IMG/VR virus record: IMGVR_UViG_3300017706_002546
Span: 1-57,212 of that record
DNA from: a virus
Lineage: Duplodnaviria; Caudoviricetes
Direction: 5' to 3' (one strand)
DNA length: 57,212 nucleotides
Positions 1-57,212 of the stretch are shown here, in pieces. Within the stretch, counting starts at the first letter, position 1; every line of letters begins with the position of its first letter. The notes beneath the pieces are model-generated. The model did not search any database. It was not told the DNA's origin and saw only the letters and a program-made list of their open reading frames with translations. A program made the translations under genes and the position numbers.

Positions 1-5
1 AAAGA

Positions 6-1955
6 TTAGATTACATCCATATCCAAGCAAGTAACTGTTCCGTAGAAGTCGGCGCGAACCATTTTCTTTCCGTAACGAGTCATTACACCTTTTCTTGGTG
101 TAAAGTCTTCTGGTGCGAAGATTGTTGGAGTAACAATTAATGGTACATATGGAGCGTAGACGTATCCAGACTCAAGGTATGAACCACCTTTGTATCCTAC
201 AAGGATCTTGTTGCGTGGGAAGTAAGGATCTTTGTAAACAGTAAATCTGTTAGAAAGAGATCCGATAGCCTCAGCACCAATCGAGAATGGAGTTCCTGCT
301 TGACCTTGACCGTCCAACTTAATAGATGGCTTGTAAAGAACAGAAGCTTCAAAGATTGTTGCAACCTCAGGAGAAACAACTAAGAAGTTCGCTGAACCAC
401 GAAGTGTTTTTCTGTGAATTTCATTAGCAACGTCAATGATAGTTTCAACCAAAGTTTCATACCATTCACGAACTGTTCCAGTAAATTGAGGTCCAGTTGA
501 GAGTGAACTAGCCAGTGATTGTTCGACACCATTTCTCTTGTTCAAGAACTTACCAGGAGCACGTGACCAGAAGAAGTTAGCACCTTTTGCTTCAACAAGA
601 AGATCGTTAAGAATCTCACGATCGATTTCCAAAGCAATTTGCTCAGAAAGGATTTGAGTCAATTCAACCTCAGCGTCCATCGAGTGGTAAGCATTAAGGT
701 CTTGAGCAAGTTCTGGAGACCAGCGAGCTCTCAACTTACGAGTTGTTGCTGTAACAGCGATACTCTCGATCTTAATGTCGATCTCAGGAATTACTGGAGT
801 TGGTGTACTAGCAAAGTTTGATTCGAATGAAGGAATCGTTAAAACACCACCAGCTCCACCAGCTTCTTCAGTAACTGAATCGCTAATTGGGAAAGAAGCA
901 GTCAAGGCCAAGGCGTCTGTAGTCGTTCCAGCAAGAGTTGTTGCTGCTGATTCGATCACAAACAAGACAGCAGCGTTGTCAGCTGAAATTGTTGCAAAAG
1001 GATCAGGAGTAAATGAAACAGAACTTAAGGCGCCAGCCATTGTACCTAACTGGTTAAGACGTCTAACATTAAGAACATTAACACCACCTTGAACTGTGGC
1101 ACCTTGAGCTGTCGCAGTTTGATTGACGTTAATGGCAGTTGGAGTTGACGAAATAAGTGAAACTTCTTTGACTTGAGTCGGATCAAGTCTTCTAGAATTG
1201 TCATCGATTAAGTGACTAGCTGAAACTAAAAGGAACTGGTATGATTTTCCTTGATTATCAATAAGATCACTAATTTGCGGATCAAATTGTAACAATTTTC
1301 CATCAGAACCAGATGTAGTTATTGCAGCTGCAGCAGTAAATGAAGCAGCAGCGGCGCCACCAAATGCACCATTAATTACCTCACCACCTCTAGCATCTGC
1401 TGGGTTGACAAGTTGCTTTGAATGAACTTTTGAATAAGAAGTTCCAGCAAGGTCATATTGACCACCAACTGCATTAGCACCAGTACGAATACTAGAACCA
1501 CCTGGGTTACCGTACAAAGAATCACCTTCATTGTAAGTTGATCCGGCAGTAGCAGTTAAGTTACCGTTAGTTTGTGTTGCATCACCACCAACGTCAGATC
1601 CATAAGTGTAGTCTAAGTAAAACAAAAGACCAGATGGAAGTGACATAGGTTGAATTGATACCAATTCGTTAGCAACCAAACCACCAAATACACGACGTAC
1701 AATTGGGAAAGCGATATTAGTAAAACCATCGATGTTACCTGCGCCACCTGAGCCGTTACCTAAGGTATTAGCTTCACGAAGAACTTGTGCTGCTTGGTTT
1801 TCTAAAAGACGAGACATAGACTCGCGATTATGATCGTGGAGACCTCGTAACAAACCTGTACGAGCCCACTTTTCTTGAATTCTGTTAGCTTCTTGACCGA
1901 CGTGACGATCGCGAATGCCTTCAGTTAATTGATTTAATGTAAATGATCTACTCAT
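6..1955 (-). CDS. gp23: Major capsid protein, T4 gp23-like, with an enlarged insertion domain
   Basis: gp23 motifs FPIVRRVF..L.ANELVSIQPM..PSGLLFYL, TRKLRARWSPELAQDLNAYHSMDAEVEL, YAPYVPL and PRKGVMTRYG; SD AGGAG upstream. Confidence 0.96.
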   Translation of the reverse strand: MSRSFTLNQLTEGIRDRHVGQEANRIQEKWARTGLLRGLHDHNRESMSRLLENQAAQVLREANTLGNGSGGAGNIDGFTNIAFPIVRRVFGGLVANELVSIQPMSLPSGLLFYLDYTYGSDVGGDATQTNGNLTATAGSTYNEGDSLYGNPGGSSIRTGANAVGGQYDLAGTSYSKVHSKQLVNPADARGGEVINGAFGGAAAASFTAAAAITTSGSDGKLLQFDPQISDLIDNQGKSYQFLLVSASHLIDDNSRRLDPTQVKEVSLISSTPTAINVNQTATAQGATVQGGVNVLNVRRLNQLGTMAGALSSVSFTPDPFATISADNAAVLFVIESAATTLAGTTTDALALTASFPISDSVTEEAGGAGGVLTIPSFESNFASTPTPVIPEIDIKIESIAVTATTRKLRARWSPELAQDLNAYHSMDAEVELTQILSEQIALEIDREILNDLLVEAKGANFFWSRAPGKFLNKRNGVEQSLASSLSTGPQFTGTVREWYETLVETIIDVANEIHRKTLRGSANFLVVSPEVATIFEASVLYKPSIKLDGQGQAGTPFSIGAEAIGSLSNRFTVYKDPYFPRNKILVGYKGGSYLESGYVYAPYVPLIVTPTIFAPEDFTPRKGVMTRYGKKMVRADFYGTVTCLDMDVI

Positions 1956-1989
1956 GTTAATTCTCCTTTTGAAAGTAGTTTCTATTTAT

Positions 1990-3468
1990 TTAGATACCCG
2001 CCAACTTTTGCCATCTGCTTAACTCATTGTTAACTGATGTTGCTGTTGATTGGGATGAAGTTGTTGCCCTAGAAGAGCTCCCTAAGATACGTGACTCAGA
2101 AAGCGTTCCTTTGCTAGAACCACGACTTAAAGTCTCAGTCAACGAAGTATATAATGATTTTGCTTCTGTTAAAGTAGCTGCCTCATCTAATGCTTTAATA
2201 ACTGATTTCTTTTGCGACTCAGACAAAGCTTTATTTTGAAGTAATTTGTTTACATACAAAAGCTTTGCATTAAATAAATTGAGATCTTCCAACTGTTCAC
2301 GAAGAGAATTAACAGCTCCTCTGTATTTGTTCAGTTTCTCTGACTGAGATCGATTCATGCGTCTCAGTTGGCGAATAGCCTCGTTAAGTTTGTTTATTTG
2401 AGGCGGGTTAACAAATGCATCTTGCCCTTCTTTACCACCACCAAATGCGCCGCTAACGCCAGCGTTTTGTTTTCCTTTACCACCGTAAGCACCGTCGACA
2501 CCAGCTTTTCCGCCGCCTTTACCACCGAAGTGGTGATCAACTTTGCCTTCACGCATGAGCCTTTTAGCTCTATTAATTTCTTGTCTTAAAATTCTTGGAT
2601 TAACATTATAAGCTTCTGCTAATGCCTCAATTTCTTCAGCCTCTTCAGGAGCTTCAGGTGCTGCATCTGGTAATTCAAATTCTTCTTCGCCACCAGCAGC
2701 TAATTCTTCACCGCCTTCACTGCCACCAACGTCTAATCCTAGCCCCATTAAGTCAGCTAGAAATTCTTCAACAGCTGCTTCAATTGCGCCTCTGTCGATA
2801 TTTTCGTCTTCTTCACCAGGTGCCCCTAAATCTTCCATAGGTTCTGCTTCAAGATCAGGCATTTCTGCTTCTTCTTCTTGCTCAAAGAGAGCAGCTAATT
2901 CTTTCATAAGCGCTGCTTCATCATCTTCACCTTCACTATAATCCATTTCATCATATGAAGCTTCTTCCATATGATCATCCATTTCATCAACAGCTTCCCT
3001 TAAAGTTCTAAGGTCAACTTCATAATATTTTCTAGACATTGCTTCTCCCTTTTTACTAGATAAATTATTTGCACTTTCACTAAGCCTGTGCGATAAATTT
3101 AACAGTTGATCTCTATCCTCATCGTCCATTGATGCAACTGCTCCTTTTATAGCACTAAAAAGTGCCGTTTTTGACTTAGACTCATTTAGAGAATCTAAAT
3201 TTTCTTCACCGATTAGCTCAGCCAAAGAAGCTAAAGCACTTTCATCTAAGTAAACTTCTTCTTCTAAGCTATTATCTTTTTCTTCTTTTTCTTCTTTTTC
3301 TTTATCACTATCTTTATCTTCATCGCCTGTTTCTTCTAATAACGATTCTTCAATAAATTCTCTAATTTGAGGCGTGATTGACTCAAGAATTGCTTTTTTT
3401 GCATTTTCTTCTGCTACTTCTTTAAGTTTTTTAGCGTCAGTAATTGCTTCTTCAAATAAATTGCTCAT
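1990..3468 (-). CDS. Prohead core/scaffold protein (gp22-like)
   Basis: Very acidic, coiled-coil; directly upstream of the capsid gene; LNLFNAKLLY.NKL motif and C-terminal RWQKLAGI as in scaffolds of large T4-like phages; many L-x-E sites. Confidence 0.75.
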   Translation of the reverse strand: MSNLFEEAITDAKKLKEVAEENAKKAILESITPQIREFIEESLLEETGDEDKDSDKEKEEKEEKDNSLEEEVYLDESALASLAELIGEENLDSLNESKSKTALFSAIKGAVASMDDEDRDQLLNLSHRLSESANNLSSKKGEAMSRKYYEVDLRTLREAVDEMDDHMEEASYDEMDYSEGEDDEAALMKELAALFEQEEEAEMPDLEAEPMEDLGAPGEEDENIDRGAIEAAVEEFLADLMGLGLDVGGSEGGEELAAGGEEEFELPDAAPEAPEEAEEIEALAEAYNVNPRILRQEINRAKRLMREGKVDHHFGGKGGGKAGVDGAYGGKGKQNAGVSGAFGGGKEGQDAFVNPPQINKLNEAIRQLRRMNRSQSEKLNKYRGAVNSLREQLEDLNLFNAKLLYVNKLLQNKALSESQKKSVIKALDEAATLTEAKSLYTSLTETLSRGSSKGTLSESRILGSSSRATTSSQSTATSVNNELSRWQKLAGI

Positions 3469-3528
3469 GTTTTATTGTCCTCACTTACCTTTAATTATTA
3501 TGCGATAACAGTAATTATCACTTTATTT

Positions 3529-4152
3529 TTAAAAATTAATAATTTCCATGATATTCTTAATTTTGTTTACGTTGTTTTGAAATTTCAGAAATGCAATTTC
3601 ATCATTACTTAACATGTCTGCCAAAGAAAAAATAGGATTTAAATTACCTTCACCAGGTGGAGGAGCAGGAGCTCTAGATGTGCCTTTTTCTGTTCCGTGA
3701 ATTCTACCAGGCGCAGTAGTAATATAACGACTTGATGCCATTGATGACATTGCTGGACCTTTTGTGTTGTTAGACGACGAATAAGTAAGCCTAGGCGTCA
3801 TTCCTTTTACAACAGGTGTTGTTGCATCGTCCCTTGGGTCTAAGTTTTTCTCTACTAGAGGCCTTGACAAGCTTCTTTGTGTATTGCTGTTAGGGTCTGA
3901 CCTGCCGATATCAACTCTAGGCATTGATCTACCGTAGTCTATTTTTGGAGAGACGTCAATAAGACCGTCTTCTTCCTCGTAAGAGTCTTCTTCTTCATCA
4001 TCTAGTTTAGGGTCATCATAAATGCCAAACTTCGAACCAGATGATCTTTCACCCTGAAAAGGCATGGAGGTTATTCCATACCCGCCGCTATTATCATAGT
4101 TGCCTAGCGGAACAGCAAACTCTAGAATGCTGTATTTTTTATGATTTGCCAT
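3529..4152 (-). CDS. Hypothetical head-module protein, low complexity
   Basis: 207-aa ORF co-oriented in the head operon; overlaps the upstream stop. Confidence 0.6.
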   Translation of the reverse strand: MANHKKYSILEFAVPLGNYDNSGGYGITSMPFQGERSSGSKFGIYDDPKLDDEEEDSYEEEDGLIDVSPKIDYGRSMPRVDIGRSDPNSNTQRSLSRPLVEKNLDPRDDATTPVVKGMTPRLTYSSSNNTKGPAMSSMASSRYITTAPGRIHGTEKGTSRAPAPPPGEGNLNPIFSLADMLSNDEIAFLKFQNNVNKIKNIMEIINF

Positions 4153-4636
4153 CTGACCCTTGAAATGATCTACCTGATATGTATGAGCTTAAAGTGTTTT
4201 GCTCAGATAAACGCTGCGATGTCTCAGAAGGGGAAACGAGACCTCCTAGTCCAGTACCCCATTGGTTTTTAAACTCTTTGTCAGGAATCTCACCAGAATA
4301 CTCTGGCTGATCTGCTGCATTAAAACTGCCGGGGCCAGGAGATGTTAAGTTAGGTGTGTAAGGAGTAGAAGGTAATCCACCGCCACCTGTTTCAACTTCT
4401 TCTAAGTTAGGTGCATCTACATAGTCACGATCAAAAGAGCTAAGACCGTTACCATTAAGTACGACGCCGTCTCTGCAAAGACTTTGGTGCGCCTTTTTTC
4501 TCTCAACATCAGATATCTCTTGTTTAAAAATAGGAGAGTCAGGAAAGGACGCTCTGAGGTTTACATCACTTCTCGAACCTTTTGATCTAGGTGTTGCAGG
4601 ATTAGGTATTACTATAATCTGTCTTTGATCTGGCAT
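4139..4636 (-). CDS. Hypothetical head-module protein (Pro/Gly-rich)
   Basis: 165 aa; AGGAGG SD and TAATG coupling to the upstream gene. Confidence 0.7.
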   Translation of the reverse strand: MPDQRQIIVIPNPATPRSKGSRSDVNLRASFPDSPIFKQEISDVERKKAHQSLCRDGVVLNGNGLSSFDRDYVDAPNLEEVETGGGGLPSTPYTPNLTSPGPGSFNAADQPEYSGEIPDKEFKNQWGTGLGGLVSPSETSQRLSEQNTLSSYISGRSFQGSDGKS

Positions 4637-4854
4637 TATGGCCTCCTTTTATTTTTAATATACTTTTCTAAAACTTTGATGATTCTTTTGTTGTCTTCTT
4701 GCGCTGATATCGCTTCTTTGTACATGATAAAAGCTTCAAGAAGTTTTCTTTTTTCTTTGTTCTCTTCAAGATTTCTTTCTTGAATTAGCTTTTCTTTTTC
4801 TTCTGCGATAATCGCTTTTAATCTTCTTGATGTTAAACGCTTAATAGATGACAT
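4636..4854 (-). CDS. Small basic coiled-coil protein, putative internal head protein (start revised to ATG 4854)
   Basis: GGAGAG SD before ATG at 4854 (MSSIKRLTSRRLKAIIAEE); the 4884 start lies inside a hairpin. Confidence 0.7.
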   Translation of the reverse strand: MSSIKRLTSRRLKAIIAEEKEKLIQERNLEENKEKRKLLEAFIMYKEAISAQEDNKRIIKVLEKYIKNKRRP

Positions 4855-4864
4855 TGTTCTCTCC

Positions 4865-4898
4865 AAAAAAAATATCTGAACCACAACAGTTCAGATAT
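4865..4898 (-). terminator. Intrinsic terminator-like hairpin
   Basis: Perfect 10-bp stem ATATCTGAAC/GTTCAGATAT (4872-4881, 4889-4898), 7-nt loop, running into a T8 tract on the minus strand. Confidence 0.65.
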
Positions 4899-4927
4899 AA
4901 CTATTAAGAAAATTTATTTTTAACTAT

Positions 4928-5452
4928 CTATTTTCTTGACGAAGATGCAAAAGCTAGATTAGCCCAATTCGCAGAAGCGCCACCAAACAGATCACTTGGT
5001 TCACTTTGATCTACGATTTTTGCAGCTTGATCACCGCTAGCTTGCACGCTAGGACCGTTTGGCCTTGCGCCTTCTTTTTGTTCTCTCAAAGTTGTCATAG
5101 CAGTATCAGCTAGAATATCTGCCATAATATCATCTTTGGCTAAATGACTAACTTTTGATTTAATTTCGTCTTTTTCTGCGTGATAATCCCTCTTTTGATT
5201 ATCAATCCCCATTGTTATATTATCCAAGTATGACTTAGGTTTTTCAGTTTGTTTTCTTGACGAAACTCTAGATCTAGTAGAATTAATTTTTGTTTCAGAA
5301 ATTAATCGATCATTTGTTTCGTGCAATGTGCCTCTTAGCTCTCTTGACTCTTTAAGTGTTGCTTGTTTATTACCAACCAACCCCTCTGCTAAAATTTCAA
5401 TTAAGCACTCTTTTACAATCACTTTTAATGCTGATTTTGTCTTTTTATTCAT
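4928..5452 (-). CDS. Hypothetical head-module protein
   Basis: 174 aa directly after the prohead protease; N-terminal LKVIVKECLIEILAE helix and several L-x-E sites. Confidence 0.7.
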   Translation of the reverse strand: MNKKTKSALKVIVKECLIEILAEGLVGNKQATLKESRELRGTLHETNDRLISETKINSTRSRVSSRKQTEKPKSYLDNITMGIDNQKRDYHAEKDEIKSKVSHLAKDDIMADILADTAMTTLREQKEGARPNGPSVQASGDQAAKIVDQSEPSDLFGGASANWANLAFASSSRK

Positions 5453-5453
5453 A

Positions 5454-6056
5454 TTACCACCTCAGAATATCATTAAACATTCTATCAATTTTATCTGATT
5501 GGTTAAAAAATTTATCTAAATCTTTTCTTTGAATCTTATGTTCTTTTAGCATGAAAGCACCAGGTGTGGAAGGCTCAGAGACCATGTCAAAGCAAATTAA
5601 TTGAAAATCATCTTGGACAATCGAGTTGCCTCCTTTTGAAACAGTTGATCCTACACCTCTCGAACTGATACCGAGTGTAACTCCGCTTTCTATTAATGAT
5701 TGAATTATTTTCCCGCTAGGTGTATCAAGTATCTCAATCCTACCGTAAACATCGTCGTTTTGCATGTATGCCTCTCTAACAATATGAGAAACATTTTTCA
5801 ACTCAACAACAGAAGAGTCTGGATGGTCGCATTCGCCTAGCGCTCTATTTTCTTTAATGAGCTTTTGGTAGTTCATAACTTCTCTCTCAAGAATTGTTTT
5901 AGGGTATATTCTACCATTTTGGTTTAGTGTGTCTGCCCTTTGAATGATTCCTGATAGCATTATTTTTCCATCATATTGCTCTTTTGACTCTTTAATTAGT
6001 GAAGGCGAACATTTAATAGGTGTCCACTCTCTTAAAACTTGTATTTTTTCAGACAT
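5454..6056 (-). CDS. gp21: Prohead core protease, T4 gp21-like
   Basis: NQNGRIYP, ALGECDHP, VSHIV, ILDTPSG, LGISSRGVGS and FDMVSEPSTPGA motifs. Confidence 0.93.
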   Translation of the reverse strand: MSEKIQVLREWTPIKCSPSLIKESKEQYDGKIMLSGIIQRADTLNQNGRIYPKTILEREVMNYQKLIKENRALGECDHPDSSVVELKNVSHIVREAYMQNDDVYGRIEILDTPSGKIIQSLIESGVTLGISSRGVGSTVSKGGNSIVQDDFQLICFDMVSEPSTPGAFMLKEHKIQRKDLDKFFNQSDKIDRMFNDILRW

Positions 6057-6895
6057 TATATCCCCTTGTTGATTTCTTGAATTAATTTTGTCAACGATAA
6101 AAATTTAACGACATTGTTATCGTTAATTTGGTCAACACTAACTTCATTAATTTTTTGACGTACAGTGTCAACTTTTTTTAATAAAAATTTATTATCAGAT
6201 TTATCTTCAAAATTGTCCAAGCTTTGTAATGCTTGCAATTTCTTTTTTGTAAAAAACTCTTTTAAAATTTCTTGATTTTTATCTGAATAAAAAACATAGT
6301 TTTCAATTATTCTTTTTTGATCAGAAGTTAATCCGTCGACGTACTTCTTGTTAAATTTTTCTGTCATAATTTTTAAAACAAGCCTATCACTGTGTGATAT
6401 GTCAATTTTTTTCTCAGGTTCAGTAATATTCTCTTTAAGCATAATTTGACCTATTTTTGTTTCAAACTCTACTAACTTTTTAATGTCAGGAGACTGCTTT
6501 TTCCACTCATTAATTGCCATTTGAATTGTGCCTAAGTCTCTGTAATTTTTAATATTAGAGTAATAGAAGTCTTTGCTTAAATTATAATTAATGTCTCTTA
6601 TCAACTTTGACTTTTCTTTGTCAACTACTAAAAAGTCTATATTGTTCCTTACAGCGTGCTTAGCCTCAGTTAAAATTGATGCGACCACATGAGTATTTGT
6701 TACTTTTGTTTGGGCAATTGCATTAAAAAGACGAAATTCTTTATAGATTTCATTTTTTTTGTTAAGGTGGCGCTCAATAAGTTTTGTTGCTTTTTTAGCT
6801 TCGCGCTTATTACCTTCAATGAGATTTTTACTAATGTAATTAAGTAGCAGCTCATAAATTATTCCGATATTTCTTTTTTTATTGTGCTTCGTCAT
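6056..6895 (-). CDS. Conserved hypothetical protein between portal and protease
   Basis: 279 aa; KHNKKRNIGIIYELL N-terminus; AGGAG SD; coupled to the protease gene. Confidence 0.7.
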   Translation of the reverse strand: MTKHNKKRNIGIIYELLLNYISKNLIEGNKREAKKATKLIERHLNKKNEIYKEFRLFNAIAQTKVTNTHVVASILTEAKHAVRNNIDFLVVDKEKSKLIRDINYNLSKDFYYSNIKNYRDLGTIQMAINEWKKQSPDIKKLVEFETKIGQIMLKENITEPEKKIDISHSDRLVLKIMTEKFNKKYVDGLTSDQKRIIENYVFYSDKNQEILKEFFTKKKLQALQSLDNFEDKSDNKFLLKKVDTVRQKINEVSVDQINDNNVVKFLSLTKLIQEINKGI

Positions 6896-8903
6896 TTTCT
6901 TCTCCTGATGAATTATCTTTGCTCTCAGAAATTAATACAGATTTAACCATTCTACTCATATCATCACCATGTCTCGTCTGCAAACGTTCTAGAGTCGATT
7001 TCATTCGCTGATCAATACTTGCATTATAAACTATCTGTGAATCTAAATATTCGTCAACATTAAAATCTTCTTCTAAAGTTAAATCTTTTGATGACGGAAC
7101 AGAAGGCATGGTAGAATTTATTGATCTTAAAGATACGCTTTTGTTTAAATCATACTTATGCCTTTCTAATCCTGACACACTATCTTTTTTTCTTGTTTTA
7201 CCTAAATTGTTATTTACGCCTGTCGAATTGTAATTAACTTTTCCTACCCTGTCGTCTTCGTAATCTTCTGAATCTTCTTCTAAGACTTCTGAATTTAGTT
7301 CTATTAACTTTTGAACTGTGATTGGGTAATTTTCATCTTCTATTGACTGAGTCTCTGATAGTCCTGGTAAATCAATACCGCCTAAATTTTGATCAGCGCC
7401 AGGAGATGGCCCGCCTGGTGGACCACCTAAACCAGTTATCCCGCCTGAAAATACTGGAGGGCCACCGGACGGATTTTCAGGTCCTTCAAGAGGCGCAAGT
7501 TGCGTAGACTCAATTTCTAAATCAGATAATTTATCAGACTTGAGGCCTTTCTTGATTGATTTAAGGTCATCGTCAGATAGTCTTAAAATATTTTTTTGGA
7601 CCCAAGATCTATCAACAAGCCCAGCAGTTGATAAAGCCTTAGACGCGGCATCAAATCTTTCATTAACAAGTTGCAGTTTTTGTTGCTGTGCAATTGTTGA
7701 GGGATTTGATAACATTAATTTAAAATCTAATAAATCTTCATCGCTAAATCCATTACAGTAAAGATGAACAATCGCGATCTTATTCATTTCTGCGAGAACT
7801 GTCCTTTGTATTCTTGCGATTGTCCTACTAAATCTGATGTCTTCTTGTGATAATGTAGCTTTAGCTCCTAATCCCTCATCATAACCTAAGTAAGCTTTTG
7901 GAATTTTAAGTGCTGCAAACAATTTCTTTTGAATGTATTCCACATCACTTGTTTCGCCTTGAATTGTTTCTCCGCCTAAGGTTTCAATCTTTGTTCCAGT
8001 ATCACCGCCTCGAACAGGAACAAAATAGTCCTCATCAATTGAGAGTGGATTGTATCTTAAGTCAACTCTACCTGTTTGTTTATCAACAATTGATGATCTC
8101 TTTAGTGATGTTTGAGCTTGCTCCATATAGTTTGCAACATCTTCAGGCGGTACATTACCGACATCAATATAAAAAACTCTGCGCCCAGGAGCTCTAACAA
8201 CTCTATGAACTAACATTGCATCTTCTAATAAAATCATTTGCCTCCAGATCCTTCTCGCTGGTTCCAGAACAGATGAACCGTATGGTAAAAATGCATCATT
8301 TCCTAAAAGTCTCATGTGAGAAATTTGCCAATTTTCCAATACTTTGTTACCTTGAGTTACCCACCTGAAGCGAACAGCCATCGGATCTTTAGGGTCAAAG
8401 CCTTCTTCTCTTTCAATTTCAGAGATTGGTAAGGGATAGGCATTAATGACTCCATACTTAGGATGAACATCATTAAATAGAAAATGATCGCCGTATTTAA
8501 CTAAGTTTCTTACCCATGATGACATATTAAATTCAACATTAAGTGTATCATAAAACAGCTCTGTTAAAATCTCTTTTATTTTAGGATTCTCTGAATAAAT
8601 ATGAAGCGTTTTGCCAGACTCATCAGCTGCGACAGATTCTTCGGAATATATATCAAGTGCGCTGGCTATCTCTGGAGTATATTCCATCTCAGAAAAGTCA
8701 GAGTATCTTGCCATTCGATCATATGTACCGTAAGCAGACATTGCATTGCTATACACTTGTGACTGATTTTTTCTAAACGATTCAAAAGCTGATGCTGTGT
8801 ACTTGTCATCAGCTTGTAAAACGTTTCTCTTAATTACAGGCCCGCTTCTAAAAAGTCGTGTAAGCCTTTTAAATAAATTTCTGCTACTATTTTTTTCTGC
8901 CAT
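6879..8903 (-). CDS. gp20: Portal protein, T4 gp20-like, with a long C-terminal extension
   Basis: PEIASALDIYSEE, LLEDAMLVHRVVRAPGRRVFYIDVGN, EDYFVPVRG, ALKIPKAYL and EDIRFSRTI motifs. Confidence 0.94.
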   Translation of the reverse strand: MAEKNSSRNLFKRLTRLFRSGPVIKRNVLQADDKYTASAFESFRKNQSQVYSNAMSAYGTYDRMARYSDFSEMEYTPEIASALDIYSEESVAADESGKTLHIYSENPKIKEILTELFYDTLNVEFNMSSWVRNLVKYGDHFLFNDVHPKYGVINAYPLPISEIEREEGFDPKDPMAVRFRWVTQGNKVLENWQISHMRLLGNDAFLPYGSSVLEPARRIWRQMILLEDAMLVHRVVRAPGRRVFYIDVGNVPPEDVANYMEQAQTSLKRSSIVDKQTGRVDLRYNPLSIDEDYFVPVRGGDTGTKIETLGGETIQGETSDVEYIQKKLFAALKIPKAYLGYDEGLGAKATLSQEDIRFSRTIARIQRTVLAEMNKIAIVHLYCNGFSDEDLLDFKLMLSNPSTIAQQQKLQLVNERFDAASKALSTAGLVDRSWVQKNILRLSDDDLKSIKKGLKSDKLSDLEIESTQLAPLEGPENPSGGPPVFSGGITGLGGPPGGPSPGADQNLGGIDLPGLSETQSIEDENYPITVQKLIELNSEVLEEDSEDYEDDRVGKVNYNSTGVNNNLGKTRKKDSVSGLERHKYDLNKSVSLRSINSTMPSVPSSKDLTLEEDFNVDEYLDSQIVYNASIDQRMKSTLERLQTRHGDDMSRMVKSVLISESKDNSSGEENDEAQ

Positions 8904-8915
8904 TATTCTTCCTTA

Positions 8916-10529
8916 CTAAAGGATCCACCTAAAGTCATTGTCTATTTTACTCTGATTTTTTGTATTTTTAATATCTGTGTTAAATAAATTTCTAGAGTCT
9001 CTGTTTTGTTTTGTGAGACTTGAATAGACACCTATCGGGTTAAAAACAGCACCAGGTGTGTCGTCGTATGTCTTTGAGCTGTGTGCCATTCCTTTTAACA
9101 TCTGATCGTTAAGGAGCTTTGATGTTTTACTATGATCTCCTGAAGCATCAAATAACCACGAACCGATTGCTAGGCTCATGACTAAGTCATCATTATATCC
9201 TCTTTTTGCTCCGGCTTTACCTGAAGATGAAACAGAAAAAACTTTAAGTTCTTCATAGAATCGTGAGGAATAAGAGAGTAATGTTTTATTTCGCAGTACC
9301 TCTTCAAGTTTTGCGAGAATTGTGCTTTTTGTTTTGCCGTTTGTATTAAAACCGACGTTATCAGCAGAGTTACTAGGTGTATAATTACCTATAAAAACAT
9401 CCTTTGACTTTTTTCTGTACATTCTGGGATAATCTAGATCTAAAAGCTTTAATATTGTTGCGTATCCGTAGCTGTTATTTTCAGGGCATATTAATGCCTT
9501 ATTGTACTTTTTACCATAGTGTGAGAGAAGTTCAGCAAATTTATCCGGTCTAATCTTTCCTTTATATTCTGCAACAACTTCAGACTCATCTACATCTATG
9601 ATGTGAAAAGTTGAATAGTCCTTAGCATCTCCTCTTGCTACGTCAGCAGAGATAATGTAACTATGAGAAGAAAGCGGGTGTTTCCAAATCCAGACGCACA
9701 TATCATTTCCTTCACGCATCAAAGGCTTTCTAACATTTTGTCTCACCCATTCGACTGTGTTGTCGTCAAGAAAAGACTCTCCTGACAGTGCAAAGTCACA
9801 CAAAAATTCTTGTGAGATTTGTCTTTTTGACATGTTTGACGTCATGTTGTCAAACCAAGCTTGATCATACTCAGGATTGTCAAACCACATAATCTTAATT
9901 GCGTTAAACTCGTTAAGTCCAGCTTCAGCGTCAGTATAAAGCTTATGATACTGTCCGCCTACACCGTTTGGAGTCGAAAGTATTATAGCCCTACCACCTG
10001 TTGACAAAGTCGGGTAAATACCTGTCCAGATAGTATCAAAATTTCTAACAAAAGCAGCTTCATCAACAATCAATAAAGAAAGAGCTTCTGAACGTCCAGC
10101 GTCTTCAGAAGTTGGAATTGCTTTGATTTGCGAGCCATGATCAAATACAATTTCTTGCTTATTATTTGAAACCATGTTAGGTAAAATAAGCCATTTTGGC
10201 AATGATCTAATCATTGACTTTACTTTGACAATAAAATTTTGTGCAACTTTAAGCTTTGTTGCAATAATCAATATACTTTGTTCTCTCTTAAATAGTGCTA
10301 ACCAAGTTGCGTAAGCAGCAGAAAGCGTTGACAAGCCTTGCTGTCGTGACTTAAGTACGATATTAAATCTGTTGCCTCGAAAGTCATTAATGCAATCTTT
10401 TTGAAAGTCATACATTTTAAACGGTATTAGACCACGTGTAGGATGCTGTATCTTGACATATGTTTCAAAAAAATAGTTTGGATCCTTTCCGCACTTGATT
10501 ATCTCTTGCACTTGAGCTCTTGAAGCCAT
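8916..10529 (-). CDS. terL: Terminase large subunit (gp17-like)
   Basis: Deviant Walker A KSRQQGLST, Walker B LLIVDEAAF, coupling motif STPNG, nuclease ADVARG and NDDLVMS; adjacent to portal. Confidence 0.94.
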   Translation of the reverse strand: MASRAQVQEIIKCGKDPNYFFETYVKIQHPTRGLIPFKMYDFQKDCINDFRGNRFNIVLKSRQQGLSTLSAAYATWLALFKREQSILIIATKLKVAQNFIVKVKSMIRSLPKWLILPNMVSNNKQEIVFDHGSQIKAIPTSEDAGRSEALSLLIVDEAAFVRNFDTIWTGIYPTLSTGGRAIILSTPNGVGGQYHKLYTDAEAGLNEFNAIKIMWFDNPEYDQAWFDNMTSNMSKRQISQEFLCDFALSGESFLDDNTVEWVRQNVRKPLMREGNDMCVWIWKHPLSSHSYIISADVARGDAKDYSTFHIIDVDESEVVAEYKGKIRPDKFAELLSHYGKKYNKALICPENNSYGYATILKLLDLDYPRMYRKKSKDVFIGNYTPSNSADNVGFNTNGKTKSTILAKLEEVLRNKTLLSYSSRFYEELKVFSVSSSGKAGAKRGYNDDLVMSLAIGSWLFDASGDHSKTSKLLNDQMLKGMAHSSKTYDDTPGAVFNPIGVYSSLTKQNRDSRNLFNTDIKNTKNQSKIDNDFRWIL

Positions 10530-11002
10530 TATGAAACCTCAAAATAAGCTCTTCTATAGATGTAAGCCTGACGTCTTTCTGAATATAAATTAAGATCTTG
10601 CACATCTGTCGATCTTTTATTTTTGTCTTCTTTTGTTTTTAAAGCTCTTCCAGCGTGCTCTTTCTTTTTAAAGTCTCCTTTAAGATCTTTCATGTATCTG
10701 TTAATATGCTGATTTAATTCATTTACGGTGTCGCTAATTACTTGATGTTGTTGTCCGTGCACTCCTAAATTGACAATGCAAAGTGACGTAACGCAAAGAG
10801 TTTCTCCTCCTAAACTAGCTTTTGTTACAACAGAGTTAACAGAACCTGGAGTTTTACAAGTCTTGTATCCTGCTGAGTAGCCTCCGTAGCTAGGGTTTCC
10901 GCCGTTTTCAACTGAATCGTATTCGGTTTGCATTGATGCTTTTCCAAAAGTATCATTAATTAAATTGCCTAGAATGTTTACTTCTTCAAAACTTAGTCCC
11001 AT
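10529..11002 (-). CDS. Hypothetical protein coupled to terL
   Basis: 157 aa; GAGGAG SD; TAATG overlap with terL. Confidence 0.7.
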   Translation of the reverse strand: MGLSFEEVNILGNLINDTFGKASMQTEYDSVENGGNPSYGGYSAGYKTCKTPGSVNSVVTKASLGGETLCVTSLCIVNLGVHGQQHQVISDTVNELNQHINRYMKDLKGDFKKKEHAGRALKTKEDKNKRSTDVQDLNLYSERRQAYIYRRAYFEVS

Positions 11003-11253
11003 TTTATCTCCTCTGAGTTTAGCTTTTGCTTTAATAATATATAATCACGTAATTTAGTTTTTTCAGGACGCCACCCATTTTTCCAATCTACTCTTCTAGA
11101 TTCAGCAAATGTTAAGTAGCAGTCGTAACAACAATCATATTCTTTGCTTTTTTCAAAATCTTTCTGGGATAGCAATGGATAGCTACACAAGTCGCAATAA
11201 AATTTTTCATTTAGACTTCCATTAACTATCTTAATTTCACGGATAATAGACAT
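10993..11253 (-). CDS. Small Cys-rich (probably Zn-binding) protein; start revised to 11253
   Basis: CDLC...CCYDC and WKNGWRP; ATG 11253 overlaps the end of the SbcDC gene. Confidence 0.65.
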   Translation of the reverse strand: MSIIREIKIVNGSLNEKFYCDLCSYPLLSQKDFEKSKEYDCCYDCYLTFAESRRVDWKNGWRPEKTKLRDYILLKQKLNSEEIKWD

Positions 11254-14200
11254 ATGAATCGACACCTTTTCTTTGTATATCAATCGTATTATCAACAATA
11301 TCTTTTATCTGGTCGATGTGAGATATTATCACAATATTTCTAAAGTATTTCTTTAACGATTGAAGTAGTTTACCACAAGATTCTAAGTTTGTTTCATCTA
11401 AAGCACCAAAACCTTCGTCAATCATAAGTATGTTTGTCTTAGGAAGAGTAGAGACATTAATTAGAGCGACTCTAATTGCCAAAGATGCCATCATCTTTTC
11501 CATGCCTGAACCTAACTCCACAATTCTTTTGCTATCCCCGTAATTAATGTATATATCCATCGCATTGCTTTCCAGATCTGCTTCTAGCTCAATTGTAAAA
11601 CCGACAATTCCTTTTAAGATTTTTGATATTTCTTTGTTGATATGAGGTAGCATTGAGTGGATTATTTGAACAGGTATTCCTCTACTTGAAGTTGCCTGTA
11701 TAAATAAATCATATATTTTCAAGTCTTTACTTAATATTTGATATTCTTTCTTTTGGCTAATCAAGATACCTAATTCAGCTTTAACTTTTGCTAAAGCTGT
11801 AATTAACTTTGTTTGTTCTTCGTTTAAGTGCTTAATTTCTCTCTTGATCTTGTCGACACGACTTTCAAGAATTTTGTACGTATCAGACTTGTCTTGATTT
11901 TCATAAAGTGCTAATAAAGACTCGTACTTTTCTTTTAAGTTAGGAAGTTTTTGCCTATTATTTTCTATATCTTTCTCACAAGAGTTAATTCTGACTTTAC
12001 TCTCAGAAATTTCATTAACCATCTGGGATCTTTTTATTACAACTGTGTTGTATTTCTCAATTTGCTCTTCGTAATCTACCTTGTTTAATTTTCTAAAAGC
12101 TACTTGTAGATCATCGATTTTTACTCTAAGCGAGTGTATTTTATCCTGCTGTTTTTCTAAATTTAGCTTGTTTTTGTGAGAGTTTTTTATAAACTTGCAT
12201 TTCGGAAATTTATCTCCACAAGGAACTTCGCTTAAGATACTAACTGACTTTTTAATTGTGTTAAGTTTGGAATTTTCTATTTTTAAATCAGACTTAAAAC
12301 CAATAATAATTCTTTCAATTTCTTTAACAGCATCTCTTTTTTCTTTAATGTCGTCCAAATTGAAACTATCAATAAAAGTCTCAATCTTTTGTAATTTTTG
12401 ATTTTTGTCAAATATCTCTTCATTTATTTTTTCAAGACTTAAAACGCTATTTTTAATTAGATTGCTAACACTTTTGTATTTTTCTCTTGACGTACTAAGA
12501 TCTGACTTAGTGACGTGGTCAATGTTTGTATTTTGGTGCAAATTTTTGACAGCTTCTTCATATAGTTTCCTTAAGCGAATCTCTTCTTTTTTATTACCAT
12601 CAATCTTTTCCTGGTTAGACTGTTCTTTATTCTTTGAATTTGATATTTCTTTATCCCAGTCGAGCTTTTTAAATGTTCCTATTTTTGACTTTAGCGTACT
12701 TGACTCTTTTTTTGCGTACTCATTAAGTTTGTCAAATACAGTCAAATCTAAAAAGTTAGATAAGATATTTTTTCTTGAAGTTGCTTTCTCTTTAATAAAC
12801 GTATTCATTTCGCCTTGTGAAGCTAAGCTTGTCATCATAAAAGATTCAACGTCGCCCAGTTTAGAGCGTATTATTTTTTCTGTTTCTCGTCTTTGTTCAT
12901 CTGTCAAATCTTCAATAACTTCTCCAGACTTATTAAGCTTGTAAAACTTAAGCGTTGTTGGAGCCCAAATTCCTTTCTTTGTTTGTTTTTTCACTGTCTG
13001 GCGAAATATTCTATACGGAACACCGTTTATAGTAATGTCAATTTCTGCCTTACAATTGTTGCGCCTTGTATTTACTATATGGAGGTTTTTAATACTACCC
13101 CTATCTGACGTATTAAAGAGCGAGTATGCAATTGTTCCAATTATTGATGATTTTCCTCTTGCATTTTGACCAAAAATTCCAGTAATCCCAGGTAAGTTTT
13201 CAAAATTTACCAAATTGTCTTCCCTGTAAGAAAAAGTATTTGAAAACTTGATTTTATTAATTGACCATTTTACATTTCTAACGTCATGATCTTTGTCTGT
13301 AATTTCTGACAGTGATCGATCAATCAATTCTTTGATTTGTGTTTTTTCTTCTTTTAACAATCCCTGGTTTTTGTAATAGTCATTAATTAATTCGTAATGT
13401 TTAGCTGGGTCTCTTAAATCAAGCTCGTTCTGAATTGACTCAGTTTTAAGAGTCTCAGATGAAAATTTAGATTCAATTTTAAACACAACTTCTGAAGCTA
13501 ATTTTTGCTTTTGGAGTATTTTCTGTATTTGTTTCGAATCTGCTTGACTTATATAGTTATCTGCTCTAATTCTAAATTTTGAGAGATTTGGGTATTCTTT
13601 GCATTTTGCAACTGTTTTTTTAACAGAGCCTTGCCAGTCGATTGTTACAAACGGATATGCATTTTTGACTGAATGAAAAGATACATCAAAATTATTTTTT
13701 GAACGAATGTCCCAAAACAAAAAACCTTTTTCACCATCTTCTCCAAAGTTTTGCTGAATTGTACTACCTGAGTATGCAATTGTTTTTTTCTCGTTTAAAA
13801 ACTGCATTTTATGAATATCACCTAACATTGCAAAATCATATGACTTAAATAAGTCAATATTATCTTCACCTTCTAGCTGCCAATCAACGTCAGTTAAACT
13901 ACCTCTAATAGCTCCGTGATAAAGACCAATGCTAATGTTTTTAGCATTTGGTTTTGCTTTAAACCAATTTTCTTCATCAAAGCAAGAAAGGACACACCAC
14001 TCAAAACCTGGCGCAAATTCGTAAGTACCTGACTTTTTATATAGAAAAATATTTGGGTTGTTTAAAGCGTTTATTATTGGTGTAATTGCATCTTGTCTGT
14101 CTTTATTTAGTATTAAACCGTCGTGGTTACCGAGAATGACGTGGGTTGGTGCTATTTTTGCTAACTCATTAAACCACCAACATAGACATTGAATTAACTC

Positions 14201-14365
14201 TGGCGATATTCCTTGGGTTTTAGAATGGACAATATCGCCACCTAAATAAATAATATCAGGCTGCAACCTTGTTGCTTTTTCAAACATATCTTTAAAAGCC
14301 AAAATATATTCTTCGTGGCGAGACAAACCTCTCCAATGAATATCGGCAATGTGCAATATTTTCAT
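11237..14365 (-). CDS. Fused SbcD(Mre11/gp47)-SbcC(Rad50/gp46) nuclease-ATPase
   Basis: Metallophosphoesterase motifs ADIH, GGD, GNHD, YHG and GDIH; Walker A GQNARGKSS; long coiled coil with central Cys pair; Walker B/D-loop IDEGFGALD; H-loop IISH. Confidence 0.92.
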   Translation of the reverse strand: MKILHIADIHWRGLSRHEEYILAFKDMFEKATRLQPDIIYLGGDIVHSKTQGISPELIQCLCWWFNELAKIAPTHVILGNHDGLILNKDRQDAITPIINALNNPNIFLYKKSGTYEFAPGFEWCVLSCFDEENWFKAKPNAKNISIGLYHGAIRGSLTDVDWQLEGEDNIDLFKSYDFAMLGDIHKMQFLNEKKTIAYSGSTIQQNFGEDGEKGFLFWDIRSKNNFDVSFHSVKNAYPFVTIDWQGSVKKTVAKCKEYPNLSKFRIRADNYISQADSKQIQKILQKQKLASEVVFKIESKFSSETLKTESIQNELDLRDPAKHYELINDYYKNQGLLKEEKTQIKELIDRSLSEITDKDHDVRNVKWSINKIKFSNTFSYREDNLVNFENLPGITGIFGQNARGKSSIIGTIAYSLFNTSDRGSIKNLHIVNTRRNNCKAEIDITINGVPYRIFRQTVKKQTKKGIWAPTTLKFYKLNKSGEVIEDLTDEQRRETEKIIRSKLGDVESFMMTSLASQGEMNTFIKEKATSRKNILSNFLDLTVFDKLNEYAKKESSTLKSKIGTFKKLDWDKEISNSKNKEQSNQEKIDGNKKEEIRLRKLYEEAVKNLHQNTNIDHVTKSDLSTSREKYKSVSNLIKNSVLSLEKINEEIFDKNQKLQKIETFIDSFNLDDIKEKRDAVKEIERIIIGFKSDLKIENSKLNTIKKSVSILSEVPCGDKFPKCKFIKNSHKNKLNLEKQQDKIHSLRVKIDDLQVAFRKLNKVDYEEQIEKYNTVVIKRSQMVNEISESKVRINSCEKDIENNRQKLPNLKEKYESLLALYENQDKSDTYKILESRVDKIKREIKHLNEEQTKLITALAKVKAELGILISQKKEYQILSKDLKIYDLFIQATSSRGIPVQIIHSMLPHINKEISKILKGIVGFTIELEADLESNAMDIYINYGDSKRIVELGSGMEKMMASLAIRVALINVSTLPKTNILMIDEGFGALDETNLESCGKLLQSLKKYFRNIVIISHIDQIKDIVDNTIDIQRKGVDSYVYYP

Positions 14366-14375
14366 ATGATTTCCT

Positions 14376-15695
14376 TTATTTTAAGCTCATTTCTACAACT
14401 GAGTCGTGTTTATCAGGAGTAAAAGCAAGTTTCCTACCAGGACATAATACCCAGCATCTTTTAGTTTTACAAAGTGGAGGCTTAGGAGCTTCACCATCTG
14501 TGAATATAATGTAACCATCGTAATCAGCTTTGATTTTTCTATGAAATAGTTCAACTGACTCAAAACTAGTCCCACCCGATCTTGTTCTATATGGCTTACT
14601 TATTTTCTTGTTTCTTTTCCAAATATATTTGGATTTATCATCAACAGTTGTGTCAAAATGAAATATTGTGAATGTTGTTCTTTTTGCTAAGTCATTGAGT
14701 GTACTGAAAAAGAGCATAAGTTCAGCATTAGAAACAGATCCACTTTGATCGATATACACAGCAATATTTGAAGTTCTGCCAATCTTTCTACCTGGATGGA
14801 TATACGGGTATTTCCTATTAATCTTTTTAAATGTTCTGCTTTTATTGGCTCTTTGTTTTGTTCCGCAAAAGTAGCGCAATACTGTTTTCCAGTTAACTGT
14901 TTTTATTATTGACGACTTAAGTTTTTCTCTTGTTGGGCTAGAACAATTGCCCCAACCTCTATTCTCTTCAGCACGCTTTACAGCTTCTTCTAGTATTTCA
15001 TTGATTTTTGCGTTAACATAGTCTTCATCACCTTCTGTCAAATCGTCATCAAAGTGATGATCGAATCCGATTCCACCTTTGCCTTGGCAGGTTCCTTCTC
15101 CACCTTCTTTACACTCTCCAGACATTTCGCTTGGCGACGGAGACATTAATTCATTAATAGCATCAACTATATCATCGTTCTGTCTCAGTTGTTCCATATA
15201 CCATTCGGAAGTTTTATCACGAGGTAAAGAGGCAATAAAGTCAGAAAGCTTTTTTCTTTTTTCTTTAAACTCTTCAGGTAGAGATGCTGTCGCTTCTGTC
15301 TCTTTAAAAGCCTCACCTGGGATAAGCCCACCATCAGGTAGCTCTTTTTTAGGAATTGTGCTGTTAATTGCTAAATCAGTTGCTATATTCCAAACCAAAT
15401 GAGGGGTTTGTTTTCTAGACGAAATATGTTTATAAATAATATGATAACACTCATGCTTGAGCAATCCAAAAATTTGTAAAGTTGTTAGTGTTGCCAAAAA
15501 GTCTGGATTGTAATAGAGGACAATACTGCTGCCATCAAACCCAACGCCTGCTGTGGGTATTGAATTTGTTTCTACTTTTCGAAGAGACCTAATTATATCA
15601 GCAAAAAACGGTTCAACAAAAAGAAACTTAAAGAGAACTTCATCAAATTTTTCTTTGCTATAGCTATAAACTTTAAATTCTGTCATTAATTTCAC
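14376..15695 (-). CDS. HExxH metallopeptidase-like plus vWA domain protein (DUF2201 type)
   Basis: HECYH, WNIATDLAIN, MIDAS DQSGS, GGT and FTDG. Confidence 0.88.
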   Translation of the reverse strand: MKLMTEFKVYSYSKEKFDEVLFKFLFVEPFFADIIRSLRKVETNSIPTAGVGFDGSSIVLYYNPDFLATLTTLQIFGLLKHECYHIIYKHISSRKQTPHLVWNIATDLAINSTIPKKELPDGGLIPGEAFKETEATASLPEEFKEKRKKLSDFIASLPRDKTSEWYMEQLRQNDDIVDAINELMSPSPSEMSGECKEGGEGTCQGKGGIGFDHHFDDDLTEGDEDYVNAKINEILEEAVKRAEENRGWGNCSSPTREKLKSSIIKTVNWKTVLRYFCGTKQRANKSRTFKKINRKYPYIHPGRKIGRTSNIAVYIDQSGSVSNAELMLFFSTLNDLAKRTTFTIFHFDTTVDDKSKYIWKRNKKISKPYRTRSGGTSFESVELFHRKIKADYDGYIIFTDGEAPKPPLCKTKRCWVLCPGRKLAFTPDKHDSVVEMSLK

Positions 15696-16753
15696 CCATT
15701 GATAGTTGCGTTAACTTTTAATTGAACTTTTTTACCGATTAACTTATGAAAGAACCTAATATTGTCAACATGCTTTGTGTCTAGTATTAGATACATAAAG
15801 TTGACTAGCATTTCATCTGAGCATTTCTCAGCAAGCTTACAAGCTCTTTGAACCTGGTGAAATTCTAAGTCTTTCTTTTTTGCTAATGTTGCAATTTGCT
15901 TGAACAAGCTATTTTTTTTATCGTTAGATAGATTATCGATTAGCTTAGTAATTAAGCTCTCCTTACTGTACTTATCTAAAACGTCAGTTGCTGAAAAGCT
16001 TGTGTTGTAGTCTTTAAGAAAACTGGCAAAAGCAGTTGCTGTTGCCTCGCCAATAAAGCCTTTTGCAACAGAGAGGAGCAAAGAGTTATAATTGTCGCCA
16101 AGCATATTCATTGGTTTCATATTTGCATATGACAAACTCTGAGAAAGCCTGTGCCACGAAGCAGGATTAGGATAGACAACCCCTGGCGCAAACTCACCTG
16201 TGTGTCGAAGATGAGCAGGAAAACGCTCAATATACTCTATCAGTACATCATCAATTTCTTCTGATTTATGAGCCCATGCTAACCAATCAGAAGTCGTCGG
16301 ATTTAGATCCGACACATAAAATCTTCTAAGTAGAGCCGGATCCATTTCAGTAACTTGATAATCTGATCCTTCATTGACTGCTACATAAACTCGTGTTTCA
16401 GGGTGGAGGTGATTTCCATTTAACTCTCTATCCAAAACTAGCTGAAAAGCACATTGCTGAACTTCAACTGTTGCTCTATTTAACTCATCTAAAAATAAAA
16501 CAACAGGTTCGTTGCATGCACGAACAATCCAATCAACTGGAGCGAATCTTGTCACACTATCTATCAACTCTGGTAAACCAACAATATCACCTTCTGTCAT
16601 ATATGCGAGGCGCTTATCAAGAACTGGGTAGTTAAGTTTTTTAGCAATTTGGTGAACAATATGAGACTTACCAATTCCAGTAGGCCCTTTTGCAAGGACT
16701 GCGATATGAGGTGGTAAAGAAGATACCACATTGATGAATGTTTTAATATCCAT
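15692..16753 (-). CDS. MoxR-like AAA+ ATPase
   Basis: Walker A GPTGIGKS, Walker B LFLDELNR, MDPALLRRF; ATGA-coupled to the vWA gene. Confidence 0.9.
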   Translation of the reverse strand: MDIKTFINVVSSLPPHIAVLAKGPTGIGKSHIVHQIAKKLNYPVLDKRLAYMTEGDIVGLPELIDSVTRFAPVDWIVRACNEPVVLFLDELNRATVEVQQCAFQLVLDRELNGNHLHPETRVYVAVNEGSDYQVTEMDPALLRRFYVSDLNPTTSDWLAWAHKSEEIDDVLIEYIERFPAHLRHTGEFAPGVVYPNPASWHRLSQSLSYANMKPMNMLGDNYNSLLLSVAKGFIGEATATAFASFLKDYNTSFSATDVLDKYSKESLITKLIDNLSNDKKNSLFKQIATLAKKKDLEFHQVQRACKLAEKCSDEMLVNFMYLILDTKHVDNIRFFHKLIGKKVQLKVNATING

Positions 16754-16782
16754 TAATTTTCCTTTGTTTAATGTTTAAGTTT

Positions 16783-16811
16783 ATTATAATATCATGCTTT
16801 AGTGTTTACAT
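16783..16811 (-). promoter_or_regulatory. Sigma70-like early promoter for the AAA-vWA-SbcDC unit
   Basis: ATGTAA-N17-TATAAT on the minus strand. Confidence 0.65.
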
Positions 16812-16812
16812 T

Positions 16813-17286
16813 TTAACTAATTTTTTTAATACTCTTTGTGTGGTACCAGTTTCTTCCAGAAGAAGAAACGATTAAAGACTGATGACCATTCATATCTGAT
16901 CCGCACTCTTCAACTTGTAAAACGATACCAAACTTTTCTTCTGGTCCGTGACTAAATGAGACTAAGTCACCGCACTCTACATTCCAACTAATCTTTGACT
17001 TTTTTACTGATGACAAATTTGCAGATCTCTTAATTTGCTTTTTTGTTACTTTCGTCTTCTTATTACTATGATGTTCAATCATTGCTGGCGTTATATCTTT
17101 TGGTTTAAAACCCTTGCTTATAAGAGATTTAACAACTTCGCTACTCATATCAATATTAGGGTTATTAAAATCTTCTGCTATCTCTTCAGTATTTTTTTCT
17201 TTAAGCTTTTCAACTTCTCTATCATGCTTGAATTTTCGAGCACTTTGCTTAGCTGCTTTAAGAGCTGTTTTTGATAGCTTTTTCAT
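16813..17286 (-). CDS. Basic hypothetical protein with a possible C-terminal KOW/SH3-like domain
   Basis: GAGGT SD before ATG 17286 (alternative start 17298); C-terminal VECGDLVSF..KFGIVLQV. Confidence 0.65.
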   Translation of the reverse strand: MKKLSKTALKAAKQSARKFKHDREVEKLKEKNTEEIAEDFNNPNIDMSSEVVKSLISKGFKPKDITPAMIEHHSNKKTKVTKKQIKRSANLSSVKKSKISWNVECGDLVSFSHGPEEKFGIVLQVEECGSDMNGHQSLIVSSSGRNWYHTKSIKKIS

Positions 17287-17314
17287 TATTAACCTCATGT
17301 TTGTTTATGTTTTT

Positions 17315-17343
17315 ATTATAACATGTAATAAACAATATTGCAT
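17315..17343 (-). promoter_or_regulatory. Sigma70-like early promoter
   Basis: ATGCAA-N17-TATAAT with a TGn extension. Confidence 0.6.
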
Positions 17344-18626
17344 TAAATGAACTTTTTAATTTTTTTAAAGTTTGTATCCATCAAACTAGTTAAATTTGTG
17401 ATATAATCTTCACCTATCATATCATTTGTTTCTTTAAAATTAAAATCAAAATCTGATAATAACATTACCCTGCCTGATCTTCCATTTCCATCACAAAAAG
17501 GGTGAATCAATTCATAAACAACGTGTTTACTCCATGGATCTAGATTTAAATTAAAGAAGTTTTTAAGGTTGTCATATATCTCATACGGTTCAGAGTAAGG
17601 TACACCATTAGGTGAATTGTGTGCGTAGTTTCTGATTTCACCTGGGTTGCCTTTGTCCAAGCATCCGGCCATAAAACTATGAATAAACTTAGCTTTGTGT
17701 GGGTTGTCAATTTTACCACACTTAAAGCATGCAACCATACAGTCTACCTGGGATCGTAAATGATTGTTTTTTGTCATGTATTCAGTAGGATATCCTGACA
17801 TCAACATCCTAGCTGATTCTTTGCAATCATCGTATCTGACTTTGTTTTTCTCTATGCCGTTAGTCCTGTATAGAAAATCAGACATGTCTGTTATTAAGTT
17901 TTCAACTGGATCATTATCATATATCTCTTGCGCTTTTTCTAAGCAGTGCTTAGAAAATAATTTGTAGTCTTTGTTCTTAAGGCTTTTGCTAAAATTAGTT
18001 TTATCCTCTTTTAAAAACGAAGAAGCTAGTGATTCACCGACTAGCCTGCCATATTGCACATCTGTTGGATAATGAACAGCATTTTCTATTCGAGATTGCC
18101 CAATAAGCGAAGCTAGTGTTTGCAAGTCTTGCTGTATTTCCGGAACATGATGTGATACAATATCGCACAAAAAGTAAGCAATTGCGGTGTGACCTGACGG
18201 GTAGCTTGACGATTTTTTATATTTTACATCTAATTCATGACGATTATCTATATGCTCAATTGGTCGCAATCTACCATTTTTAATTTTAAGTTTTAGAACA
18301 ATATTGTCAACATCCTTTAGTATATCTTCAATCTTTTTCCAGTCAATCTTTGTTATATTCTCTTGTTTGCAGTAATCTTTAAAAACACTTTCTACTGATT
18401 TGTCACTATCTCTGAGAAATGAAGTGGACAAACATGGCTGGTAATGACATCTTTCAACCTCAGACATGTCTTCATCAAATTCTTTGCTGCCTTCTCTGGG
18501 GTAATCCATGTGAGGAATTGTGTCAAATACGTTTTCGTCAAAGTATCTTAATCTTCTACTTAGGCGATCGTCATACTTACCTTTTTCACCCTTTGTTTCT
18601 TTAAATAGACATAAAATCGATTTCAT
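17343..18626 (-). CDS. PAP2-family phosphatase / Fic-domain fusion protein
   Basis: PAP2 motifs KIKNGRLRP (Kx6RP), PSGH and SRIENAVHYPTD (SRx5Hx3D); Fic motif HPFCDGNGRSGR; TAATG-coupled start at 18626. Confidence 0.88.
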   Translation of the reverse strand: MKSILCLFKETKGEKGKYDDRLSRRLRYFDENVFDTIPHMDYPREGSKEFDEDMSEVERCHYQPCLSTSFLRDSDKSVESVFKDYCKQENITKIDWKKIEDILKDVDNIVLKLKIKNGRLRPIEHIDNRHELDVKYKKSSSYPSGHTAIAYFLCDIVSHHVPEIQQDLQTLASLIGQSRIENAVHYPTDVQYGRLVGESLASSFLKEDKTNFSKSLKNKDYKLFSKHCLEKAQEIYDNDPVENLITDMSDFLYRTNGIEKNKVRYDDCKESARMLMSGYPTEYMTKNNHLRSQVDCMVACFKCGKIDNPHKAKFIHSFMAGCLDKGNPGEIRNYAHNSPNGVPYSEPYEIYDNLKNFFNLNLDPWSKHVVYELIHPFCDGNGRSGRVMLLSDFDFNFKETNDMIGEDYITNLTSLMDTNFKKIKKFI

Positions 18627-19249
18627 TAGCACTCATCATCATAAAAGTCATAATCTAATGAGTGATATACTTCGGATATGTCATCAGATATTTGTGCAAT
18701 CTTTGTGCGCTGCCAGTCATCTAATTCATAACCGTCTGGAATCATTTGTAAAAGTTTTTTTGCATATTTTGCGACTTTATACAGTGAAGGCTTAGCCATG
18801 TAATTGTTGTGCTTGTGATGATGCATTTTATCATCTTCAATTGCAGCTACCTCATAGCCTGCATCGAATGCTTGGTCAGGTGTAATGTTTGTGTTATTCA
18901 GATTGTTATAATCGCTGGTACTATGATTATTAGCAGGTCCGCAACTACTGCAACTTCCTTCGCTTACCACGCCTTCTTCCATATAACCACACTCACTGCA
19001 CTCACCCTCGTAAGTCATTCCACCACACTGCTCACAAGCTCCTGTTTGTCCGCCGCCAAAATCATCATAGCTATCACTTTGCTTCACCATCGTTAGATTA
19101 TGTGGAGATCTTGCATTAGGTCTAAAACCTGTGTCTCTGTATGAATCTGCTTGCGCAGAGCCTTTTGTGATAAGTGCTTCTTCACCTACCATCCTTGAAA
19201 TCTCTTGCATAATTAAATTGCGAAGCTCAGAATTTGTTAATTTGCTCAT
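18626..19249 (-). CDS. Hypothetical protein with Cys clusters and a His run; putative internal head protein
   Basis: CEQC..CSEC..CSSC, HHHKH, N-terminal KLTNSELRNLIMQE; GAGGAG SD. Confidence 0.7.
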   Translation of the reverse strand: MSKLTNSELRNLIMQEISRMVGEEALITKGSAQADSYRDTGFRPNARSPHNLTMVKQSDSYDDFGGGQTGACEQCGGMTYEGECSECGYMEEGVVSEGSCSSCGPANNHSTSDYNNLNNTNITPDQAFDAGYEVAAIEDDKMHHHKHNNYMAKPSLYKVAKYAKKLLQMIPDGYELDDWQRTKIAQISDDISEVYHSLDYDFYDDEC

Positions 19250-19258
19250 TATGTCTCC

Positions 19259-20227
19259 TCAAAATATCGACCCAGAGGCGATACTCTGTATTAAATATGT
19301 CATTCGATCAGTTTGTTCATACAGTTTAGCACTCTTAATGTAAAATTGTGCTTCTTCTTTTGACATGTCTCCGAAATCGCTTCCCTCATGCTTTGATAAT
19401 TTGATTTCGTTTCCATAAGAGTTTAAGTTTTTTGCTACCTCTAAAGACTTTTTCTGTGCATCCGGATCTAAGCATAAAATAACATCACTATTTTCAATGA
19501 CAATTTTTCGAAAGAGTGCATGCTTTTCATCAATCCAGCTGCCTAACATCGGAATTGCGTTGTCACCCGCTTTTATTGCATCAAATATACCTTCAACAAG
19601 AACAACAGGTTTTTGCCAGTCAACATTATATTCGTTAAAGATAATCTCAGATCTTTTATGATCACAATTTCGGTATTTAATTTTCTGTGCTTTATCGTAC
19701 GTTCGACTTAGGTAGTAATTTAACTTAAGATCTTCATCATGCGATGAAAAAATTACTCGATTTATAAAATCTTTTTCGTTGCTTATGCCTATTTTGTATT
19801 TTAGCAAGTCATTATATTCTAGACCTCTTTCTTTTAAGTACTTTTTTGCTATTTTTGCCTTAGTAGAGTTTGATTCTGCTAATAAGGCGAAATCATCAGG
19901 TAATCTTAAAACAATCTCTTCTTTAGATTCTTTTACACCGTTAAACTCAAATATCTCATAAATCTCAGCTATTGTCTTTTTTGATGCATTTGTGTTCTTT
20001 CTAACAAATTGCCCGATATTTCGACCTTTCGATTCGCAAACCCAACAATGATATATACCTTTACCTAAGTCAATAGAAAGTTTTTTCTTGCTGGAGCTGT
20101 TCTTTGCGTTTAATTTGCAAACGGGACAAACAACTGATATGTTTGTCCCGGCTTTCGCTAATTTGCTTTTTCCAAAGGCTGCTTCTAGTATGCTGATTTT
20201 TTTACTGTTTGTTGAAATATTACTCAT
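19259..20227 (-). CDS. DnaG-type DNA primase (Zn finger plus Toprim); start revised to 20227
   Basis: CPVC...HCWVC, VLVEGIFDAI, LCLDPDA and DFGD. Confidence 0.88.
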   Translation of the reverse strand: MSNISTNSKKISILEAAFGKSKLAKAGTNISVVCPVCKLNAKNSSSKKKLSIDLGKGIYHCWVCESKGRNIGQFVRKNTNASKKTIAEIYEIFEFNGVKESKEEIVLRLPDDFALLAESNSTKAKIAKKYLKERGLEYNDLLKYKIGISNEKDFINRVIFSSHDEDLKLNYYLSRTYDKAQKIKYRNCDHKRSEIIFNEYNVDWQKPVVLVEGIFDAIKAGDNAIPMLGSWIDEKHALFRKIVIENSDVILCLDPDAQKKSLEVAKNLNSYGNEIKLSKHEGSDFGDMSKEEAQFYIKSAKLYEQTDRMTYLIQSIASGSIF

Positions 20228-20233
20228 ATTTGC

Positions 20234-20262
20234 AATATAACAAAAAGTGTTACTATTTACAT
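20234..20262 (-). promoter_or_regulatory. Sigma70-like promoter, probably giving a leaderless primase mRNA
   Basis: ATGTAA-N17-TATATT with TGn; only 6 nt between the -10 and the ATG, and no SD. Confidence 0.6.
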
Positions 20263-20267
20263 ATTTA

Positions 20268-20813
20268 TTAGAAACCACTAAACAAAATATGTGCTTTTCC
20301 AATCACATATGCATCTGCCATGTCGTAGCACTCATTGCAGAGTCTAACTTGCCCTTTGTTTCTTCCGGATTTTAGCACTTTTGTGGGAAAATTTTGATCT
20401 GGCTCTTGCTTAGCGACCCATTCAAAAACTTGCTCTTTTGTTGTCTTTGACGACTTTCGATCTACCTTGATTTCGTTTATTCTTCTCGCTGTATTAACAT
20501 TAATACTTTTTGGCTCAATACCAAAAATTTCTAAACAAATCCATTGAACAACCCCGTTAAACTGTGCTAATTTCAAAATAGTATTTGCTGAAGATAGACC
20601 CGGCCTGAATGCTTGAAGGTTTTCCTCGACAGCGATAGCTGTGATATCGTATCTATCTTTAATCTTAGATAACTGAGATTTCATTTCTTGAGCTTTTTCA
20701 AAGAATGTTTTATGTTTACTTAGCTTAAACGCTTCTATTTCTCTAAGTTTATCCTCGTTATCGAAAATACAGTATCCGGTGCAGCTTGTTGATATATCTA
20801 GTGCTAAAATCAT
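20268..20813 (-). CDS. RuvC-like Holliday junction resolvase
   Basis: ILALDISTSCTGY, IAVEE and DMADAYVI acidic catalytic pattern. Confidence 0.85.
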   Translation of the reverse strand: MILALDISTSCTGYCIFDNEDKLREIEAFKLSKHKTFFEKAQEMKSQLSKIKDRYDITAIAVEENLQAFRPGLSSANTILKLAQFNGVVQWICLEIFGIEPKSINVNTARRINEIKVDRKSSKTTKEQVFEWVAKQEPDQNFPTKVLKSGRNKGQVRLCNECYDMADAYVIGKAHILFSGF

Positions 20814-23155
20814 TAAAAATCTTCCTTAAGTCTTATAATAAAGTCATCTTCTTCGGTCTTAAAAATTGGTTGAGCGAAGTTTGCTTTCATTATAATATTA
20901 AGGTTTTCGTCGTGAATGTTAACTGTGGTGACATATAAAGTGGATAAATCTTCATTGTTTGCACCTGAAGAAGGAGGTATCGAGACAAATGATGGGTTTG
21001 AGGATGAGTTAAACATATCTTTAAATGCAGGAACGTTCAAAATCATTGTGTGGATATTTTGCTCGCCTTTAAATTTGACTTCTGTCCTATCCTTATTTAA
21101 AAAGAATAAGTGAGGTGTTTTAACAATTGCTACGCCTTCGTCGTAAAGCACGTTACCTACATTATTCCATGCAGCATGTTTAGTTAGTGCGTCACACCTG
21201 TATAAAGATCCCATCTCATTATCTTTTAATTTTATCTTAATTTTCCCGTCAGAGCCAGTTAATCCATTGTCATGTATTTCAAAACTACCAGGCTTAATTC
21301 TATTACCGTAGTATAAGTTAGATATATCATAGATGACAATTTCATTGCTACTTCTATCTCTCGTTCTTTGTGCTATTGTCAGTACTGCCCCTGGATTAAC
21401 CCCTGGGTTTTCTGGGCTTGCACCAACAATCTGATCGTATATTGAACCAGAAGAAAAAACTAAACCCGGGTATAGAGAGGAAGAAGGTATTAGATTTTCT
21501 AAATTGATGATTGAATAGTCGTAAAAGTCAGACCCAGGATCTAAAAACTTAATATTGTTTTCAGCCTTTGTTAGTTTGTATATGTCATAATTCGGAGAAT
21601 AAAGACCGTTGTCATTTGGAAGAATAGTCATATTTCTCTTCTTAATAGAGCCAGAGTTGTATACGTATTGATCTGCAGTTATATTCTGAATTGTTGAATT
21701 TATTGTCTGCGGCACTAACCCTAACAATCTTGGGTGTCTGTCTGTTGCAAAATCTCTAGTAAAGTTTTCGAGATTAATCATTTTTCCGTTAACACCAAAT
21801 GAGAAAGCGACATTAAAAGGGTCATCTGTTGTGCTACCTGTAATTACTTGAAAGGGGGTTTGTAATACATCTCTTGTCGGAGTTGTTGGAAAAAAGAAAG
21901 GTGGTACATAAAACTGAAGATTATCAAAATTCTTTACGCCTCTATTTTTAACTGCATCTCTTTCAGTTTCAAACAAAGTATCTGTATCAAAAAGCACTTT
22001 ATTAAAAAGCTTAAGTTCGTGAATCTCTGCATTGAGAGGGTGAGTCAGCATTCTACTCGTAATTGTCGGGTCAGTTATTCCTTCACCATCAAGGACATGC
22101 TGGAATCCCTCTGTCTGCCCTTTTGTTTTATTTAAGAAACTGCCTATTGTATCATAAAAAGCATCAAAATAATTTCCGACAGTTATGCAGGGAGGAGATA
22201 ACGTTGTGCTATTTGCTGAGACACTAGCAGATGGAACATAAAAAACAGTTTCTGTATCATCTATGAAAATTGAACCTGAGTTATTGTTGACTCCGTTACC
22301 CCACTGCACACATACGTGGTGCCAGTTATTTTTGTGCAATACAGACGATGTAAATACCAAATCGTTCGGATAAGCTGACGCGGGTGAGCTTAAATTTATT
22401 TGCGAAGGTGGCTTGTCACAACTTTGAGACAGCTGCACAAGGATTTTAAATTCGTTTGCTGCGTTATTCTGGTCTTTCGATGAGCCACTAACTAGAGACA
22501 CACAAAGAGAAGAAGAGAGATGAAAAATTGTACCTGCTTTGTATTCACCAGCATTTGCATATCTTGGGTTGACCCAAAAGTTTAGACTAAACTGGGAATT
22601 TAAATCATAAGACTCAGTCAAGTTAGGATAAAGTAATGCAGAGCCGGAAGGTATTGTGTCTGAATTAAAAAAGTTTAGAGTATTATAATTTGTGTAAGAA
22701 AAATCACAGTTCTGGTATCTGTGCTTATGGTATGGCATTAAATTTTTTCTTACAACATTTTTAATATTTCTATTTTTATTAAATGTAACAGGTTGATCAA
22801 ATCTAAAAACGTCAATAGCTTTTGTGTTTTTAAAAACTTGGGCAGAACCATTTACTGACCGCATGTATAAATCAAGCTTGCTATTTAAGCTTGAAGTGTT
22901 TTTTAATATCATCTCAAGCAGGTGCTCTGGGCTAGTTAAAGCGCCCACAATAGCTTCTCCAATAGAAACAGCACCATCACCATTCAAGTCAAGATTGTCA
23001 ACTTTTAACTTCTTAAGTGTTTTTGATCTAAACGGAGATACAAAATTAGAGCCTGTTACACCACCGTCAATAGAAGACGAAATAAAATGTGTACTTGGCG
23101 ATAATCTTAAACCTGAATATTCAAAGTTATTTTTATCAATTAAAACAAAAGACAT
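20813..23155 (-). CDS. Virion protein with a LamG-like domain and a tail-collar-like C-terminus
   Basis: FSLNFWV..NNWHHVCVQW..IHELKLF (LamG-like); C-terminus paralogous to 23165..24364. Confidence 0.6.
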   Translation of the reverse strand: MSFVLIDKNNFEYSGLRLSPSTHFISSSIDGGVTGSNFVSPFRSKTLKKLKVDNLDLNGDGAVSIGEAIVGALTSPEHLLEMILKNTSSLNSKLDLYMRSVNGSAQVFKNTKAIDVFRFDQPVTFNKNRNIKNVVRKNLMPYHKHRYQNCDFSYTNYNTLNFFNSDTIPSGSALLYPNLTESYDLNSQFSLNFWVNPRYANAGEYKAGTIFHLSSSLCVSLVSGSSKDQNNAANEFKILVQLSQSCDKPPSQINLSSPASAYPNDLVFTSSVLHKNNWHHVCVQWGNGVNNNSGSIFIDDTETVFYVPSASVSANSTTLSPPCITVGNYFDAFYDTIGSFLNKTKGQTEGFQHVLDGEGITDPTITSRMLTHPLNAEIHELKLFNKVLFDTDTLFETERDAVKNRGVKNFDNLQFYVPPFFFPTTPTRDVLQTPFQVITGSTTDDPFNVAFSFGVNGKMINLENFTRDFATDRHPRLLGLVPQTINSTIQNITADQYVYNSGSIKKRNMTILPNDNGLYSPNYDIYKLTKAENNIKFLDPGSDFYDYSIINLENLIPSSSLYPGLVFSSGSIYDQIVGASPENPGVNPGAVLTIAQRTRDRSSNEIVIYDISNLYYGNRIKPGSFEIHDNGLTGSDGKIKIKLKDNEMGSLYRCDALTKHAAWNNVGNVLYDEGVAIVKTPHLFFLNKDRTEVKFKGEQNIHTMILNVPAFKDMFNSSSNPSFVSIPPSSGANNEDLSTLYVTTVNIHDENLNIIMKANFAQPIFKTEEDDFIIRLKEDF

Positions 23156-23164
23156 GACACCTCA

Positions 23165-24364
23165 TTAGAAATCTAGCCTAACCCTAAATGTCAAATCTTT
23201 TTCGTCATTTTTCTCAACAGGTCGACTTAATTTTGCAACTGCTAGCAACTCTTCATTTGAGTCATACAATCCAACTGTCGATACAAAAGAGAACGATTTT
23301 TGGTCGCCATCGCTTCCTTCGTCGATTACAACAATTCTACCTGTTGATGAATCAGTGTATGTCGGATTTGCTGAACAATTAAACTCATCAGCACTTGCCC
23401 TACAAAATACCAGGGTTGAATTAATTTTTGTATTATTTTGGAATGTCAACGTTGTAAATGAACCAGATCCAAACCTTACTGTGCTGATATGCTCCAAAAC
23501 ATCGTCAATTGATCCCGACACTGTAAAGTCATTAAATGAAGCAGATACCGTTGTTTTTGCTACAGCGCCGACGCTTGATACAGATCCTGTCATAATCTGA
23601 TTTGCATTAAAAACTTTTTCCATGTCGAATACTGCAATACCTTGTTGGTAAAACATTAACCCGACATTTTGTGATGTGTTTGCGGCATTTACGATATTAC
23701 CTACATCGCCTCCAAGCGCAGATCTCTCTCTAGCAGTTGCTGATCCAACGTCTGTGTATATAGCAGATCCGGATCCCGGATGGACTCTTGTTACATCTAT
23801 ATTTCTCTTGTGTGCTGAAACATTTGGATCAGACGACGATTGAAACATCTTCATCGCAAACGTTTCTCTTTTTATTCCGTCTCTTACAAAAAGTCGCTTA
23901 AAAGACACAAACAGGGCATTATCAATATGATCTATGTTGTTGCTTCCAGGGTTTGAAAAGGGAGAAGTAAACTGCGCTGTTGAGTCTCCTAATAACAGGT
24001 TAGCAAACTGCTTATATATGTTAATTTTTTCTCTCATCATCAATGACTGGGATGTAAAAAGTTTTTTTCCACTTGTGGAATCGTTTCCTGTATATGATGA
24101 ACCGGTAACAATTCCTGAGTTTTCAAAAAACCCAAATGATAAATCAAAGAGTTCATTTGCTGTTTGCAAAGAATGATTTTGGTCAAAAACTGTGTGATAT
24201 AAAGATGAAGTAATCGAATTGTCACCTGAACCTGTGACAAAAACATCGTATGTCTTTCTAGTAGTTGATCCGGATATATCTGCTTCAACAAAATCGACTA
24301 ATTGATTTAGCGTGCTAGTTGTTGTTCTTATGTCTTGTGATGATAATGTTTTGAAAGTTGCCAT
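23165..24364 (-). CDS. Virion baseplate/fibre-attachment protein
   Basis: C-terminal STVGLYDSNEELLAVAKLSRPVEK..FRVRLDF, resembling tail-collar fibre domains. Confidence 0.65.
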   Translation of the reverse strand: MATFKTLSSQDIRTTTSTLNQLVDFVEADISGSTTRKTYDVFVTGSGDNSITSSLYHTVFDQNHSLQTANELFDLSFGFFENSGIVTGSSYTGNDSTSGKKLFTSQSLMMREKINIYKQFANLLLGDSTAQFTSPFSNPGSNNIDHIDNALFVSFKRLFVRDGIKRETFAMKMFQSSSDPNVSAHKRNIDVTRVHPGSGSAIYTDVGSATARERSALGGDVGNIVNAANTSQNVGLMFYQQGIAVFDMEKVFNANQIMTGSVSSVGAVAKTTVSASFNDFTVSGSIDDVLEHISTVRFGSGSFTTLTFQNNTKINSTLVFCRASADEFNCSANPTYTDSSTGRIVVIDEGSDGDQKSFSFVSTVGLYDSNEELLAVAKLSRPVEKNDEKDLTFRVRLDF

Positions 24365-24375
24365 TTTTTATCCTA

Positions 24376-25095
24376 TTATGTAATTGTCAAAGTAACAGAT
24401 TTGCTCAATCCAGAGTTTAAACCAGTAATCTTCATAGATGTTTTTATTGATGTACCGCCTGCTGTCTTGTAAACGTTAAAAGTTGTATCTGAGAAATTCT
24501 TAACGCTTAAAGTAAAGCCGGTTGTTGAAACCCCATCACCGTCAACGCTACCTGTTTCATCTACGACATAAACAACAGTATTGTCAGCATACGCAATGTC
24601 AGGGGAACCTTGTTCAGACAATTCAAAAAACAAGCTATTAAGCTCAACCCTAAATGATCTATCTTCGATTTGATTATCTAGTGTTTGCCCTGCAGTACCA
24701 TGAAGCTTGACTGTTACAGAGACTGTTCTAGATGACGTTCCTGTTGTACTCGAAGGCCTATTAAAAGCAAAACTAGAAGTACTTGTCTGACCTGACGCCT
24801 CGATTGTAAGTAACGGAAAATGTGTTATAAGTTCATTATCCACTGAAACTAGTTTGTGTTTAAGCGCCAAACTACCTGCAGTAAGTGCTTCTAAAATAGG
24901 AGTATTTTTTTCTATTTTTTCCTTACCTACTGTTCTACCATACTGCCTTATTAAGGAATAATCAACCTCATCATCACCTAAAGCAAATTGTTGAATTTGG
25001 AATGAACCATCATTTCTTGCTAAAGCCTTTCTTCCTGTATCAGTTAAAACTGCATCAACAATAATATTGTTTGTGCTATGATCTAAGAAACCCAT
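24376..25095 (-). CDS. Virion structural protein (MGxLD..DxVxT..G family)
   Basis: N-terminal DAVLTDTGRKALA..FALGDDEVDY; AGGAG SD. Confidence 0.65.
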   Translation of the reverse strand: MGFLDHSTNNIIVDAVLTDTGRKALARNDGSFQIQQFALGDDEVDYSLIRQYGRTVGKEKIEKNTPILEALTAGSLALKHKLVSVDNELITHFPLLTIEASGQTSTSSFAFNRPSSTTGTSSRTVSVTVKLHGTAGQTLDNQIEDRSFRVELNSLFFELSEQGSPDIAYADNTVVYVVDETGSVDGDGVSTTGFTLSVKNFSDTTFNVYKTAGGTSIKTSMKITGLNSGLSKSVTLTIT

Positions 25096-25155
25096 AAAAA
25101 TTCTCCTAAATTTTATTAATAAATATATTCCTTAAAAAAATTATGTAAATATATT

Positions 25156-27288
25156 TTAAGAATTAACCCCAAACTGAAAACTTAAGTTGTTAGGGTTATA
25201 CTTCGCAGTCTCAGTTTCAAAAAAGTCTTGATCTGTTGCCGAGGGGCTTGCGTAGTTTTTGATTTTTAAAGTTATCAATGAATCTTTTTGATTATCGACG
25301 TTAATAATATGTATTTTGTATCTTGGTTTTTCGCTATCAATTGCGAGTAATTCTAAGTCTTTTAATGACGATTCATTCTCAAAGTTTTCAGAAGCTTCTT
25401 GTCCTTCTCTTGTCTTAAAAACTTTATAATACTCAGGGTCAAAAAAGATATTCATTCTGTCAAAGTTACTTGACTTTATTACATCTTTAAAAGTATCTTC
25501 GTTTAAATAGATGTTAGGAAAAGGTTTTGGAGCGTTTGGCCCGCTAATTATTTTTCTATGCACTCTATTTGTATATTTGTCTCTCTCAACTTGTACTTGT
25601 GTACTATAATTAGAGCTCATACCGTGAGCATCTACACAAGCTACTGCATAAATTGGTTTCTCACCTTCATTGTGTGTTTTATCAATAAAGCTTAGCTTGC
25701 TTTTTTTAACACGATAATAATTTTTTGAAATAATTTTTTCTGAAACTTGACCTCTAATGCTGGAATTGTCAAAATCAAATTCAGCAATTACTGTGAAGGG
25801 TTCGTCAACAGACATCCTTTTGAATACTTGAAACCTTTTAATGTCACGTTGCTTATTGTGAGGAAACTGCCACAGTATTTTTGGTAAAAGAGTCTTAAAG
25901 TCAAAAGTAAAACGTAACCCTTCAGGTGGTGGCGGTGGAATTTTTTCTGTGCAAATGATAGAAGATAGCTTACCTTCTGATGCCATTAAGACATCACCGA
26001 TTACTAGTTGACTCAACAAAGGATCACTCACACACTCAGAAGTCATAATTGTCTCAACTTTACAAAGTGTTCTTACTTTATAGAAATAGCTACCACCATA
26101 TCTTACTTGAAAATCTACGAAAAAATTAGTCTTGTGCCCTGCGATAAATTTTCTTCCAACAAACTCAACAGACTCGTCAGGCAATACTTCAAATTTTTCA
26201 ACAATATAGCCTACAAACTTAATCTTTGGGTAGTCTTTCATTAATTGATCAATGTTGTTTGTTGGGCTCATACCTACATATGCTGCCCTTTGATTAATTG
26301 CATCGACTGTCAATTCATAGTCTGCTGGATTAAATACAGGTGGGTTTAATTGAAAATCTGACCTTGGTAAAAGTTGACTTCTAATTTCTCGAGAAAAATT
26401 CTTAAGTGACCTTATTTCATCATTAAAAACATTGTCTGAATATATTGTGGAATTTGTTATAATATTTGACATTAGTAAGTTATTGAATTGGACTGAAAAT
26501 GTCTGCTTTCCAACTGGGTCAGAGGAAAATTTTGCGATATCTTCAGGTACATCAGAAGAAGCTAATGTAAAGCCTTCTGATGCTATATTTGAAAATGATT
26601 CAACAATAAGTCGTTTGTCTTCCCCTTCTAGCCCTCCTTTTTCTTGCAATGTATTGTAGAGTTTTTGAGCAGCTTCTTTTGACGAGTTTTCTTCAACAGG
26701 TATTTCGTTAAAAAATATTGATGCGTTTAGCATTGTATATATTTTACTCTCTTTTCCAGTATCAAGAATTTCTACTCCTGTGTATACATCATTAGAAAAA
26801 GCGCCTTCAGATACAATTCTGTCAAAATTTTCATTTACGATAGTTGTGTCATTGTCATTGCTTATGTAGGCAACTCCCGCTTTAGGTGACTTAAAAGAAA
26901 TTCTTGCAAAACGAGGAGCTTTTTTATTTTTAATTTGAAAAAATAACTCTTCTGTATCGCTACTATCCAAAGATATTATCTTCGACCCATCTGGTAATAC
27001 TTCTCTAAGCCTTTCATCTTTTGTGTAATAATTGTAGGTGAAAGTAGATTTTAGTTTTGTTACTTCAGGTATGTTAATCTTATCAACAGGCCTCGATGGA
27101 AAACTTTCATAAAGATTAAATCTTTGATTTCCAAAAACTTCGCTTAATACTTTTCTAGTAAGCCCAGTGCTATCAACATCAACAACAGGATCGTCGATAA
27201 TTTTTATTACAGCATCTTGAACTTCATCAGGCGTTTTAAGCTGCTCGACCCCTTGTGCTGTTTGGTTTTCAGTGTTAATTGCTGGCAT
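25156..27288 (-). CDS. Large protein with FN3-like beta-sandwich domains, probably structural
   Basis: PPPPEGLRF..ILWQFP..FQVFKR..YAVACVD pattern; position in the tail module. Confidence 0.55.
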   Translation of the reverse strand: MPAINTENQTAQGVEQLKTPDEVQDAVIKIIDDPVVDVDSTGLTRKVLSEVFGNQRFNLYESFPSRPVDKINIPEVTKLKSTFTYNYYTKDERLREVLPDGSKIISLDSSDTEELFFQIKNKKAPRFARISFKSPKAGVAYISNDNDTTIVNENFDRIVSEGAFSNDVYTGVEILDTGKESKIYTMLNASIFFNEIPVEENSSKEAAQKLYNTLQEKGGLEGEDKRLIVESFSNIASEGFTLASSDVPEDIAKFSSDPVGKQTFSVQFNNLLMSNIITNSTIYSDNVFNDEIRSLKNFSREIRSQLLPRSDFQLNPPVFNPADYELTVDAINQRAAYVGMSPTNNIDQLMKDYPKIKFVGYIVEKFEVLPDESVEFVGRKFIAGHKTNFFVDFQVRYGGSYFYKVRTLCKVETIMTSECVSDPLLSQLVIGDVLMASEGKLSSIICTEKIPPPPPEGLRFTFDFKTLLPKILWQFPHNKQRDIKRFQVFKRMSVDEPFTVIAEFDFDNSSIRGQVSEKIISKNYYRVKKSKLSFIDKTHNEGEKPIYAVACVDAHGMSSNYSTQVQVERDKYTNRVHRKIISGPNAPKPFPNIYLNEDTFKDVIKSSNFDRMNIFFDPEYYKVFKTREGQEASENFENESSLKDLELLAIDSEKPRYKIHIINVDNQKDSLITLKIKNYASPSATDQDFFETETAKYNPNNLSFQFGVNS

Positions 27289-30200
27289 TATTGTCTCCTT
27301 CCTGATCTATTCCACCCTACTGTCTTATCATTCCTTTTTCTTGAGCCGGCTGTCGTAACACCCGATCTCAAGCCGTTACCTCTCGAATTTTCAATAACTT
27401 CTCTGACTGATTCTGTTGCTCGCTTTCCTTGGGATGGAGAAGTTTGTTGTGCAGGTGCAGAATTAAATTTTAGTGTTGCTCCTTCTACAAAATTTAACGG
27501 TAGAATAGAAACAACTGCGTAATAGTTGTAAACTTCAGGGAAGTTTTCTCCAGCTGATATTGCATATTTTCTAATCTTGGGTACAAATGTTGGAATAAAC
27601 GGTGTGTTTATTAAATTTTCTGCAAAAGGTGCCATTGATGGACGGGATATTTTGCTTGTCACACTAAAATTAGGTGAGTTTCCATCTTTAAATATTCGCA
27701 AATTTTGAGTAGTCGGTGCATCAGAAAATACAAAATCTTTTTCATTTATAAAAAGGCTGTATGTTTTATCAAAAGCAGATGGGTATAAAACTTTCTTTAG
27801 TCGATTATCAATGTTAAAAGGTATTGAATTTTTAAGAACTCTTGTCAACCTAAAGACTTCGCTTGCTAGCTGAGGATCGCTAATTGTTTCTGGATATCTT
27901 CTTTGTATTTCTGTAACAAGACCTTCAAACTCTCTAACAATGCCTTGACCTACACCATTTGAGGGCTTAACTCTGCTAAAATCAATATCTTGTTCTTCTA
28001 ATATAAAAGACTTAGGATTTAATATCATTCCTGTTGTTGAACGCATATATTCTTTTAATGCATAGTCAAAAACATGATTAACTAAAACGTCTTTTGAAAA
28101 TATTCCTCCCGGATGTCCAGTTGATAATTGTCTGCTTATCTCCCCCGAGTCTAGTGGTCCCAATCTTGTTATTTCCATTGAGTTTAAAATTTGATTAAAC
28201 GAAGCGTCTCCATTAAAACTTGTTAAATGATTAGAGCGCGACAAGCTTGTGCTCTGTAGAGAAACTTTATAGTCTAGTATTTCTGCGCTCGTATCAAAAA
28301 TAAAGACTTTTGGTAACAAATGAATTCTGTCATTCAAGTGATCTTTTTTGTATATGCTAATTGCAAAGTAAGGAGAGTTCAAGAAGTTTCCATCTTTTGT
28401 TTCGTCAAATGCTTTTGTGCGTAAACTAGCAAGCATTGAATTTGGCAAACCTACATTTACAATTGATTTATTACCTCTGTGTTCTGAAGGCAGAAAACCG
28501 TAACCAGGTGTACTTAAGACTTTGTACATTAGTTTATTTTTGACTAAATTATATTTCATATCAAGTGGAAACAGTGTGTTATTATGACGCCTAAAATCAT
28601 TTAAGTAAGACGAGTAAGTAGATAACACAGACTGATTTGTTGTCAAAGGTAGTATCTTGCTTATATTTAAATCTTCTCCGCTTAAGACAGTTTGTGTTAG
28701 TTTTCTTTTTGGTGATCTTTGGTTTTGTTGGTCAATGCCATTCGCAGCTTTTTTTGCTGCTTGCGCAGATAATTTAATTGCGTCTGCATGACCCGCCATC
28801 AAACCAAGGCAGTCTCTAATATATCTTTGTCTTTTTTGTATTGTCTGTAAAAGCTCTAGAGTCTGTGATTTTGATGTTTCATATGCGTCTTTAAAGCTGT
28901 CTGATTCTCCTGACGGTTGCGGAATATTGACATCATCTTCGATTTCTGTAATTGCGTCTAATATTCCTTTCTTGACACCAGAAAACTGATCTGTATCAAT
29001 TTTAAACTTTAACTTGTCATTTTTTCCAAATCTTCCGCCGTCGGTTGTTGATGCTTTAATTGTTATGCTCTTTGCTAATAGCAAATTAACCCAGTAATAC
29101 CAATAAGTAATTCTCTGGGGTGCGCTAAATTGTTGAATACCTCCATGAGAGAGAGGATAATCAGCCCATTCTATTTTAGAGTAATACTCTAGAAGCTCAG
29201 CCAAGCCTGTTAGTAAAGCAACCACAATAAAAATTACTGCCGCTGCTGCACCAACAGGACCTAAAGGTAAAAGACCTAATAAAGCGGTACCAATTTGCGT
29301 AAAAGATGTTGCTCCAGTTGCAAAAGCAGCTATAGCGCCAGCGACAGACCCTACAGACCCAACTGTTGTTAACAAAGCAGTCCCTGCGACCAAACCACCA
29401 GCGACTAGTGCAGCTTCACCAAACCTTTCTAATGATCCAAACCCCAACTTGTCGTCTCTAAAATTACCAAAATAGCTTGTATAGTTATTTATGTGGCAAT
29501 CAGAGGGATTAGACCATTTTTGTGCTAAATAACCATTAGCCGCTTCGTCATCTCTGTATACTTCTCCCACCAAGTCTAAAGAGTGCTTAATTAGCTTAGC
29601 GTAGCCTGGTACGCTGCTTTTGCTAAGCTTGTTATCTCCACTCGCTTGATCTTCTAACACTTCCCCTTGAACCCCTGAGAATCCGGCTGCAAATAAATTA
29701 TCTATTTCGTCTCTTTTCATCGTTATATTTCGATTGCTTGAAAACGCAACGTCAGAAGCTAACTCATTTATGTCTACATCACTCAAGCCTGCGTCTCTTA
29801 ATTGTCTACCGTCATATGGATCACCGAATACTGCCATCCAAGCTGTGTATGTTATACCAAAACCGTCGCCTGCAAATAGTTCACCGTCAAAATCAGAACC
29901 GGCATACATTTTTGAACCGGCATCAGGTTCGCCTATGAGGTTTTTAAGAAAGTTAAAAGTTGATGACTCACAATTTCTCTCAATTAGGTCTTTGCCTAAT
30001 TTTCTTAATTGTTTTGCCGGTAACTTGTTTTCTCTGCTGAGCTTCTCATCTTTTCTTGAATCTCTGAAGCTGTCGTGCCTAGACGAAGCAAAAAAAGCCC
30101 AGTATATTGCCTGGAGTGCATCTCTTTTTGTTGTTGTATTGTGTGAATTTAATAAGGAAGCTAAAACAGGTATATTTTTTGTTTCTTTCATTGTGTCTAA

Positions 30201-32147
30201 GTCTTTATTTGCAAATTTTTTAAGTACTTTTATCTGGTAGGCTAAAGGATCGTAAGCGTTGCTGTCAACTTCTCTATCTGGAAGTAATTCAAACATATCA
30301 CTCACAAACTTTCTCGTTACTGACTGGTAATTATTGCCAAAATCTTCTAACTCCCTAAAATCACTGTTACCTTGTGCAATTTGTTCTCTGAAGAAAAAAT
30401 CAGGACCAGCCATATAATCGTTACTAAATCCTTCAATTGCTTCATTGCTCGTGCTTTCTAAAGGTATAACTAATCTTGGGTTTGTTGAATCAATAGGCAA
30501 GATTGGACTTATTACTTTAGAAAGAAGACCGTGCCCTACTTTAAAATATGGAAAAGCAGGTATACCTGAGTTTGTGTATTTTGACTGATTGAAATTAGCT
30601 GTGTCAACTTCACCAGGTATCAAACAAGACTTAATATTAAATAAAAAAGAAACATATGACAGTAATGAATTTAAGATATGGTGCTTTTTCCCGTTTGCTA
30701 TTTCTTTATTTTTTTCCATACCGCTTGTCAGGTCAGACAGATTACTACCTGACTCGCTAGTTATCTTAAAATCATTTTTAAATGTAATATTGTCAAAAGC
30801 CATTGCACTTAAAACTTCTGCGATTTGTTTTGTTCTGTTTGGAGAGTTCCCGTCAGAATCTTTAATTTTGCCTTTGTAAAAATCAAAAAGATCACTGCTA
30901 TCATTAAACACAAAATTTCTATCAACACCTAACCTTGCATACTCATCTGATCCGTTTGTCATGCAAACCTGATTAAGTCTTTTTACTTTATTGATTTGTC
31001 GCCCTAGATCGCCACTTAAGCCAATTTTTACTTCTCCTGATTCTCTTAGATTTTTAAGATTTTTACCTTCTAGACTTTCCAAATATGTTATTGAGTCTGT
31101 GTGTTTAATCAATGACACTAAATGAGCTTGCAAATTTAAAAGCGAGTCATAATCGGAAGATCCTGGTTGTCTTTCATAAAAGTATATACTTTCTGCTGCA
31201 TTAGGACTATTTAAATCAGTCTCTCCGCTAAAAGCGTTTGCGATACTTGAATTATTAAAAGCTGTGCTACCATTAAAGGGTTTTTCTTTTAAGTAGTTGT
31301 CAATACCCCAGACTGCTTTAAATCTCTCGTCTAAGAAAGCAATTCCGCCTAAATACTTTATAACATCGAGAATAATAACCTCATAAATAAAGTATTCTAT
31401 CAACCCTTGTACATAGAAGTCTTCAATTGCACTATTTTTGACAACATTAACATACGCCAAGCTTTCATCTATGTTGTTTGCAACATAACCCTCTCTGATT
31501 ACTTTAACGATTTCATTGATTACATTTTTTACGCTAAGATTGTCACCCCTTGAAGAAGAAGCTGTTCCAAAATTTAACACGTCAATAGCATCATCCAAAT
31601 TTTCTTTTGTTGCCGCTTCTACATAAGATAAAAAACCAGTAGACGATTTTTCGCTGTAAACAGCTTCGATAACTTTAGAGGCTGAACTTGTAACATATTC
31701 ACGAATTTGTCTATGTAACTCTATTAACCTGCTTACATTTGTAACACTGACTTTTGTTTGCTGGCCAATACTAAGATTAATTTTTGCTGAATTCTCGTTT
31801 GTTCTTTCTGACACAATAGGGACAAACTCCGAAATTGCTATAATTTCAGTTCGAAGTGGATTAATTCCAAAGTTAGCTAAAGCTTCATATCTCGCATTTA
31901 AAATTGGGTCATCGTATACTACTAAGTCTTCGGCTGGTGTTCTAGATCTGCTGTTGGCAGCATTTTCTTCAATTAAAGATTGAACTAAGCTTCCTACACC
32001 TGATTTAACTGCCAAAACAGGTTCAGTTTCTATTGTTAATCCTGCTGCATTGTATACAGGTGAAGGATCAGGCGGGTCTATATTGTTAGATTTAGGTTTG
32101 AAATCAATCTGTTGATCTTTTAGTGTTTTGTCAATTCTTATAGGCAT
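27288..32147 (-). CDS. 1619-aa orphan protein with a central hydrophobic hairpin
   Basis: Uninterrupted ORF; ~70-residue uncharged Gly/Ala-rich segment; coupled to neighbouring genes. Confidence 0.7.
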   Translation of the reverse strand: MPIRIDKTLKDQQIDFKPKSNNIDPPDPSPVYNAAGLTIETEPVLAVKSGVGSLVQSLIEENAANSRSRTPAEDLVVYDDPILNARYEALANFGINPLRTEIIAISEFVPIVSERTNENSAKINLSIGQQTKVSVTNVSRLIELHRQIREYVTSSASKVIEAVYSEKSSTGFLSYVEAATKENLDDAIDVLNFGTASSSRGDNLSVKNVINEIVKVIREGYVANNIDESLAYVNVVKNSAIEDFYVQGLIEYFIYEVIILDVIKYLGGIAFLDERFKAVWGIDNYLKEKPFNGSTAFNNSSIANAFSGETDLNSPNAAESIYFYERQPGSSDYDSLLNLQAHLVSLIKHTDSITYLESLEGKNLKNLRESGEVKIGLSGDLGRQINKVKRLNQVCMTNGSDEYARLGVDRNFVFNDSSDLFDFYKGKIKDSDGNSPNRTKQIAEVLSAMAFDNITFKNDFKITSESGSNLSDLTSGMEKNKEIANGKKHHILNSLLSYVSFLFNIKSCLIPGEVDTANFNQSKYTNSGIPAFPYFKVGHGLLSKVISPILPIDSTNPRLVIPLESTSNEAIEGFSNDYMAGPDFFFREQIAQGNSDFRELEDFGNNYQSVTRKFVSDMFELLPDREVDSNAYDPLAYQIKVLKKFANKDLDTMKETKNIPVLASLLNSHNTTTKRDALQAIYWAFFASSRHDSFRDSRKDEKLSRENKLPAKQLRKLGKDLIERNCESSTFNFLKNLIGEPDAGSKMYAGSDFDGELFAGDGFGITYTAWMAVFGDPYDGRQLRDAGLSDVDINELASDVAFSSNRNITMKRDEIDNLFAAGFSGVQGEVLEDQASGDNKLSKSSVPGYAKLIKHSLDLVGEVYRDDEAANGYLAQKWSNPSDCHINNYTSYFGNFRDDKLGFGSLERFGEAALVAGGLVAGTALLTTVGSVGSVAGAIAAFATGATSFTQIGTALLGLLPLGPVGAAAAVIFIVVALLTGLAELLEYYSKIEWADYPLSHGGIQQFSAPQRITYWYYWVNLLLAKSITIKASTTDGGRFGKNDKLKFKIDTDQFSGVKKGILDAITEIEDDVNIPQPSGESDSFKDAYETSKSQTLELLQTIQKRQRYIRDCLGLMAGHADAIKLSAQAAKKAANGIDQQNQRSPKRKLTQTVLSGEDLNISKILPLTTNQSVLSTYSSYLNDFRRHNNTLFPLDMKYNLVKNKLMYKVLSTPGYGFLPSEHRGNKSIVNVGLPNSMLASLRTKAFDETKDGNFLNSPYFAISIYKKDHLNDRIHLLPKVFIFDTSAEILDYKVSLQSTSLSRSNHLTSFNGDASFNQILNSMEITRLGPLDSGEISRQLSTGHPGGIFSKDVLVNHVFDYALKEYMRSTTGMILNPKSFILEEQDIDFSRVKPSNGVGQGIVREFEGLVTEIQRRYPETISDPQLASEVFRLTRVLKNSIPFNIDNRLKKVLYPSAFDKTYSLFINEKDFVFSDAPTTQNLRIFKDGNSPNFSVTSKISRPSMAPFAENLINTPFIPTFVPKIRKYAISAGENFPEVYNYYAVVSILPLNFVEGATLKFNSAPAQQTSPSQGKRATESVREVIENSRGNGLRSGVTTAGSRKRNDKTVGWNRSGRRQ

Positions 32148-32150
32148 ATC

Positions 32151-35036
32151 TTACTCAATAATATTTCTTCCAATCAAGGAGGGATTTAAAACTGTTCCAT
32201 CTTTTAAAACAGGTAATGCGTAATAAGAAACTACACCAACACTACCTACATGTTTAACTAAGTATCTTACCCTTGAATTATTCGCCACTATGTCTTTAGC
32301 ATGTGCGACACCATCAAGATACGCATTATCATTTTCGTAGACTAAAATTGCAAAAAAATCAACAAAGAGACAGTCTGAGTTGTTTACTTGAAAATCTAAA
32401 TTAAAAAATCTTTTTGATGAAATATTTACACTTTTGTGATTTTCTTTTTTTTGTAACTTGCTAAGTGATAAGTTCTTAATTTCTCGTATATCATTTAAAG
32501 TTATTGCTGTGTCAAATGATCTATCAGAATTTTGATTGCTAGAAACCTCAAAATTAAAAATGTCACCTGTTGAGCGATCTGCAAAAAAGTCTAGACTTTC
32601 TTCGCTAATTTTAGTAGACGGGCTTGTAATTTTACCCTGCTTAGAAAAACTAAAAGAGTTAAATTTTGTACCAGTACTACTTAAGACTTTGCGTCTTCTT
32701 AAATTAGACTTTCTTCTTGAGGATGCGTAGGAAAAATTAATTTTTGCATTGCCCTGACTTTGGCCGATTTGATCAATTTGGCCCTCAATAGACGCAATAA
32801 TGTCAGCTGTTAGAGCTACCCTTGGTTTTAAAACGTACGTTACATCTTGATCAATTGGTACATTATCGCTAAATTCACAAACACCGTCACTGTCAATTTG
32901 AAATGTACCTACCTTTATGTTTTCGCCTGTTTTTCTGTTAATGCGTTCGATCATAACTGAGTATGAGAAACTTTGGACATCTTTAATTTTGCTTATTTCA
33001 TCTCCAAAAAGGTCAAAAACTTCCCCAAATATTGACGCATAAATTTTGTCAACTTCAGTTTCAATTTTTCTTAGCACAAAAGCATTCTTAATTTTTCTTG
33101 TTTGAGACTCATCAGACACAACTGTATTGTTGCTTACAACTGACGTTGCTAAATTTGATATTGTTACAATCTCTGATCTTTCTTCAAACTTTAAAATAAA
33201 TTGCTTATTTGCTCTTTTTACTTCACCGTTTTTCATTATGCAGTCAACGTAGTACTTGTAAATATGGCCATCTTGCAAATTGTGATCGGTTAAATTAATA
33301 GGCAAGTCGCTATCTACTACGCTTCTATAACTTAAAGGGGCTCTTTGTTGCAGTTTTGCTACAGTTGTATAAATTTGTTTTTCTATTCCTCTTGTTCTAC
33401 CTGGAAATACTCTTTCTTTCTTAACAAGAATATGTGTTATGTTATTTGACATGTTTTGTACGTTAATTTCAACAAACCCGCTTCTATTTTGTATAGCAGT
33501 AATTGATAAATCTGGAAAGTTACCGTCGCTATGTCTTGAGCTTTTAGCAGCAGTTGATAGAACATTATCAAATTCTTCACCTGAAAAATTTATGGTTGAT
33601 CTAAAAAAAGCATTTTCATCAATCTTTACAAGCTTTATGTTAGGATTTTTAATTTTTGAAAAATTACCATTTTTAAAAATAGAAGTCTTTCTAGGGGCTA
33701 CTGTGATATTTCTAAACGTGTCTTTAAAAAAATTATTTTTAAAATCTGTTATGCTCTTAAACGTTTTAAGATGAACAGACAAATTAAGATGGCTATTCTT
33801 ACTTTTGTTTCCTACTGATACTGACATGTTGTTATTAATTTTTCTTGAAGAAGAGATGTCGTATTTTAAAGAGCTCTTTTGTAGTTGAATTAAAATTTTT
33901 TGAATATTGACATTTAAATTCTTTGATTCCAATTTAATCCCATTTTCATCTTCTGCTACATATATGAAGTTTAATCCTGGGCCATAATTTACTAGTTCAC
34001 TTTTTGAGATGGTCGTAACTGTTTCAAGCATTTTAAATTTTTGCTGTTCTACTACTATGTTCTTCTTATACAGATTAACTTCTTGTTCTTTTATTAAATT
34101 AAAAATTGCATCGAAGAAGTTTTCATATTCACTATAAAAATTGCTATAATTAAATTTTTGAATGTTAATGTAACTACTTCTTTTTTCAACAAAAGAAGAT
34201 TTATTGAACGATTTTTCAAATAAAACTATCGGGTCTATTGATTTTGATATTAGTGAATTATAAGCATTCTTAAAGCTGTTTTGATATATCTCTAGCTCAT
34301 TTTTTAAACCTGTCAAAGCAGTGTTTACGTCTGGGCTATCTGTGTTAAGCTGTACATCTATTACTTTTTTTACATCTTTTTTCAGTACACTTCTACCTCT
34401 CTGAGGCGTTCCAGGAAGAAAACCAGGCGTTCTGACAGCTGTACTTTGAATATTAAACTTTGCTAAAAATTTACTCTCTTTCTGGTTTTTATTTGTTATG
34501 TTTGTTTTTCTTTCTAACGGGTTTACTAATTTTTTTAAACTTAGCAAGCCTTGATTTGAAATTAGACTAGTATATATCATGGGCTTTAGCGTGGCACTTG
34601 ACAACGATTTGCTTGATTTTGATGGTGGGATATTTATAGCAAGTAGTTTTTTCTTTGTCTTTGATATTGTTGTTTTTTTAAAAGATAGTGATTTTAAATC
34701 TTTTTTGTTTTTATTATTAGACTTAATTGATTTTCGCAAAATACCTTTAAAGACATTGTTTTTACCACTTGCCCTAAGCCTCTGAGCAGTGTTCTTGGTC
34801 ATAGAAAGATTAATTTTACTACACTGTGATTTGTTTATATTGTCTACATCGATGAGACAGTAGACTCGAATTGTTAAAAGGTGATCAGTCTCGCCATTAT
34901 TATTTTTAAACTTCTTTACAGATAGTACTTCTGGCGTAATATCAAATTCGTCATTTGGTTTTGCAAAAATCGGTTTTTTGTCACCTTGATTACCTGTAAG
35001 ATTGTGATTTTTTTTATTAACTGTTCTTATTGCCAT
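32151..35036 (-). CDS. 961-aa Lys/Asn-rich orphan protein, probably virion-associated
   Basis: Long ORF in the structural operon; beta-rich C-terminal half. Confidence 0.65.
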   Translation of the reverse strand: MAIRTVNKKNHNLTGNQGDKKPIFAKPNDEFDITPEVLSVKKFKNNNGETDHLLTIRVYCLIDVDNINKSQCSKINLSMTKNTAQRLRASGKNNVFKGILRKSIKSNNKNKKDLKSLSFKKTTISKTKKKLLAINIPPSKSSKSLSSATLKPMIYTSLISNQGLLSLKKLVNPLERKTNITNKNQKESKFLAKFNIQSTAVRTPGFLPGTPQRGRSVLKKDVKKVIDVQLNTDSPDVNTALTGLKNELEIYQNSFKNAYNSLISKSIDPIVLFEKSFNKSSFVEKRSSYINIQKFNYSNFYSEYENFFDAIFNLIKEQEVNLYKKNIVVEQQKFKMLETVTTISKSELVNYGPGLNFIYVAEDENGIKLESKNLNVNIQKILIQLQKSSLKYDISSSRKINNNMSVSVGNKSKNSHLNLSVHLKTFKSITDFKNNFFKDTFRNITVAPRKTSIFKNGNFSKIKNPNIKLVKIDENAFFRSTINFSGEEFDNVLSTAAKSSRHSDGNFPDLSITAIQNRSGFVEINVQNMSNNITHILVKKERVFPGRTRGIEKQIYTTVAKLQQRAPLSYRSVVDSDLPINLTDHNLQDGHIYKYYVDCIMKNGEVKRANKQFILKFEERSEIVTISNLATSVVSNNTVVSDESQTRKIKNAFVLRKIETEVDKIYASIFGEVFDLFGDEISKIKDVQSFSYSVMIERINRKTGENIKVGTFQIDSDGVCEFSDNVPIDQDVTYVLKPRVALTADIIASIEGQIDQIGQSQGNAKINFSYASSRRKSNLRRRKVLSSTGTKFNSFSFSKQGKITSPSTKISEESLDFFADRSTGDIFNFEVSSNQNSDRSFDTAITLNDIREIKNLSLSKLQKKENHKSVNISSKRFFNLDFQVNNSDCLFVDFFAILVYENDNAYLDGVAHAKDIVANNSRVRYLVKHVGSVGVVSYYALPVLKDGTVLNPSLIGRNIIE

Positions 35037-35038
35037 TT

Positions 35039-36088
35039 TTAATCCATTACAATTGTAAAAATATTTATAAATGTTGGTGTTTCAAAGTCATCTGTAAAAA
35101 CTTTTCCAACATAAAAAACACGCTTATCATGTCTACCTAACTTGTCATCGCTATCATAAAATATTCCAGCGTCAATAATGTCTAGCTTGTTAATAGCTGC
35201 ATTTTTGCTATCCTCAAAAACTTGAATCACTATGTTGTTGTCTGCTGATGTCTTGTTAAAGTATATTTTACTACTTTGCAATTTAAAATCCACAGGAGTA
35301 GGGACTTCACCATCAACTAACAATTTTCTACTTTCGGCGCCAAGATTATTTTTTGACTTTGCTGACTTTAAGTCTTCATCGATAATTTGTTCTTCTATTG
35401 CGAAACTTGACGGGCCTAAGCGATTTTTAATCTGAGACCAAGTTTCTCTACTGGTGCTTCTTGGATCGCTATATATCCCGTATTCTGACCCGTCTGTGTT
35501 AACCGGAGGTAAAAATTGAAAATTTGGCAAATGAGTCATCTTGCTGTCTAAAAACAGCGGTTCTGCTTTATTGACGTGTATTCTTTCTCTAAAAGGACCG
35601 TTAATAAAAGGTATGTTGTTTGTGATTAAAAACTCAATACTGTTTTTACTAACCTCAAAATCTCTGTCTTCAGGTTTATCAAATGATCCGATAATTCTAT
35701 TGTTTTTAAAGTGCCTTAAAGAAGATGAAATAATAGCGCTTTCTGCGTTTGAATACTGTGAACCTGTTACAGCTGTTAATTTAAAAATGTCAGACTCGAC
35801 TTTGCCTAAGAATACATCATTTCCGACAATACTGCCTGATGGGGAGAAGTTATAAGGAACTAATTTTCCGCTATCATCTTTTTCTAAAACTATAGAATTT
35901 TCTGGGCGCTCCATCACTTCGAAGTATATTCGATTGTCGACGTCATCATGTTCTGCTTTTGAATAAAACGTACCAATATCAGAAAGCGTTGCAAACTCTG
36001 CTCTGAGTTTACCTGCTGCAATCTGCCTCTTTCCTTCTTGTGTAACGACTAAATCAATAAATCTTGTCTTTTTATCTAAAATACCCAT
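35039..36088 (-). CDS. Virion structural protein, paralogous N-terminus to 24376..25095
   Basis: MGILDKKTRFIDLVVTQEGKRQIAAGKL..FATLSD. Confidence 0.6.
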   Translation of the reverse strand: MGILDKKTRFIDLVVTQEGKRQIAAGKLRAEFATLSDIGTFYSKAEHDDVDNRIYFEVMERPENSIVLEKDDSGKLVPYNFSPSGSIVGNDVFLGKVESDIFKLTAVTGSQYSNAESAIISSSLRHFKNNRIIGSFDKPEDRDFEVSKNSIEFLITNNIPFINGPFRERIHVNKAEPLFLDSKMTHLPNFQFLPPVNTDGSEYGIYSDPRSTSRETWSQIKNRLGPSSFAIEEQIIDEDLKSAKSKNNLGAESRKLLVDGEVPTPVDFKLQSSKIYFNKTSADNNIVIQVFEDSKNAAINKLDIIDAGIFYDSDDKLGRHDKRVFYVGKVFTDDFETPTFINIFTIVMD

Positions 36089-36105
36089 AATACTATATAT
36101 TCCTA

Positions 36106-37119
36106 TTAACTAATATTCTCATCCCATTCAACAAAAAAACTAGCTCTTTGAAAACCGTCCCTTTGTGACCCTGTGCCTTTAAATGTAATACAAATTAAGT
36201 CACCGCTGCTAATAGTCGGGCTTCCTGTCCCGCTACCTAAGTTAAAATTGTAAGTTGACCGATGATAGTAAGTACCTGACTCTTCTGCGTAAGTATGACC
36301 AGGTGATGCTGTTACATGAAAAATAGCAGGTCTCACAGCAGCATTTCCAGACAAACCTGTAATAAAGCTATTTGACCACTTGTGAATAGCAAAGACAGCG
36401 TTTTGAGTGAACGGATTACTTGTTGACGAATTGCCTACACCATCACCAATACCATAAACTTTTTTAAACTCTCCACCGTAAGGAAAGTATTTCCAAACAT
36501 AGTTTGCAGCAGTCTGCTCTGGGTCATACTGACCTAAACTGCCGTCATACCACCTTCCGTGGTAAATAGGGGTAGGATCCCCAGTAGGCGAAGGATTGAG
36601 CCAAAAAGGTTGTATATGATTAGTAGTTGTTATTGCACCATTTGAAGCTGCCGTTATTCTACCATTAGCGTCCACAGTAATATCTGCTTTTGTGTAAGAG
36701 CCAGCTGTGACTGCAGTTGCTGCCAATCCAATTGTTACATTATCTCCACTCACGCCAACAGTTGTTTCGTTAGCGGTATTAACAAAATTTAATGTATCAG
36801 AATTGGTAATTGTACTGGTGTTTCCAGATGGATCTCTAACTGTGAAGCTAGTCATTCCGCTACTGCCACCGCCGGTTGATGCAATTGTAACTTGACCATT
36901 TGAACCTGATGTTATCGTTACGTTGCTTCCGGCGACCAGATATGACTTACCTTCATGGGTCTGGTGTATCGATCCGCTTATTGTGGCTTTAAAAACTGAA
37001 TTGTCAGACAGCCCTACTTTGAGTGTATGAGGAAAAATTAAACGAATTATATTTCCGTCTAAATCTTTAGCGGCATAAAAATCTCTAACACTTACATCTT
37101 CAATTAGTTTATTAGACAT
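36106..37119 (-). CDS. Short tail fibre/whisker-like protein
   Basis: Fibre-type segments LVAGSNVTITS..QVTI and VTAGSYTKADITVDANGRITAASNG, followed by a globular C-terminus. Confidence 0.65.
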   Translation of the reverse strand: MSNKLIEDVSVRDFYAAKDLDGNIIRLIFPHTLKVGLSDNSVFKATISGSIHQTHEGKSYLVAGSNVTITSGSNGQVTIASTGGGSSGMTSFTVRDPSGNTSTITNSDTLNFVNTANETTVGVSGDNVTIGLAATAVTAGSYTKADITVDANGRITAASNGAITTTNHIQPFWLNPSPTGDPTPIYHGRWYDGSLGQYDPEQTAANYVWKYFPYGGEFKKVYGIGDGVGNSSTSNPFTQNAVFAIHKWSNSFITGLSGNAAVRPAIFHVTASPGHTYAEESGTYYHRSTYNFNLGSGTGSPTISSGDLICITFKGTGSQRDGFQRASFFVEWDENIS

Positions 37120-37120
37120 G

Positions 37121-40100
37121 TTACTCCACCACGATACCTTGCTGAGATTGATATGTTCGATTCTTTACAACATTATCATCAAAGAAAGGCAAGGAAGCTG
37201 TTGCAAAAAGGCTTATATTTGAACTTTGAAACTGATTTTCTGATGTTCCGTCAACTTCGCTTGGCCTAACTCTAAAAAATTCTCTTAATTCCAACCCTGT
37301 CTCACTTCTTTCGCTTTTTACAAAATCAATTTTTATTGCTGGTTCTTTTGTTTGATTAACAACTCTTTGAGTCCTTCTTGTTTTAAACTTTGAATCTCTA
37401 CCTTGTTGATAAAAGTCAGAGAATTGACCAAAGTTTGATGAATTAAAGTAATACTTCGGTGAACCTGTTGACCTCATATTATTAATTAATCCTGACCCAA
37501 GATAGTATATGAAATAAGCTTGACTGGTGCCATATGAACTACTAGTTAAGTACTCACCTGTCTTATCAACAGCATCTGAGAAAACTCTTCTGGCATTAGT
37601 ACAATTAGAAAAAGCTTCAATAGCTGCAAGCCCTATCTGCTCAAGCGTCGATCCGTTACCTACGATACTGACAATTTGCTTACCAACTCTATTTAGAGGA
37701 TTCATTGCAGTTAGTATATTTTCTTGATTTGAAGCTTTTGCTCTTTGCTCAAAAGTAAATATGTTTTTACCAAAAGTTGCATAATTTGAAGTGCCGGGTA
37801 AAAGAGATAAATTGAACTGATCTCTTACACTGCCTGTTAATTCACTTCTCGTTGCATTCTGGAACTGGTCAACAACCAAATCGTTGCCAATGACTTCATT
37901 AATGTTGACTGATGTTAAATTTTGATTCGAGCCTTCGTGTATTTCTTTGTCATCTTTTATTTGCGATCCGTACAGGGTTAGCTTTGATCCACCAAAGATT
38001 GTTGATGGGTAAATATTATTTATGTTATTTATTTGAGTAAGATCGGACCCAATGGAGGTTGCCCAACCTAAAATTAGCTTGTCTGTTGGTTTTATTAAAT
38101 AAGGAGAAGTTAATTGTGTATTTGATGATTTTGGTAAAATTACTTCAGAAACATAAGAGCCACCTGCTGCGTTGTTTGCATCAACAGGCGTTTTTACTTC
38201 AAAAGTATTTTCTTCCGGATCAAAACCAGTAAAGGCGTTAAACAAACCTCTAGAGTCTTTATCCAAGTCTCCTGTTGATCTTCCTGGTTTTTGCTTACTA
38301 GTAAAAACAGCTCCTGCATCAGAAGATGATGAAAGCTGACCTAGAATTACATATGTATTATCAGGTAAGATAGGTGTGGATTTGCACTTTGACTCTATTC
38401 TAAAACTACTAGTTATTTGCTGTGCAACGCCACTGTATACTTCGTCATATACATTGATATTGTCTCTATCTGAAAATTTTTCAACAATATCTTCAAAGCT
38501 AATACTACCATTTGTCTGATCTGTTCCTGAACCTGATATTATGTTAATTGTCTGAGCATATGTTATTAAGTCTCTTGACTCTTCAACATAAGTTTCTTTT
38601 ATTCCATCACCATCTAAATCATAACTCCCTGGAATTGTTTCGATATAGGAAAAATTTAAATCATTTCCTAGCCTGTCGAGTCTTTTTACATTAATTTTTG
38701 TTTCTCCGGTAAAATTGCTTTGTCTCAAAATAAAAAAATTAAGATCTCTATATCCGTATTGATCAATAGTGGCATTCATATAGTTTGGTACACCATCTTG
38801 AAAATTATTACCACCCCTAAAAGTCTTGCCATATTCAATATCTACGTGGAATTTGGCATTATAGTCAATTACTAATTTTTCTAACAAAAAATCTTTTGTG
38901 ATACCAAGATCTGATGCTAGTATGTACTGGCTTGATGTTGCATGATACCTTCCTGAAAAAGGAAACCCGAATGTGTCGCAAGGTCTAAGATAAGAAGAAA
39001 TAACATTGTCATCAAGTAAATTAAAAGTGCTATCACTTCTTGAACTACCTGAACCTGTTGCAATTTTTCCTAAGTTAGAAAAACCCAGTATTGACGATGT
39101 TATAACTGATATTTGCGTATCCATGTCAAAACCTAGCTCTAAATTACTTCTAAAACCTGGGCCTATTGACTCCCAGCGCCTTAAGTCTTTATTCCAATAG
39201 CACATTGTAGGCTGATCTACGTCTGCTGATTCACTGTAAATTGATAAATTTGGGCGTTGATTTACAACGCCCAAATTTATCTCTGAGTCTGTGCTTAAGT
39301 CTATTTCTATTTTTGTTTTTGATAGTAATCCGCTGCTAAAACCTGGGTATTCTAAGGGGTCTACACCTCTGTTATAGAAGTTAGAATTATTTAAACTGCG
39401 TGTCTCTTTAAAAGGCCTAAGTATTTCAATGTTGTCTAAGTTATATTTTACGTCGCTTTCTATAGGGCTTGCACTAGCTTTGATACTGCTGTTTAAATAA
39501 TTTGGAGTAGATATAGAAGAATTTGCTATTTTTTTATCAAAAACGCTTTCAGAAGTTAAAGTAGGGTAAGTTAAATTCTGATCTCTCGAAATAATTTTTA
39601 TATTTCCAATTGCCCAAACTTTTTTTCTTGATCCTGAGATGCTGTCTTGAATAATTCTAATATAAAAACTACTCCCACCGTGGTTTTTAAATTCTCTCAT
39701 CGATAAGTTAACGATACAGCTAGGTCTTGTTTTTGTTGCCCTTTGTTCCTGTGTTACTAAGTTTGTATTTGACCTTCTTAGGGCACTATTTGCATCTAGA
39801 AAAGGTTTTAACCACCCGTTTGTTGTATCTAAAAAATCAACATTTGAAACGTTGTAATCGTTGATATAGACATTAGTCCATCCCGAAGTCCCGTTCAGCG
39901 AAGTTTGAACTTTTAAAACATCAGTTGGTGATCCCTGTGATAAACCTAGGCCTTGAAATGAAAAATCGTGTGGGCCTTGGTATACTTCTATTTGAACAGT
40001 TGGGTTTAAAACTTTTTGCTGAGTTCTGATCCATCTTCCTGAAGGGTCACCTGGGCCTTGAAATACAAAAGCACCTACAGTTTTACCTGTTGCGACTGAC

Positions 40101-40432
40101 GTTGTGATATCTTTTCTGATTTTTTCTCTGCTTGCAACTAGCCATTTTGCTGAAGATGGAGAAACAGCAAATTGATTTAAGTTAGAGACAAATCTCGCGT
40201 CTTCATTGAATGTATCTTCAATTATCTTTTCAAAAATTTGTGCACTATCTCTAAAAGGGCTACTAACAATGTCGCCCAGCCTATCACTGGTACCCATCCT
40301 TTTTAAAGTTGGATAACTACCAAGGCTATCGTCTTTTTCTCTAATTAACACTCTTGCAGGGTTACTTATGTAGCCGGAGCCAGTCACAAAACCTTTAGTC
40401 GTGTTACTACCTGTTATAAAAATTTTTGGCAT
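37121..40432 (-). CDS. Large virion structural protein (start revised to 40432)
   Basis: TAATG coupling at 40432 (MPKIFITGS); Ser/Gly/Thr-rich; tail module context. Confidence 0.65.
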   Translation of the reverse strand: MPKIFITGSNTTKGFVTGSGYISNPARVLIREKDDSLGSYPTLKRMGTSDRLGDIVSSPFRDSAQIFEKIIEDTFNEDARFVSNLNQFAVSPSSAKWLVASREKIRKDITTSVATGKTVGAFVFQGPGDPSGRWIRTQQKVLNPTVQIEVYQGPHDFSFQGLGLSQGSPTDVLKVQTSLNGTSGWTNVYINDYNVSNVDFLDTTNGWLKPFLDANSALRRSNTNLVTQEQRATKTRPSCIVNLSMREFKNHGGSSFYIRIIQDSISGSRKKVWAIGNIKIISRDQNLTYPTLTSESVFDKKIANSSISTPNYLNSSIKASASPIESDVKYNLDNIEILRPFKETRSLNNSNFYNRGVDPLEYPGFSSGLLSKTKIEIDLSTDSEINLGVVNQRPNLSIYSESADVDQPTMCYWNKDLRRWESIGPGFRSNLELGFDMDTQISVITSSILGFSNLGKIATGSGSSRSDSTFNLLDDNVISSYLRPCDTFGFPFSGRYHATSSQYILASDLGITKDFLLEKLVIDYNAKFHVDIEYGKTFRGGNNFQDGVPNYMNATIDQYGYRDLNFFILRQSNFTGETKINVKRLDRLGNDLNFSYIETIPGSYDLDGDGIKETYVEESRDLITYAQTINIISGSGTDQTNGSISFEDIVEKFSDRDNINVYDEVYSGVAQQITSSFRIESKCKSTPILPDNTYVILGQLSSSSDAGAVFTSKQKPGRSTGDLDKDSRGLFNAFTGFDPEENTFEVKTPVDANNAAGGSYVSEVILPKSSNTQLTSPYLIKPTDKLILGWATSIGSDLTQINNINNIYPSTIFGGSKLTLYGSQIKDDKEIHEGSNQNLTSVNINEVIGNDLVVDQFQNATRSELTGSVRDQFNLSLLPGTSNYATFGKNIFTFEQRAKASNQENILTAMNPLNRVGKQIVSIVGNGSTLEQIGLAAIEAFSNCTNARRVFSDAVDKTGEYLTSSSYGTSQAYFIYYLGSGLINNMRSTGSPKYYFNSSNFGQFSDFYQQGRDSKFKTRRTQRVVNQTKEPAIKIDFVKSERSETGLELREFFRVRPSEVDGTSENQFQSSNISLFATASLPFFDDNVVKNRTYQSQQGIVVE

Positions 40433-41664
40433 TACTTCTTTAAACCTCCAAAAGCAATCGAATCTGTTCCTAAAATGTTGCTTTCTCCAAATATTAATCC
40501 GCATGTAGAAGATTTAAACCTCTCACCGATTATTGATTTATTTCTATCTGACCCTGATAAAAAATTATTTTTTTGGCTTAAGTCGCTAAACAAGCTATAA
40601 TTTTCTGTTTGTTGACTAAAGTAACTTTCATCAATATAGGGGTTTGCAATACTTAAATTTTGATTCATCATGTTCGGCAAAGCAAATTTATAACCGCTTG
40701 CTTGGGAAGTATTATAACTTGAACTAGGAAAGTTAAACGATCCAAATTCTAATTCTTGCAAATCTTCATAAAAAACAAATTGATTTTTATCTTTAACTTC
40801 TTTTACATCTAATATTTCTACTGCGCCTCTTTGATTTCTCTCAACTGATGCGCCCATATATTCACCTTTTATGCCGGTTGGTAAATAATCATAAATCGAA
40901 TCTATTATTGATGTCCTTACATGGAATACGTCTATTGCGCCATTAAACCCGGGATCAGATGGGTTAACGAATTGCTCAAAAGTTTTTACAAGATCAGTAA
41001 CAATCGGGTATCCTTCTACTTGAGTTTTACCTAATAAATCTTTGGGGACGAGCTTGCCAAAATCTTGGAATGGAATTACTGTGAAATTGTCGTCAAATAT
41101 CTTAAATTCCAAACCGTAGCCAAAGTATTCTGAACCATAGTTATGATTAAAAACATTGTCATAGGAGAAAAAGCTGTCAGGGCTAATTCTGATTATCGGC
41201 ATTAGCGTCTTAGAGAATTGCTCAAAATTTTGCATATTCTTACCTTGTCTTTGACCGTCATATTTTTCAATATTTTGTTGACTACTAACGTTGTTTTCTT
41301 CTTCGCCAACTATTGTCACGCGACCTATCCTTGAACCTCCAACTGTTAAGTCAGTTAACTCTCCAGGTACAAAAGTTGATGCAACACGCTCGACTTCTTC
41401 GCCTAGTCTTCTCCAAGGGCCGGTATTCCAAGCAGATAACAAATTACTACCTCTGTTTTTAGGATAAAGCCCTCCTCTGGCTGGCGGTAAAAGTGAGTTA
41501 TTTGTTGTCCCTTTTTTTCGAGTACTCTCAACTTGTTCGGGCGTAAGATACTCGAAAACTGTGACAGGCACAAAAATAGACTTATTTGATTGTGATTCAT
41601 CAAACTGAATTTTTTTATTTGCAAAATTTGTTTTTGCAGGTTTGCCTTGAAATGGTATTGACAT
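40432..41664 (-). CDS. Hypothetical virion protein
   Basis: 410 aa; AGGAG SD; C-terminal GTDSIAFGGL. Confidence 0.6.
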   Translation of the reverse strand: MSIPFQGKPAKTNFANKKIQFDESQSNKSIFVPVTVFEYLTPEQVESTRKKGTTNNSLLPPARGGLYPKNRGSNLLSAWNTGPWRRLGEEVERVASTFVPGELTDLTVGGSRIGRVTIVGEEENNVSSQQNIEKYDGQRQGKNMQNFEQFSKTLMPIIRISPDSFFSYDNVFNHNYGSEYFGYGLEFKIFDDNFTVIPFQDFGKLVPKDLLGKTQVEGYPIVTDLVKTFEQFVNPSDPGFNGAIDVFHVRTSIIDSIYDYLPTGIKGEYMGASVERNQRGAVEILDVKEVKDKNQFVFYEDLQELEFGSFNFPSSSYNTSQASGYKFALPNMMNQNLSIANPYIDESYFSQQTENYSLFSDLSQKNNFLSGSDRNKSIIGERFKSSTCGLIFGESNILGTDSIAFGGLKK

Positions 41665-41672
41665 CTTATCTC

Positions 41673-44600
41673 CTAGTGCTTTTTAACGTTTCCGACAAAT
41701 TGAGATAAAAATATATTACCTCTGGCAGGGTCACGCTCTAAAGACTTCATGTAGATTTCATCGTAAAGATATTTAAATCGGTGTCTTTCTAAAACATGCG
41801 ACTCATAAATAAAGTTAATTCCTAAAAAGTTTGTTTGTTTAGGGATCATAGAATAAATTGAATCTGTAAAAGAACTATCAATCCACTTAAATAATTCTCT
41901 ATACTTTTTTAAATTTATCTTTTCAAGTAAGTTATTGAAGTAAACTTCTCTCATTGCACGTAAATCGAAGTATGACTCACCAAATAGTAAATTAGGATTA
42001 CCTAAAGCATCATCTAAGAAACTTAAATCTGAAAAAGCAGCTAATATATTTTCATTTAATCCCTTCATCGATGACATGTCTATTGACAGTCTATTATCAT
42101 CTACTGTTTCTTCACTGTATAAAACTTCATGAACAGGAGCAATTGTTGAAAAATATCCATTTTCAATGTTTTCAGAATCTTGAAAACTCCTAATTCTTAC
42201 TTTTTGCTTTGCATAATTTACGTCAAACTTGTCAGAAAGAATATCAAAATTAACATTTTTATTCGTAAAGATCGATGCTGACGATGTAGCAAAATTTGAT
42301 CCTTCAAAATGCAAATTGTTTTGAGAAAAATCAAAAATTCTAATGCTCCCTAAGCCGTCTGTTGCTTTTGTATTTTGTTTTGTGTCTGTCTGGAGTATTA
42401 ATCTCTCAAAAGAACCTGATGCAACTCTATTAAAGTTGTAATTTACAAGCGGATTATCTACTCCAAAACTACTAAGATTTCTTGTCCTATTTTTCCACTC
42501 ATTAACAGACGTATTTTTTGAGAAAAATCTCATATTTGTAATCATTCCAGAGAACTTTGTCGTGCTCCGCGCGGTGGTGTTGGCATTTAAAAACTTGCTT
42601 GTACTTTGAAATGACTGACTCCCTATCGTTATAAAACTACCTGACGTATTATACACCGAGATATTTTTTAAAACGCTGTCGCCGTAATTAGAAAAGAAAG
42701 AAGCAGTTGAGTGGCTCTCTATAATATCACCGTTTAGTTGTTTTGATGCCCTTAGAAAGTATGACCCAGAATTCCCTGTTGTAAAATCGTGACAATCTTT
42801 CTTTCCAAATGATATATACCAATGGTCTTTGTCAAAAACATTGACACCATCAAGAGTGATTTGTCTAGCTGTTGTATTTGTTGGGCTGTCAGATATGTAA
42901 AGTGAAAGACTTTCACTTGACCCAACAAGATTTAAAATACAAGACTCTGTAGAGCTTGGAGCAGATGTTCCTGTGACATGAAACCTAGCCAAGCTCTCAG
43001 TCACATTTAAGTAACCAGACGGCCACGAGTAGAGACCCTCATAAGTAAATGATCCAGAAGTAAATAGTCCGTCACTAGAATTATTGCTAATACCGTGAGG
43101 TGGGTAAATACTACTACTTACAAAAGATCCTCTAATTGCGGGCACACCTGTTTCAATTCTTGAACCGCTTAAAAATCCTGACTTTAAGTAGCCAGCTCCT
43201 TGTGTTGTCGGATACCCTCTACTGTCATAAGCTAACACATTAACTTTATTTGCATCTGAGAAATTTAAGAATGAAAAGACATCTTTTCTATTTTCTACTG
43301 AACCTTCAAGTGATTTAATTTTTGAGCCGCCATATTCTCTAAAATGAAGTATATTGTCAGGTTCAATACCTGATTGTCTAAATATGCTTTTAAGTGAGTC
43401 GACTGTTCCTCTTTTTAGATTGTTCTTGGGAGCCTCAGAAAGTACTCTTCTCCAAATTAAATTTTGGATTTCATACAGAGACTTAGCACTTTGTTGTGGG
43501 CTGTTATTAACGTTTACACCATCAAGAAGTTGTGCAAAATTTGCATATGCAAAGAAATCAGGGAGTATTGTGTTTGTTTTGTTTGCTTTTTCCTTTAAGA
43601 AAACATCGGGTGTTGTATCGTAATCATTATATTGTGTATAGTTATAGCTTGTAATTGCGTCTACAAACATTTTTAACTCATCATAAAATTTAGCATAAGT
43701 TAAAAGAAGTTTAATAAGTGTTTGGCTACTTGGCAAGTCTGTTTTTTGCTTACCTACATTGCTGTCACTCATTGTTGAGAAAGCTTCGCCTAGTGCATCA
43801 ATTTCTTGTTGAAACTCTCTAAAATTAGTCCCATCTTGAAAATAGTGGTGTGGGACTAATTTTGTGACAATATTAGGATTGAAATCGTCATAAATTGACG
43901 CTGTATGAAGCAAGCTCGTATTTAAAGTTTGAACAGTGCTAAAAGTTGGAAAAAGAACTGGATTTCTTTTTTTATCTTCTGCCAGAACTGGCACATCTGA
44001 CCCTGTCACTCTATTATGATTAATAAAATTTTCAACTCTTGAGTGTAAAGAATTACCTGACGCATCCAAGACTATATCATTTCCTGTGTGGCTACCTGGC
44101 GGTTCATTAAACCGATAATAAAGCTTCAGTGTAGGATTATTTTCGCTAGGGTAATAGCTTTTTAGTTTATATTTTTTAATACTTTCAATTAAATTAACAG
44201 AGTGAAAAAACCTTAAATCGTCCATTGAACCTGAGAATGTTTGTTTTTGTGTAAAGATAGTATTGTTTACTCTTGCAGTCTCGCCTGTTCCGATCGTTAA
44301 ATTTGCAGCATTGTAATCTAATCTGTTAAATACGACTTGATTGCTAGAAGAAATAACTTGATTATTATTTACTAATAATTTTGCTCTTTTGTCACCTAGC
44401 TTATCATACATAGCAGTTACGTGCGAAAAGACACCTTTGTCAATAGAACTAGTAACGTGAAGATAGTTGGATCCTGACGTAATTCCAAAGTGTAGATCAC
44501 ACTTGCTAATATCACTTGATTGTGACAGTGCTATTGTGAGATTATTAGCTATACTTGAAAACTTCTGAATAACAATTTGATTATCGTTAGCTTGAGTGGG

Positions 44601-45128
44601 TATTTTAATAAAAAACTCAAAAGAAAAAGGGGCTGTTATTGGGTCTAAGACAGCTAAACCATCCAATCTATCTGACAGTGCTGTTAGATTTGCTCCGCTT
44701 CTGTCAATGACATCTATAAAATTTCCGTTTGATTTATCTTCTCCAACCATTGTTCCGGAAAAGTTTAAATAACCAACATTTTTTGGAAAAGAATCTAATA
44801 CATATTTTTCAAAACCTGTCAATGAATCTTCGTATACTTCTATATCTTTTTGTGATTTTTCATAAGGATAAAAGTTGACAATCCTATCAAAAGCCTCATT
44901 AACTTTGGATACAGCTGAGTGAAAAAACGTATGATTCTCAAACTTAGACCAGTCTACTCTTAGTTGCTGAGATGAAACTAAGTAAGGTTTGTCTCCGTAT
45001 CGAAAAGAAGAAGTACTCTCAATGTTAGTATTTGCAAATTGCAAATAATTAATACTGCCTTCTTGCGAATCATTCAGATAGGCGACTGATCTTTTGTTTT
45101 GTCTTCTATATTTTGGCCTAAAAATCAT
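41673..45128 (-). CDS. Baseplate wedge-like protein with LamG-like domains
   Basis: FSFEFFIK..HVTAMYD..FSGSMDDLRFF..LKLYYRFNE..DASGN (LamG); IWRRVL..KRGTVDSLKSIF (wedge/P2 gpI-like motif). Confidence 0.7.
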   Translation of the reverse strand: MIFRPKYRRQNKRSVAYLNDSQEGSINYLQFANTNIESTSSFRYGDKPYLVSSQQLRVDWSKFENHTFFHSAVSKVNEAFDRIVNFYPYEKSQKDIEVYEDSLTGFEKYVLDSFPKNVGYLNFSGTMVGEDKSNGNFIDVIDRSGANLTALSDRLDGLAVLDPITAPFSFEFFIKIPTQANDNQIVIQKFSSIANNLTIALSQSSDISKCDLHFGITSGSNYLHVTSSIDKGVFSHVTAMYDKLGDKRAKLLVNNNQVISSSNQVVFNRLDYNAANLTIGTGETARVNNTIFTQKQTFSGSMDDLRFFHSVNLIESIKKYKLKSYYPSENNPTLKLYYRFNEPPGSHTGNDIVLDASGNSLHSRVENFINHNRVTGSDVPVLAEDKKRNPVLFPTFSTVQTLNTSLLHTASIYDDFNPNIVTKLVPHHYFQDGTNFREFQQEIDALGEAFSTMSDSNVGKQKTDLPSSQTLIKLLLTYAKFYDELKMFVDAITSYNYTQYNDYDTTPDVFLKEKANKTNTILPDFFAYANFAQLLDGVNVNNSPQQSAKSLYEIQNLIWRRVLSEAPKNNLKRGTVDSLKSIFRQSGIEPDNILHFREYGGSKIKSLEGSVENRKDVFSFLNFSDANKVNVLAYDSRGYPTTQGAGYLKSGFLSGSRIETGVPAIRGSFVSSSIYPPHGISNNSSDGLFTSGSFTYEGLYSWPSGYLNVTESLARFHVTGTSAPSSTESCILNLVGSSESLSLYISDSPTNTTARQITLDGVNVFDKDHWYISFGKKDCHDFTTGNSGSYFLRASKQLNGDIIESHSTASFFSNYGDSVLKNISVYNTSGSFITIGSQSFQSTSKFLNANTTARSTTKFSGMITNMRFFSKNTSVNEWKNRTRNLSSFGVDNPLVNYNFNRVASGSFERLILQTDTKQNTKATDGLGSIRIFDFSQNNLHFEGSNFATSSASIFTNKNVNFDILSDKFDVNYAKQKVRIRSFQDSENIENGYFSTIAPVHEVLYSEETVDDNRLSIDMSSMKGLNENILAAFSDLSFLDDALGNPNLLFGESYFDLRAMREVYFNNLLEKINLKKYRELFKWIDSSFTDSIYSMIPKQTNFLGINFIYESHVLERHRFKYLYDEIYMKSLERDPARGNIFLSQFVGNVKKH

Positions 45129-45137
45129 TACTACCTC

Positions 45138-46658
45138 TTAGATTATTCTAAATTTTGATGCTGCGTCTTTAATAACTGTGTCTGCGTTGTTTCTTCTTAT
45201 TAAAAAATCAAAAGAGTAAGTTCTTCCAGGTGGAAGTGAGTCTGTATAAAAAGTAAAAAACATTCCGTTATTATCAGTTGAAAGTCTAGACGAGTTGTTT
45301 TCTTTATCAAAGTCCATTAAAATTGAACCATCAACTACATCTCTTATTCTAAAGTGCATATTCTGAAATACTTGACTCTTTTTTTCTAGAGGCGTTTTAA
45401 CTGTCACTACATCTCTGTCTCTATCTTCAGCAAAAACTCTTATTTTTACTTTTTGTCCTCTTCTATACTCTTCATTTACATTTAAAACTGTGACAAGTAA
45501 GTTATTTTGATTTTTTGTATTTGAGATACGTCTATTTTCTCTATTTACTTTTAATGAAGAAGACAGATACGTAACTGTTTCTTGCGAATTTGTCCAAACT
45601 TCATTAAAAGTGATAGAACCTGTTATGTTTGCTTGTTCATAGAGGTTGGTATTAAAACTGTCAATCGCAAATGATGCAGAATAAATTCCTGTCATTCTAT
45701 GCCTTCCATTTAAAGCCTGTGATACATTAAAAGTTTTTTTATAACTCCCTGACTCTATCTTTAAAACCATGCAGTTTTCACCTGTTAAAGAAGTTGCAGA
45801 TGAACCTGACAGTATGTTTGCTAAGTCGTCTTGATGGTAATTTTGCAAATACAAAGATGAAGAAACATTGAAAATGATATCTTGATGACTATCGAATAAA
45901 GAATCATCATATCTAACTATCATTTGAGGTCTTTGTGACGCTCGATATGCATTTTTTGAAGAAAATCTCTTTACAAAATAAGATTTTTCGTTTGACTCAA
46001 AAGACCCAGAGAAAGCAATTAAAAAACCATGATCAGGTATTAAATTTGCAGCTGTACCTGAAACGATTGTTGTGACGTCCATAAAAAGATCTTCGTATCC
46101 TGATTCGAAAAATTGCTCTGCACATAGTGACTCGTTGCCTACTGACGAGTCTAGCGTTCCGCTAACTATAATATCGATATTATTAGCTCCAAGACTACCT
46201 GATGCCATTGCGCCAGGACTTTTCCATAGAACAGGAGCGCCATTCTGAATTGATGCTGTAACATAGTTTGTTGCATCTAAGTCAGAAAAACTAACAATAT
46301 CCAAACCTCTACCTTCATCAAAACTCTGTGACAAAGGAAAAAGAATTGCTTTAAAATTATTAGGAGTAGTTTGACCTCCGTATACATCACTTAGTTTAAC
46401 ATATACTTTGAAAGAATCGGCATCTAGATCAATTAACTTGTCTGTGTCCATCTGTCTTATTTCTTGTATTGGAAACTTGATGAGCAGTCTAGAAAATTCT
46501 TTTGGTGTGCTTTCTCCTGATATTATATTCTCATTATACAGCTTGAACAAATCCAAGGTCCCAGAAGAGCCTACATTTGAATCCGTCGCTCTAAACGAGT
46601 TGTTTATTATCTTATTTGTTATATAAGTGTCTTTTGATGCTGTGAGGATTCTTTGCAT
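45138..46658 (-). CDS. Baseplate-associated protein, possible DNRLRE/CBM-like domain
   Basis: ASKDTYI..SRLLIKF..DVT.IV..DHGFLI pattern; coupled to gp6. Confidence 0.55.
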   Translation of the reverse strand: MQRILTASKDTYITNKIINNSFRATDSNVGSSGTLDLFKLYNENIISGESTPKEFSRLLIKFPIQEIRQMDTDKLIDLDADSFKVYVKLSDVYGGQTTPNNFKAILFPLSQSFDEGRGLDIVSFSDLDATNYVTASIQNGAPVLWKSPGAMASGSLGANNIDIIVSGTLDSSVGNESLCAEQFFESGYEDLFMDVTTIVSGTAANLIPDHGFLIAFSGSFESNEKSYFVKRFSSKNAYRASQRPQMIVRYDDSLFDSHQDIIFNVSSSLYLQNYHQDDLANILSGSSATSLTGENCMVLKIESGSYKKTFNVSQALNGRHRMTGIYSASFAIDSFNTNLYEQANITGSITFNEVWTNSQETVTYLSSSLKVNRENRRISNTKNQNNLLVTVLNVNEEYRRGQKVKIRVFAEDRDRDVVTVKTPLEKKSQVFQNMHFRIRDVVDGSILMDFDKENNSSRLSTDNNGMFFTFYTDSLPPGRTYSFDFLIRRNNADTVIKDAASKFRII

Positions 46659-48502
46659 TATACTATTCTCCCGACAATGTCTTCGTTTGGATATTTTAGT
46701 TCAAATATTCCTCCAGGTGGAGGAAAAACTAAACCTCTGTCCATATTTTGTTTAACGTTAAAAGAATAGCCGCTGTAAGAATTACCACTTTGAACTCCTG
46801 TCTTGTTGCTAATTGTAAATTTAATTATGTTAACAACTCCGGGCACATTTAGTATTAGATTTTCTAGTTCGCCTAATATTATTGGCTTATTAATTTGCTG
46901 ATTTCTAATGTTAAAATATTCAGAAATTTTTGAATTTATTGTTGCAATTACAGACTCAGACCTAAAACCTTTTTGAATTGTCACAGAATATTCTGTTCCA
47001 ATATTAATTATTATTGCATCTAAAATGTCAATTGAGTCAGAAACTATTCTAAATTTATTTAAGTATTTTGACAGATTTTGCTTAAGTGTATCGGGTGAAA
47101 CCATCAATTTACCACTCTGACTCCTAGATATTACATGTAACTGGCTGCCTCGTGGATTTCTAGGATTGTCTGTGACAGCTGCTCTATATACTTTACCAAA
47201 ATTTACAGGCATTGAGTGAACTCTTGCTAACAAATCTTCTCTTGTAACAATTCTATTTTGAGCGCTTCTATTAAAGAGGGCAACATTTCTCATCTCTTCT
47301 ACTGTTGACTCGTCTTCTCCTCCTTTTGCTGAACTAGGATTAAAAACTCTTAAAGAAGATCTAACACTGACCTCTTCAGATACGGGTGTACTTGTCATAA
47401 ATGAAAGAATTGCTGTCTTAATTGAATTAATTTGCCCTGAACCTACATTGTGTGACAAACCACCACCGTACCTATAATTTACTGTCAATGTTGTATTGAC
47501 AGGTGATATACCTAAAGTCTGACTTGATAGAAAGCTATTTGGGTCGACAGATATTGTTGTAAAAGATTTTTTATCTCCAAACAATCTAATTGCATGCTCA
47601 CTTGGGTCGGGTATTACATCTTCGTCAAAGGCATTTTCGTCACCTGAACCAAATCTTAGAGTTGTCTTTCCGGTCTGAGTACTCCTAGCAGTCACAAATC
47701 TTTTTGGAGCATGAAAAAGCTCAAGCCTAGATGGTACATCTGCTAAATCGTATTTCGTATTCTCGTAAATTTTAAACACTGTGTCTTGAGATAAAGTGTC
47801 AACTTCATAATATTCGTCTCCGTTTGAGTCAAAGACAGAAATAATTTCGTTCACGTTCTCTTTTGAGAGAGTAATTGTTCTAAAAGGTACTAGCTTGTCT
47901 GGTATTGAGATATTTTCAGTTTCAATTCTACTACTAGAACAAACACCTTTTCTTTTTAAAATAAAGTTAATAGGTATATTCCCGCTAGATCGGCCAATTA
48001 AGACTTCTGCTAGTAACTCATTGTTGTCATCAAGTTTTTTAAAGTCAACATCTTCTAATAATGTAAACTCTATCCCACCAGGTGTTGAGAATACAGAATT
48101 TTTCCTGACGGTAGGTGTTGCAATTGTTTTTGGCTGATATATTCCGTTAATTTGCTCAGCGGGTACTACAACTGATAAATCAACAGTTGCGTAAGCAGGA
48201 GCTGCAGGAGGGACTTCAAACCCCGCTTCTCTAATTAGTCTTTCTAAGTTAGTTTTTTCAATAGCTTTCTCTAAAGAGTTTTCATTAAACTGATGATCTA
48301 AATAATACATTAGGACATCACCTACATATGCATTCATATCAAGTAAAAGACCTCCCAGACTTGAATCTGTAAAGTCAATTATTTCATTACTAAAATGTCT
48401 TAAAGCATAATTTTGTATTTCCTGTCGAAGGCTTTTAAAGTCTTTGTTTGTATAGCTAACTTCCTTAATCTTATTAACTTCTTTGCTTATATTCCTTGCC
48501 AT
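46658..48502 (-). CDS. gp6: Baseplate wedge subunit, T4 gp6/baseplate J-like
   Basis: YTNKDFKSLR..DF.DSS.G.LLLDM.AYVGD, LRFGSG, YRYGGG, GGEDES.EEMR and QNRIVTRED. Confidence 0.88.
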   Translation of the reverse strand: MARNISKEVNKIKEVSYTNKDFKSLRQEIQNYALRHFSNEIIDFTDSSLGGLLLDMNAYVGDVLMYYLDHQFNENSLEKAIEKTNLERLIREAGFEVPPAAPAYATVDLSVVVPAEQINGIYQPKTIATPTVRKNSVFSTPGGIEFTLLEDVDFKKLDDNNELLAEVLIGRSSGNIPINFILKRKGVCSSSRIETENISIPDKLVPFRTITLSKENVNEIISVFDSNGDEYYEVDTLSQDTVFKIYENTKYDLADVPSRLELFHAPKRFVTARSTQTGKTTLRFGSGDENAFDEDVIPDPSEHAIRLFGDKKSFTTISVDPNSFLSSQTLGISPVNTTLTVNYRYGGGLSHNVGSGQINSIKTAILSFMTSTPVSEEVSVRSSLRVFNPSSAKGGEDESTVEEMRNVALFNRSAQNRIVTREDLLARVHSMPVNFGKVYRAAVTDNPRNPRGSQLHVISRSQSGKLMVSPDTLKQNLSKYLNKFRIVSDSIDILDAIIINIGTEYSVTIQKGFRSESVIATINSKISEYFNIRNQQINKPIILGELENLILNVPGVVNIIKFTISNKTGVQSGNSYSGYSFNVKQNMDRGLVFPPPGGIFELKYPNEDIVGRIV

Positions 48503-48504
48503 AT

Positions 48505-48993
48505 TTAACCACCTACGTTCAAATTAATTTCGAGCCCGAGTAAAGGACTATTAAATTTAGGAATTGTGTATTGAATTCTGATGCTGACTTTTGCAACACC
48601 AAATCTATTTAAATCTTTTTTTTCATTAACATCTACGATATTGCTGTCAATACTTTGTATTGCTATCGTAGGAATATACTCTTGTGTGGCTTGGATAATT
48701 GACTCAGATATTATTTCTTCAAACTGTGGTGAATTGCTGTACTCATAAACTAATGCAGTTAAATTGGCACCAAAATTAAATCGACCTAACCTTTCACCTT
48801 TGTTTGTCATCATTAAATTTCTAAAATTATCAGATAACTGCCTGATTGGGTTTTTATGAGTTTTAAACTCATTGTTTTCTAAAGCCAAGGGTGTCTTTAT
48901 GCCTATTGGCCTTAAATGAGTCTTTTTTGTCGTAAAACGTCTATCTGACGTTCTAACACCACTACTTTTAAAATTAAACTGAGAGCTTGACAT
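48505..48993 (-). CDS. gp25: Baseplate wedge protein gp25/GPW-like
   Basis: NFRNLMMTNKGERL..NFGANL..LVYE. Confidence 0.88.
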   Translation of the reverse strand: MSSSQFNFKSSGVRTSDRRFTTKKTHLRPIGIKTPLALENNEFKTHKNPIRQLSDNFRNLMMTNKGERLGRFNFGANLTALVYEYSNSPQFEEIISESIIQATQEYIPTIAIQSIDSNIVDVNEKKDLNRFGVAKVSIRIQYTIPKFNSPLLGLEINLNVGG

Positions 48994-49020
48994 ATTGCTT
49001 CCTTTTTATTACTATATATA

Positions 49021-50520
49021 TCATTCTCCAAAAATTTTAGATGATGCTAATAATTCTACGTTAATTTTTGCTTCGATTAATCCTTCAACGACGCTTGTTG
49101 CGGCGGCAGGATCCCCAGCTATAGACCCGGGCAAGTTTTCTATAATTAAAATTAACCCATCAATAGTATCTTTAAGTTTTGAATGGATTACGTAAGGCTC
49201 GCTTTCGTCAAAACTAGGAGTGACTGACTTTAGATATACTTTGCCTGAGCCTTTAATGTTGATGTTTCCTTCTTCGTCTAAATCAATAAAAGATTGACCA
49301 CTTAAATTACTAACCCTAGTAGATTTTTTACCGATAACTCTTGTGTTCTCATAAGAAAAAAGAGCAGCAGATGCACCTTTCTTTGTCTCTAGATCAAATG
49401 AATTCTCAAAAATCTTATCAATATTGCAATTTGATGACATGTACAACCTGTTTGACACATTCATTATCTCATTTTCATCGTCAGTTATTTCTTTATTGCT
49501 AGCTAAAAAATCGCCGGAAGTAATATCAGCAGTCTTATTAATTTCATAATGTTCATACTTAGGGTTATCACACTTGTTTCTGATTAAATTTAAGCGGTCA
49601 GTCTTTATTTCATCTCCACCAAGCTTATTAGATGCATCCTCAATTAAGTCTGTATACTTTCTATGTACAAATATATCAATCGCAGGAGAAGAAGGTTGGC
49701 GAAAGCTCACTACATCTTTTTCGTCAGTTTTATCAGTCATTCCAGTAGGTTTTGACCTCTCATCGTCACTAATTTCAAACTTTTCTGTTGTTATATGTAT
49801 GCCTGCGTTATTTGACCCTTGAATTAACAAATCGTCGCATTTTTTTAAAACTCTTGGTACAGGCTCTCCTGTGTGCTCTTCTAAAAATGCTTTTGAGTTT
49901 AAAAATATATCTGCATAATTTAAATTTCTAGGTAAATTACTACTTGGTATTTTGTCAAAAGTATGCAAGGCAACTGCATCTTCTACTGATATTGTTATTG
50001 CATTGCCTTGATTTTTAATGCTAGTATACGTATCAACAATATCAACGCTTCTTTCGTGACTTGTATAATTTAAATCTTCTGTTTGAATTACACCCGCCTT
50101 TCTACACATCCAGTGGTAGTACTTTACGCCCTTTAAGTCTTCTTCTATTAACCAAACATACTCCCCTGGTTTAAGAGGTAACGAAAAGTGTGATGGAAAA
50201 AAAGGATAGGCAACGATAGCCTTATCACCATCTGACCCTCTATTGTCATCTACTAATTGGACAATTATTGAGTTCATAGGCATATTATCTAAAAGAGGAT
50301 AGTTTTTAATTATACTTCTGTCTAAACTTAAACCTGAACCTTGTTCACCTTGATTTAGATAGGTATATGGATCAGATATGACTTCTCTAACAATGCCTGA
50401 CAAGAAATTATAATTTACATTTCTTTGAAATTCTGCATCAATTGTTGATGAGACTCTGTTGCCAATTGCTACACTTGCTCTATTTTTTGCAAATCTTGGC
50501 CTATCTCCTTTTTGTGACAT
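49021..50520 (-). CDS. Baseplate hub/central spike, gp5/gpV-like, without a recognisable lysozyme domain
   Basis: AYP..LP.KPGEYVWLI (OB-fold-like), DLLIQGSNNAGI and IDLDEEGNINIKG; upstream of gp25. Confidence 0.55.
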   Translation of the reverse strand: MSQKGDRPRFAKNRASVAIGNRVSSTIDAEFQRNVNYNFLSGIVREVISDPYTYLNQGEQGSGLSLDRSIIKNYPLLDNMPMNSIIVQLVDDNRGSDGDKAIVAYPFFPSHFSLPLKPGEYVWLIEEDLKGVKYYHWMCRKAGVIQTEDLNYTSHERSVDIVDTYTSIKNQGNAITISVEDAVALHTFDKIPSSNLPRNLNYADIFLNSKAFLEEHTGEPVPRVLKKCDDLLIQGSNNAGIHITTEKFEISDDERSKPTGMTDKTDEKDVVSFRQPSSPAIDIFVHRKYTDLIEDASNKLGGDEIKTDRLNLIRNKCDNPKYEHYEINKTADITSGDFLASNKEITDDENEIMNVSNRLYMSSNCNIDKIFENSFDLETKKGASAALFSYENTRVIGKKSTRVSNLSGQSFIDLDEEGNINIKGSGKVYLKSVTPSFDESEPYVIHSKLKDTIDGLILIIENLPGSIAGDPAAATSVVEGLIEAKINVELLASSKIFGE

Positions 50521-50521
50521 C

Positions 50522-50860
50522 CTACCCTTCTATTGAATCAAATATTGAACTAGGGTTTACAATTTCTTCCCTAGCTTGCTCTTTAGCAATTAACTCGGCC
50601 AGCCTAAGTATTTGGTCGTTGCACTTTGACATTCTTTCTAAGTATTTTGTTATTAAGACTCCGTGAGTTGAGTGGTTGCCTGGATGTCCTGGAATTGTCA
50701 ATAAAAGGTCGTTTACTAATATTGATGCACTTTCTCTGTCTTCTAATGCGTTTTGATATGCCTCTCTCCATAAAAGCTTTTTCTTGTCTTCTGTGTTCCC
50801 TAAGGTATCGAGTAGATCAGCAAAATCTTTAATTTTTTCTTCACTTGAATTTTTAGACAC
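50522..50860 (-). CDS. Small helical protein, possible terminase small subunit
   Basis: 112 aa, two long predicted helices, GTG start with GGAG upstream; function speculative. Confidence 0.45.
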   Translation of the reverse strand: MSKNSSEEKIKDFADLLDTLGNTEDKKKLLWREAYQNALEDRESASILVNDLLLTIPGHPGNHSTHGVLITKYLERMSKCNDQILRLAELIAKEQAREEIVNPSSIFDSIEG

Positions 50861-50864
50861 TACT

Positions 50865-51617
50865 TTAATCTCCCATATTAAATAAGTTTTGAAATGATTC
50901 GTTATTTTTCTTGCTATCTCTATAATATTTTCTAATATTTGACATTGAGACTGATAGTTGCTTTGGATTTAATCCTGAGATTTCCCTTAAGTAAACAAAT
51001 ATTGCACGTTTATTTAAAAACTCTAGTTCATCAACTTTATTAAAAAGTGTAATTATTGCACTGATACACTTTTTTTCATTTTCGTTTCTTGCTTTGCACT
51101 GAATTACTTTTAACATTTCGCTTAAAGATTCTTTATCTTCTTTAAATGACATTAGTGCAGGAGGAGAAGGAACGTAGCCAAATCCTTCTATGCTTCTTTT
51201 ATCTTTAGAACTCATACCTGCAACATTATCAATACTTATATGACGATTACTTATCTTGCGTCTCTTATTACTCTGTATTATTAAGAAGTTTTTAGCACAA
51301 ACGTTAAAGTAAGAAAATGCTTTAGCACCCTTGTCCTTGTCAAATTTTTCTAAAGTCTCGTATAAAAAAGAAACAGCGTCAGATTTTAGAACATGAAAGT
51401 ATTGCGGATCGGATGCGAAATTATGTATATAAATTAAATTTTCTACTAGCTTCACAAAAGATTTTCGAATCTGACTTTCATATATCTTTTCCCTTTTCTT
51501 TTGGCATTCTGTTTCTTGATACTTTACTATTGCATCATGTGTTTCTTGCCCAAAGTATAGTTTTCTATCACTGGTCTTCTTTTTTCTCTTTACTGTTTTC
51601 TTCTTCAATTGATTCAC
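50865..51617 (-). CDS. Phage sigma factor, T4 gp55-like late sigma
   Basis: Sigma region-2-like LEKFDKDKGAKAFSYFNVCAKNFLI; N-terminal LYF..ET.DAI.KY; start uncertain. Confidence 0.6.
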   Translation of the reverse strand: MNQLKKKTVKRKKKTSDRKLYFGQETHDAIVKYQETECQKKREKIYESQIRKSFVKLVENLIYIHNFASDPQYFHVLKSDAVSFLYETLEKFDKDKGAKAFSYFNVCAKNFLIIQSNKRRKISNRHISIDNVAGMSSKDKRSIEGFGYVPSPPALMSFKEDKESLSEMLKVIQCKARNENEKKCISAIITLFNKVDELEFLNKRAIFVYLREISGLNPKQLSVSMSNIRKYYRDSKKNNESFQNLFNMGD

Positions 51618-51906
51618 TTTTGACCCCGGCTTGATATGTTAACTTATTTGCTATTTTTAGTATGGCAGCATGACATTCTTTTATTTCAGAAATTACCTGT
51701 CTTATTTCAACAGAATCAAAAAAAACCGGTGTTTGTATTATTTCATTCATCTTTTTATATTTTTTATCAAGTATATCAAGTGACTCTTCTAAACTATCTT
51801 CAACTTTGAAAATAATTACAGAAAATTGATATAACTTGAAGCCCAAATATAGATTTGCTAAGAAAGAAATGCAGCACAATACTATAACTATATATAAAAC
51901 TGTCAT
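51568..51906 (-). CDS. Small protein with an N-terminal transmembrane helix and a coiled coil
   Basis: Hydrophobic VLYIVIVLCCISFLANLYLGF. Confidence 0.65.
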   Translation of the reverse strand: MTVLYIVIVLCCISFLANLYLGFKLYQFSVIIFKVEDSLEESLDILDKKYKKMNEIIQTPVFFDSVEIRQVISEIKECHAAILKIANKLTYQAGVKSESIEEENSKEKKEDQ

Positions 51907-51909
51907 AAT

Positions 51910-53085
51910 TTAAAATATCTCTTGTAAAACTTTATCGTATTTTTGATTAATTGCAGCTGCGTTAAAATTAAGTACAATATCTTTTTTCATTTTTTTTGCC
52001 TTGTCTTTAGCATCTTTGTAGTTATTATATACTTTATTTACTTGATCGATAAAACTGCTTTTTATAGGTTCAGCCCACCTTGTATTTTCTACAAAAATCC
52101 TACCGTCTATTTTTGAATGTGGTAATTGTACTAAGTCGTAATCTACAGGGTAAAAGTAGTCTTTCTTTAAAAACTCTAAATGACCTGACCAGTTTGTTGT
52201 AATAACAGGTAAACCAGAAGCTGCTGATTCAATTAGAGGTAGACCGTATCCTTCGCCTCTAGTAGCAATTGCGAATGCTTTAATTTTAGGATGCTGATAC
52301 ATAGCAGCTATTTCTTCGCTATTAAGATGGCCATGAACAAGATGGATCTTAGGAAATTCTCCTTTTCTAATTTGCGGTATAATACTTTTTAAATACTCAG
52401 TTGTCATATTCTTATCAGATGTTGTACTTTTCCCAAAGTTTGTTTTTATGACAACGCCTGAGCCTTTTTTGTCTTTTAATGCTTCACAAGACCAAGCCAG
52501 AGTATTAATTAGATTTTTTCTATCTGTGTTCATATCTTGACTAGTTAACTGAGCAATAATTAATAGATTCCAGTCTGTGTCAATTGACTTAAATCTTTTA
52601 TCATTTAAAGCCTTCCCAATCGCAGATCGATTTGTTATTTTACCGTTAAATGATTCTGGAACGACGTCAATTGGCGTCGTGATTATTCCTGACCTTTTTA
52701 AGACATTCCTTGTAAACTTAGAAGGTACGATAACTCTATCCATTTTATTGCAATTATCTAACCACGCAGGATTACACTTGTCTGTTTCAACTGCTGCTGT
52801 GACCCCTATGTTCTTTTTTGCCAATGTGTTATCCCATTCATCTGGTAATTGAACCTGGAATGATATATCATAGCTGCCCGCCTCAAGAGGTTTTGAACAG
52901 TTCATAATTTTACCTATGAGGCCATTCTCTCTTTTTTGATCAATTATCCAGGACGTACTTCCCCACTGGAGGCACTCCGCTGTTAGTTCTACGTCTTTTC
53001 TGTTATGCAACCAGCTAAATATCTGTCTAGAATGAACGCCGTATCCACTGTTTGTTAAAAGAGGTGCTCTTAATAATACTTTCAT
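51910..53085 (-). CDS. GT4-family (GT-B) glycosyltransferase; start revised to 53085
   Basis: SGYGVHSR N-terminal loop; EGYGLPLIE (Ex7E) followed by GLPVITT; AAGGA SD. Confidence 0.88.
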   Translation of the reverse strand: MKVLLRAPLLTNSGYGVHSRQIFSWLHNRKDVELTAECLQWGSTSWIIDQKRENGLIGKIMNCSKPLEAGSYDISFQVQLPDEWDNTLAKKNIGVTAAVETDKCNPAWLDNCNKMDRVIVPSKFTRNVLKRSGIITTPIDVVPESFNGKITNRSAIGKALNDKRFKSIDTDWNLLIIAQLTSQDMNTDRKNLINTLAWSCEALKDKKGSGVVIKTNFGKSTTSDKNMTTEYLKSIIPQIRKGEFPKIHLVHGHLNSEEIAAMYQHPKIKAFAIATRGEGYGLPLIESAASGLPVITTNWSGHLEFLKKDYFYPVDYDLVQLPHSKIDGRIFVENTRWAEPIKSSFIDQVNKVYNNYKDAKDKAKKMKKDIVLNFNAAAINQKYDKVLQEIF

Positions 53086-53093
53086 AATGTTCC

Positions 53094-54353
53094 TTAAAGT
53101 GTCTTTATTGTCCAAGTTGATTTATTCTTGTTATTTTTAAAATCTTCAATTGTGTCTATCATTGTTTCATGCCACCGCTTGATGGTGTTTTCATACTTAA
53201 ATTCAAAATTAGCATAAGACTTAACTTTTTGACTAAGTAAAGATTTTTCTTTTTTGTCTAAACTAAAGATTTTGTAAATTCCTTCAGAAAAATTTTCAGC
53301 TGATACGTAGTCTTCATAAATGTACGGTACATTTTGGCTTCCAACCATTGTTTTTAGATCGATATTAAGCGCTACTCCATTGTGCGAACCGTCTCTATGA
53401 TCGACAACTTGTCTTGTCAAGCCACCTGTTTTTGGAGCTATAATAGGTGTACCTGTCATCATTGACTCAAGCGTTGACAACCCAAAACCTTCTGCATATG
53501 AAGTATTTATACAAAAGTCTGATATGTTATACAACACGTTCATTTTATCAAACTCTATTCTTTCCCTAGAAAAGAAAACGTTATCTTGAATATTTAGCAA
53601 TTCAGCTACTCTAAAAAGATTCGGGCCTTCATTGTCGGTTGGTTCTGTGTGCATAATAAGTGTTGCATTGCGGTGGCCGTGTTCATTTTCAATTCTGTCT
53701 AAAAACATCTTCCAAGAAGCCAAAAGATCAGAAGGTCTTTTTCTTTTTGCGTTTCTGTTGACCCAAATACCTACAAAATGATCTTTTCGATCTTCGCCTA
53801 ACAAACTCTTTTTAAATTTTATTTTTTCATTATGGTCTATTGGGTAAAATAGATTGTCAGGTAACGAGTGAGGAATAAAGTTTGTCTTTTCTGGGTATGT
53901 ATCCTTTAACATTGTGTATGTCATATGGCTATGACAATTTATCAGGTCAGTAGATTGATAATACACGTCATTGAATTTTGGATACGGGTAGTTATCCCAT
54001 ACATGCCACCAAACGATAGGGCAGATCTGGTGGATTTCATCTTCAATTTCAAAAAGCCAAGTAAAAAATCTTGGATCTGTGAATATAAAAAGTAAATCAG
54101 GTTTTTCAGTTGCCAAGGTAACTCTAATTAGCTCTTTTGTTCCAAACCCATCGATCGGCTTAATTATAAAATCATCATTTACAACAACTGTTCTGTAGTC
54201 TTGATGTTTTAAAGCTGCGCCAAATTGTCGAAAAGACCAGCAACCTTTCTTTATTAGCCCTTCAATTAAGTGCCTTGTTTGTGTCCCAACCCCGCTTGTT
54301 GATAATGCGTGATCAGAGAGAACTAGGACTTTAAATTTTCCGTCTTCTGTCAT
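53094..54353 (-). CDS. GT4-family (GT-B) glycosyltransferase
   Basis: KVLVLSD..TSGVG, RKRP and EGFGLSTLE (Ex7E) followed by GTPII. Confidence 0.88.
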   Translation of the reverse strand: MTEDGKFKVLVLSDHALSTSGVGTQTRHLIEGLIKKGCWSFRQFGAALKHQDYRTVVVNDDFIIKPIDGFGTKELIRVTLATEKPDLLFIFTDPRFFTWLFEIEDEIHQICPIVWWHVWDNYPYPKFNDVYYQSTDLINCHSHMTYTMLKDTYPEKTNFIPHSLPDNLFYPIDHNEKIKFKKSLLGEDRKDHFVGIWVNRNAKRKRPSDLLASWKMFLDRIENEHGHRNATLIMHTEPTDNEGPNLFRVAELLNIQDNVFFSRERIEFDKMNVLYNISDFCINTSYAEGFGLSTLESMMTGTPIIAPKTGGLTRQVVDHRDGSHNGVALNIDLKTMVGSQNVPYIYEDYVSAENFSEGIYKIFSLDKKEKSLLSQKVKSYANFEFKYENTIKRWHETMIDTIEDFKNNKNKSTWTIKTL

Positions 54354-54438
54354 TATTCACCTTATAATGTTTAATATTTTAGACATAATGCCTTAATGTT
54401 GTTTATAATTTTATACATTAAAAGTATAAAGTAAAAAA

Positions 54439-55287
54439 TTATGTACAGTGTTCTGTCTTATGAAAAGCACAATATTTACAGCTATTTCGATTTTTAAGAT
54501 AGAAACCTTTTCTAACTCCTGATATCATGCTTGTCATTAGTTTTTTACCTCTTTGCATTGTTTTATCGCCAACAGAAACATTTACTAAACTACAAATTTT
54601 TCCAGGCTTAGAACCTCTTTTTAAGAGAACAAACCCACATCTAATGTCTTTTAGAGGTATATTGTGCTTCATTGACCAAAAGTATTTATAAAGAATTAAC
54701 TGGGCTGTCATTCCTAAGTCTTGCTTTTTGTCTCTGTTCCACCCTCTTGGCCCTGCTGTTTTCCAATCTATTATCCAGTAAACATGACCTTTTCCTCTTT
54801 TTTTAGGGACTTTAAGTACTGCGTCAATAAAGCCTTTAAACATCAGAGGCTTTTCAATTTCAGGTATGTTTTCATATAATGATTCTTCTGCATTAAAACA
54901 TTCCCACCCAGGGAATTCTTTATCTAAAAAAACAAGCAAGTCTCCCCATGTATTTTTAGCCCAAGACTCCCAAATATTTACAGGTTGGTGTTTGTACCAC
55001 CCAGGTTGCTTGCTATACCACTCTGGGTTTTCAAAATCTGCCTTTTTCCAAGCATATTTCATTTCTGTTAATATTTTTTCTTCATCGACTATTTTAGTTT
55101 CAATTAAGCTTTCACACCCTTCGTGGACTGCTGTACCAAAATGAAGATAAGGTGAGTCTTGAAATTTGTCAATTTTATCAACGTATAATAACTTATGCCT
55201 AAAAGCACACTCTTTCCAGTTTTTTATTTCAGAAAAAGAAATGTGAGGCTTGTTTGTTGGAAACTCTATGTCTTTAAGATTTGTCAT
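54439..55287 (-). CDS. PD-(D/E)XK nuclease, Cas4/AddB-like with Fe-S staple cysteines
   Basis: ISFS..W.EC, FGTAVH, GFID, IIDWKT, QLILY and C-terminal CKYC..C. Confidence 0.85.
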   Translation of the reverse strand: MTNLKDIEFPTNKPHISFSEIKNWKECAFRHKLLYVDKIDKFQDSPYLHFGTAVHEGCESLIETKIVDEEKILTEMKYAWKKADFENPEWYSKQPGWYKHQPVNIWESWAKNTWGDLLVFLDKEFPGWECFNAEESLYENIPEIEKPLMFKGFIDAVLKVPKKRGKGHVYWIIDWKTAGPRGWNRDKKQDLGMTAQLILYKYFWSMKHNIPLKDIRCGFVLLKRGSKPGKICSLVNVSVGDKTMQRGKKLMTSMISGVRKGFYLKNRNSCKYCAFHKTEHCT

Positions 55288-55700
55288 TTTTTATCCATTA
55301 GCTTTTCTACCAGCCAAGAAGAAGACTGGGGTTTTTCTTTGCCACCAATTGACCAAAGCATTTGTATGTTCATTGAGTCGCATATTTTCATTTCAGGTGT
55401 ATTGTCTTTTTTCCTGTCTCCGCCGTTTGCAAAAGCGTCAGGTTTGATTGTTTGGAGTGCGTCACAAGCAGTATTGTCTCTGTCTTCAAATGAAACAACT
55501 CTTGAAACAGACTCAAATTGTTGTATTAATTCTGCTCTTTCTTCCCAAGTCATAAAAACATAGCCTTTTTTTCGCATAAGCCATTCATCAGAGTTAAGAG
55601 CAACAACTACTTCACCCCATTCTGCTGCCTCAGTAAACATTCTTGTGTGACCAATGTGAGGAGGGTCAAAACCGCCCGACACCATTATAACTTTTTTCAT
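55284..55700 (-). CDS. HIGH-motif cytidylyl/adenylyltransferase (RfaE2/GCT/RibL-like)
   Basis: SGGFDPPHIGH, VALNSD, FANGGDR and SSS C-terminal motif. Confidence 0.88.
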   Translation of the reverse strand: MKKVIMVSGGFDPPHIGHTRMFTEAAEWGEVVVALNSDEWLMRKKGYVFMTWEERAELIQQFESVSRVVSFEDRDNTACDALQTIKPDAFANGGDRKKDNTPEMKICDSMNIQMLWSIGGKEKPQSSSWLVEKLMDKK

Positions 55701-55725
55701 TTAAGCAATCTCCTTTTAATATAAT

Positions 55726-55754
55726 ATTATAACAAATAATTTTGACAATTACAA
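55726..55754 (-). promoter_or_regulatory. Sigma70-like early promoter
   Basis: TTGTAA-N17-TATAAT with TGn, directly after the ahcY terminator. Confidence 0.65.
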
Positions 55755-55759
55755 ATAAT

Positions 55760-55783
55760 AAAAATGCTGCCTAAAGGCAGCAT
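55760..55783 (-). terminator. Intrinsic terminator of ahcY
   Basis: ATGCTGCC-TTTA-GGCAGCAT 8-bp stem followed by a T tract, about 33 nt after the ahcY stop. Confidence 0.8.
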
Positions 55784-55816
55784 AGTTATTTAGTCAGAAT
55801 TTAATAATACTAGTTG

Positions 55817-57169
55817 TTAGTATCGGTATGATTTATCTTTAAACGGGCCTTCTTTTTCCACGCCAATATACTTAGCTTGTTTGTCGTTTAAGTTTGTTAA
55901 GGATGCACCTAAGTGATTAAGATGTAATCTTGCAACTTCTTCGTCAAGCTTTTTAGGTAGAACATAAACTTTATCTTCGTATTTTTCAGAATCATTCCAC
56001 AGTTCAATTTGTGCTAAAACTTGGTTAGTAAAAGAACAAGACATTACAAAGCTTGGGTGCCCTGTTGCGCATCCTAAATTTACTAATCGACCTTGTGCCA
56101 ATAAAATAATATTTTTCTCTCTATGACCAAACTGTCTTGTGTCTTTAACTCTGTACATATCAACTAAAGGTTTAATGTTTGTTCTTTCACAATTTTCATT
56201 TAACCAAGCTACGTTAATCTCATTGTCAAAGTGGCCAATATTACATACAATTGCGTTATCTTTCATCCAACCAAAATGTTTTTGTGTAATCACATCGCAG
56301 TTTCCAGTTGCTGTTACAATAATGTCACCTTCGCAAACTGCGTCATCAATGTTCATGACTTGAAATCCATCCATGCAAGCTTGGAGAGCGCAAATAGGAT
56401 CAATTTCTGTCACAATAACACGACAGCCTGCTGACGCTAGTGAAGCGGCTGAACCTTTACCTACATCGCCATACCCAGCAACAACTGCTACTTTACCTGC
56501 CATCATAATGTCAGTCGCTCTTCGAATAGCGTCTACACAAGATTCTTTACAGCCATATTTGTTGTCAAACTTAGTTTTAGTAACTGAATCATTAACATTG
56601 ATTGCAGGTACTGGCAGCAAACCTTTTGCTTCGTATTCTTTAAGTCTTAAGACACCTGTTGTTGTTTCTTCTGATATTCCCACAATTCCGATATTAGAGA
56701 CGTTTTCATATTCAAAATAATCCTCATAGTTTTCTATTAAATGTTTTGTTAAATCCCCACCGTCATCTAAGACCATGTTAGGCCAAAAGCCATTTTTGTC
56801 ATTAATGACCGACTCTAGAGCTTGGTCATAATCTGCATCTGTCATGCCTTCCCAAGCAAAAACTGGAATTCCTTTGCTGGCAATGTAAGCAGCGGCATGA
56901 TCTTGTGTTGAATAGATGTTGCATGTCATCCATCTAACTTCCGCTCCTAAAGCTATTAAAGTGTCAATTAGCACTGCAGTTTGTATTGTCATGTGAAGAC
57001 AGCCAGCTATTCTTGCGCCTTTCAAAGGAAACTCTGCTTGTACTCCTGTGTTGTATTTTTGTATGACTGATTTTAAGCCGGGCATTTCATATTTTGCTAG
57101 CTCAACTTCTTTTCTTCCCCATTCTGATAAATTAATGTCAGCTACTTTGTAATCTGTAAAATTTTTCAT
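55817..57169 (-). CDS. ahcY: S-adenosyl-L-homocysteine hydrolase (adenosylhomocysteinase)
   Basis: [73 protein letters not shown] and C-terminal GPFK..YRY; AGGAG SD. Confidence 0.97.
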
Positions 57170-57212
57170 TAATCGACTCCTGTTATATGATTCTTATATT
57201 TTTTTAAATGTG

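Follow-up and report, generated by a model that had tools for sequence, protein, structure and literature searches.

A PAP2-Fic fusion protein of uncultured marine phages keeps its phosphatase residues more strictly than its Fic motif

Why would a phage encode a phosphatase and a Fic enzyme in one polypeptide? The question arises from a gene on the minus strand of IMG/VR record IMGVR_UViG_3300017706_002546 (Duplodnaviria; Caudoviricetes), of which we analysed a stretch of 57,212 nucleotides, hereafter the window. Fic enzymes are well studied in bacterial toxins, in effectors and in the human ER. To our knowledge, almost nothing has been reported about them in lytic phages. Likewise, the class A-type PAP2 phosphatases that we know of are secreted and not cytoplasmic enzymes. 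The initial annotation described the gene as a fusion with both active sites intact. It suggested a single-chain writer/eraser or host-takeover enzyme.

Architecture of the PAP2-Fic protein

The gene and its features are listed below. Residue numbers follow the 429-aa frame (GTG start) throughout.

17343..18626, minus strand: PAP2-Fic gene, 427 aa from its ATG, stop codon included (ORF list)
17343..18632, minus strand: the same ORF from an alternative, in-frame GTG start at 18632, 429 aa; the ATG lies two codons in
18591..18626, minus strand: conserved N-terminal peptide, residues 3-14, consensus MxSIxxLFxETK, outside the phosphatase fold
17979..18569, minus strand: PAP2 domain of the class A acid phosphatase type, residues 22-218 (Pfam PF01569, PhoN and fold matches)
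18261..18287, minus strand: PAP2 motif 1 (KX6RP), KIKNGRLRP, residues 116-124 (K116, R123, P124), invariant in 40/40
18189..18200, minus strand: PAP2 motif 2, PSGH, residues 145-148, invariant in 40/40 aligned sequences
18060..18095, minus strand: PAP2 motif 3 (SRX5HX3D), SRIENAVHYPTD, residues 180-191 (S180, R181, H187, D191); R181, H187 and D191 invariant
17358..17942, minus strand: Fic domain, residues 231-425, including its N-terminal inhibitory helix (FICD/CdFic fold and profile matches)
17847..17864, minus strand: inhibitory-helix motif TNGIEK, residues 257-262 (T257, E261; K262 replaces G/N), aligned to the CdFic SNKIEG helix
17628..17645, minus strand: PGEIRN, residues 330-335, aligned to the flap-preceding G-x-x-R segment of CdFic
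17469..17504, minus strand: Fic catalytic motif HPFCDGNGRSGR, H377-R388, which fits HxFx(D/E)GNGRxxR

The ATG start at 18626 is supported because the Met that it encodes is the first residue of all 39 aligned homologues, and because it shares bases with the stop codon (TAA) of the gene upstream, in the sequence TAATG. The N-terminus, MKSILCLFKETKGEKGK, contains no hydrophobic stretch. Its conserved peptide has M3, L9 and F10 invariant or nearly so in 40 sequences. Residues 1-20 have a pLDDT of 55-63 in the AlphaFold model, and the phosphatase alignments start at about residue 22.

No transmembrane helix or hydrophobic segment was found in PAP2-Fic with 19-residue Kyte-Doolittle windows, whose highest mean was 0.72. 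The protein thus reads as soluble, as the initial annotation had it. Class A acid phosphatases are typically secreted or periplasmic and carry an N-terminal signal peptide. PAP2-Fic has no signal peptide and therefore, unlike them, should not be periplasmic. The lack of a hydrophobic segment suggests a cytoplasmic enzyme acting inside the infected cell.

The PAP2 half is recognized by sequence and by fold. PF01569 matches it with E 4.3e-11 (43.1 bits against a cut-off of 27.2) and matches 40/40 aligned family members; PhoN (2akc) is matched by sequence with E 3e-8. In the AlphaFold model of the whole protein (pLDDT 90.4, pTM 0.80), residues 22-218 superpose on the class A acid phosphatase 1eoi with Z 18.9 and rmsd 3.2 over 198/222 aligned residues. 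The structures 8yc1, 2a96, 7f17 and 9qcj match at Z 18.2-18.8, with 8yc1 at Z 18.8. By analogy with class A phosphatases, H187 is expected to be the phosphohistidine nucleophile. In the NCBIfam search, PAP2-Fic had no match near any equivalog cut-off; it scores 29.9 bits against the PhoC equivalog NF045654, whose cut-off is 430. Automatic naming gives 'acid phosphatase (class A)' and K09474.

The initial annotation had also considered a vanadium-dependent haloperoxidase. The active-site motifs are common to both enzyme types, and haloperoxidases give structural matches at Z 13-15. However, these enzymes of 410-640 residues align in part, whereas class A phosphatases fit the whole domain over 198/222 residues at Z 18-19. 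The sequence matches, moreover, are PhoN and PhoC. We consider a haloperoxidase extremely improbable.

The Fic half scores just below the Pfam threshold. With PF02661, the copy in the window reaches 23.4 bits against a cut-off of 24, and the motif segment 370-391 alone is aligned. At E <= 0.01, 37/40 family members match this profile (best 1.3e-10). Fold matches to FICD close the gap. The model (232-425) aligns with chain 201-410 of FICD 9yz5/4u0z at Z 16.0 (VIA-align; FICD range Z 15-16), and Foldseek gives FICD an E of 3e-5. The Fic half also matches CdFic 4x2d at Z 15.6 and SoFic at Z 13.5, and its profile searched against the PDB finds CdFic with E 5.5e-10. A PHROGs search returned Fic-motif matches alone, to families without known function.

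The catalytic motif lies exactly at the position first annotated, 17469-17504, and its strict form is present in 105/107 homologues of at least 390 aa. It reads GNGR, unlike the Doc-type variant, which is given as HxFx[D/E]GN[G/K]R, with Lys replacing the second Gly, in a passage of PMC2686095.

TNGIEK, which the initial annotation called a degenerate inhibitory helix, appears homologous to the class II Fic helix. In a profile alignment, the Fic half places it on the CdFic 4x2e helix that bears S31 and E35. Stand-alone Fic relatives carry the canonical SNxIEG, and the I and E are invariant in 21/21 sequences, Fic halves and stand-alone relatives counted together. About 100 of 105 homologues have [ST]xxxE at the expected spacing. 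A G or N follows the Glu in just 25/94 regex matches; this position is canonical in the stand-alone relatives. The gating Glu of Fic proteins represses AMPylation and supports deAMPylation, according to a passage of PMC6408439. With E261 intact, AMP-transferase activity is therefore predicted to be low unless the inhibition is relieved. Finally, P330, G331 and R334 of the PGEIRN segment are nearly invariant, and this segment may act as a target-docking flap.

Distribution and genomic setting

The homologue search gave 162 matches, from a set that is metagenomic and redundant at the lineage level. Both motif sets are present in 104/107 homologues of at least 390 aa, and 25 representative clusters (50% identity) span both halves. 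Ten IMG/VR loci have the fused gene, and their contigs measure 24-237 kb. In the ESM Atlas, two clusters (54 and 156 members) consist entirely of viral proteins. Full-length homologues number more than 100, and every one derives from a marine metagenome or a viral contig (Tara, JGI, ENA). Since they come from many independent assemblies, a mis-assembly is ruled out. The ORF, the motifs and the folds of the AlphaFold model all agree with a single chain carrying both motif sets, as annotated.

We also looked for the two halves as separate genes, with an HMM of each half and six-frame ORFs of 160 loci. The Fic HMM matched in 155/160 loci, and both halves were found in 11, all of them fused. For the remaining 149 loci, the PAP2 HMM (E <= 1e-5) found no ORF within about 8 kb of the Fic genes. 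GTDB cellular genomes contain at least 91 confirmed relatives (best E 3e-8), and none of the matches listed covers the PAP2 half. Among cultured phages, tblastn against INPHARED returned seven records with the PAP2 half only, at less than 38% identity, and no fused form. A fold search of BFVD gave no two-domain match; its best matches cover one domain. PF22778 has a precomputed match on 12 homologues that was not reproduced at E <= 0.01. Our literature searches found no paper on a PAP2-Fic protein, in line with the annotated novelty. The text passages matched by term in PMC7824862, PMC4454073 and PMC2686095 do not contain this architecture; Doc is mentioned in passages of the last two. The fusion is thus real, conserved and virus-only among the data searched, and it joins known kinds of enzyme in a new combination. 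The restriction to phages rests on the IMG/VR loci, the viral ESM Atlas clusters and the listed GTDB matches.

The window holds a gp23 capsid gene, a gp20 portal, TerL and an S77 (gp21-like) prohead protease. CheckV estimates a completeness of 70% for a relative of 202 kb and of 77% for one of 237 kb. The fusion is an accessory gene of an uncultured marine phage lineage, whose capsid genes are T4-like and whose genomes measure roughly 300 kb. PAP2-Fic occupies the same slot in 23/29 primase-anchored loci. In the six most distant of them, the primase is joined directly to SbcCD and PAP2-Fic is missing. The neighbours of PAP2-Fic are replication and recombination genes. Two small genes flank it.

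18626..19249, minus strand: upstream gene, 207 aa, whose stop overlaps the PAP2-Fic start
16813..17298, minus strand: downstream gene, 161 aa, weakly conserved, BLAST-detectable in 11/23 loci

The 207-aa protein has a conserved N-terminal helix, a zinc-ribbon-like centre (CxxC...CxxC) and a highly conserved C-terminal region of about 60 aa (alignment A5). BLAST detects its gene in 21/23 loci with PAP2-Fic and in 0/6 loci without it. It misses the gene in locus L168, where this is truncated with the N-terminal helix kept, and likewise in L169. PAP2-Fic is thus inherited with the upstream zinc-ribbon gene, to which it is probably translationally coupled. Neither the 207-aa protein nor the 161-aa downstream protein has a match in Pfam, PHROG or NCBIfam. 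The predicted complex of PAP2-Fic with the 207-aa protein (alignments A1 and A5) scored 0.00 in both runs and is uninformative. Promoter searches gave chance numbers: six occurrences of TATAAATA against 6.4 expected, and 21 sigma-70-like sites against 18.9 expected. Terminator-like sites (5 against 2.3 ± 1.5 expected) gave no usable signal.

This setting bears on how the protein might be delivered. It could travel inside the capsid and enter the cell together with the DNA, so as to act before phage gene expression. T4 internal head proteins are a precedent for this route, which is compatible with any of the chemistries discussed below. The conserved N-terminal peptide outside the fold and the S77 gp21-like prohead protease within the window are consistent with it. 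So are the fusion of one PAP2 relative (P0196) to a phage portal protein and an LFEE element found also in the conserved N-terminus of the scaffold protein. However, the common element is four residues long and its acidic position is not invariant, the portal fusion is one of 15 multi-domain PAP2 partners scanned, and the gene sits among replication and recombination genes. Packaging in the virion is, in our judgement, quite unlikely. As for the N-terminal peptide, capsid targeting was discarded: it rests on the four-residue likeness to the scaffold, with a variable acidic position, and is a lead at most.

Unequal conservation of the two halves

The two active sites are not equally conserved. 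Among 137 family members, the PAP2 catalytic residues (R, H and D of motif 3) are intact in all 137. The strict Fic motif is absent in 21, and 114 members combine two intact sites in a single chain. On a tree made with FastTree only, with the Fic columns included, loss of the Fic motif needs at least three changes; so few were obtained in 0/500 label shuffles. The primase-anchored sample shows the same tendency, with PAP2 intact in 23/23 and Fic in 17/23. In the six decayed Fic copies of this sample, the inhibitory helix and the PGExR segment are missing as well. Because of this pattern, the phosphatase appears to be the indispensable activity. Fic catalysis seems separable from it and would have decayed to a non-catalytic domain in several sub-lineages.

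The initial annotation proposed that the two sites are coupled, for example through the removal of PPi. In such an enzyme, both would act in sequence on one target or reaction. The PAP2 half might strip phosphate from the residue that Fic AMPylates, or it might hydrolyse the PPi released by Fic and so drive AMPylation. The 114 members with both sites intact agree with this idea, as does the pTM of 0.80, which suggests a fixed arrangement of the domains. The structural alignments of the phosphatase extend to a helix of the Fic half (about residues 311-320), and class A acid phosphatases accept PPi. Nevertheless, Fic was lost at least three times with all PAP2 catalytic residues kept. This counts against coupling, because a helper phosphatase should lose constraint once its partner dies. 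The absence of a PAP2 gene within about 8 kb of the Fic genes at 149 other loci also speaks against it. Obligatory coupling is therefore weakened, and a coupled enzyme appears unlikely. The decayed Fic domain is kept at full length. The halves could thus cooperate structurally, which would be compatible with some coupling.

Our preferred reading, which we hold at about even odds, is a soluble two-domain phage effector. It would direct two independent chemistries at host physiology and would not be a strict two-step machine, given an indispensable phosphatase and a separable Fic activity. The N-terminal half would be a PAP2 histidine phosphatase of the class A type without an export signal. By analogy, it would form a phospho-His187 intermediate, with H148 as the acid, and hydrolyse a phosphomonoester, a terminal phosphate or a pyrophosphate. 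The C-terminal half would be a class II, glutamate-gated Fic enzyme that uses an NTP to place AMP or another NMP on a hydroxyl of its protein target. The presence of E261 may mean that it removes AMP instead. Host gyrase is not proposed as a target, because the phage GyrB-like topoisomerase PF00204 is found in 0/4 related records.

The unequal conservation would also fit an auxiliary gene for phosphate scavenging. Here, a non-specific phosphatase would release the phosphate of host metabolites to feed phage DNA synthesis where sea water is poor in phosphorus, and the Fic half would be a regulatory or vestigial add-on. PAP2 is universally conserved and Fic dispensable, all relatives come from marine samples (Tara, JGI, ENA), and the automatic names point the same way. 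However, a cytoplasmic phosphatase without selectivity would also break down the nucleotides on which the phage depends. In most members the gated Fic site is complete and clearly constrained, and the tight linkage to the zinc-ribbon gene has no place in this explanation. It strikes us as quite improbable.

The domain partners of related proteins raise another option, an enzyme of nucleotides or nucleic-acid ends and not a protein modifier. PAP2 would take the terminal phosphate off RNA or DNA ends, or off nucleotides that serve in defence or alarm. Fic would act in the same pathway by binding or transferring a nucleotide, and the purpose would be repair or counter-defence. Of seven multi-domain proteins scanned in the same Fic sub-family, three have a nucleic-acid-end or nucleotide partner: P0162 carries a CCA/poly(A)-polymerase head domain, and P0227 and P0246 carry 2H/LigT/Acb1-like phosphoesterases. 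Fusions of the PAP2 sub-family pair it with NUDIX and a P-loop kinase (P0164), with topoisomerase IB (P0236) or with an HNH nuclease (P0226). Against this, we know of no Fic enzyme that acts on nucleic acids. Most of the multi-domain partners scanned have no recognisable family. Furthermore, the Rnl2-type ligase PF09414 and the AAA_33 kinase PF13671 are each found in 0/4 related records (up to 77% complete). PF09511 was also found in 0/4, and its control had no signal anywhere, so this result is uninformative. We see such an enzyme as a minority option, as unlikely as the coupled one. Among the seven Fic fusions, P0155 carries LRV/HEAT repeats and three have no other family.

A narrower version is more doubtful still, and we regard it as a long shot. 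Fic would transfer or remove a nucleotide on an RNA or nucleotide hydroxyl, and PAP2 would clear a blocking 3'-phosphate or pyrophosphate. Such a module would need no ligase and would deal with damaged or capped tRNA or RNA ends, in repair or against a toxin. The hint comes from the same fusions, of the Fic sub-family to the CCA-adding-enzyme head and 2H phosphoesterases, and of the PAP2 sub-family to NUDIX-kinase, topoisomerase IB and HNH. If true, it would be a new substrate class for Fic enzymes.

To return to the two-domain effector, a compact soluble protein of 427 aa unites PAP2 and Fic, and it is conserved in a lineage of large ocean phages that are abundant and uncultured. What is new here is that the PAP2 residues are universal (137/137) and the Fic motif has decayed in 21. 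The sister clades with a dead Fic site and an intact phosphatase are a natural control, and they make the family a tractable entry point. PAP2-Fic bears on the use of AMPylation, or of its removal, by phages for host takeover. It also bears on the substrate of an intracellular PAP2 phosphatase and on the role of the co-inherited zinc-ribbon protein. If the target is a component of defence or translation, PAP2-Fic would add a new type of phage effector.

Comparison with known systems

The PAP2 half shares its three motifs, with typical spacing, with the class A acid phosphatases of Salmonella (PhoN, 2akc/2a96), Escherichia blattae (1d2t/1eoi), PhoC (9qcj) and Shigella (8yc1). Their all-helical fold is matched whole (Z 18-19, about 195 of about 220 residues) at an identity of about 19-24%. 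Unlike them, PAP2-Fic is viral, lacks a signal peptide, begins with an additional conserved peptide and continues into a Fic domain.

The Fic half shares the canonical motif and the N-terminal [ST]xxxE helix with the class II Fic enzymes (human FICD/HYPE, Clostridioides difficile CdFic 4x2c-e and Enterococcus faecalis Fic), and its core matches FICD 201-410 at Z 16. Unlike in these enzymes, a K follows the Glu here, and G/N is found in about a quarter of the fused proteins. Compared with FICD, CdFic and the E. faecalis Fic, PAP2-Fic has no TPR or HTH domains, and its partner is the PAP2 phosphatase.

The bacterial end-healing and sealing enzymes of the Pnkp type (kinase-phosphatase-adenylyltransferase) offer an analogy for the narrower RNA-end version, with a phosphatase and an adenylyl-transfer domain in one chain. 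However, their folds are unrelated to PAP2-Fic: a metallophosphoesterase and a ligase-like domain versus PAP2 and Fic.

Phages also encode other protein-modifying enzymes. T4 Alt, ModA and ModB are ADP-ribosyltransferases, and P1 Doc is a kinase within a toxin-antitoxin pair. The chemistry of Alt and Mod differs from that of PAP2-Fic, Doc has a variant motif, and none of them is fused to a phosphatase. Like them, PAP2-Fic would bring a phage-encoded catalytic domain for post-translational modification, with a plausible host-directed role.

The fused gene and its predicted domains

The sequence, linear and 57,212 bases long, is a whole IMG/VR virus record. Its completeness is estimated at 22%, and every long ORF is on the minus strand. 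The PAP2-Fic ORF, 17343..18632(-), encodes 429 amino acids if begun at GTG. The ATG at 18626, two codons further on and chosen in the initial annotation, is the better start. The N-termini of 39/39 aligned homologues coincide with its Met, and it shares bases with the TAA stop of the upstream 207-aa gene (TAATG). All the motifs claimed by the initial annotation are found where it placed them (numbering of the 429-aa frame):

Residues 116-124: PAP2 motif KX6RP
Residues 145-148: PAP2 motif PSGH
Residues 180-191: PAP2 motif SRX5HX3D
Residues 257-262: inhibitory-helix motif TNGIEK
Residues 377-388 (window 17469-17504): Fic motif HPFCDGNGRSGR

The Pfam PAP2 match exceeds its cut-off (E 4.3e-11). 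The Fic match reaches 23.4 bits against a cut-off of 24, with an alignment confined to the motif. The N-terminal half has its best solved sequence relatives among class A acid phosphatases: PhoN, PhoC and the E. blattae enzyme (E 3e-8 to 1e-5). The maximum 19-residue Kyte-Doolittle mean is 0.72. It means that the protein lacks a membrane helix, as first proposed, and also a signal peptide.

We modelled the protein with AlphaFold2 from a 40-sequence alignment (mean pLDDT 90.4, pTM 0.80). Foldseek matched the model to FICD (E 3e-5) and to class A acid phosphatases (TM 0.58-0.66 on target), and VIA-align resolved it into two separate domains. Residues ~22-218 match the near-whole class A phosphatase 1eoi (Z 18.9, rmsd 3.2, 198/222 residues). 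Haloperoxidase chemistry in this half is a rival reading; vanadium haloperoxidases match the domain in part only (Z 13-15). Residues ~231-425 match the Fic core of FICD (chain residues 201-410) with Z 16, and CdFic with Z 15.6.

The Fic-half profile was built from 21 sequences (the window, ten related loci and ten stand-alone relatives). It pairs FLYRTNGIEK of the window with the CdFic helix FLYHSNKIEG, which bears S31 and E35. The Ile and Glu of this helix are invariant (21/21), and stand-alone Fic relatives present the canonical SNxIEG. Among 105 fused homologues having a Fic motif, 94 carry [ST][NCL]xxE at the right distance. The remaining 11 show TSxIE or SAEIE (six), Asp for Glu (one) or no motif (four). 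The residue following Glu is G or N in just 25 of the 94 matches. So, the helix first described as degenerate is a true homologue, with the gating Glu kept and the capping residue drifted. These sequences suggest that the Fic half is of the glutamate-gated (class II) type.

Distribution and gene neighbourhood

A word-indexed search found 162 relatives. Among the best 120 of these, 107 have at least 390 amino acids; of these 107, the full set of PAP2 motifs occurs in 106 and the strict Fic motif in 105, with 104 having the two together. An exhaustive profile search gave 25 clusters (50% identity) covering both halves. The relatives come from Tara, JGI, ENA, Logan and NCBI metagenome assemblies. 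Their sole names are "acid phosphatase (class A)", "Fic family protein", "hypothetical protein" and K09474. Two PAP2 plus Fic clusters of the ESM Atlas (54 and 156 members) are 100% viral, one of them auto-named "Fic/DOC family/PAP2 superfamily domain-containing protein". In IMG/VR, the full fused gene is present at ten loci, on contigs of 24-237 kb. Thus, mis-assembly, a stop between the domains and always-split homologues are excluded; the fused architecture is established and so is, among the matches listed, its phage-only distribution. When one genome of each prokaryotic species was scanned, the matches listed were all weak and confined to the Fic half (best E 3e-8). Cultured phages in INPHARED gave weak PAP2-half matches only, and a BFVD fold search found no two-domain match.

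Other products encoded in the window are:

6-1955 (-): gp23-type capsid protein
5454-6056: S77 gp21-type prohead protease
6879-8903: gp20-type portal
8916-10529: large terminase
11237-14365 (-): single-chain SbcCD-like nuclease
14376-15695 (-): DUF2201 VWA/metallopeptidase protein
15692-16753 (-): AAA_5 ATPase
19259-20302: primase
20268-20813: RuvC-like resolvase

The closest cultured terminases, from Microcystis phage Mel-JY01 and Flavobacterium phage immuto, are just 41-43% identical. For related records of 202 and 237 kb, the completeness ratings are 70% and 77%, which suggests genomes near 300 kb. The capsid protein has 649 residues, of which 370-640 form the best-scoring stretch against the Gp23 profile; the long region N-terminal to it may be an additional domain or a propeptide. 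The SbcCD-like protein is one 1042-aa chain, with an N-terminal calcineurin-like (Mre11/SbcD-type) phosphoesterase and an SbcC/Rad50-like region. This single-chain fusion is kept in all relatives examined (40-66% identity); in T4, the SbcC/SbcD-type counterparts are two separate genes. A long run of large ORFs (20813-50520 (-), up to 1619 aa) is nearly without PHROG matches. Nine of them were scanned, and one gave a weak match, to a family of unknown function. Presumably, they are tail or baseplate proteins of an uncultured lineage.

The order primase, 207-aa gene, PAP2-Fic, (161-aa gene), AAA_5, VWA, SbcCD, ..., terminase is kept in 10/10 fused-gene loci. We also anchored 29 loci on the primase, so that they were not chosen by the fused gene itself. 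A PAP2-containing gene occupies the conserved slot in 23. In the other six, whose primases are the most divergent (31-40% identity), the primase is joined directly to SbcCD. The AAA_5/VWA pair (14376-16753 (-)), a MoxR-like ATPase and a DUF2201 metallopeptidase/VWA protein, adjoins the fused gene. It is present in 18/23 loci with a PAP2-containing gene and missing in five, so its linkage is not obligatory. These five retain only the first two block genes, the 207-aa gene and PAP2-Fic. The block of the 207-aa gene, PAP2-Fic, the 161-aa gene, AAA_5 and VWA (window 16813-19249) is wholly missing in L183-L185 and L187-L189, and looks like a modular accessory insertion between primase and SbcCD.

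Three parts of the 207-aa protein (18626-19249 (-)) are conserved: a helix at the N-terminus, the cysteines of CxxC...CxxC, which are invariant, and a C-terminal stretch of ~60 residues, where conservation is very high. No family match was found for it. BLAST detects its gene in 21/23 PAP2-containing loci against 0/6 without the fused gene; therefore, PAP2-Fic and this zinc-ribbon gene behave as a two-gene accessory unit. L168, one of the two BLAST-negative loci, has a shorter upstream gene with the same N-terminal helix.

Similar-looking charged-hydrophobic N-termini (type L-R/K-x-h-I-x-x-E) appear in the 207-aa protein and in a small head-module protein (4928-5452). The type also seems to occur in stand-alone Fic and stand-alone PAP2 relatives; it was seen in L012, L013, P0163, P0166, P0193, P0204, P0205, P0206 and P0231. 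It may serve phages with a gp21-type protease as a common signal for targeting or processing. The putative scaffold protein (1990-3468 (-)), between protease and capsid gene, has a conserved start MSK(L/I)FEEA, as in L190-L194. This resembles the conserved LFxE element of the PAP2-Fic N-terminus, with only four residues common.

Unequal conservation of the two halves

In the primase-anchored sample, the PAP2 motifs are intact in 23/23 loci and the strict Fic motif in only 17/23. Six loci (L170, L175, L176, L179, L181 and L186) have replaced the catalytic His with A, S or K. They have also lost GNGR, and the inhibitory helix and PGExR segment are deleted. Their C-terminal halves keep their length and still score 78-94 bits against the Fic-half profile.

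We examined 137 family members with 350 or more amino acids (131 database proteins and the six Fic-decayed loci). All but two show the strict three-motif PAP2 pattern (135/137). In these two, the S/T of motif 3 is replaced by A and R, H and D are retained, so the PAP2 catalytic residues are present in 137/137. On the other hand, the strict Fic motif is absent in 21/137. On a FastTree tree (138 rows), the Fic-motif state must change three times or more, and three changes are required even when only well-supported branches count; the tree took in the Fic columns, so it tends to group decayed forms and to undercount losses. These patterns place the phosphatase half under universal constraint. Fic catalysis has been abandoned repeatedly without loss of the Fic domain.

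Proposed activity and relation to known enzymes

The initial annotation proposed a writer/eraser or host-takeover enzyme, for example one that alters a host target and removes PPi, phospho-marks or nucleotide defence signals. Under sequential coupling of the two halves, a phosphatase serving Fic alone, by PPi removal or residue preparation, should relax once Fic dies. PAP2 does not, which argues against this rival. For the same reason, we favour an intracellular phage effector with two separable activities in one chain. The PAP2 half would be a phosphomonoesterase. The Fic half would be a gated NMP-transferase or deAMPylase acting on a protein target. In addition, the Fic fold would serve in structure or docking, and its retention after decay would thereby be explained. 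PMC6408439 describes the conserved glutamate as repressing AMPylation in many FIC proteins and, in mammalian FICD, as also supporting deAMPylation of BiP. Either direction might thus be possible for PAP2-Fic. Phosphate scavenging and packaging into the virion are further rival readings.

Sub-families of both halves also occur alone (~200-250 aa, without signal peptides) and in other fusions:

Fic-type, P0162: poly(A)/CCA polymerase head domain
Fic-type, P0227 and P0246: 2H/LigT/Acb1-like phosphoesterases
Fic-type, P0155: LRV/HEAT repeats
PAP2-type, P0164: NUDIX plus P-loop kinase
PAP2-type, P0236: topoisomerase IB
PAP2-type, P0226: HNH nuclease
PAP2-type, P0196: phage portal protein

No other recognisable family was found in 3/7 scanned Fic partners, nor in most scanned PAP2 partners. 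Another rival reading is a role on nucleotides or nucleic-acid ends. Its most novel form, improbable but suggested by the leaning of the recognised partners towards nucleic acids, would have Fic acting on an RNA or nucleotide hydroxyl and PAP2 clearing end phosphates. However, neither an Rnl2-type ligase nor an AAA_33 kinase was found in related phage records.

Neither half reaches an NCBIfam equivalog cut-off. We found no description of the combination in the literature searched, and the public database names for PAP2-Fic are automatic only. The PAP2 half is a divergent relative of the class A acid phosphatases and, unlike them, predicted to be non-secreted. The Fic half would join the class II Fic enzymes.
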